Positions 1 to 64,000 of a DNA stretch of 64,000 nt are shown here, in pieces. Numbering within the stretch: position 1 is the first letter of the stretch; every line of letters starts with the position of its first letter. The DNA comes from Chrysomallon squamiferum (taxonomy: Eukaryota > Animalia > Mollusca). The stretch lies in assembly GCA_012295275.1 (NCBI GenBank), contig CM022670.1:21948001-22012000 (forward strand). Reading direction: 5' to 3'. The notes under the pieces were generated by a model, which was not told where the DNA came from, searched no databases, and saw only the letters and a program-made list of their open reading frames with translations. The translations under genes were made by a program, and so were the position numbers.

Positions 1-777
1 TCTTTTTCTGAGTTAAATCAGTATTTGTGTAACAGTGTCCGATATCTCTCGAGCAAATTATGACTTTCACAGTGATTCAGCTCGACATTTACATTAATTA
101 GTTAGCTCTTCTTCTGCTTCTTGTAAATGCCATTGTTTGTTATTTGTTTGTGTGTTGTTTTTTATTCCTTTGTTTTTTATTTATTTATTTAAGAACGTTA
201 AAAAATAGCAAATGTTCATTAAAAGTTTTCAAATTTCTGTCTTCTTAGCATACAGAAATACATAGAAACATAAACATCCACGATTCAGTGACAACCACAC
301 ACAGAAACATACATACACACTTGTATGTGTGTGTTTGTGTCGTGTACGTATATGTATATACTGTGACTCTGGTGACACAAGTTATTAGAAGGATACATTT
401 ATAATCTTATTAAGTATATAAACACATTCAAACAAAAAGTAAAACAAGTATTTTATTTGAATAAAACCAGTAGAAGCTATTACATGTAGCTGTCAAGGTC
501 ATATTTACACAGAGTTAGTCTGAAAGAATTAAAATAAATGACATAAAATAAGTGCGAGTAACGAAGTAGTATATGTACAAAAAAGAGGAAAATGTTTTAT
601 CTAAAAAGACCTCGATAGATATCATACACAAAAAATATTTCTGTTTTTATCTAACTCGTTTTAGAAAAAAAAAAGGAAAGTATTATAACGAAGGTATTTG
701 TTATCATGGTATAGATTATTCTTTGTTGTAAACATATCCGAAAAATACTTTAAATGATGACTGTTACTTTCTTTTAA

Positions 778-7511
<6,734 letters not shown>

Positions 7512-7739
7512 AGTATGTACTGAAACATAAAGATTGTTTGAATAGACAGTTGTTTATTTTTCATTGCAGGGCATTACGTTTCGTCACCTAATGAGTGTTT
7601 ATTTTACATTTAGTTTAATTCACCAAAAAAAACAACAACACACACACACTTTTTCATATAGTATAAAATATTACACAAGTCTGATGTAAGGGTCTTTTAA
7701 AACAGTTATGGCTTTGTATCTCTTTAAAAAATAAAAATA

Positions 7740-7980
7740 ACGGACAACAAGGAAACACACTGCAGCCATGTTGTGTTAAACTAGACACTGTGATCCCGGA
7801 AGACTTGTTGTTGTTCTTCAAGGCGTAGACGCTTAGTCAACGTTTACTGTCACATTATGTGTATTGTTCCTTCTCACTGCACGGTGCAAACTGAATATAC
7901 ATATGATTAACTGGGTCACACTGCACACATACTCTGTGTCACTCTTCATTCACTGTATAAACAGTATTCTATGAAATACT
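7740..7980 (-). pseudogene. Relic leader start and upstream region of a deleted paralog
   Basis: tgcagccatgttgtgttaaactagacac (ATG GCT GCA GTG on the minus strand) plus an upstream block like the paralog promoters; the coding part breaks off after a few codons. Upstream block repeated at about 50780-50970. Confidence 0.55.
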
Positions 7981-8023
7981 TTTATCAAATAAACAAAGCT
8001 ATAATAATAATAATAATAATAAC

Positions 8024-8061
<38 letters not shown>

Positions 8062-8072
8062 TAATAATAATA

Positions 8073-8103
<31 letters not shown>

Positions 8104-8438
8104 TAATAATAATATAGTAATAATGGTAGTAGGAGCAGCAGTAGTAGTAGTAATAATAATAACAATAATAGTAGTAGTAGAGAGACGTAGTGGTAGTAGT
8201 AGTAGTAGGAGGAGGATTAGTGGTGGTGGTGGTAGTTTTGGTTTGTTGTAATATCAGTAGCAACAATATTAATATCGGAAGTATTTTTGCAGATGAAAAC
8301 AAATATATTAGCACAAAATAACAAATAACGGCTATATTGTCTTTTCTGTTTGAAAGTTTTAAATTTATTACTTCAAATGAGTACAGTTTTTTTCTTCTGT
8401 GTGTGAGTTGCATCTATCTTTTTAGTGTCAGTATGTGA

Positions 8439-8587
<149 letters not shown>

Positions 8588-9622
8588 TACCTGTTTAATC
8601 ATATTTAACAGAAAAAGGAGTATAACGTTACTTCGTCTTTAAATAAAGGAAAATACACAGTTATCTAAAAATAAATCTTTCTCTGAGTTAAATCAGTATT
8701 TGTGTAACAGTGTAAAATATCTGTCGAGCAAATTATAGCTGTCACTGTGATTCAACAAGACATCTACATTAGTTAGTAGTTCTTTTCCTTCTTGTATATG
8801 TCTTTGTTTGTTATTTTTCGGGGTTGTTTGTTCTTCTTGTAGTCGTTATATTTCCTTATTTATTTTTATCGTTCTTTGTGTTATCAAATATGAAAAATTA
8901 CTTCACTAGGTAAATACAGCTGTAATATGCATTTATTTATTTGGTTTTTTGTGTGTTGTTTTTTATTCCTTTGTTTATTTATTTATTTAATAACGTTAGA
9001 AAATAGCAAATGTTCATTAAATTTTGTTTTCAAATTTCTATCTTCTTAGCATACAGTAATACATAGAAACAAACGCATCCACGAAACAAATGACAGCCAC
9101 ACACAGAAACACACATACACACATGTATCTGTGTGTTTGTGTCGTGTACGTATATATATACTGTGACTCTTGTGACAGAAGTTATTAGAAGCATGGGTTT
9201 GTAATCTTATTAAGTATACAAACACATTCATACAAAAAGTAAAACAAGCATTTTATTTGAATAAAACCAATAGAAGTCTGTTACATGAAACTGTTAAGGT
9301 CATATTTACACAGAGTGGAACCTCTTAGTCTGAAAGAATTAAAACTAGTGATATAAAATAAGTGTGAGTAACAAAGCAATGCATGTACAAAAGAGAGGCA
9401 AACGTTTTATCTAAAAAGACCGCGATAGATATCACACACAAAAAATACATCTTTCTTTATTAATCTAATTACTGAACTTCACAATATTTATGTTTTTATC
9501 TAACTCGTTTTAGAAAAAAGGAAAGTATTTTCATGAAGGAATTTGTTATCATGGTATAGATTATTCTTTCTAGAGAATATATCCGAAAAATACTTTAAAT
9601 GATGACTGTTACTTTCTTTTAA

Positions 9623-12600
9623 TTATGTCATGTTTATTTTGTCGTATGGAGATCCTTGGTCAACACATTCAACTTGCAAAGCATCGTAATCATTAGTGTG
9701 TCGTTGGTCATCTTGTGTGCCGTGTTGCGTGTGTCCTGAAGATCTTCTGTTACGTTCGATAGGTCCTTGATGTGAGGAAGAGGCAGAACCATTTGCATCA
9801 TCAACAACAGCTTCGTACACAGGATGAGCCATGGTAGTTGCTGTAGTTTGGTTTTCTCTATTTTTCTCAAAGGTTACAGACGGCTCCGTCGGTTTGGGTC
9901 TTCTCCGATAAACCCTGAAATTGATATTTCTCTTTTCATAGAAACATCTGTTGTGATTTAAATTATAATACAGGTAATACACCAAGTATGATCGATCACT
10001 GATTATTGAGAAATAAATATTCTCGAGTAAATTTGTGAATCAGCGATATATTGATAAAGCATCCCTTCCTCATGAAAATATAAACACAATTATATTTAAA
10101 ACCCCCAAAAATCTAAATCTCATTTTCATAGTAATTAATGTTGACCTAAATCAAAACGTTTAATATTATCGAAAACAAGAGAAAATGCAAAATATATTTT
10201 CTTACGTAATAACAAGAATGAGGGCAGCTCCACTGAAAATCAAGGCTAAAGCTGTGATAGATGACAGAATAATGACACTAGTCTGTGTGGTTTTCTGATC
10301 TGGAACTGAAGATAAATTATCGGTATGTATAGACGAATGAATGTTTTATAACAAATTAGTAAACATACATTGAAGTAAACACAAAATTATTTTTCTACCT
10401 GTGCAGTCCTGTCTTGTCCATCCATATTCACATCCATTTTGACATTTTCCACTGATGTGATTACACTCTGAAAGTCCACTACAGTGTCTTTCTGTACATG
10501 ATCTTGAACATTTTGGACCATACCATCCTTTGTCACAAGCTAAAATCAAAAATGTATTTCCAAGTAGAAAGAAAAATATATACTATATTATTTTGTTCAT
10601 GACTGAAAACAGTTCGAAATTCTCCAAATGATAAAATGTACCAATACAAGAAGTATCCAAATTTAACTGTCCGATGCAAAAAACGTTGAGGTAACCAGTC
10701 TAAAACAAACAATCTTCAAACAATTTTAAACTGTGATTAATGTAAAAACGAAAATATAAAAATAAAATACTCACGTTGCTTACAGAGGTGACCTTGGTAT
10801 CCGTCTTTACAAACTCCTGAACACTTTCCAGAAATAAAATCACACGTTTCTGTTTTACACTGACCACACGTAGAATTACAGTCAAATCCGTATTTTCCAG
10901 ATCTGCATTCTGAAAACAAAAAGTGCCAACTTACACATCAGTTTCAGCTGTGATGAGAATAATAACAATAGTACTGCTGACAAAGATAATGCATTGTTAT
11001 AAACATAGAAACTCTTACCTATCCAAATAAATATATATGCACATAAGATACAAACACAAACACGCACACACATACAAGAACATGCAAACAAGAAAATACA
11101 GTGATTCTTAAATATTTCAAATGAAACAATGGTTGAACAAGGTAAAAAAAAAAAAAAATAAAAATAAAAATGAAATGTAAAAAACGATAATAATAATAAT
11201 AACTAACCCCAAAACAATAAATAGATGAAGAAACTAAGAAAAACAAATAAAAAACTTGATATCCAGCTTTTCAGCCATTTTTACATTGTCCTTGTATTGT
11301 TTTTACATTCACCACAAATAAAATTACAATTAGATCCCAATTCTGCACAGTCTCATTCTGGATACAATGGAAAAGATCTGTTACTTATGTAATTTAACAT
11401 CTATAACACATTGCACTGTAACATAGACCAATCTTTGTATCAGTAAAAACTAAATATAATCATTTGTAAGAAGAGAAAAGAAAATAAAAATAAAAAATAA
11501 AAGTAAATAGATAAAAAAAAAAATTAAATAAATAAAATAAAAAGATAAAATTAAAACAAAAACTGAAATCTAAAAATGTACAACCAAATTTAACTGTCCG
11601 ATGCAAAAAACGTTGAGGTAACCAGTCTAAAACAAACAATCTTCAAACAATTTTAAACTGTGATTAATGTAAAAACGAAAATATAAAAATAAAATACTCA
11701 CGTTGCTTACAGAGCTGACCTTGGTATCCATCTTTACAACCTCCTGTACAATTTCCAGAAATAAAATGACATGTTTCTGTTTTACACTGACCACACGTAG
11801 AATTACAATCAAATCCGTATTTTCCAGATCGGCATTCTGAAAACATACAAAGTGCTAGCTTACACATCAGTTTCGTAATTTTTATTTGTATTAATATATT
11901 CACACATACATACATACCTACACCTGTCAGTTATCTATATTTGATTCTTGCATTTTTCTATTATGTTTTCTATTTTTTGTTCTTTCTTTACCAATACTAC
12001 TACTACTACTACTATTACTACTAGTACCTATTATTACTATTACTATTACGACTACTACTATTACAACTACTACAACTACTACTACTACCACCACTACCAC
12101 TACTACTACTTGTACTACTACTCCTAATACTCATATTGTTATTATCATCACTATTATCATTATTATTATTTACATTCACTTCAGTGCATGGATCCTTATA
12201 GTTTTTCCTTTTTATTATTATCAGTATTATCAATATGATGATGCTGATTACTATTATTATTATCATGATAGTCCTGTAACAATATCGCCATTTACTCTAA
12301 CTGAATTTAGGATATGTGAAATGTAGAGTACGACTGACTTTGTTTGCACAAGATTCCGTCGTAACCTTCAGTACAACCTCCAGTACAATTTCCAGAAACT
12401 CTATCACATGGCTTGCTTCTACAGTTCCCACATCTAGATTCACAGTTTTTATCATATGATCCTGGATTACATTCTGCAGTTATTGAAATAGGAACAAAAC
12501 CAATAAAATAATGAACAATTGTTTAACGACAAAACAGTTGATTTTAATATTAAGAATAATTATGTTTCAGGCCTGCTTCTCAGAAAGAGAGCCTCCTTCA

Positions 12601-13019
12601 TAACTTTCAAATACTTATGATCAGTAAGAATTTAAACTATTATTGTATAATTAAATCATTTCTTCAAACTTTCCACACTGTTTTAAAAATGTTGTATTGA
12701 TAACTGTGTTTCTATGTATTTCAAAGCGAACACTGATCCTATACCTTTTCTACAGTCTGTTCCATTCCATCCTGACGTACATCCTGCAGTGTCACACTTT
12801 CCTGTCTGTACGTCACAAGACGAGTGTGTGTTAACACAGTGACGTTTTTTACACAACTTGTCACAGTTAGAACCATACTTCACGTTCAGCTCACATGCTA
12901 ATATAATGTGATGTTATATAAATACCTTGTTACAGATATAATCCTTTTTTTAAATATTATTGTTTCGACTGTAACATTTAGTACATGATGACTTTCAACA
13001 ACATTATGAACCAATAACC

Positions 13020-13089
<70 letters not shown>

Positions 13090-15101
13090 TTTTTTTTTTT
13101 CATCATCATATTAATCATTCTCCGGAAGAACAGGAGTTTTAAAATAATAATAGTTTAAGCAAATTGCTCACATTAACTCACAAGATATCGTTCAAGTGCA
13201 TGATGATAAATTATTAACATATTTATCCAGAAGAAATGTTCATAGTATTTATATACTTAAGATTTGCAAGAATTTAAACTATTAATACATAATTACAATA
13301 TTTTGTTTCTTCAAACTTCCAATCTGTTTTTCAAGGTTGTATTCATAACTCTGTTTCTATATATTTCAAAGCAAACACTGAACCTGTACCTTCTTTACAG
13401 TCTGTTCCAGTCCATCCTGCCTTACATCCTGCAGTGTCACACTTTCCTGTCTGTATGTCACAAGATGAGTGTGTGTTAACACAGTGACGATTTTTACACA
13501 ACTTATCACAGTTAGAACCATACTTGACATTCAGTTCACACGCTAATACAGTGTAATGTAATGTAATGTAAATACTTTCTCAGACATATAATATTCGTTT
13601 ATTTTTAGTACTGTGTTTTGAATGTAACATTCAGTACATTATGATATTCTACAACAATTGTTTAAAACACTGTGAACCAACAACAGTTATTTAGTATTAC
13701 TGTTGTTGTTCTTATTATTAATTATTATTCGTCATCATAATCATCAATATCATCATTATTAATAAATCATCTGGTTACTTATTGGTAGTTTTATTCCTGT
13801 GAAAAGGAATCTTTAAATAATTATAGTTTAAGCAAATTGTTTACTTTAACTCACCATATACTTCAACTTCCAGAAAATCTAAAGCTGTACCAATGTCTTG
13901 ACCATTGTTTGTTCCTTGGTAGACAGTCACATATCTGGCATTAACATTACACGTGAAATTCACGACATCATTAATATCAGATCCATCTTGTTTACCACTA
14001 ACAGTACCACACAGATGTCCTGTGTTAGATGAATTAACTGCTGTGTTTGTGTAGATCTGTACTCCTCGTCTTCGTTTTTTGACTTTAGTACATAAAAATA
14101 TATATGAAATATAGAGTTTTATGTATCCCATTATATAAAGTTATTAATCTGAAATAAAGTTGCAATGTTCTAATAAATAAATAAATAAATAAACTTTTAA
14201 TATCGCGTTTTACTGAAAAGGAGGAAAACAACAAGAACAACAAAAGAAGACAAATTAAAAACTGTAATCATCTGCTGTCTACATTCCTGTTTAAATACAG
14301 TAAACATGCTCTCTTGAAAATATTCCATTTAGTGTATGTGTATTTATATAATAACTGTAATTAATCAAGTCATTCTGAATAATATATATACTACACGACA
14401 CACGATGTAAATATAAAATGTGCATCAGCGTGCTGTATAATGTGATCTTCCTTCAACTTACTGTAATTATACAATAAATATGTAATTATACTATGAATAT
14501 GTATATGTGTGTATGTATGTATTTATGAATTAAAAAAATGCACTGGCACAGGAAATTCTTTTATTACTCAAAATATTAATCAGTTTCTAATTTTATGTCT
14601 AGGGATTCGATTTAACTTAAAATTGACCATTGTAATGTTTATCACAGTTTGTTTTGTGTGTATGTATGTATGTATGTATGTATGTAGTTTAGGATTTTCA
14701 ATATTCTTATGTACGTGTGAATAGACTCTGCACATAGGCAATATTCGGGAACGCACTAGCGCAGGAGGACAAAGTCCAATCACGACCTCACAAACCCGTC
14801 AGATACCGCTGACATGACTCGAACGTAAGGCACACATTCGCACGCACTCCAAAGGCGGACGATGTCACCGTTCGGCTATAAGACAACCTTAAAAAAGTTG
14901 CTCCATAACCGAGTGTAATCATCGCGTCCCTCGAAGCACGCCGTTCTTTGTCTTTCGTCATTCTTGCGTGCATCTATTTTTTGTGAGAAACCTGGCACTG
15001 GCAAGTGTGTAGCTTAGGATATTTAATATTCTCTCTCTTATGTATGTATCTATGAATGTATTTATGTATGTATGTATGTATGTATGTATGCAACTATCCA
15101 T

Positions 15102-15146
<45 letters not shown>

Positions 15147-15755
15147 AAGAGATATATATATATACGTACGTATATAGGTATGTATGATATATGTGTATGT
15201 ATGTATGGTATGTGTATATATACATCTATGTACGTACGTATATATAAAATGTAGGTTTTCATGAATATGCTGGTATTGTTTTATCTATATTTATAAATTT
15301 AGAAAACAAACTAAAAACAAATACAATAACAAACAAACAAACAACAACAACAACAACAACAACAATAATAATAAGAAGAAGAAGAAGAAGAAGAAAAGAA
15401 AAAGTAGTATATGATCAGAAATAGATATATACAAAATGCACTTCACTAAAATATATTTACTTACAATCAGTTCTAAAATATATTTTGACTTCACGAACAA
15501 AGTACAGTTTTCCTAGATCCACTTCCCACCACGTGTAAGATTTGCCTATGGCTGTGTGCATAAAGTTTTGTCCATTTTGTTTTGTGACTCCATCAACAGC
15601 TGTAGATGCTTTGAAATTACCAAGGTAAGAACTCTGGTAAGCTGGCTTTCCTTTAGCTACATTTACTGATCAAAATGAAATGAAAAAATATTTAATAAAA
15701 ATATGAATAGCAATATCGTACACATATACACAGCGACATACGAAGATACACAAAC

Positions 15756-15787
<32 letters not shown>

Positions 15788-16309
15788 AAACATTCCTATG
15801 CAGGACCCACACATATTATTATAACAAATTCGTTAGTATATTATGTCTAATCAAATATTCGGAGAATTCTGGCAGTAACATTTCTGGGCAGATTATGTCT
15901 ATATCTATAATCTAGGTATATACACAAGACACACATATTCACACAAATGTACATAGACATGCATAAACACACACATACAAATAGAAGGTATAGGCATATA
16001 TTGAGACATATGTATGTAGTTTAAGATTTTGAATATTCTCTATCCTATATACAAACAATATATACATACACACAAACATACACAGCTTCGTATTTAACTA
16101 TATATTAATTATAAGCATATAGGACGAACACGCAAACACACACTCACACGCGCATGCACACATAAACACATACATACATACACACGTACATACATATATC
16201 TATGTGTGTATATATGTTTAAACGACTTACCAAACTCTGCTAAAATGTGAACTTGAAACGTGAAAAGAAAACAGAGAAAAACATAAAACTCCAAGTAAAC
16301 TGCAGCCAT
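9623..16309 (-). CDS. Gene B: F-type lectin + 6 EGF-like + TM + ITAM-like tail receptor (about 583 aa)
   Basis: Exons: leader 16231-16309; FTLD 15465-15665 and 13855-14082; EGF 13390-13542, 12745-12897, 12339-12473, 11702-11836, 10775-10909, 10399-10539; TM 10206-10305; tail 9623-9914. All GT-AG, total 1752 nt. Tail carries YEAV and YDAL-x10-YDKI. Confidence 0.9.
14684..15042. mobile_element. GC-richer dispersed repeat between the FTLD exons of A, B and D; related ends inverted in gene C intron
   Basis: Copies at about 4175-4410, 14684-15042 and 47872-48240 begin tagtttaggatttt(c/g)aatattct and (B, D) end in a similar direct repeat next to (TATG)n; reverse-oriented related ends at about 22450-22520 and 23500-23570; absent from the equivalent intron of C. 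Confidence 0.5.
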
Positions 16310-16500
16310 GTTGTGTTAATCTAGACACTGACATCTAGGGTCTTGTTCGTGGCGCACATGTTTACTCAACTTTTAGTTTAACGTTATGTCTATTGTTCCT
16401 TCTTACCGCATGACGCAAACTGATTACAGGTTATGACACTGCAGATAGACCAGTTATCAGGTTTCATTCACTGTGTGTACACTAATCTATAAAAAAATCT
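16310..16500 (-). promoter_or_regulatory. Putative proximal promoter block shared by A, B, C and D leaders
   Basis: Directly upstream of each ATG; contains TGACGCAA (CRE/C-EBP-like; 5793, 7267, 16411, 27558, 49141) next to a TTCCTT ETS-like core. Conservation may only reflect recent duplication. Confidence 0.3.
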
Positions 16501-16558
16501 TGCAAGCGCGTACCCGTTTATAATCTTTAATAGAAAACGGAAAATACTGCTGCACATT

Positions 16559-16659
<101 letters not shown>

Positions 16660-16720
16660 TACAGAGACAGAGCAAAAACAGATCAATATAAATAAGGTTT
16701 AACATTTTTTCTTTTTCTAC

Positions 16721-16769
16721 AGAGTTCATGGGTGTGTTCCTGGCTGGCAGGGTGTGGACTGTAACAAAA
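16721..16769 (+). pseudogene. Third inverted EGF pseudo-exon (internally deleted)
   Basis: After tttctacag, reads GCVPGWQGVDCNK then a GT donor; flanks match 51606-51655 and 51800-51900. Confidence 0.6.
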
Positions 16770-17535
16770 GTACACAAGTGCTCACATAAATAATGTACAT
16801 GACATTATATCCATGTACAATTATGTGTGTGTGTCTGTGTGTGTGTGTCTGTGTGTGTGTGTGTGTACACAAACGTATTTATATATATATGTGTGTGTGT
16901 GTAAATTTGTGTCTGTGTGATAGATAGAAAAACAAACGACAGAAAAAAGTAAATGCATAGACACACGCACACAGACACAAAACACTTGCACACACATAAA
17001 CAACACAAACACACATACACACACATACACACACAACAAACATATACACACACACACACACACACACAAACATGCACACACACAAAAACTATTATTTCTG
17101 TGAACGAGCGGTTTCGTCGTCCTTGTCATATTAGACAAAATTTTATTTTATTTGTTGTATATAAATTATTACATATTACGTTTTCTGTAAGAATTACAGT
17201 CATTACAGTCCATGTTGGGTTTTTGGGAAACACTGGTGTCTATACTTTGTTTTTCTTTTCTTTTATTTTGGTTTTTGTGTTGTTGTGTTGAGTTAGTTAG
17301 TGAACTTGACAACACCATGCAATAAAGTGTAGCATGATGTGTAGAAACCAATATATGGATATATACATACACGTTCATATGCACATACATATACACACGT
17401 GCACACACGTAAACAAACCTATATATATAAATATATATTGGTTTGTACACATCATGCTACACACACACATACACACATATACACACACATTATTCTACAA
17501 AAAAAAAAAATTAAAAAAATAAATAATCTAACTAA

Positions 17536-17700
17536 CGTGATTACTTAGTTCTGTCTTTGATCTCTTGTTGCTTCTGTTGGCCCATGGCTATATGTTCTTT
17601 GATGGCTTGAAAAGGTGCGAGTATCATTTATCTATTGTAAATGAAATAATATTATTTTTCTAAAATAATAATAATGATAAAACATTATTATTATTATTAT

Positions 17701-17750
<50 letters not shown>

Positions 17751-18010
17751 TTGGTGTCATTATAACGTAATAAATAATAGGATTTATATATATATTCAGT
17801 TTATTTTTTTATTTTCAGTCACGAGCCTCTGCTGATATCGGCGACTTCGAGGATGCCAAGAAACAAGGTGAGAACGCGAGAAACATCGCGACTGTAGCCA
17901 TTGTTACTGGCGCCGTACTTATAATAGCGTGTCTCATAATACGGCTGATGATACACAGTGCGGTGATGTCCCGGATCCACAGTCGTGATTACAACGCCAC
18001 ACACTACTAA
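17536..18010 (+). pseudogene. CD225/dispanin family (IFITM/PRRT-like) two-exon pseudogene or fragment
   Basis: Exon 1 17536-17614 reads RDYLVLSLISCCFCWPMAICSLMA*K with GT donor at 17615; exon 2 17819-18010 after tttcag reads SRASADIGDFEDAKKQGENARNIATVAIVTGAVLIIACLIIRLMIHSAVMSRIHSRDYNATHY*. Matches CD225 hallmarks (DY, CC..P, SR..GD..A..AR, C-terminal TM). In-frame TGA at 17608-17610, phase mismatch at the junction, no 5' start found. Confidence 0.75.
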
Positions 18011-19439
18011 CTCGTAAGTCTGCTTCGACAACAGCTATCACTTGAAAATAGACGTAGTCTTCTAAAACACAAAACAAAACACAACAACAAAACAAACAAA
18101 CAATGTTAACTGGTGTTCGTTTTTCGATGTGCCCATAACATTTTCATTTCTGAAATATGCATTGTAGAACATTCCATCTACAGTCTGGTACATAAAAAAG
18201 ATTATCGTAGTGAACTATTGATAATGAAGCCATAATGATTTCTTAAAGAAATCGCTACAAAAGCCAAGTATGTTTCATTAAGTAAATAATGTTTATTTTT
18301 TTTTTTTTTTTTTTATGTCTCTTTGTCGTATGGACTTCTTATTAGTGATTACATAATGTGATAAACAGTAAATGTTTTAGAAACAGGCTCAGAGTCACAG
18401 CAATCTTCAACAGCTATGATCCAACACATTCCAACTGAGACGACGTGATTCCTCACCACCCTGAATATATGGATGTAGAAAAACAGCATCCGCTGGAAAA
18501 GCAAGACAACTTTAAACAAAAAAAAACAAAAAAAAAATATCGTTCAAACAACGAAGAATGTCGTTGTTTTGTTTATGCGCATACTCTGTATGCATAGAAA
18601 TTAGCCTACAACAATAACGAAACAATAATTTGAATCATCCTTGTCAGGTCAGACACTGACAGGAATTTAGCGAACTGTGTTTTACAGCTGTTACCATTGA
18701 AACATACTAGATTGTATTTAGAACAGGAATATACATCTGCATTTCGAAATTTCTCGAGTTTGTGAATTTGTCAAAATAACTAGTCTGAATGGTATTAATA
18801 CCTATAATTTGGCTCGTCCCGTCTAAAGAGCGTCACGTGACAAGGTGTTAAAGTTCCAAGACAGCTTAAACTACTAAATGACTATTCTGTGTTCATTAGA
18901 GAACAACAATGCAAACACGAATTCAATATGGATAATTGTTACATATATATACATATAATTAAGCCCATTTGGTTACTTGAATGTTCTAACTAATCTTTTA
19001 ATTATTAAAATAAGTTATCTTAGTTTGTTACTTAGTTTTCAGGATAAGTAAGTACCACAGAATAACACAATAAAATATCCAACAATAATAGATTTGGCTA
19101 TCTTCAATCAATCGACATGTATGTTAGAAAAAACCACACCATTAAACCGTAATCACCATTGACGGAGTTACCTTTTGTGCAAGAAGGCGCACCGATCAAA
19201 ATATCTCATTTAAAACGCGCGCCGAATTTTTACAGACTTCGAGCGCGCGTTGAGTAAACGACTCTGCAAACAGCCTTTGTGAATTTACTTTGCAACTTAA
19301 ATGCTAATTTTGAGTTTGTTAATCCCAGAGTTTCTTAGTTTAAGGAATAACGGAACTTCCACTGATTAGAATAATTCAGTTTCTAAACAGCCCATGGGCG
19401 TGTTTATACTCTCTGCTGTTTAGTTTAGGTGAAGATATT

Positions 19440-21820
19440 ATTCTTAGTTTTTTATGTAATTCTGCAACTCCTTGATATTTCTTTATATTGTTTTATGTGT
19501 CACACAGCTTCACACAGAATCAAACGCGACGTTCAGCTCAGAGGCTAGTATAATATAATATAATATAATATAATATAATATAATATAATATAATATAACA
19601 TAACATAATATAATATATATATATCGTACTGATGATTAACCTATATCATTCAAACATTTTTCAATGTTGTTCTACAGGATAGGAGTGTGTCACCAGCAGC
19701 GCACTATCACAGACGACTTTGTTTATTTTCATAATATTCTACTGGAGTAAAGTAGTTTCTGTGTCAGTATACTGAAGTGGTATTTCTCAAAACTGTTGCT
19801 CTAAGACGTAGATGAATGACAATGAGGATGACGATCACATAAACAAGCAGTAACAAGTTAGATTTAATTATATTTACTTAATCCTTAAATAGACAAAAAA
19901 ACAAAAAACAAATCCTGGATTTAATAAATAAAACATTTCTTTATTTCTGAATTTTTTTATTTTAATAATGTATTTCCATGACACACATTCACTATCTGGA
20001 AGAAATTCAATAATGATTTCCAATAAACTAATAAATCAGCATAATAAGTATATATGAAAAGTACACCAATGATGTGAACAAGATAAACGTTAAATAAAGA
20101 AAACAAACAGGATAATTTACAAATATACGTGGACGAATGCTTTCTCGTGCGTCAAAGTTCAGTAAATAAGAAAAAGCATGAGCTAAATGGGTCAGTAAGG
20201 AAAATGTTATCAAATGTTTTCCAAACTGTTTCCATAAACATTGAGTAAGATACTTTGAGCTGTCTAACATATATTTCAAATTACCTTTAACTATCATTAA
20301 ATAAATATGTTTAGTAATATTTAGTAAATTAACTTTGTTTTGAAAACAAAGAAAAACCCACATCAATACAAAAAAGAAAAGAAGAAGAAAAAAAAAATAT
20401 TAAAGAAAGGAAAAGAGAAAATAAGAGAAATAAAAAACAACCGCAGCATCAACAAAAGCAAAAAGAAGAAGAAGCAAAATGGTAAAAAGACAACAACAGC
20501 TAATCAAACAATCACAAAACTTTGGTTGTCTCGGACATGTGTTATATCATCATTATTTTCTGAAATATTTTCATCATGTTAACAAAATTACGTCTGCTAG
20601 GTTTCTGTCTCTAAAAACAGGTTGAATGTATTTCTATGTTGTCTGGAAATGTACAGAAAATCGTGGAAGTGTTTATATCTTACTCATTTGCTCGTATGCA
20701 GATCCTTGATCAACAGCTTCAACTTGCAAAGCCTCGTAATGATTTGTCTCTTGTTGGTTGTCGTCTGTGTTGTGTTGTGTGATTTCACCATCAAGTTGTC
20801 CTGCACATTTTCTTTTACGTCTGGGAGATTTCTGATCTGACGCAGGGGCAGCATCCACATCGTCGTCAACAGCTTCGTATACTGGAGCACTTGCCGTTGC
20901 TGTTGTTGATTGGATATTTTGACTTTTAAAAAAAGACACAGCTGGTTCCTTCGATTTCGTCGCTGTTCTTTTGCTCCTGAAATTATTTATTTATTTAAAT
21001 CAACAGATTTAATTCAATTTATGGTTTCCTTTCCTAACACATATTATGAAATGTTCGGTCGATATATTACGTTTCTTGAGACACAGATGTTTAATCATTA
21101 ATAAATATCTGAATGTAATGTTTGTTCAGTACAGTAAATATTGTATAACATATTAAATTATTTGCTTACCTAATAACTAGAATAAGTGCAGCTGCACTTA
21201 AAATCAAGGCTAAAACTGTGAGACATGAGAAAAGGACACTAACACTGTCTGTGATTATTTGTTGTAAAACTGAAAAAAATCAGCAAAACAAATATTACAG
21301 TTTAATAAAATTTAAGTCACAAAATATCGTGAAAGATTACACGTGTAAATGTATTTATTAAATAAAAATAAAACATTTTCATTAAACAACATGAAAAAAA
21401 TAATATTCTACTAAGCGACAACCATAACTGAAAGGAATAAATGCATATTGTTACCTGTATTACAAGATATACCCTGCCACCCGGCAACGCACCCATCAAC
21501 GCATAATCCTGTCATAAAATCACATTTCTGGTTACCATGGCAATGTCTGTCAGCGCAGATCTGGAGGCAACCTTCACCATACATGCCAAGAGGGCACTCT
21601 GTGACTGAAACGTGTACACCGTTATTAATTATCTTTTTAAAACACAAACGTACATCCATGTACGTGCCTAACTACTTTGTTACACAAAAACTAAAAAATA
21701 AAGGACAGCATTACATAAATACAGACTTACGCGAATATTGCAGAAATACAAAAATACATACAAAAGAATACACACAAAATTATATCATTCATGGAACAGT
21801 TTGATTACTCATGGTCTCTC
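19440..21820. repeat. Segmental duplication: 3' module of C matches about 53998-56490 (3' module of E)
   Basis: Collinear homology from downstream flank through tail, TM and CPLG-EGF exon, ending at gattactcatggtctctc. Confidence 0.9.
19495..19544 (-). pseudogene. Decayed CELNV-type EGF exon relic downstream of gene C (copy at about 54050-54126 downstream of E)
   Basis: gacgttcagctcagaggctagtataatataat resembles the acceptor and 5' end of the ACELNVKYG exon (gacgttcagctcacacgctaatacagtgtaat); contains a stop and deletions. Confidence 0.45.
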
Positions 21821-22261
21821 GCTCCACAAAATAACAATTACTATGTGCATGTTGTAAAATGTATGTTTGTGTAACCCTTCCCTTCACATGGCTCAAGCAA
21901 ATTAGTGAGAGTACAACCGGTCCTAAAACATTCTTCGGGTGATGCCATAACCAAATCTACCAACAAAACCTCTGAATACTGGGGTTGCCACGACAATATC
22001 TTTTTTCTTTTTAACTTTGACAGTTGCTGGACTAATTAATTCTTAAAGTAGACACACACACACACACACATACAAACGCGCACACGCACACACATACTTT
22101 CCAAAGAATGAAGCACACTGTTTTTTTCTTCAGTTTACACAAGTAGATTTACATTCTTTGTCATATCTTCCTGCTCTATTTAAGACAGTTAACAAAAATA
22201 ACCATAGTAAAGGATAAAATAATTAATAGTCGTTTACATTTTAGCTGAAATGTATTGTGTT

Positions 22262-22322
<61 letters not shown>

Positions 22323-22695
22323 TAAAACAAAAACAAATAAACAAACAAACAAACAAAAAGATTGTCTCGATTGCTGTAACGTCGTCCGTCCACGCAGTGC
22401 TGGCGAGTGGATGTCATACGTTCAAGTCTCGTTACGGCCATCTGACGGGTTTGTGAAGTCTTGATGTGCAGAGTCTATTCAGACGTTCATAAGACAGAGA
22501 ATATTCAAAATCCTAAGACAAACACACTCACACACTCATACACACACAGATACATATATACACACACACATACATACATATCAGTTATGTATATTTGGTT
22601 CTTGCATCTTTCTATTATGTTTTCTATTTTATTTTTTATTTTTTTATTCATATTACTATTACCATTTCTGCTAGTACTACTACTTCTACTGATCC

Positions 22696-22737
<42 letters not shown>

Positions 22738-23100
22738 CACAATTATAATTATTATTATTATGTACATTTACTTCAGTGCATGGTTCAATTGTGTTTTTTC
22801 CTTTTTATTATTATGATTATGATCATGGTAATGCTGATGATTAGAATTAGTATTAGTATTAGTATTAATATTAGTATTATTAGCAATATTAGTACTATTA
22901 GTACTAAATATATGTTTGTGCAACCCTTCCCTTCACATGGCTCAAGCAAATTAGTGAGAGTACAACCGGTCCTAAAACATTCTTCGGGTGATGCCATAAC
23001 AAAATCTACCATCAAAACCTCTGAATACTGGGGTTGCTACTGCATTTTCATTTTTCTTTTTACCTTTGACAGTTGCTGGACTAATTCATTCCTAAAGTAG

Positions 23101-23131
<31 letters not shown>

Positions 23132-26100
23132 TGCACACGCACACGTACACACATACTTTCCAAAGAAAGAAGCACAATATTTCTTTCTGCGGTTTCCACA
23201 AGCAAATTTACATTTCGTGTCATGTCTTCCAGCTCTGTTTATGACAATTAATAAAAATAACCATAGTAAAGGATAAAATAATTAATAGTCGTCAACGATA
23301 TGCCATTACGTTTTAACTGAAATGTGTTGTGTCTATATGTGTGTATGTGCGTGCGTGTGTGTGTGTGAAATAAAACAAAAACAAATAAACAAACAAACAA
23401 ACAAAAAGATTGTCTAAATTGTTGTAACGTCGTCCGTCCACGCAGTGCTGGCGAGTGGGTGTCATACGTTCAAGTCTCGTTACGGCCATCTGACGGGTTT
23501 GTGAAGTCTTGATGTGCAGAGTCTATTCAGACGTTCATAAGACAGAGAATATTCAAAATCCTAAAACACACACACTCACACACTCATACACACACACAGA
23601 TACATATATACATACACACATACATACATACATACATAAATACATAGATACATACACACATACATACATAAATACATAAATACATAGATACATACACACA
23701 TACATACATAAATACATACATACATACATACATACATACACACATACATACATACATATCAGTTATGTATATTTGGTTCTTACATCTTTCTATTATGTTT
23801 TCTATTTCTTTCTTTTTTTGTTATTCATATTACTATTAGCATTTCTGCTAGTACTACTACTTCTACTGATCCTGTAATTATTATTATTATTATTATCATT
23901 CTTATTGTTCTTATTATTCTTCTTATTATTATTATCACAATTATAATTATTATTATTATGTACATTTACTTCAGTGCATGGTTCAATGGTGTTTTTTCCT
24001 TTTTATTATTATGATTATGATCATGGTAATGATGATGATTAGAATTAGTATTAGTATTAATATTAGTATTATTAGCATTATTATTATTAGTCGTATTATT
24101 AGTATTATTACAATTATTATTATTATAGTCCCATAACAATAGCTGCATTTATTTTTACTGAAATAAGGATATGTAAAATGTAGAGTACGACTGACCTTGC
24201 TTGCAAAAGATACCTTCGTAACCTTCAATACAACCTCCAGTACAATTTCCAGAGATTCTGTCACATCGCTTGCTTCTACAATTCTCACATCTAGATTTAC
24301 AGTTCTTACCATATGTTCCTGGACTGCATTCTGCAGTTATTGAAATAAGAACAAAACCAATAAAGTAATAAACTGTCGTTTAATCACATTACAGTTGATT
24401 TTAATGTTAAGAATAATTGTGTTTCGGGCCTGCTTCTCAGAGACAGAGCCTGCTACTAGGTATCGTTCGAGTGGATAATGATAAATTGTTAATATATTTT
24501 TCCCAGAACAAATTTCCATAACATTTATACACTTTTGATTTGTAAGAATTGAGACTATTATTACATAATTAAAATATTTTATTTCTTCAGACGTTCAAAT
24601 TTTTTTAAATGTTGTATTGATAACTGTGTTTCTATGTATTTCAAAGTAAACACTGATCCTATACCTTCTCTACAGTCTGTTCCATTCCATCCTGCCGTAC
24701 ATCCTGCAGTGTCACACTTTCCTGTCTGTACGTCACAAGATGAGTGTGTGTTAACACAGTGACGTTTTTCACACAACTTCTCACAGTTAGAACCATACTT
24801 GACTTTCAGCTCACACGCTAGTACAATGTAATGTAATGTAATGTAAATACTTTCTCAGATATATAATATTCGTTTATTTTTAGTACTGTGTTTTGAATGT
24901 AACACTCAGTACATTATGATATTCTACAACAATTTATCAAAACACTGTGAACCTAAAAACTATTTATTATTACTATTGTTGTTGTTCTTATTATTAATTA
25001 TTATTCGTTATCATAACCATCAATATCGTCATTGTTAGTAAATCACCTGGTTACTTATGGTGTTTTTATTACGGTGAAAACGAATTTTAAAATAATTAGA
25101 GTTTAAGGAAATTGCTCACTTTAACTCACCATATACTTCAACTTCCAGAAAATCTAACGCTGTACCAATTTCTTCACCATTATCTGTTTCTTGATAGACA
25201 GTCACGTATCTGGCATTAACATTACACGCAAAACTCACGACATCAGGAATATCGGATCCATTTTTACTACCAGTAACAGTACCACACAGATGTCCTGTGT
25301 TAGAAGCATTTACAGCTCTGTTTGTGTATATCTGTACTCCACGCCTTCGATTCTTCACTTGAATAAATAAAAATAGTATATGAAATATTGAGTTTTATGT
25401 ATCCTATTATATAAAGTTAATAATATGAAATAAAGCTGCAGTGTTCTAATAAATAAATAAATAAATAAACTTTTAATATCGCGTTTTACTGACCAGCATT
25501 AGATAGTGTCTAAATCTAATTTAAGAACCTAAGAAATCTCTTTGAAAAAAACAAAAAAACAAAAGAAGACAAACTGAAAATCGAAATCATCTGCTGTCTA
25601 CATTCCTGTTTAAATACAGTGTCCATTCTGTCTTGAAAATGTTCCTTTTACTGTCTGTGTATTTATATAATAACTGTAATTTATCAAGTCCTACTAAATA
25701 ATACATATACTACAGAACAAAATATGTATAGTGTGGTCTTCCTTCAACTTACTGTAATTATATGAATAATATATGTGCGTTTGTATGTATGCATGCATGC
25801 ATGCATGTATGTATGTATGTATGTATGTAAAATATGTATTCGTTAATATGTAGGTATTTTTTCTGTCTATGTATATAAAAGTAGAAAACAAACCAAGAAC
25901 AACTACAATACCAAACAGCAACAATAACAAAACAAGAAGAAGAAGAAGAAGAAGAAGAAGAAGAAGAACAACAACAACAACAACAACAACAAGAAAAGAA
26001 CAACAAAAAAGAAGAAAAAGTAGTATATCATAAAAGAAAAAAAAAACATTTAAGAAAAATGCACATCACCAAAATATGTTTACTTACCGTCAATTCTAAA

Positions 26101-26880
26101 ATATATTTTCACTTCATGGACAAAGTACAGTTTTCTTAGATCCACTTCCCACCAAGTGTACGACTGTCCAATTGCTGTGTGCATAAAGTTAAACCCCTTT
26201 TGTTTTGTTACTCCATCAACAGCTGTAGATGATTTGTAAATGTCATAGTAAGAACTCTGGTAGGATGGCTTTCCCTTAGCTACATTTACTGATCAAAATG
26301 GAATTAAAAAATATTTAATAAAGATATGAATATCAATATCGTAGACATATACACAACGACATATGAAGAAACAGGTACCGGACCAATTATCCGGCGTCCT
26401 GAAATCCGGAAAGACAAGAAAACCGGAATTTGTTTTCCAGATGCTGTTTTCATAGTTCGCGAGCGCAGGTGTTGTCCTCACCAGACCGAAACTACTCTTT
26501 CAAGCCGCGTGGCATTCTTTTACTCGCCGAATTGTTTCCGTGTCGAGTCGCCACACTTGTGTATCGTCAATTTTCTTTATATTTTTAATTTTAAAATGTT
26601 CATGCATAATTATTTACGTATTTAGATGCCTTGATACCAGAAAACCTCAGGCCCCAAGGAGTCCGGATAATTGGTCCGATATCTGTACATACATATGAAA
26701 AAAGATGCCTCATACTACAGATATTATTAAAACAAATTTTTCCGTTTCATTATTTCTAATCAAAGATTAGGATATTGGTGGCAGTAACATTGCGTCATTT
26801 TTCGTCAAAATGACAGTTTTGAATAACTGCAAGGACTGAAGGAACTTCACATCTATCTATCTACATATCTATCTATACAC

Positions 26881-26926
<46 letters not shown>

Positions 26927-27191
26927 ATATACATATACATACATATATATATATACAGATAGATAGATAGATGCACACAGACATAAACACACATACACAT
27001 ATACATATACACACATACATAACACATTCATAAACACATGCAAGCATAGCTATACACATATATATAGTGAGAGATATGCAAACATATGTATATATTAATT
27101 ATACATATATAAATGCATAAGGACGAGGGTACATATATACATACATACATTTTTACGTATATAGATAAAACATACATATACACACATACAG

Positions 27192-27222
<31 letters not shown>

Positions 27223-27447
27223 CAAACATTATATACATACACACATACATAGCTAAGTATTTAATTATTGATTTATTATAAGCATATACGGACGATCTAA
27301 CACCCACACATATATACATCCATATATACATACATATATGTATGTGTGTACATTTTTAAACGACTTACCAAACTGAGCTGAAATATGAACTTGAAACGTG
27401 AAAATAAAGAAGAGAAAAACATAAAACTCCAAACAAACTGCAGCCAT
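20673..27447 (-). CDS. Gene C: F-type lectin + 3 EGF-like + TM + YxxL/YxxM tail receptor (about 447 aa)
   Basis: Exons: leader 27369-27447; FTLD 26088-26288 and 25130-25357; EGF 24665-24817, 24196-24330, 21455-21598; TM 21170-21269 (SVSVLFSCLTVLALILSAAALILVIR); tail 20673-20976 (VYEAV..YEAL-x10-YEQM). Total 1344 nt, in frame, GT-AG. Confidence 0.85.
21860..24110. repeat. Intronic tandem duplication (about 1.05-1.2 kb units) in gene C
   Basis: About 21860-22908 matches 22910-24110, both starting tatgtttgtg(t/c)aacccttcccttcacatggctcaagc; no exon recognised inside. Confidence 0.85.
26372..26685. mobile_element. MITE (about 314 bp), Tc1/mariner-pogo-like non-autonomous DNA transposon in gene C intron 1
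   Basis: 23-bp TIRs CAGGTACCGGACCAATTATCCGG / CCGGATAATTGGTCCGATATCTG (2 mismatches); TA on the right, AA on the left; the paralogous introns in gene A (about 4950, 6415) show the empty site gaagaTAcatacat. Confidence 0.85.
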
Positions 27448-27689
27448 ATTGTGTTAAACCAGACAAGGTGACCCAGGAAGACCTGGGTCTTGTTCAAAGC
27501 GCTCACGTTTACTCAACATTTAGTTTAACATTATGTCTACTGTTCCTTCTTACCGCATGACGCAAACTGAATACAGGTTATGATTCACCAGATTACAGTG
27601 CAGATATATCAATTGTCAGGTTTCATTCACTGTGTGTATATTAATCTATAAAAAACTTTTGTTTGAGTATCTGTTGAATAGTGTGTGAA

Positions 27690-28985
27690 TGTAGGAAGAA
27701 ATAAAATTTAAAATTAAAAATAACAATTACAGTTTCATTATGATCTAAGGATAAGTTTGATCATAAATAGTATATCTGGTTGAAACCGGTCCGGTCATTG
27801 TGAGCAACACAGTAGCTGATTTTACAAAGCGAATGGAGTATTATTAATGTATGTGGCTCGCTTCTACTTTTACTGGGTCGACAACGTATCCCTGTTTAAA
27901 AATATGTAATATTTATTTATCAGAAGCTGAAATGTTAGGCTTGACTTGCTCAAGACAGGACAAATATTTTTGCAAATGCACAACAAAACCTATTCAGAGA
28001 CTCAAGATTTTTTCTTTTCTCACGTAATACCGAGTTTTTGGTATGTTCGTCGTTCTCCTTTATTTCTACGTATTAATGTATACAAAGGTTAACATTTTAT
28101 TTTAATATTCATACACAGAAGAAACACAAAATATGAAAACAAAGACAATTTTCATTAAATCAGTGGAAACTCTATTGTCATTTACGTTTATATTTTCTCA
28201 TATTTTTATTTATTTATTTATTTTTATTTTTTTATCTGTTTATATATTTTATTTTATTTATTTTTTGTTTTTCCACAGTAAATATTACAGTTGTGTGTCT
28301 GTTATTATATAAAAACAAATAATAGTAACAGTGCAAGGTATGTCAACATGTTTGTAGTTCTGTATCAAAATCCATCTTAATGTCTCACGACGACTCTGGC
28401 TAGTGAAAACAGTGACCGACAAGATCAACTCCTATCTCAGGTTGCCGGCTTCACGACAAAAATGTAAATACATAAATATATCTGTATATCAATCAGTATA
28501 CGATCCTTTCACTCATGAATATTCAGTAACCACCACAGAGACGCCAACACTACTGGCGTTAAAAGCAGAATGACTGACACTAATGTCAATCCTCTATTTC
28601 AGATATAAAAGCCTATACACAGATTTTTCTTTTATGTTTCATTGTCCCGGAAAACACTGCTAATAATTGGGTTGGAGCGTATAATTACCTAGTGTCGCAC
28701 TTATAAACATGTAATAGTAATTTTATTAAATTAGAATAGAAATAGAAAAAAGAGCATAATAAATACAAGTGTGTTCACATAAATATACAAATACAGGACA
28801 CAAAGACAAACACTCATAAATAATGAGAGTTGTGTTGATCAAAGTTAACAACAGTGGTACCTCTCTTGTGGGGTTTTAACGGTTTGGCGGGGAACCCTTT
28901 GGCTATTACAGTTTCCAGCAAAACGGCGATGCCGTCTTTAAAAATATCACATAAAGTTGCGAAAGTAAAACATGTTCTTTAAATG

Positions 28986-29043
<58 letters not shown>

Positions 29044-31051
29044 TAATAATAATAAACGCAAAACAAACAAGTGTTTGAATAAATGTAAAACAAACAAATA
29101 AACAAAAAATAAATAAATAAAACTTACGTCTGAATGTATTTATATATGAAAATTCTGAATTTGCATTTTATGACATTATTGTTCTTTTAATGTGACACAT
29201 TGAAAATATGATAGTGCAAATCGTGTATGTCTCTATGTTTATATACATATAGTGTACAGCATAGTAAATATATATGCTTGTGTATATCTATACTTGTACC
29301 TATGCGTTGTGTTTATGTATCTATGTATATATAAGCATGTATATAAATAATGTATGTTTTGTGTCTATATGTATAATTGTTTGAGTGTTTGTTAGCTTGT
29401 GTTAGCACGCGGCGCATTTGTGCATAAAGGAAGTTTAATCTCTCACTTACCTAATTCAGTATATGTGCGAATACAAAACAGTAAAATAACACAAAAGGAG
29501 AAATAAAAATAAAAATTAAAAATAACAATTACCTTTTGAATTTGATCAGTTTGGTCAATTTGATCATAAACAGAAAATCTGGTCGAAACCGGTGTCATTG
29601 TGAACAAGATAGTAGCTGATTTTACAAAGCGAATAAAATGTTATTAATTTATGTGTCTCGCTTTTCCTTTTACTGGCTCGACAACGTATCCCTGTTTTAA
29701 AAAATGTAATATGTATTTATCAGAAGCTTAAATGTCAGGCATGACTTGCTCAAGGCAAGACAAATATTTTGGCAAATGCACAATAAAACCTATTCAGAGA
29801 CTCAAGATTTTTTTTTTCTCACGTAATATCGAGTTTATGATATGTTAGTCGTTCACTTTTATTTGTACGTATTAATGTATACAAAGGTCTACATTATATT
29901 TCAATTTTCATACACAGAAGAAATACAAAAGATGAAAATAAGGAATATTCATGTTAAATCAGTGGAAATTCTCTTATTTACGTTTATATTTCATTACATT
30001 TTTGCTTATTTATTTATTTTTATTTTTATTTATCTGTTTATTTATTTTATTTTATTTATTTCTGTTTTTCCACAGTAAATGTCACAGTTGTGTGTCTGTT
30101 AATATTTAAGAAAAAATAACACTAACAATGCAAAGAATATCAACATGTTTGTAGTTCTGTATCAAAATCCATCTTAATGTCACACGATGAATCTGGCTAG
30201 TTAAAACATTGACGGACAAGTTCAACTTCTATCTCACATTGCCGGCTTCACGAATAAAATGTAAATAAATAAATATAGCTCTGTATCAATCAGTATACGA
30301 TCCTCTCACTCATGAATATTCAGTAACCACCACAAAGACGTCAGCACTAATGACGTTAAAAGCAGAATGACTGACACTAATGTCAATGCTCTATTTCAGA
30401 TATAAAAGCCTATACACAGATTTTTCTTTTATGTTTCATTGTCCCGGAAAATACTGCTAATAATAGAGTTGGAGCATAGAAATAGATAAAAAGAGCATAA
30501 TAAATATAAATGTGTTCATATAAATATACAAGTACAGGACACAACGACAAACACTAATAAATCATGAGAGTTTTGTTGAGCAAAGTTGACAACACTGGCA
30601 CCTCTCTTGTGGGGTCACCTGTGAGGTCTAGAATCGCAGGTTTCCACTCATCAGAGGTAGAATAATAATAGACAATTTTCTTTTTATCATATTCAGAAGA
30701 AAAATGAATCAAGGCAAGGCATGTCGAGTTCATTCATGGATGTGAATAAAACATATTTTCCACGTCATAAAAACTCATAATAAGCACAACATATATTTAT
30801 ACTTCACAAAATACTGCGTTTGAAACCCAAAAACGGTTTTGATTTGTGCAAACCGCACCATGTTTTCAACGTGAAAAGTCCGCTAAGACGCCGTGTTTAC
30901 AAAACATAAATATGGATGGAATACGAACTAAATGGGTTGCATTTTAGCGGTTTGGCGGGCAAGCCTTTGCCGATTACAGTTTCCAGGAAAAGGGCGATGC
31001 CGTCTTTAAAAATATCACATGAAGTTACGAAAGTAAAACATGTTTTTTTTA

Positions 31052-31109
<58 letters not shown>

Positions 31110-31110
31110 T
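27690..31110. repeat. Diverged tandem duplication (about 27690-29060 vs 29505-31110) upstream of gene C
   Basis: Collinear homology; the second copy has about 330 bp extra (about 30615-30940). Confidence 0.85.
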
Positions 31111-32063
31111 GATGATGTTAGTGGTAATAGATAAACTAATAATAATGATGTGATTGCGATGATGCTTAGAAGAAGAAGAACTAGACTGGTTCACTGAGAA
31201 ACTTGTTGAAATAGACATCTTTCGGACAAAAATATTAATAATCCTAATAAATAAATAAAAAATAAATATTATTTCAAAGATTAAAGAAATGGATATTGGA
31301 CATTAGTGGCCTATATCGCAAGTTGCTGTCTTTAATATGTTTGACCTGTTATTAGATATAGATATTATGTCAGTGACAGCATTGCAGTGATATATTACGT
31401 TTATGAATACACATTCATATATCTGTGAATGTGTATATGTTTATGCATTTGTCCTTTATGTCTAGATATCTGTGTGGTTGTGTATTTACACATGTGTGAG
31501 TATATGTATACCTATATGTTTGTGTTCGTTATACAACAAAGTTAAAAACTATACAAATAAACTTTCAAAGCAAAAAAAAAAAAAAAAAAATAAAAAATAA
31601 CTGTCAAAAATTATCATTCTAACAGAAAACGTTAGATATATATCAGCTTAACAAACTCAGTGACTCATACGAACGCACATACATACAGACAGATGAACAT
31701 AATTACACACAAACATATATTCAAACACAACAACGACAATAACAACCACTCTCCAAGGAACAGATTCAAAATGTATTTAAAAAAAAACCCTTTAATGTGA
31801 CAAAAGTTCAGTTGCAAAAGTTAATAGTTATCGTAATACTATATTTCACTGAATTGAATGAGTTCTGAGCGAATTCAGGAAACAGGCTCTCATACAAACT
31901 TCAGTGACGTAGATCACTGTGTATGATACTTTGACAACTTTCTTGTTTCGTGTTTATTTTCTTCTGTTTTGTATTTATATTATTTAGTTTAGATTTCATA
32001 GTAATATAAAATAAACAAATTTAAACAGATAGATAGATATACGGAGAGATAGGTATATAATAT

Positions 32064-32188
<125 letters not shown>

Positions 32189-33051
32189 AGTATATATAGA
32201 CACATAAGGATTGTTTGAATAGACAGTTGTTCATTTTTCATTGCAGAACATTACGTTTTGTCACCTAATGAATGTTTATTTTATATTTAGTCTAATTCAC
32301 AAAAAAAAAAAAAAAAATACCATACAGTTTTTCACACAGTATAATATATTACACAAATCTGATGTAAGGGTCTTTTAAAACAGATATGGCTATGTATCTC
32401 TTTAAAAAGAAGTAACGGACAAAAAAGAAACAACGCAACGTGGATTTAATTCACGACTGTATTAATATTTATGTTGTACAGCTATATAGTAAGTTCGCAT
32501 ATTTTTTCCTGTCCGTACATTATATACTAAAAACTGTACACATAATCTTTTAAAACAGATTAAAAAAACACAAAAAAGTCTACTTATAAACTATGATGAC
32601 TGTAATTCTATATGGCCTCAGACTACTTTAGCTCAAATAGATCAGAAACTTCTACGGATGTAAAAGAAATAAGTAAAATACAAGAACAAAATGTACACCA
32701 AGCACGTCATTATCTGTATAAACGATAAAATGAAATAAAAACAAATGTTCATTAAAGAGATGGCAAACAAAGTTGTATAAGAATGAATAAATAAAATAAA
32801 ATAATATTATAAACAAAAAAGAAAAAAAATATTATAAAAATAAAAAAAAAATAAATTAAATTAAATCAAACTAGTAGAACAATTAAGAAGGTAAATATCA
32901 CATGTTATAAATGGATTTTATATAAAATCTATATTTGTGTTAATGTATATGTATATATTAAACGTTTATTTATGAATATCTTTCAACCTGCCCATTTAAT
33001 GCTAACATATAAACGTAATTTTTCTTCTACAGTTAATTAGAATTGACTTAC

Positions 33052-33127
33052 CAAACTCTGCGAATATCTTAACATGAGATGTAAAAATAAAGCACACAAG
33101 AGTAAAAAACATGTACACTGCAGCCAT
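33052..33127 (-). other. Orphan intact E-type signal-peptide (leader) exon
   Basis: MAAVYMFFTLVCFIFTSHVKIFAEF + G|GTAAGT, phase 1. Flanks are homologous to the gene E leader region (about 59400-60310), but no E-type lectin exons follow. Confidence 0.75.
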
Positions 33128-33254
33128 GTTGAGTTAGTCACTGCTAACTGGGAAGTATTTTATTTCTACACACTTGTCTTTTCTATTGTTTTATTCCGTT
33201 TGTTATCACGTGAGGAATTAATGACAGTCCGTTTGTTCGTATTTGTTTTGTTTT

Positions 33255-33306
<52 letters not shown>

Positions 33307-33817
33307 TACACACATATAGACTTTTAGAAACTAAAATGCAAAAACTTTCATAGTTAAAGGTCACATATTGACACCAATACACACGCGGGCGCCCACAGAA
33401 ACACACACAGACATATATTATATATATTCTCCGAGGATCAGTTTAAAAACCTATATAAGAAATCCTTAATATGGCAAAATCATTTTTCTATAAGTTCAGT
33501 TGCAAAAGTCAACAGCAGTTGTGATATTGTATTTCACTGAGTTCAATGAAATATAAACGAATCCAGGAAACAAGCTCTCATACAATCTTCACTGACACAA
33601 ATCACTGTTTGTTATGCATAGAGCAGTTTATTGTTTTATGCTGTATTTTTTTCTCTTCTTTCTCTATTTTATTTTTTTCAGATTTGAAACTAATGTGAAA
33701 TAAACAGAGATAGCTAAACAGAAAGATACATGGACACATATATTGATAGACACATAGACAGACAGAAAAACAGAGACATAGAGAGATAGATTGATAAACA
33801 GATAGATAGATGCACAG

Positions 33818-33890
<73 letters not shown>

Positions 33891-34304
33891 TATATAATAT
33901 ATAATAGATAGATAGATAGACGGAGAAACAAAGATAGATACACACACAGAAAGAGGGATAGATCAGTATAGATAGAGAAAAAAGATTGTGAGGACAAATG
34001 TGATGATCAGAGATAGTAAATATAATAATATACTACACATTCAGTAAACCAGTGTGTATAAACCGTGGAACAGAAACATTAAAAACTGAATCAGATTGCT
34101 TTTCAAATAGCATGTACGTGTTTGCTTGGAAAACTAATATTAGAAATAAAAATCTGTGGACATAATTTATGAGCTGTGAAATGGACAGTTGTTCATTTTC
34201 CAGTGTACATTAGGCCTGAGTATAATTTATTACCAGTGAGGACAATTACAATGTTTCATCTCCTAATGACTCTTTGTTTTATATCTAGTCTCACTCACTG
34301 AAAG

Positions 34305-34340
<36 letters not shown>

Positions 34341-35443
34341 AAAAAAATTCTAATTTTACAGTCAATATAAATATACTGTTGTAAAATGAATATAACTGTA
34401 AGACAATAATCACTGAAATATTGATCGTGCTAATAGACTAAACCATTAATTATTTATTAAGTCATTAAATGTGTATTGACAAATTAACTGTTTTCTTTTA
34501 AGTTCAGTACTTCCTGTATTTACTGAGTTTAACAAACATTTGCTAGATAACCACTCTCTATCAGAATAACGCTTGTAGACAAATATTTTTCAATAGTTTT
34601 AAAAAGTGTATTAAAAAATAAAACTATACAAAATTACCAACAAGGATGAGTTCTGTATCAAATGTTAGTTTTATTGTATGTCGAATAATTAAATCTGTCG
34701 AATTTATTATAATATTTTACAGAAATTATGTCAAATTAAAATCACATAGGAAGAATATTAAAACTTCAAATGCATCAACATTAGGCACATTACATTAACT
34801 TCAAAGTTAAGAAGATTACGCAAAACTGTTAAGTAATATGTAAAACCATTACACTTTGGTTTCAAATCAGTTCCTATAATACACATGTAACAGCTATCTA
34901 CAAAGATTTTTTTAAAAGCTTCAACAATCAAAGAAAGAAAATGAAAACTAAAATGAATTGACAAGTGTGAGCTAAACAAAGTCAGTTAACAGTGATCACT
35001 GTTCTTATGCTCAATATGTACAAATATTTTTCTGTATTTAATAAAATATATTTAAAAAAATATATAGAACAGAATATAAAATTACAATGAAGAATGAGTT
35101 CTGTATCAAACGTCAGTTTTGTAGTACGTCGAATAATTAAATCTGTAGAATTTAGATATACTATTTTACAGAAATTATGTCAAATCAAAAACACACAGGA
35201 AAATTATTTAAAATTACAAATGTATGAATATTAGGCACAATTACATTCATTTAAAAATTATGAAGATTATGTAAAACTTGTGTCTATAAATGTCTTCAAC
35301 AAAAAGCTTCGCCAGTTAGAAAGCAAAATGAAAACAAAAGTTAATTGATAATCAAGAGCTAAACGTAGTGAGTTAATTATATTAACTGTTTTAGAATGAT
35401 ATGTACACATGTAAATATGTACACATCTACACACAGACAATCT

Positions 35444-50198
<14,755 letters not shown>

Positions 50199-50504
50199 GC
50201 TGTGTTAAACTAGACTTTCCCTTAGCTACATTTACTGACCAAAATAGAATGAACAAATATTTATTAAATATATGAATACCAACAGCGTACACACATACGT
50301 AATGACATACGGACACACATATATAAAATATCATACATACATCACAATTTTGCAGTGCTCACAAATATTACTATAACAAATTATTTCGTTATAGTAATCA
50401 TTTTGGCGGCATTGAGAGTTGCAAACACATAGTTAAGTATATATTATAGATACATTATAAATATATACGGATGTACATTCCTATGAAAGTACACACACAC
50501 TATG

Positions 50505-50610
50505 AAAATACATAGATACATACACACATACACACATAGATACATACATACATACATACACACATATATACATACATACATACATACATATATATACATA
50601 CATACATACA

Positions 50611-50642
<32 letters not shown>

Positions 50643-50775
50643 CATACATACATACATACATACATACATACACACATATATACATACATACATATATACA
50701 TATATATACATACATACATACATACATACATACATACATACACACACACATATATACATACATACATATATACAT
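50505..50775. repeat. (TACA)n-type microsatellite, representative of many SSRs
   Basis: Others: (GATA)n about 4973-5090 and 6438-6575; (TAA)n about 8001-8115; (GA)n about 8468-8582, 16569-16655, 32066-32186, 49274-49414, 51493-51605; (TACA)n about 23600-23757. Confidence 0.95.
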
Positions 50776-51258
50776 ATGTTGTTCTTCAAGGCGTAGACGC
50801 TTAGTCAACGTTTACTGTCACATTATGTGTATTGTTCCTTCTTTCTCCTCGGTGCAAACTGAATATACATATGATTAACTGGGTCACACTGCAGACATAC
50901 TCTGTGTCACTCTTCATTCACTGTATAAACAGTAGTCTATGAAATACTTTTATCAAATAAAACACAGCTATAATAATAATAATAATAACAATAATAATAA
51001 TAATGATAATAATGATAATAATAATAATATTAATATAGTAATAATGGTAGTAGAAGCAGAAGTACTAGTAGTAGTAATAGTAATAACAATAACAGTAGTA
51101 GTAGAGAGACGTAGTGATAAGAGTAGTAGTAGTAGTAGTAGGAGGTGGAGTAGTGATGGTGGTGGTGTAGGTAGTTTTGGTTTGTTGTAATATCAGTAGC
51201 AACAATAATAATATCGGAAGTATTCTTGCACGTGAAAACAAATATATTAGCACAAAAT

Positions 51259-51384
51259 TACAAATAACGGCTATATTATCTTTTTTAGTCAAGACTAAAG
51301 TGTTTGAAAGTTTTGAAGTAATAAATTTAAAACTTTCAAACACTTTAGTCTTGACTAAAAAAGATAATATAGCCGTTATTTGTA
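51259..51384. repeat. Perfect inverted repeat, 56-bp arms, 14-bp spacer
   Basis: 51259-51314 is the exact reverse complement of 51329-51384; spacer gaagtaataaattt. Confidence 0.95.
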
Positions 51385-51493
51385 CAGTTTTTTTCTTCTG
51401 TGTGTGAGTTGCATCTATATTCTTAGTGTCAGTGTTTGAATGTGTGTGGGCGTGTGTGTATGTGTGTGTGTGTATGTGTGAGTGTGTTTGTGT

Positions 51494-51607
<114 letters not shown>

Positions 51608-51655
51608 AAAAACGGAAAATATAAATATGGTTTAACATTTTTTGTTTTTCTACAA

Positions 51656-51799
51656 AGTGTTCACTCGGGAAATATGGTAAAAACTGCCAACAAAGCAGTG
51701 CTGAAAGACGTTGCTATGATAGCCAGAGATGTATCTTCGAGAGTCGGAAATGTTTTGATGGGTGCGTTAATGGCTGGCAGCGTGTGGTCTGTAACAAAG
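51656..51799 (+). pseudogene. Inverted (plus-strand) EGF-like pseudo-exon
   Basis: 144 nt, the same length as the CPLG-type EGF exons; reads (E)CSLGKYGKNCQQSSAERRCYDSQRCIFESRKCFDGCVNGWQRVVCNK with GT donor at 51800; expected acceptor AG reads AA and one Cys is Ser. Confidence 0.75.
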
Positions 51800-51901
51800 G
51801 TAAACAAGAGCTCACATGCACACTGTTATAATGATAAATAATGTACATGACATTATATCCATGTACACATATGTGGGTGTGTGTACACAAACGTATGTAT
51901 G

Positions 51902-51935
<34 letters not shown>

Positions 51936-52144
51936 GGTGTGGGTGTGGGTGTGTGTCATAATCACAAATCTTTCGTACCAATATAGATTATGTATGTCGG
52001 TTTTGGAAATAAAATAAATATATTTTAATATATTTACTTCAAGTTCTCACACAGGCAAGAAGAAAGACACTGAAAGATAGAAAAACAAACGACAGAAAAG
52101 AATTAAATGCATAGACATACTTATTAAACAGTAAATACGGATGT

Positions 52145-53045
52145 GTCAAATTCAAGGCTGAATGTGAAAGATTATGCATAATTAATCATTTAATTTTTAT
52201 TACAGTTTTGTTCACAACATACACCTGTCACTTTTATTTATTTCCTTTTTTCGCTTTATTTTCTGATTTTCGATTTTGTCTTTATTAGAAATTCCATTAA
52301 TAAAGTAAACTGATATGTTATCTCATTCTGCTTTTAAACATATAGTAAATTAAAAAATAGTTCTTAAGAATTTTTTTGTTTTTGAAAAAAGTTCACCCTT
52401 AAATTATTTAAAAAAATAATAATAATAATAATAAAATAAAATAATAAAAAAGGATATAAAAAAGAAGATTTATTTCAACGGGTTTTTTAAATAAAGTTGC
52501 AGGATCTATTGAATAAAGTGTTAACTTTATAATGACCTGAATCAAGATAGACATACTGAATAAAATATTCTTTTTGACCCGTTTCAACTGATATAAAACC
52601 AACGTGTTTGTAATTCCTTATCAGTAAGAGTTGTCGTTACTGAACAAGTGATTTTTCTGTACTTTTGCTGTCCTCCTGCAGACGATTGTATAGAGTTGTC
52701 GACCCTAAAGAGTTATCTTTAATGGATGCATGGGTCGCGCAATACCGCTTAACTCAAATGCTGACTAAACAGTAAATTCAAGGCTGAATGTGACAGATTA
52801 TGCATAATTAACCATTTCCGAATTATTATTATTATTATTATTTGTAGCAGTAGTAAAAGTAGTAGTTGTAGTAGTAGTAGTTTAATTTGTATTACAATTT
52901 TGTTCACAACATACAGCTGTCACTTTTACTTATTTCCTTTACTCGCTTTATTTTCGGATTTTAGATTTTGTCTTTATTAGAAATTCCATTAACGAAGTAA
53001 AATGATATATTATATCATTCTGCTTTTAAACATGTAGTACATTAA
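52145..53045. repeat. Short duplicated block (about 52145-52355 vs 52773-53045)
   Basis: Both start aaattcaaggctgaatgtga and run to cattctgcttttaaacat. Confidence 0.7.
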
Positions 53046-53395
53046 AAAATCCTTCTCAGTTCGAGAATTCACCATTTCTGAAAATAAATTGGTAACGAGC
53101 GCAACTGGTGGCCATCAGTATTACTATCTAAAGATGAAATTATTATTAATAGTAGTATTCTGCATCCTCAGCATTATCATAAAATACTGTCGTTGTTGCA
53201 TTGTAGTCGTGAAGTGTAGTAGTTATTGCAGTCGTGGTGGTAGTAGTATCAGTAGCAACAACAGAAATGGTATTAGCAGCAGCAGTTCTAGTAATAGTAG
53301 CAATAGTTGTAGTAGTAGTAATAACAGTAGTATAAGTAGTAGTAGTAGTAATAATAATACTAATAATAATAACAGTAATATTAGTAGTAGTAGCC

Positions 53396-53436
<41 letters not shown>

Positions 53437-53715
53437 TGAAGTATTGCGGTCTACATCCTTGTTATTCTATTTTAATAATAATTTTTATTATCATTATTAT
53501 TATTATTATTGTTAGTATTATTGTTATTACTACTACTGCTGCTGCTGCTGCTGCTACTACTACTACTACTACTATTAATATTGTCGTTTTTGTTGTTCTT
53601 CTTGTTTTTCTTGTCACTTAATTTGATCCTGGTGAACAGCCACTTTTATATTGTCTATGTTATCAGTGATACGGTAATAAGATATCAAAACACATTAGTA
53701 ACCTGTATTTAAGAG

Positions 53716-53746
<31 letters not shown>

Positions 53747-55307
53747 TATCATGATTACTGTCATGTGACTATAATCTGTAACATAGCCAGATCACTTTAA
53801 TACTGTGTCGATTTCTTACTGCCAGTGAGATATTTTGTAAGTGACTTCAATTCGTCTATGAATCGTAGTAAAATATATCTGTGCTATAGCCATACATATG
53901 AAAGTGTCAACAATATCACGATCCTGTGTCATTATGTTAGTGATAGATAGTATGTCTTTTCCAGTAGTTTATTACACAGTATTTTATTAGCAGTACAGTA
54001 GTTTTTATGTAATTCTGTAACTCCTTGATATTTCTTTATAATGTGTTATGTATCACAGTGACTAACAGATGTGTAGCTGAGTCACACAACTTCACACAGA
54101 ATCAAACGCGACGTTCAGATCAGACGCTAATATAATATAATATAATACAATATAATATAATATAATATAGCATGATATAATACGACATAATATAATATAA
54201 TATAATATAATATAATATAATATAATATTATATAATATAATACAATATAATATATCGAACTGATATTTATCCTCAAAAATTCAAGTATTGTTCTATGTTG
54301 TTCTACAGGATAGGAGAGTGTCACCAGCTGTGCACTATCACAAATACCTTGTTGTTCTTCTTTTTATCATAATATTCTACTGGAGTATAGTAGTTTCTGA
54401 GTTAGTTTACAGAAGTGGTATTTCTCAAAACTCTTCCTTTAAGACGTAGATGAATGACAAGGAGGATGAGGATCACATAAACAAACAGTAACAAGTAAGA
54501 TAAAATTATATTTACTTAATCTTTAAACAGACAATGACAAAAATAAAAATAAATAAAGTCTGGATCTTAATAAACAAAATATATCTTTATTTCTGAAATA
54601 TTTTTTATTTTAATAATATATTTCCATGATACACATTCTCTATCTGGAAGAAATTCAATAATGGTTTGCCATAAACTAATAAATCAGCACAATAAGTATA
54701 TACAAAAATGATGTGAACAAGATAAACGTTATAGAAAAGAAACAGGATAATTTACACATATACATGAACGAACTTTTTCTCGTGCATCAGAGTTCTGTAA
54801 ATAAGAGAAATAATGAGATAAATGGGTCAGTAAGGAAAATGTTATCAAATGTTTTCCAGATTATTTCCATAAACATTGTGTAAGATACTTTGAGCTGTCT
54901 AACATATATTTCGAATTACCTATTAACTATCATTAAATGAATGTGTTGAGTAATATTTAGTAAATTCAATTTGTTTTGAAAACAAAGAAAAACCCAAAAT
55001 CAATACAAAAAAGAAAAATAGAAGAAAAAAAAGAAATTAAAGAAAGGAAAAGAGAAAATAAGAGAAAAAAAACAAAAAGAAAACAGCAGCATAATAAAAG
55101 CAAAAAGAAGAAGAAGCAAAATGGTTAAAAAACAACAACAACGAATCAAACAATCCAATCACAAAACTTTCGTTGTCTAGGACATCATTATTTTCGGAAA
55201 TATTTTCATCATGTTAACAAAATTACGCCTGCTAGGTTTCTGTCTCTAAAAACAGGTTCAATGTATTTCTATGTTGTCTGGAAATGTACAGAAAATCGTG
55301 GAAGTGT

Positions 55308-58300
55308 TTATATCTTACTCATTTGCTCGTATGCAGATCCTTGATCAAAAGTTTCAACTTGCAAAGCGTCGTAATCATTTGTCTCTTGTTGGTTGTCGTC
55401 TGTGTTGTGTTGTGTGTTGTCACCATCAAGCTGTCCTGCACATTTTCTTTTACATCTGGAAGATTTCTGGTCTGACGCAGGGGCTGCATCGACATCGTCG
55501 TCAACAGCTTCGTATACTGGAGCGTTTGTCGTTGCTGTTGTGGATTGGATATTCTGACTTTTAAAAAAAGACACAGCTGCTTCCTTCGATTTCGTCGTTG
55601 TTCTTTTGCTCCTGAAATTATTTATATACATAAATCAACAAAATTTAATTAATCGTGTTTTAAGTCAGTTTATGATTTACTTTCCTAACACATATTATCA
55701 AATGTTTGGTCGATATATTACGTATCTTGAGACAGAGATATTTAATCATTAATAAATATCTGAATGTAATGTTTGTTTATTACAGTAAATACTGTATAAC
55801 ATATTAAATTATTTACTTACCTAATAACTAGAATAAGTGCAGCTGCACTTAAAATCAAGGCTAAAACTGTGAGACATGAGAAAAAGATAATAACACTATC
55901 TGTGATTATTTGTTGTAAAACTGAAAACAAAATTCAACAAAACAATTATTATAGTTTAATCAAATTTAAGTCACAAAAAAAACGCGAAAGATTACGTTTG
56001 TAAATGTATTTATTAAATAACAATACATTTTTTTATATATAAAATAAGAAGAAAACAAAATAATATTCTACTAAGCGACAACCATGACTGAGAGGAATAT
56101 AATACATATTGTTACCTGTATTACAAGATATACCCTGCCACCCGGCCACGCACCCATCAACGCATAATCCTGCCATAAAATCACATTTCTGGTTACCATG
56201 GCAATGTCGGTCAGCGCAGATCTGGAGGCAGCCTTCACCATACATGCCAAGAGGGCACTCTGTGATTGAAACGTGTAAACCAGTATTAATTATCTTTTAA
56301 AAACACAAACGTACGTTCTTGTACGTGCCTAAATACCTTGTTAAAAACAAATATAATAAAAGACAGTATTACATAAACACACACTTACGAGCATATTCCG
56401 TACGTGCATACACAAATACAAATATACATGCAAAACAGTAGACACAAAATTATATCATTCATGGAACAGTTTGATTACTCATGGTCTCTCATTTTCATTC
56501 TTTTATTGTTATTTTATGTAAACAATTTATGAAGAATATGTGAACAATCTCTGTTCACAGCAAATGGACATCGGATTGAAAAGAAAATCTCGATGCCAGT
56601 TACGACAGATGTGATGCATATTTAGTTCTAGCCATTAAACCAAATCCAAGCTAAAACTCTAAAAAATCCAAGGTTGTACCACCGTTAGGGTAATTATTTG
56701 TTCCGTGATAAAAAGCCACGTATTAGGCATTTGAATTAGTGAGCTAAGTAAAAGCTGAAAACAATGTGTGCTAGAAGTAAACATTTCAACTATGATTTGT
56801 GTAACACGAAGCATTGCTCGCTTTAACTCACCGTATACTTCAACTTCTAGAAAAAGCAAGGTCGTACCAGTGAGGCTGCCATGGTCTGTTCCTTGATAAA
56901 CAGTCACGTTTCTGGCATTAACATTACACGTGAAACTCACGACATCAGGAATATCAGTAACAGTACCACACAGATGTCCTGTGTTAGATGAATTCACTGC
57001 TGTGTTTGTGTAGATCTGTACTCCGAGTCTTCGCCACTCATCTAAACAGATCAGTAACTTTGAAATGAAATAACTGTTTAGAAAATGTATTTCTTATCCC
57101 AATTTAATATTAAAAAAATACTAATTATACTTGTCTATGGACTTCGCGAATCTATCTACTCTTAATGAGATGACAGTTGTTGATACCTTGTCAGCTGGTG
57201 TGATAACAATTTTGCGGTTTTTCTGTAGATTGTTTATATTAGGCGGTTCCATAACCAACATATTTTTGTTTAATCGAATAAAGCATGAAATTTCGAATAT
57301 TTCCATTCATATTTTTGGTGACGTTTTGGCTGCGTTTAAGAAATAACTATCGTTTCCAGCTATATTTACAATATGTGTACCTAATCCTATAATATTATTA
57401 TAATGAATTTCTTCTTTACCTGAAGTTAGTACACCTTTATTGATAGATTATTTTGATCATTGATTACCTGAAACTCGTTATTAAGGATTGCCTCTGTATT
57501 GTTTAGGTCTCTCAAAGTTCTAGTGGCCAAATAAATTTGCTTTAAATATGATTTTTTTTTCTTGACTTGCCAAAAGTTTAAAAACACACACATATATATA
57601 TGTATATATATTTGTAGACACAACAGTTTCCTTTTGCTATGATTTTCCATATAGAACTACCTTATTTCATAACTCACTTATTTTCTATAGGTTAATTTTC
57701 TTTTTATTATTTATGACCATTGATCTAAAAGTATTAAAGTTAAGACTCAGATAGAATTATATTTGTAGTTGAGGACGTTTACTTAAGTTAAGCAGTGATA
57801 GATTTGAGAATCTTTAAAACAAAAGGGTGTCATCATTAAATAGTACGTTTAGACGGTGTATCTGTCTGTGGTGATAATGGACTCTATTTTTGTCAGTTTG
57901 CCTGGCTGTACCGTATTATCTTTAACTTGATCAAAGTCTGGCTGTTTTCTTCTTCATTATTATTTTAAATTTAAGATTTTTAGATACTTTAATTAGTAAA
58001 TTTATTGTCCGATTGCCCAAATTTTTGTTCATTTGTGCTGAACATTAGGTTAATTGTTTTTAGTGCTGGCTTTATGAACGAGTTTAATTCTTGCCTTACT
58101 TTAGACGGCTCTAGATAGAGCAGAATGTGCATGATTCTCCTCAAGGAGTTTAATATTAAGTAAGATGAATGCATATTATGAAAGTATTTATGTATACATA
58201 TATGATGTATGATTGTATCTAGGTTTTATGTATGTAGGTATGTATTCATATCTATTCATATTACATATATCTGTTTTTATGCTGTATAATTATATGATTT

Positions 58301-60217
58301 ATGTTATTAAAAAAGTAAAAAATAAAAAGATACAGAAGAAAAAAGAGATAAAGGCAACGAAACATATTTACGTACCTTCCTCTCTGAAATGCATTTTCAC
58401 TTGTTGAACAAAGTACAGTTCTCCTAGATCCACTTCCCACCACGTGTAAGGCTGATATATCCCTGTGTGTATAAAATTGTTTCCATTCTGTTCAGTTTCT
58501 CCGTCCACAGCTAGTGATGCACTGCGTTGTGACATGTACTCGTCTGAGTAGTAAGAACTCTGGTAGGCTGGCTTATGTAGAGCTGCATTTTCTGTAGTAA
58601 ACGACAAACAAACAAGTAAACATATAATCAGTAATATCAGCTTGTATAAAAATAAATGAATTCTACATATTCATATACTTATTAGATTTCATACACGTTA
58701 CTCATTTTCCTTTCATACTTTCTATGTACTACCAGTCATTAAAAGATAACACAAATAGAAGAAAACAGTACAAATAGGCATTAAACTAAGAGTTTACTTT
58801 ATTGTTTTTTCTCAGAAATACAAGATGCGCCGCGCTACTTTTATTTATTTCGCCACAACCTGCAGTGACTTCGCTTCTCTCCTTCACTTATTATATTTGA
58901 TACACTGAGTATAATTTTCTGTAATATAATTACTGCAGGTGTAGAACTACCATTGTATTTTAGGTATAAATAGTCAGATATATCAATTCGAAAAACACAT
59001 ACCTTTTATGTTCTGTTTTATCCATAACATGCCATAATTTAACATTGAATTCTAAACTAAAATGCGAGATTTTATACTTAATTTACGTAATTCTCTGGAT
59101 TTTAAGTTCAGATGTATCATTTTACAGATTAGTCATCTGAAGCATATTTTATATCAAAATGTTTGTATTTAATACACAGTGATCTCGGAAATTTGTTTTT
59201 TGAAACCTACTGTAGACCAATCGTTATTTACCACACACATTTAATAAGTCTAGACATACACTAATATAATTATAGTGTTATATGTGTGTCTTTGTACGTG
59301 CGTCTCTACACTTTTGTACACACTGATACAAAATATTTCAGAATGGGTCTCTGCAAACTGCTATGATAATTTATCTCTTTTCGAAAATAAAATAAAATAA
59401 ATAACAACAACGGGGAAAAAAATCACGGATTCAATTCATTATTGTACTAACACTTATGTTGTCCACGTAAATTGTAAGATGTTTTGGAAACAAAGAAATA
59501 CTTCAAAAGTTAACATATTTTTTCCGTTCGTGCATTATATAACAACGTTAAAAACTGTACACATCATCTTTCAAATGACAAAGAAACAAAAACAAAAACA
59601 AAACGAAACGAAACAAACAGTTGATAAATTATTACGACTGTAATTCTAACAGAAAACCAAATATATAAATAATTTCTAAAACGCCACTGACTATTACATC
59701 TGAAATAGATCAGGATTATCTAGAACGTAAAAGAAGCATGTAAAATACATGAACAACTCTGCAACAAGAACATCACTAATAGGTATTATCATAAAACAAA
59801 TAAAACAAATTAAAACAAAAAAACTTGTTCATGAAACAGATGGCAAAGAATGTAGTTAGAGAGTGGCTATTCTGGTAATAGATTTTAAACAATGCTCAAA
59901 ATTATAAATAATATCATAAAATTAATTTAAAATAGTAACACAAGGAAGCAGGGAAATATCACGTGTTATCAAACGATTTGCTATAATCTATATATGTGTT
60001 TATACATCAGCACTAGATGTGGAGATTAATTGATAATCATAGATGAAAAGCTTATTTATAAATAATTATAAACCTCAGTGTTTCCTGCTAACATCTAAAC
60101 GTAATTTTGTCTCGTACAGTTAATCAGAATTAACTTACCAAACTCTGCGAATATCTTAACATGAGATATAAAAATGAAACACACAGTAACAGTGAAAAAT
60201 GTGCACATTGCAGCCAT
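55308..60217 (-). CDS. Gene E: divergent F-type lectin + 1 EGF-like + TM + YxxL/YxxM tail receptor (about 350 aa)
   Basis: Exons: leader 60139-60217 (MAAMCTFFTVTVCFIFISHVKIFAEF); FTLD 58376-58591 and 56832-57041; EGF 56116-56259; TM 55821-55920; tail 55308-55611 (YEAV..YDAL-x10-YEQM). Total 1053 nt, in frame. Confidence 0.88.
57050..58170 (-). mobile_element. Degraded Penelope-like retroelement fragment in the gene E lectin intron
   Basis: Broken frames contain LQKNRKIVITPADKVSTTVI (PLE-type I.PADKG..V motif) and LLNLSKRP...LSLNF; absent from paralogous introns. Boundaries approximate. Confidence 0.5.
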
Positions 60218-62057
60218 GCTGTGTTAGTCCTGCCAACTAGGAAGTATTTTATTTCTAGACTCTGTCTTTCCTATTGTCTCCTTCCGTTTGTTTTCACATG
60301 GTGAATTGATGACGATGCAGATGATTATGTAAAAGACGCAAAACGCGTGTACATACTATTTTATATTTTTTTTAAATATACAAATGAGGAAGTCATCAGA
60401 AACGATAAAACATTTTTTTAATAAGAACGAAAAGGAAAACAACAACGACAAGTGAAAACCTACCTCATCATCCACAACAAAAATAGCAGTCACAATAATG
60501 ATTTTAAAAAAAAAATTGAATAGACGTATGTGCATGCATATATGTAGAGTTTTACATACTTAAAACATAGATTAATAAACACACAAAGATCTATAGTTAT
60601 ATGATTACATAGTGATACATAGAAACACACACACATATATACATATACCCACACATATATTTACACACAAGAACAACAATAACAACTCTTCAAGGAACAG
60701 ATAAAACTTATACAAGACATAATGTTTAATGTGGCAAAACCTGTTTTCTATAAATACACTTGTAAACGTTCACAGCTATTGTCAGTTGAATAAAACGTGA
60801 GTGGATTCAGGAAAAAGGTTCTCATATAAACTTGAGTGACACAGATCATTGTGTATGACGCTTAGAGTAGCTTGTTGTTTTGTGTGTTTGTTGTTTGCCT
60901 TTGTTTTGTTTTTGTTGTTTTTCTTCTTCTTTTTCGTGTATTTTATTTAGTTCAGATTTGAAACTAATGTAAAATAAATTGACACAGATAAACAGAAAGA
61001 TAGATATATAGATAGATGGATGGATGGATGGTATGATAAAGAGATTACCAGATAGACAGAAGAGTCACAGACAAAGAGGAATATATCAGTAAAGACAGAG
61101 AAATAAAGACTGTTAGGTTTAGTGCTATGAACAGAGAGAATGAATATAATAATACAATACATATTCAGAACAGCTGTGTGTATAGATCGTAGAATAAAAA
61201 ATAGATAAAACTGACTTCGACTGGTGTGCACACAACATGTGCGTGTTTGCATGCAAAAATACAATTTCAAAATAAAAATCTGTGGAACTAATTTATGAAT
61301 TGTAAAATAGACCGTTCATTTTCCAGTGTACACAAGACCGAAGTATAATTTATAACCATTGAAAACAACTACAATGATTTATTCTCATTCAAAGAAAAAA
61401 AAAAATAATAATAATAATAAAAAACAAATAACAACATCCTTTTAACTATACTTATTTATTAAGTAATCTGAAACAAAATGAGTCCACAAAAGTATTCTTG
61501 GAAGAAACATTAGATATAAACACATCGTCCATTACTTCCTATTTTTAAACACTTTAATAAACGTTTTCTAGCTAAGCACTCTCTATCATAATATAGCTTG
61601 AATGAAAAATATTTAAGAAATATATTTTAAAAAATGGAACAGAATATATAATTACAATGAAGAATAAACATTCTGTCACACTTCAGTGAAGAATGAGCTC
61701 TGTATCAAACGTCAGTTTTGTAGTATGTCGAATAATTAAATGTGCAGAATTTATCTATACTATTTTACAGAAATTATGTCAAATAAAAAAAACAGGAAAA
61801 TTATTTAAAATATTACATTCATTTCAGATTGATAAAGATTATGTAAAACTGTCAGTTAACATGTAGACAGTTTGGTTTAAATTCACCTTGTGTAAAACAA
61901 ATGTGACTGCTGTCTATAAAAGTCTTCAACAAAAAGCTTCGCCAATTAAAAACCAAAATGAAAACAAAATTTAACTGATAATCAAAAGCTAAACATAGTG
62001 AGTTAATTATATTAACTCTTTCAGAAGGATATGTACACATGCACACACAGACAATCT

Positions 62058-63225
62058 TCAGTTGTGAGATGTAGGACAGTTTGCATACACTGAGGAAGAT
62101 TCAAGATGGAGGAAAGCCAAGTTGCAGAAGAATACAAAGTCATCCTGAAATACACAGCGATATTTTTGTAAAAAACATTTATCTCTATCTGTCTGTCTGA
62201 TGTATAATTCTTACATTGATAAACCGAATATTCTGATCCGAAAATCAATAAAACATAAATTCTTATATTCTACGAAAAAGTTTTTATTTATATATTTATT
62301 TATTTATTTACTATTCTTATTTTTATCATTACTGATATTAGTTGTTATTGTACTAGCATTACATAAATCAAAATATTACAAATAACAAGTAACAATCTTT
62401 TGTTACCTGGATAGAAAGATGATCAGCACTTAATAAATATCATTTATAAGATAATTAAGGTTACATTTTAATAAGACACTACGGATTTTTACCTTGGTGA
62501 ATGTAACATTAGGAAGTATTGTTTGCAATCTTCTGATGTTGTTGAAGATCTCAACTTCTGTGTCGAGTTTAGTACCAAACAGAATGTTGTTTGCTATGCA
62601 CAGCGTTGTGACATTCTTAGCTTCACATTCTCTGAAACAAATAAGCAAAATAAATAAATAAATACAAATAATCACATGGACACAGATAAAGGCATCAGCA
62701 TTTTTCTTAAAATATATTAAACAATGAAACAGTACAGAAACTAACACTTACCTGTATACAAAAGTGACAGGATGAAACTTCTCTTTTTGTTGTTGTAATA
62801 TTTCACTGATTGTTCTCAGACAGGTTATCAGTGTTACAGAGTCAGTGGTTGGCAACCATCTGTGAATACAGTAATGTTGTATCTCTCGTTTTTCAGTATC
62901 ACCCTGAAAGTATTAAAGTATATAGTATATCTGATGAAGATAATAATCACTACACATTTTTTTATTTCTCTATGATGCAGGTTATAAACAAAATTTACGT
63001 ATTTCTGATGTACATAATAAACAATATATCTATGTGTGATTCATATAGGTAATAGACAATATTTATGTGTTTCTAATATAAATAGTAAACCATATTTACG
63101 TGTGTCTCAACTTCCAGTGTGTTTTCCATTATCTCGTGTGTCACTGAAGTCTGGTGAAGATTTCTCACTGTGACCTTTCCATATTTTACTGATTCGTTCT
63201 TCAGAGGAATCAAGTTTACGCCAGC
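62058..63225 (-). CDS. Gene F: 3' end (degenerate D2 domain) of a second receptor PTP paralogous to gene D; 5' part lies beyond the gap/window
   Basis: Exons 63100-63225, 62752-62903, 62493-62631, 62058-62144 match the last four exons of D in length (126, 152, 139, 87 nt) and sequence (..PVTFVYR ECEAKN.. SVYANCPTSHN stop). Confidence 0.85.
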
Positions 63226-63554
63226 CTGAAGATGAAAATGTTCGATATTACATACAAATGATAATAATATAAATAAAACTGAATAATGTTTAATAAAAAG
63301 TCCAATATTTTATTGAGAAACAGAATGATGATCACATTTGATGTATACTATTACTAATAAATAATAAAGCTTCAAAATATTTTAACAAAATTGTTATTTG
63401 TTTAGCAGAGAGAAATAAACAATAAAAATAATAAAAATGTAGCAGACAGTAAATTTAAGAAATGTACAGAATTACATATAATAACAAACTCACGATTCTC
63501 CTAACTCATCTAGTTTAATATACGTTATCAAATGTTATATACTGATCCTGAAGA

Positions 63555-63754
63555 NNNNNNNNNNNNNNNNNNNNNNNNNNNNNNNNNNNNNNNNNNNNNN
63601 NNNNNNNNNNNNNNNNNNNNNNNNNNNNNNNNNNNNNNNNNNNNNNNNNNNNNNNNNNNNNNNNNNNNNNNNNNNNNNNNNNNNNNNNNNNNNNNNNNNN
63701 NNNNNNNNNNNNNNNNNNNNNNNNNNNNNNNNNNNNNNNNNNNNNNNNNNNNNN
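63555..63754. other. Assembly gap (200 N)
   Basis: Run of N interrupting gene F. Confidence 1.
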
Positions 63755-64000
63755 TCACACACCTATTTTAATTTCATTATTTTTTTGTTTATTTAATTTC
63801 ATTATTAGCTTATTTTAATTTTAATAGATTACGTTTATTTAATTTCATTTTTGATAATCTGTAAAAACAGGTTTTTTTATGAATTTTACTTTCATGTAAA
63901 AACATGTTGCACTGTTAGTTTTAGTTGACACAGGATACTATCAAACAGTAGTTCTGTTCTTTCAGTAATGTGTAATTAAGAACAACACTGAAATAAAGTG

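What the first reader, a model, noticed from the sequence alone, without database searches (positions are those of the whole stretch)
10540..16500. Gene B is a chimera: PTP-gene (D-type) ectodomain joined to an A-type ITAM-like tail within an EGF exon
From promoter to the intron before exon 10775-10909, B introns match D (10910-11585 vs 44122-44934; 11840-12340 vs 45070-45508; 15040-15465 vs 48240-48604), including two EGF exon duplications that A lacks. Downstream of that exon B matches A (10540-10774 vs 1703-1937), not D. The switch maps to the CRSGKYG exon. This parallels how vertebrate activating receptors arise from inhibitory ones by recombination. Direction is inferred.
Basis: seen in the sequence. 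Interest (0 to 1): 0.82.

Follow-up and report, generated by a model that had tools for sequence, protein, structure and literature searches.

The report
Snail receptor swapped phosphatase for ITAM
In this snail gene cluster, one intact receptor gene joins a sugar-binding outer part most like that of a neighbouring phosphatase receptor to a short tyrosine-motif tail like another neighbour's, and similar matched pairs in a vent snail, an abalone and an oyster suggest molluscs likely run a paired on/off immune-receptor system like that of vertebrates.

Summary
Observation largely confirmed. B (16309-9623, minus strand, 11 exons, open 583 aa) encodes signal peptide, fucolectin-type domain, six EGF exons, TM and a YxxL-x10-YxxI tail. 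Its 5' part groups with PTP gene D (informative sites 56:8:10; tree 100/100; A+B rejected, p 8e-6). Its 3' part groups with A (91% non-coding; 3 synonymous changes in 123 sites). The switch lies in the last third of exon 10775-10909. It is not one clean crossover: a second A-type tract sits at 11585-11718, a younger B/D tract covers 15250-16729, and C is a second hybrid. The 11585 junction appears in contigs of 4 of 4 public runs; the main switch is not bridged. Direction (PTP gene as donor) is likely, not shown. Beyond the window, 20 of 50 short-tailed relatives carry a strict ITAM pattern (0.55 expected). Gigantopelta, Haliotis and Ostrea each hold an ITAM/PTP sister pair with 75-89% identical ectodomains (at most 50% across genera; pairs hand-picked). 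The family is known from Biomphalaria resistance loci; the pairing was not found in my searches. Signalling polarity, ligand and expression are untested.

The parts
9623..16309 (-). Gene B: 11 exons (16309-16231, 15665-15465, 14082-13855, 13542-13390, 12897-12745, 12473-12339, 11836-11702, 10909-10775, 10539-10399, 10305-10206, 9914-9623); signal peptide, fucolectin-type domain, 6 EGF exons, TM, ITAM-like tail; 583 aa
   Evidence: open frame, all 10 introns GT-AG; exon 2 hits PF22633/PF00754; model predicted, no RNA
10841..16729 (-). D-type part of B (promoter to the first half of exon 8), interrupted at 11585-11718
10792..10840 (-). Main switch interval D-type to A-type inside B exon 8 (10801-10840 if the D8 base at 10800 is not a later private change)
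   Evidence: diagnostic sites
8676..10791 (-). A-type part of B: end of exon 8, last EGF, TM, tail exon and 3' flank
   Evidence: 86-98% to A by block, no D counterpart; tail tree A+B 100/100
11585..11718 (-). Second A-type tract: end of B exon 7 plus intron start, placed directly on the donor site of a D-type intron; likely copied from B exon 8 region
   Evidence: 118 nt identical to 10657-10774; junction in contigs of 4 of 4 runs
15250..16729 (-). Younger B/D exchange tract over promoter, exon 1 start, intron 1 end and lectin exon 2
   Evidence: 28/777 mismatches vs 279/3244 elsewhere, p 5e-7, boundary chosen after seeing data
9623..9914 (-). B tail exon with YEAV and YDAL-x10-YDKI
   Evidence: ITAM pattern in 0.055% of 20000 shuffles
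35444..50198 (-). Gene D: 26-exon model, 1086 aa, signal peptide, fucolectin-type domain, 5 EGF exons, TM, tandem PTP (WPD loop and HCSAGVGRTG intact)
   Evidence: open frame; motifs; three exons hit PF00102, two above cut-off
778..5691 (-). Gene A: short-tail sister of B's 3' part, 4 EGF exons; exon 1 donor reads TT
20673..27447 (-). Gene C: second hybrid, A/B/D-type ectodomain on an E-type last EGF, TM and tail
   Evidence: C-E tail 93.5%, TM 96%; intron 5 matches B/D type
33049..33127 (-). Orphan E-type signal-peptide exon upstream of C
55308..60217 (-). Gene E: divergent lectin domain, 1 EGF, TM, short tail

Best explanation
Gene B is an open-frame receptor gene whose lectin-EGF outer part groups with the phosphatase receptor D and whose membrane anchor and tyrosine-motif tail group with gene A, and it likely arose when ectopic recombination copied a phosphatase-gene ectodomain onto a short-tail gene, giving a predicted activating partner that would bind the same kind of glycan. 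Shown: the mosaic, the switch in the last third of exon 8, a later copy of the exon-8 end onto exon 7, a younger B/D tract over the lectin exon, and a second hybrid (C). Inferred history: the PTP lineage served as donor several times (to C, then A, then B), each with its own breakpoint. Inferred function: ligand clusters B, a Src-family kinase phosphorylates the two tail tyrosines and a Syk/Shark-type kinase docks; D, bound by the same ligand, brings its phosphatase and resets or dampens the signal. Repeated ectodomain exchange would keep the two matched.
For: 5' DNA tree B+D 100/100, A+B rejected p 7.6e-6; sites AC|BD 56, AB|CD 8, AD|BC 10; tail tree A+B and C+E 100/100. B's halves are about equally far from their sources (D 88.9-90.4%, A 91.0% non-coding), as expected for one birth event. 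One switch in B explains the exon 6/8 flanks; a D-recipient model needs two. D-type intron 7 carries D-type exon ends in other read contigs (loose ends), so B's A-type end there is the derived state. C keeps an orphan E-type first exon, so C is a recipient. Across genera, ectodomains group by species and tails by type: PTP clade rejected on ectodomain p 3e-52, tail types split 100/100. ITAM/PTP sister pairs: window 87.7%, Gigantopelta 88.7%, Ostrea edulis 83.1%, Haliotis rufescens 74.6%. 20 of 50 short tails have a strict ITAM vs 0.55 expected. An oyster ITAM receptor recruits Syk (PMC6994640, passages).
Against: At protein level the ectodomain tree does not reject A+B (p 0.08). With E as outgroup, exons 1-3 do not reject a short-tail clade A+B+C (p 0.18), and D nests among short-tail genes, which fits D as recipient. 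The array order E-D-C-B-A is not what a single crossover yields. The main switch is not bridged by any listed contig. The second half-site SPYDKI also fits a loose ITIM; C and E end in YEQM and miss the strict ITAM; the D/ExxY lead-in is absent. Receptor PTPs can activate Src kinases (recalled). No sign of pN/pS above 1 in ectodomains (0.35-0.76). Only 4 of the 8 hand-picked pairs are tight; 11 of 21 ITAM proteins have a PTP as top ectodomain hit, no more than the 41:21 make-up of that set predicts.
Confidence: 0.62

Rival explanations
1. Reverse direction: the ectodomain belongs to the short-tail lineage; D received it from a B-like gene, and A was remodelled separately.
For: In the 5' tree D is nested among C, A and B, one tail change by parsimony. 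D carries a B-like promoter with a truncated exon 1 inside its intron 1 (48998-49489, 96%), which looks like B-to-D transfer for the younger tract. D lacks the RHC/RKC-type last EGF that the Gigantopelta PTP has.
Against: Needs a switch in D and another in A at the same exon type. A-B are closer downstream than upstream. C is demonstrably a recipient on a short-tail locus.
Confidence: 0.2
2. The mosaic is real but is a neutral by-product of an unstable tandem array; the pair has no coupled function.
For: Many rearrangements abut (GA)n and TAA tracts; A has a broken donor, D a truncated exon copy, and there are orphan exons. No pN/pS above 1. Linked paralogs convert each other without selection.
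Against: Exchange stops before the TM exon in all four tight pairs; tails keep three aligned tyrosines and a 10-residue spacing at about 30% identity between genera; ITAM excess of 20 vs 0.55; all exchanges in B kept the frame.
Confidence: 0.25
3. D works with B, not against it: like CD45 or RPTP-alpha it would activate the Src kinase that phosphorylates the ITAM, so the pair is a two-part activating unit.
For: D is a tandem-domain receptor PTP with a C-terminal VYAN motif and is not an ITIM receptor; activation of Src kinases by such PTPs is recalled knowledge.
Against: Matching ectodomains kept by exchange is the hallmark of opposing pairs (PMC5112662, passages); no direct data either way.
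Confidence: 0.2
4. B is an assembly mis-join of a D-like gene's 5' part with an A-like gene's 3' part.
For: Exon 8 is a multi-copy repeat not bridged by listed contigs; the assembly has a suspicious 1392/1392 identical duplication in A.
Against: Both halves differ from D and A by about 9-11%, so they are separate real copies. The 11585 junction joins D-type intron to sequence identical to B's own exon-8 flank and is present in contigs of 4 of 4 runs from 3 studies. C and other species show the same kind of hybrid.
Confidence: 0.08

Closest known systems
Biomphalaria MEGF/galactose-binding receptors: SudRes1 RPTPs (PMC12297450, passages) and LG5R subgroups 1B and 1C (PMC13712769, section 20 read whole, other passages)
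   Same: Signal peptide, galactose-binding/fucolectin domain, multiple EGF, one TM; either tandem PTP (1C, like D) or small tail (1B, like A, B, C, E); clustered, EGF number varies, linked to parasite resistance.
   Different: Those papers call the small tail 'without identifiable domain signatures'; 'ITAM' and 'chimer' occur 0 times in the main text of PMC13712769 and ITAM 0 times in PMC12297450. I did not examine Biomphalaria sequences or the supplements.
Human FCGR2C (PMC6563257, passages)
   Same: Hybrid gene from unequal crossover: ectodomain of the inhibitory gene, intrinsic long-spaced ITAM tail of the activating gene.
   Different: Ig domains and an ITIM partner that recruits a phosphatase; here lectin-EGF domains and a partner with a built-in PTP; here several overlapping exchange events.
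Xenopus and mammalian CEACAM paired receptors (PMC5112662, passages)
   Same: Ligand-binding parts kept alike by conversion while tails stay distinct; intrinsic ITAM.
   Different: Conversion there is limited to the N exon and genes are oppositely oriented; here tracts span kilobases with introns and all genes are on one strand.
Draper/MEGF10/CED-1 (PMC8092387, passages)
   Same: Multi-EGF single-pass receptor with ITAM, Src writer and Syk/Shark reader.
   Different: Draper has EMI and NPxY, and its inhibitory form is a splice isoform binding Corkscrew; B has a fucolectin-type domain, HPVY instead of NPxY, and a separate PTP gene as partner.
Oyster CgIgR (PMC6994640, passages)
   Same: Molluscan hemocyte receptor with YxxL-x10-YxxL tail that recruits CgSyk.
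   Different: Ig ectodomain; no paired phosphatase described in the passages seen.

Membership tests
Paired receptors | Highly similar ectodomains on different tails | tested here: met
   B/D 87.7% over 406 aa; tails in separate clades
Paired receptors | Genes clustered | tested here: met
   B and D within 41 kb; the Gigantopelta, Haliotis and Ostrea pairs share a contig length, adjacency not shown
Paired receptors | Exchange confined to the ectodomain | tested here: met
Paired receptors | Opposite signalling output | not testable with these tools
   motifs only: ITAM-like vs PTP
Paired receptors | Shared ligand and co-expression on immune cells | not testable with these tools
   no RNA holder listed; 16 of 144 lectin residues differ between B and D
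Adaptor-coupled activating receptors (DAP12/FcR-gamma type) | Charged residue in the TM | tested here: not met
   B and A TM segments have none
ITAM receptors | YxxL/I-x6-12-YxxL/I | tested here: met
   A, B and P0008 match; C and E do not (YEQM)
ITAM receptors | D/E three residues before the first Y (consensus as quoted in PMC6994640) | tested here: not met
   B has T at -3 and D at -1
ITAM receptors | Phosphorylation and Syk-family binding | not testable with these tools
   none
Molluscan MEGF/GBD receptors (LG5R 1B/1C, SudRes1) | SP + galactose-binding/fucolectin + EGF repeats + 1 TM, with small tail or tandem PTP | tested here: met
Molluscan MEGF/GBD receptors (LG5R 1B/1C, SudRes1) | Orthology to the Biomphalaria genes; antistasin neighbour | not tested
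   no Biomphalaria sequence compared; no antistasin search run
F-type lectin domain | Sequence family and His...Arg-x-Asp...Arg sugar-binding motif (motif recalled) | tested here: inconclusive
   best PDB hit of the Gigantopelta relative is FBP32, E 1.6e-10; B has H-x27-R-x-D-x4-R, A and D have N for D
Draper/MEGF10/CED-1 | EMI domain and NPxY | tested here: not met
   no EMI hit in P0003/P0008; B tail has HPVY
Active classical receptor PTP (gene D) | HCxAGxGR, WPD loop, second degenerate domain | tested here: met
   activity not assayed

The most novel reading that the evidence does not exclude
Gastropods and bivalves have a widespread paired immune-receptor system in which the counter-signal is a built-in receptor tyrosine phosphatase rather than an ITIM, and new ITAM partners are generated again and again by copying the phosphatase gene's lectin-EGF ectodomain; the Biomphalaria schistosome-resistance clusters SudRes1/LG5R would be such pairs.
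Probability: 0.45. Interest if true: 0.86.

Novelty: new variant of a known kind. Interest (0 to 1): 0.7.

Why it matters
Paired activating and inhibitory receptors kept matched by recombination are a vertebrate textbook case. A lectin-EGF version in molluscs with a catalytic phosphatase partner would be an independent solution to the same problem. It also gives a concrete, testable reading of the short-tailed and PTP receptors in two snail loci tied to schistosome resistance, whose short tails are described as featureless: look for ITAMs, hybrid genes and 1B/1C pairs in resistant and susceptible haplotypes. This window shows the exchange at nucleotide resolution, with breakpoints and relative ages.

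Tried and rejected
No whole genome is held, so paralogs outside the window could not be listed. No RNA holder listed; this says nothing on expression. A search with the B tail alone found no protein at E up to 10 among 41 candidates. A search with the P0002 ectodomain found only the three Gigantopelta proteins. Contigs laid on 9500-13700 were short (longest listed 337 nt) and none listed spans exon 8 with both flanks; uncovered bins at 12038-12178 are skipped repeats. At 11585 the four crossing contigs have 29 D-side letters, two short of the tool's 31-letter bridging rule, so I count them as support, not as strict bridges. Contig depth is far higher on EGF exon 4' (4061 vs 101-409 in neighbouring bins, run X1), a weak hint of many more paralogs; not used as copy number. 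A suspected frameshift in B exon 2 was checked and is absent. Positive selection not seen. Earlier findings of this scan: none by place or words. ESM Atlas gave only molluscan lectin-EGF clusters, a lead only. The claim that the pairing is not in print rests on searches (listings only, apart from the seven papers read in passages); subscription journals and supplements were not seen. No structure or complex prediction was run.
Full report
Setting. The window is AT-rich animal DNA with many microsatellites. The nearest named relatives of B's third exon are Gigantopelta aegis proteins at 71-73% identity, so the source is likely a related gastropod. No whole genome is held. Five minus-strand genes were modelled by hand from GT-AG boundaries, in transcription order E, D, C, B, A, with the 3' end of a second PTP gene before E. 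All share signal peptide, an F5/8 fucolectin-type domain (best PDB hit of the relative FBP32), EGF exons and one TM. D continues into tandem PTP domains with intact catalytic motifs (26 exons, 1086 aa). A, B, C and E end in a tail of about 95-100 aa. B is open over 583 aa with ten canonical introns. The models are predictions; no RNA was available.

Checking the observation. In the 5' blocks shared by A, B, C and D, informative sites split AC|BD 56, AB|CD 8, AD|BC 10. The DNA tree joins B and D at 100/100 and rejects A+B (p 7.6e-6). The TM and tail tree joins A+B and C+E at 100/100. A-B non-coding identity rises from 85.6% upstream to 91.0% downstream (p 1.5e-5), and synonymous divergence falls from 28 of 165 sites to 3 of 123. 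Against this, the protein tree of lectin plus first EGF does not reject A+B (p 0.08), and the B-D margin in shared introns is only 88.9 vs 85.6%.

Breakpoints. In exon 8, B has D-type bases at 10884, 10876 and 10841 and A-type bases at 10869 and 10845; from 10800 on, 9 of 9 sites are A-type. The switch is therefore at 10792-10840. The end of exon 7 and the next 117 nt (11585-11718) are A-type, with 118 nt identical to B 10657-10774, and they sit exactly on the donor of a D-type intron. This looks like a recent copy from exon 8 to exon 7 within B (inferred). B-D divergence is also two-tiered: 28 of 777 sites at 15250-16729 against 279 of 3244 below (boundary chosen after the fact), a younger exchange over the promoter and first lectin exon. 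The two copies of intron 3 are only 69-74% alike and the second copies form their own clade, so the exon 4/4' duplication predates the B/D split and A and C may have lost it.

Is it an assembly artefact? Nine public DNA runs in three studies hold part of B. Contigs laid on 9500-13700 are short and none listed spans exon 8 with both flanks, so the main switch is not read-proven. At the 11585 junction, 4 of 4 runs laid have a mismatch-free contig crossing it (11556-11613 in X1 and X4, 11556-11628 in X2 and X7). Each has 29 letters on the D side, two short of the tool's strict rule. One of these runs may be the source sample. The same call shows D-type exon ends on this intron in other contigs, so B's state is the derived one. 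Since this tract is identical to B's own exon-8 flank and only 88.9% to A's, D-type intron and B-type 3' sequence have exchanged, which a mis-join would not explain. I put mis-assembly at about 8%.

Direction. For the PTP lineage as donor: B's halves are about equally diverged from D and from A; one switch in B explains the exon flanks whereas a D-recipient model needs two; and C is clearly a recipient, since it has E's last EGF, TM and tail (93.5-96%), an orphan E-type first exon at 33127-33049 and B/D-type intron 5. The ladder C, A, B of rising similarity to D fits serial donation with different breakpoints. For the reverse: D nests among short-tail genes, a short-tail clade is not rejected on exons 1-3 (p 0.18), and D holds a B-like promoter with truncated exon 1 inside intron 1. 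The donor may also be an unseen paralog. A single crossover between D and A would delete the genes between them, so the present order needs a duplication plus long conversion or a second crossover (reasoning). I give PTP-to-short-tail about 65%.

The tail. A and B carry YDAL-x10-YDKI, matched by 0.055% of shuffles; C and E end in YEQM and miss the strict pattern; SPYDKI also fits a loose ITIM; the TM has no charged residue. The Gigantopelta short-tail protein keeps all three tyrosines and the 10-residue spacing at about 30% identity.

Beyond the window. Gigantopelta P0008 (ITAM-like tail) and P0001 (PTP) are 88.7% identical over 397 ectodomain residues but about 50% to the window's genes. The ectodomain tree groups by species and rejects a PTP clade (p 3e-52), while the TM-tail tree splits short from PTP at 100/100. 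Both tail types thus predate the split of the two snails, and ectodomains were exchanged within each lineage. A search with P0003 returned 150 representatives; 149 new ones were classed by a crude hydropathy and motif rule: 40 PTP, 62 short-tailed, 43 without a called TM, 4 long. Of the 50 short tails of 40-250 aa, 20 match the strict ITAM pattern against 0.55 expected; the class includes some truncated PTP or kinase proteins and at least one likely false match (P0073). Named ITAM members come from Gigantopelta, Haliotis, Ostrea, Magallana/Crassostrea, Dreissena and Sinanodonta. Of eight candidate pairs that I picked by hand, four are tight sisters: window B/D 87.7%, Gigantopelta 88.7%, Ostrea edulis P0158/P0190 83.1%, Haliotis rufescens P0163/P0195 74.6%; cross-genus identities among the top hits are at most 50%. 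The other four are 39-68% or not mutual best hits. Over all 21 ITAM proteins, 11 have a PTP as best ectodomain hit, which is not above the make-up of the set; that library keeps one protein per 50% cluster and so hides close pairs. For oyster and abalone I did not show that the tail is older than the pair.

Mechanism. Shown: architecture, mosaic, breakpoints, motif conservation. Inferred: the lectin domain binds a fucose- or galactose-type glycan on microbes or parasites; clustering lets a Src kinase phosphorylate the tail and a Syk-type kinase dock, as shown for oyster CgIgR (PMC6994640, passages) and Draper (PMC8092387, passages); D, engaged by the same ligand, removes the phosphates. A cooperative role for D and a neutral origin remain open.

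Comparison and novelty. The family is described in Biomphalaria: SudRes1 RPTPs (PMC12297450, passages) and LG5R subgroups 1B and 1C (PMC13712769, section 20 and passages), where the small tails are called featureless. Fucolectin and MEGF families are reported as expanded in Gigantopelta (PMC7895826, passages). The closest mechanism is FCGR2C (PMC6563257, passages) and CEACAM pairs (PMC5112662, passages). My searches listed no paper on ITAM/PTP pairing or ectodomain exchange in this family; supplements and subscription journals were not seen. Verdict: real, more complex than stated, a new variant of paired receptors; interest 0.70.

Noticed in passing
window 4563-5954 and 6026-7428: Tandem duplication of A's promoter, exon 1 and exon 2, 1392 of 1392 aligned bases identical, bounded by (GA)n tracts; either very recent or an assembly artefact.
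   Followed up: partly
window 5611-5612 (and the copy near 7085): A's exon 1 donor reads TT instead of GT; nearby GT sites give the wrong phase, so A may be non-functional in this haplotype.
   Followed up: partly
window 48998-51606: D's 5' end is a patchwork: intact exon 1 at 50198-50120, a B-like promoter with truncated exon 1 at 48998-49489 inside intron 1, and an older promoter copy shared with A's upstream region (7809-8587).
   Followed up: partly
window 21857-23630: Tandem duplication (87%) inside C's switch intron, with two copies of B/D-type intron 5 and pieces of a repeat also found inverted in intron 2 of A and D.
   Followed up: partly
window 31700-37300 vs 59900-63400: Older segmental duplication of a PTP 3' end plus E-type promoter and first exon (70-87%), suggesting a repeated unit of one PTP gene and one short-tail gene.
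   Followed up: partly
window 17550-18010 (+): CD225-like fragment between C and B (PF04505, E 0.0012, below cut-off); the preceding exon-like stretch has an in-frame stop.
   Followed up: partly
window 27697-28874 vs 29499-30615: Non-coding tandem duplication (84%) upstream of C, not explained.
   Followed up: no
tree: In all four tight pairs the PTP member has the longer ectodomain branch (0.11 vs 0.023, 0.061 vs 0.026, 0.092 vs 0.074, 0.086 vs 0.035); a weak hint that the PTP partner changes faster.
   Followed up: no
window 15465-15665 and 13855-14082: B differs from D at 16 of 144 lectin residues, including D for N in the recalled R-x-D sugar-binding motif and nearby loop residues, so ligands may not be identical.
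   Followed up: partly
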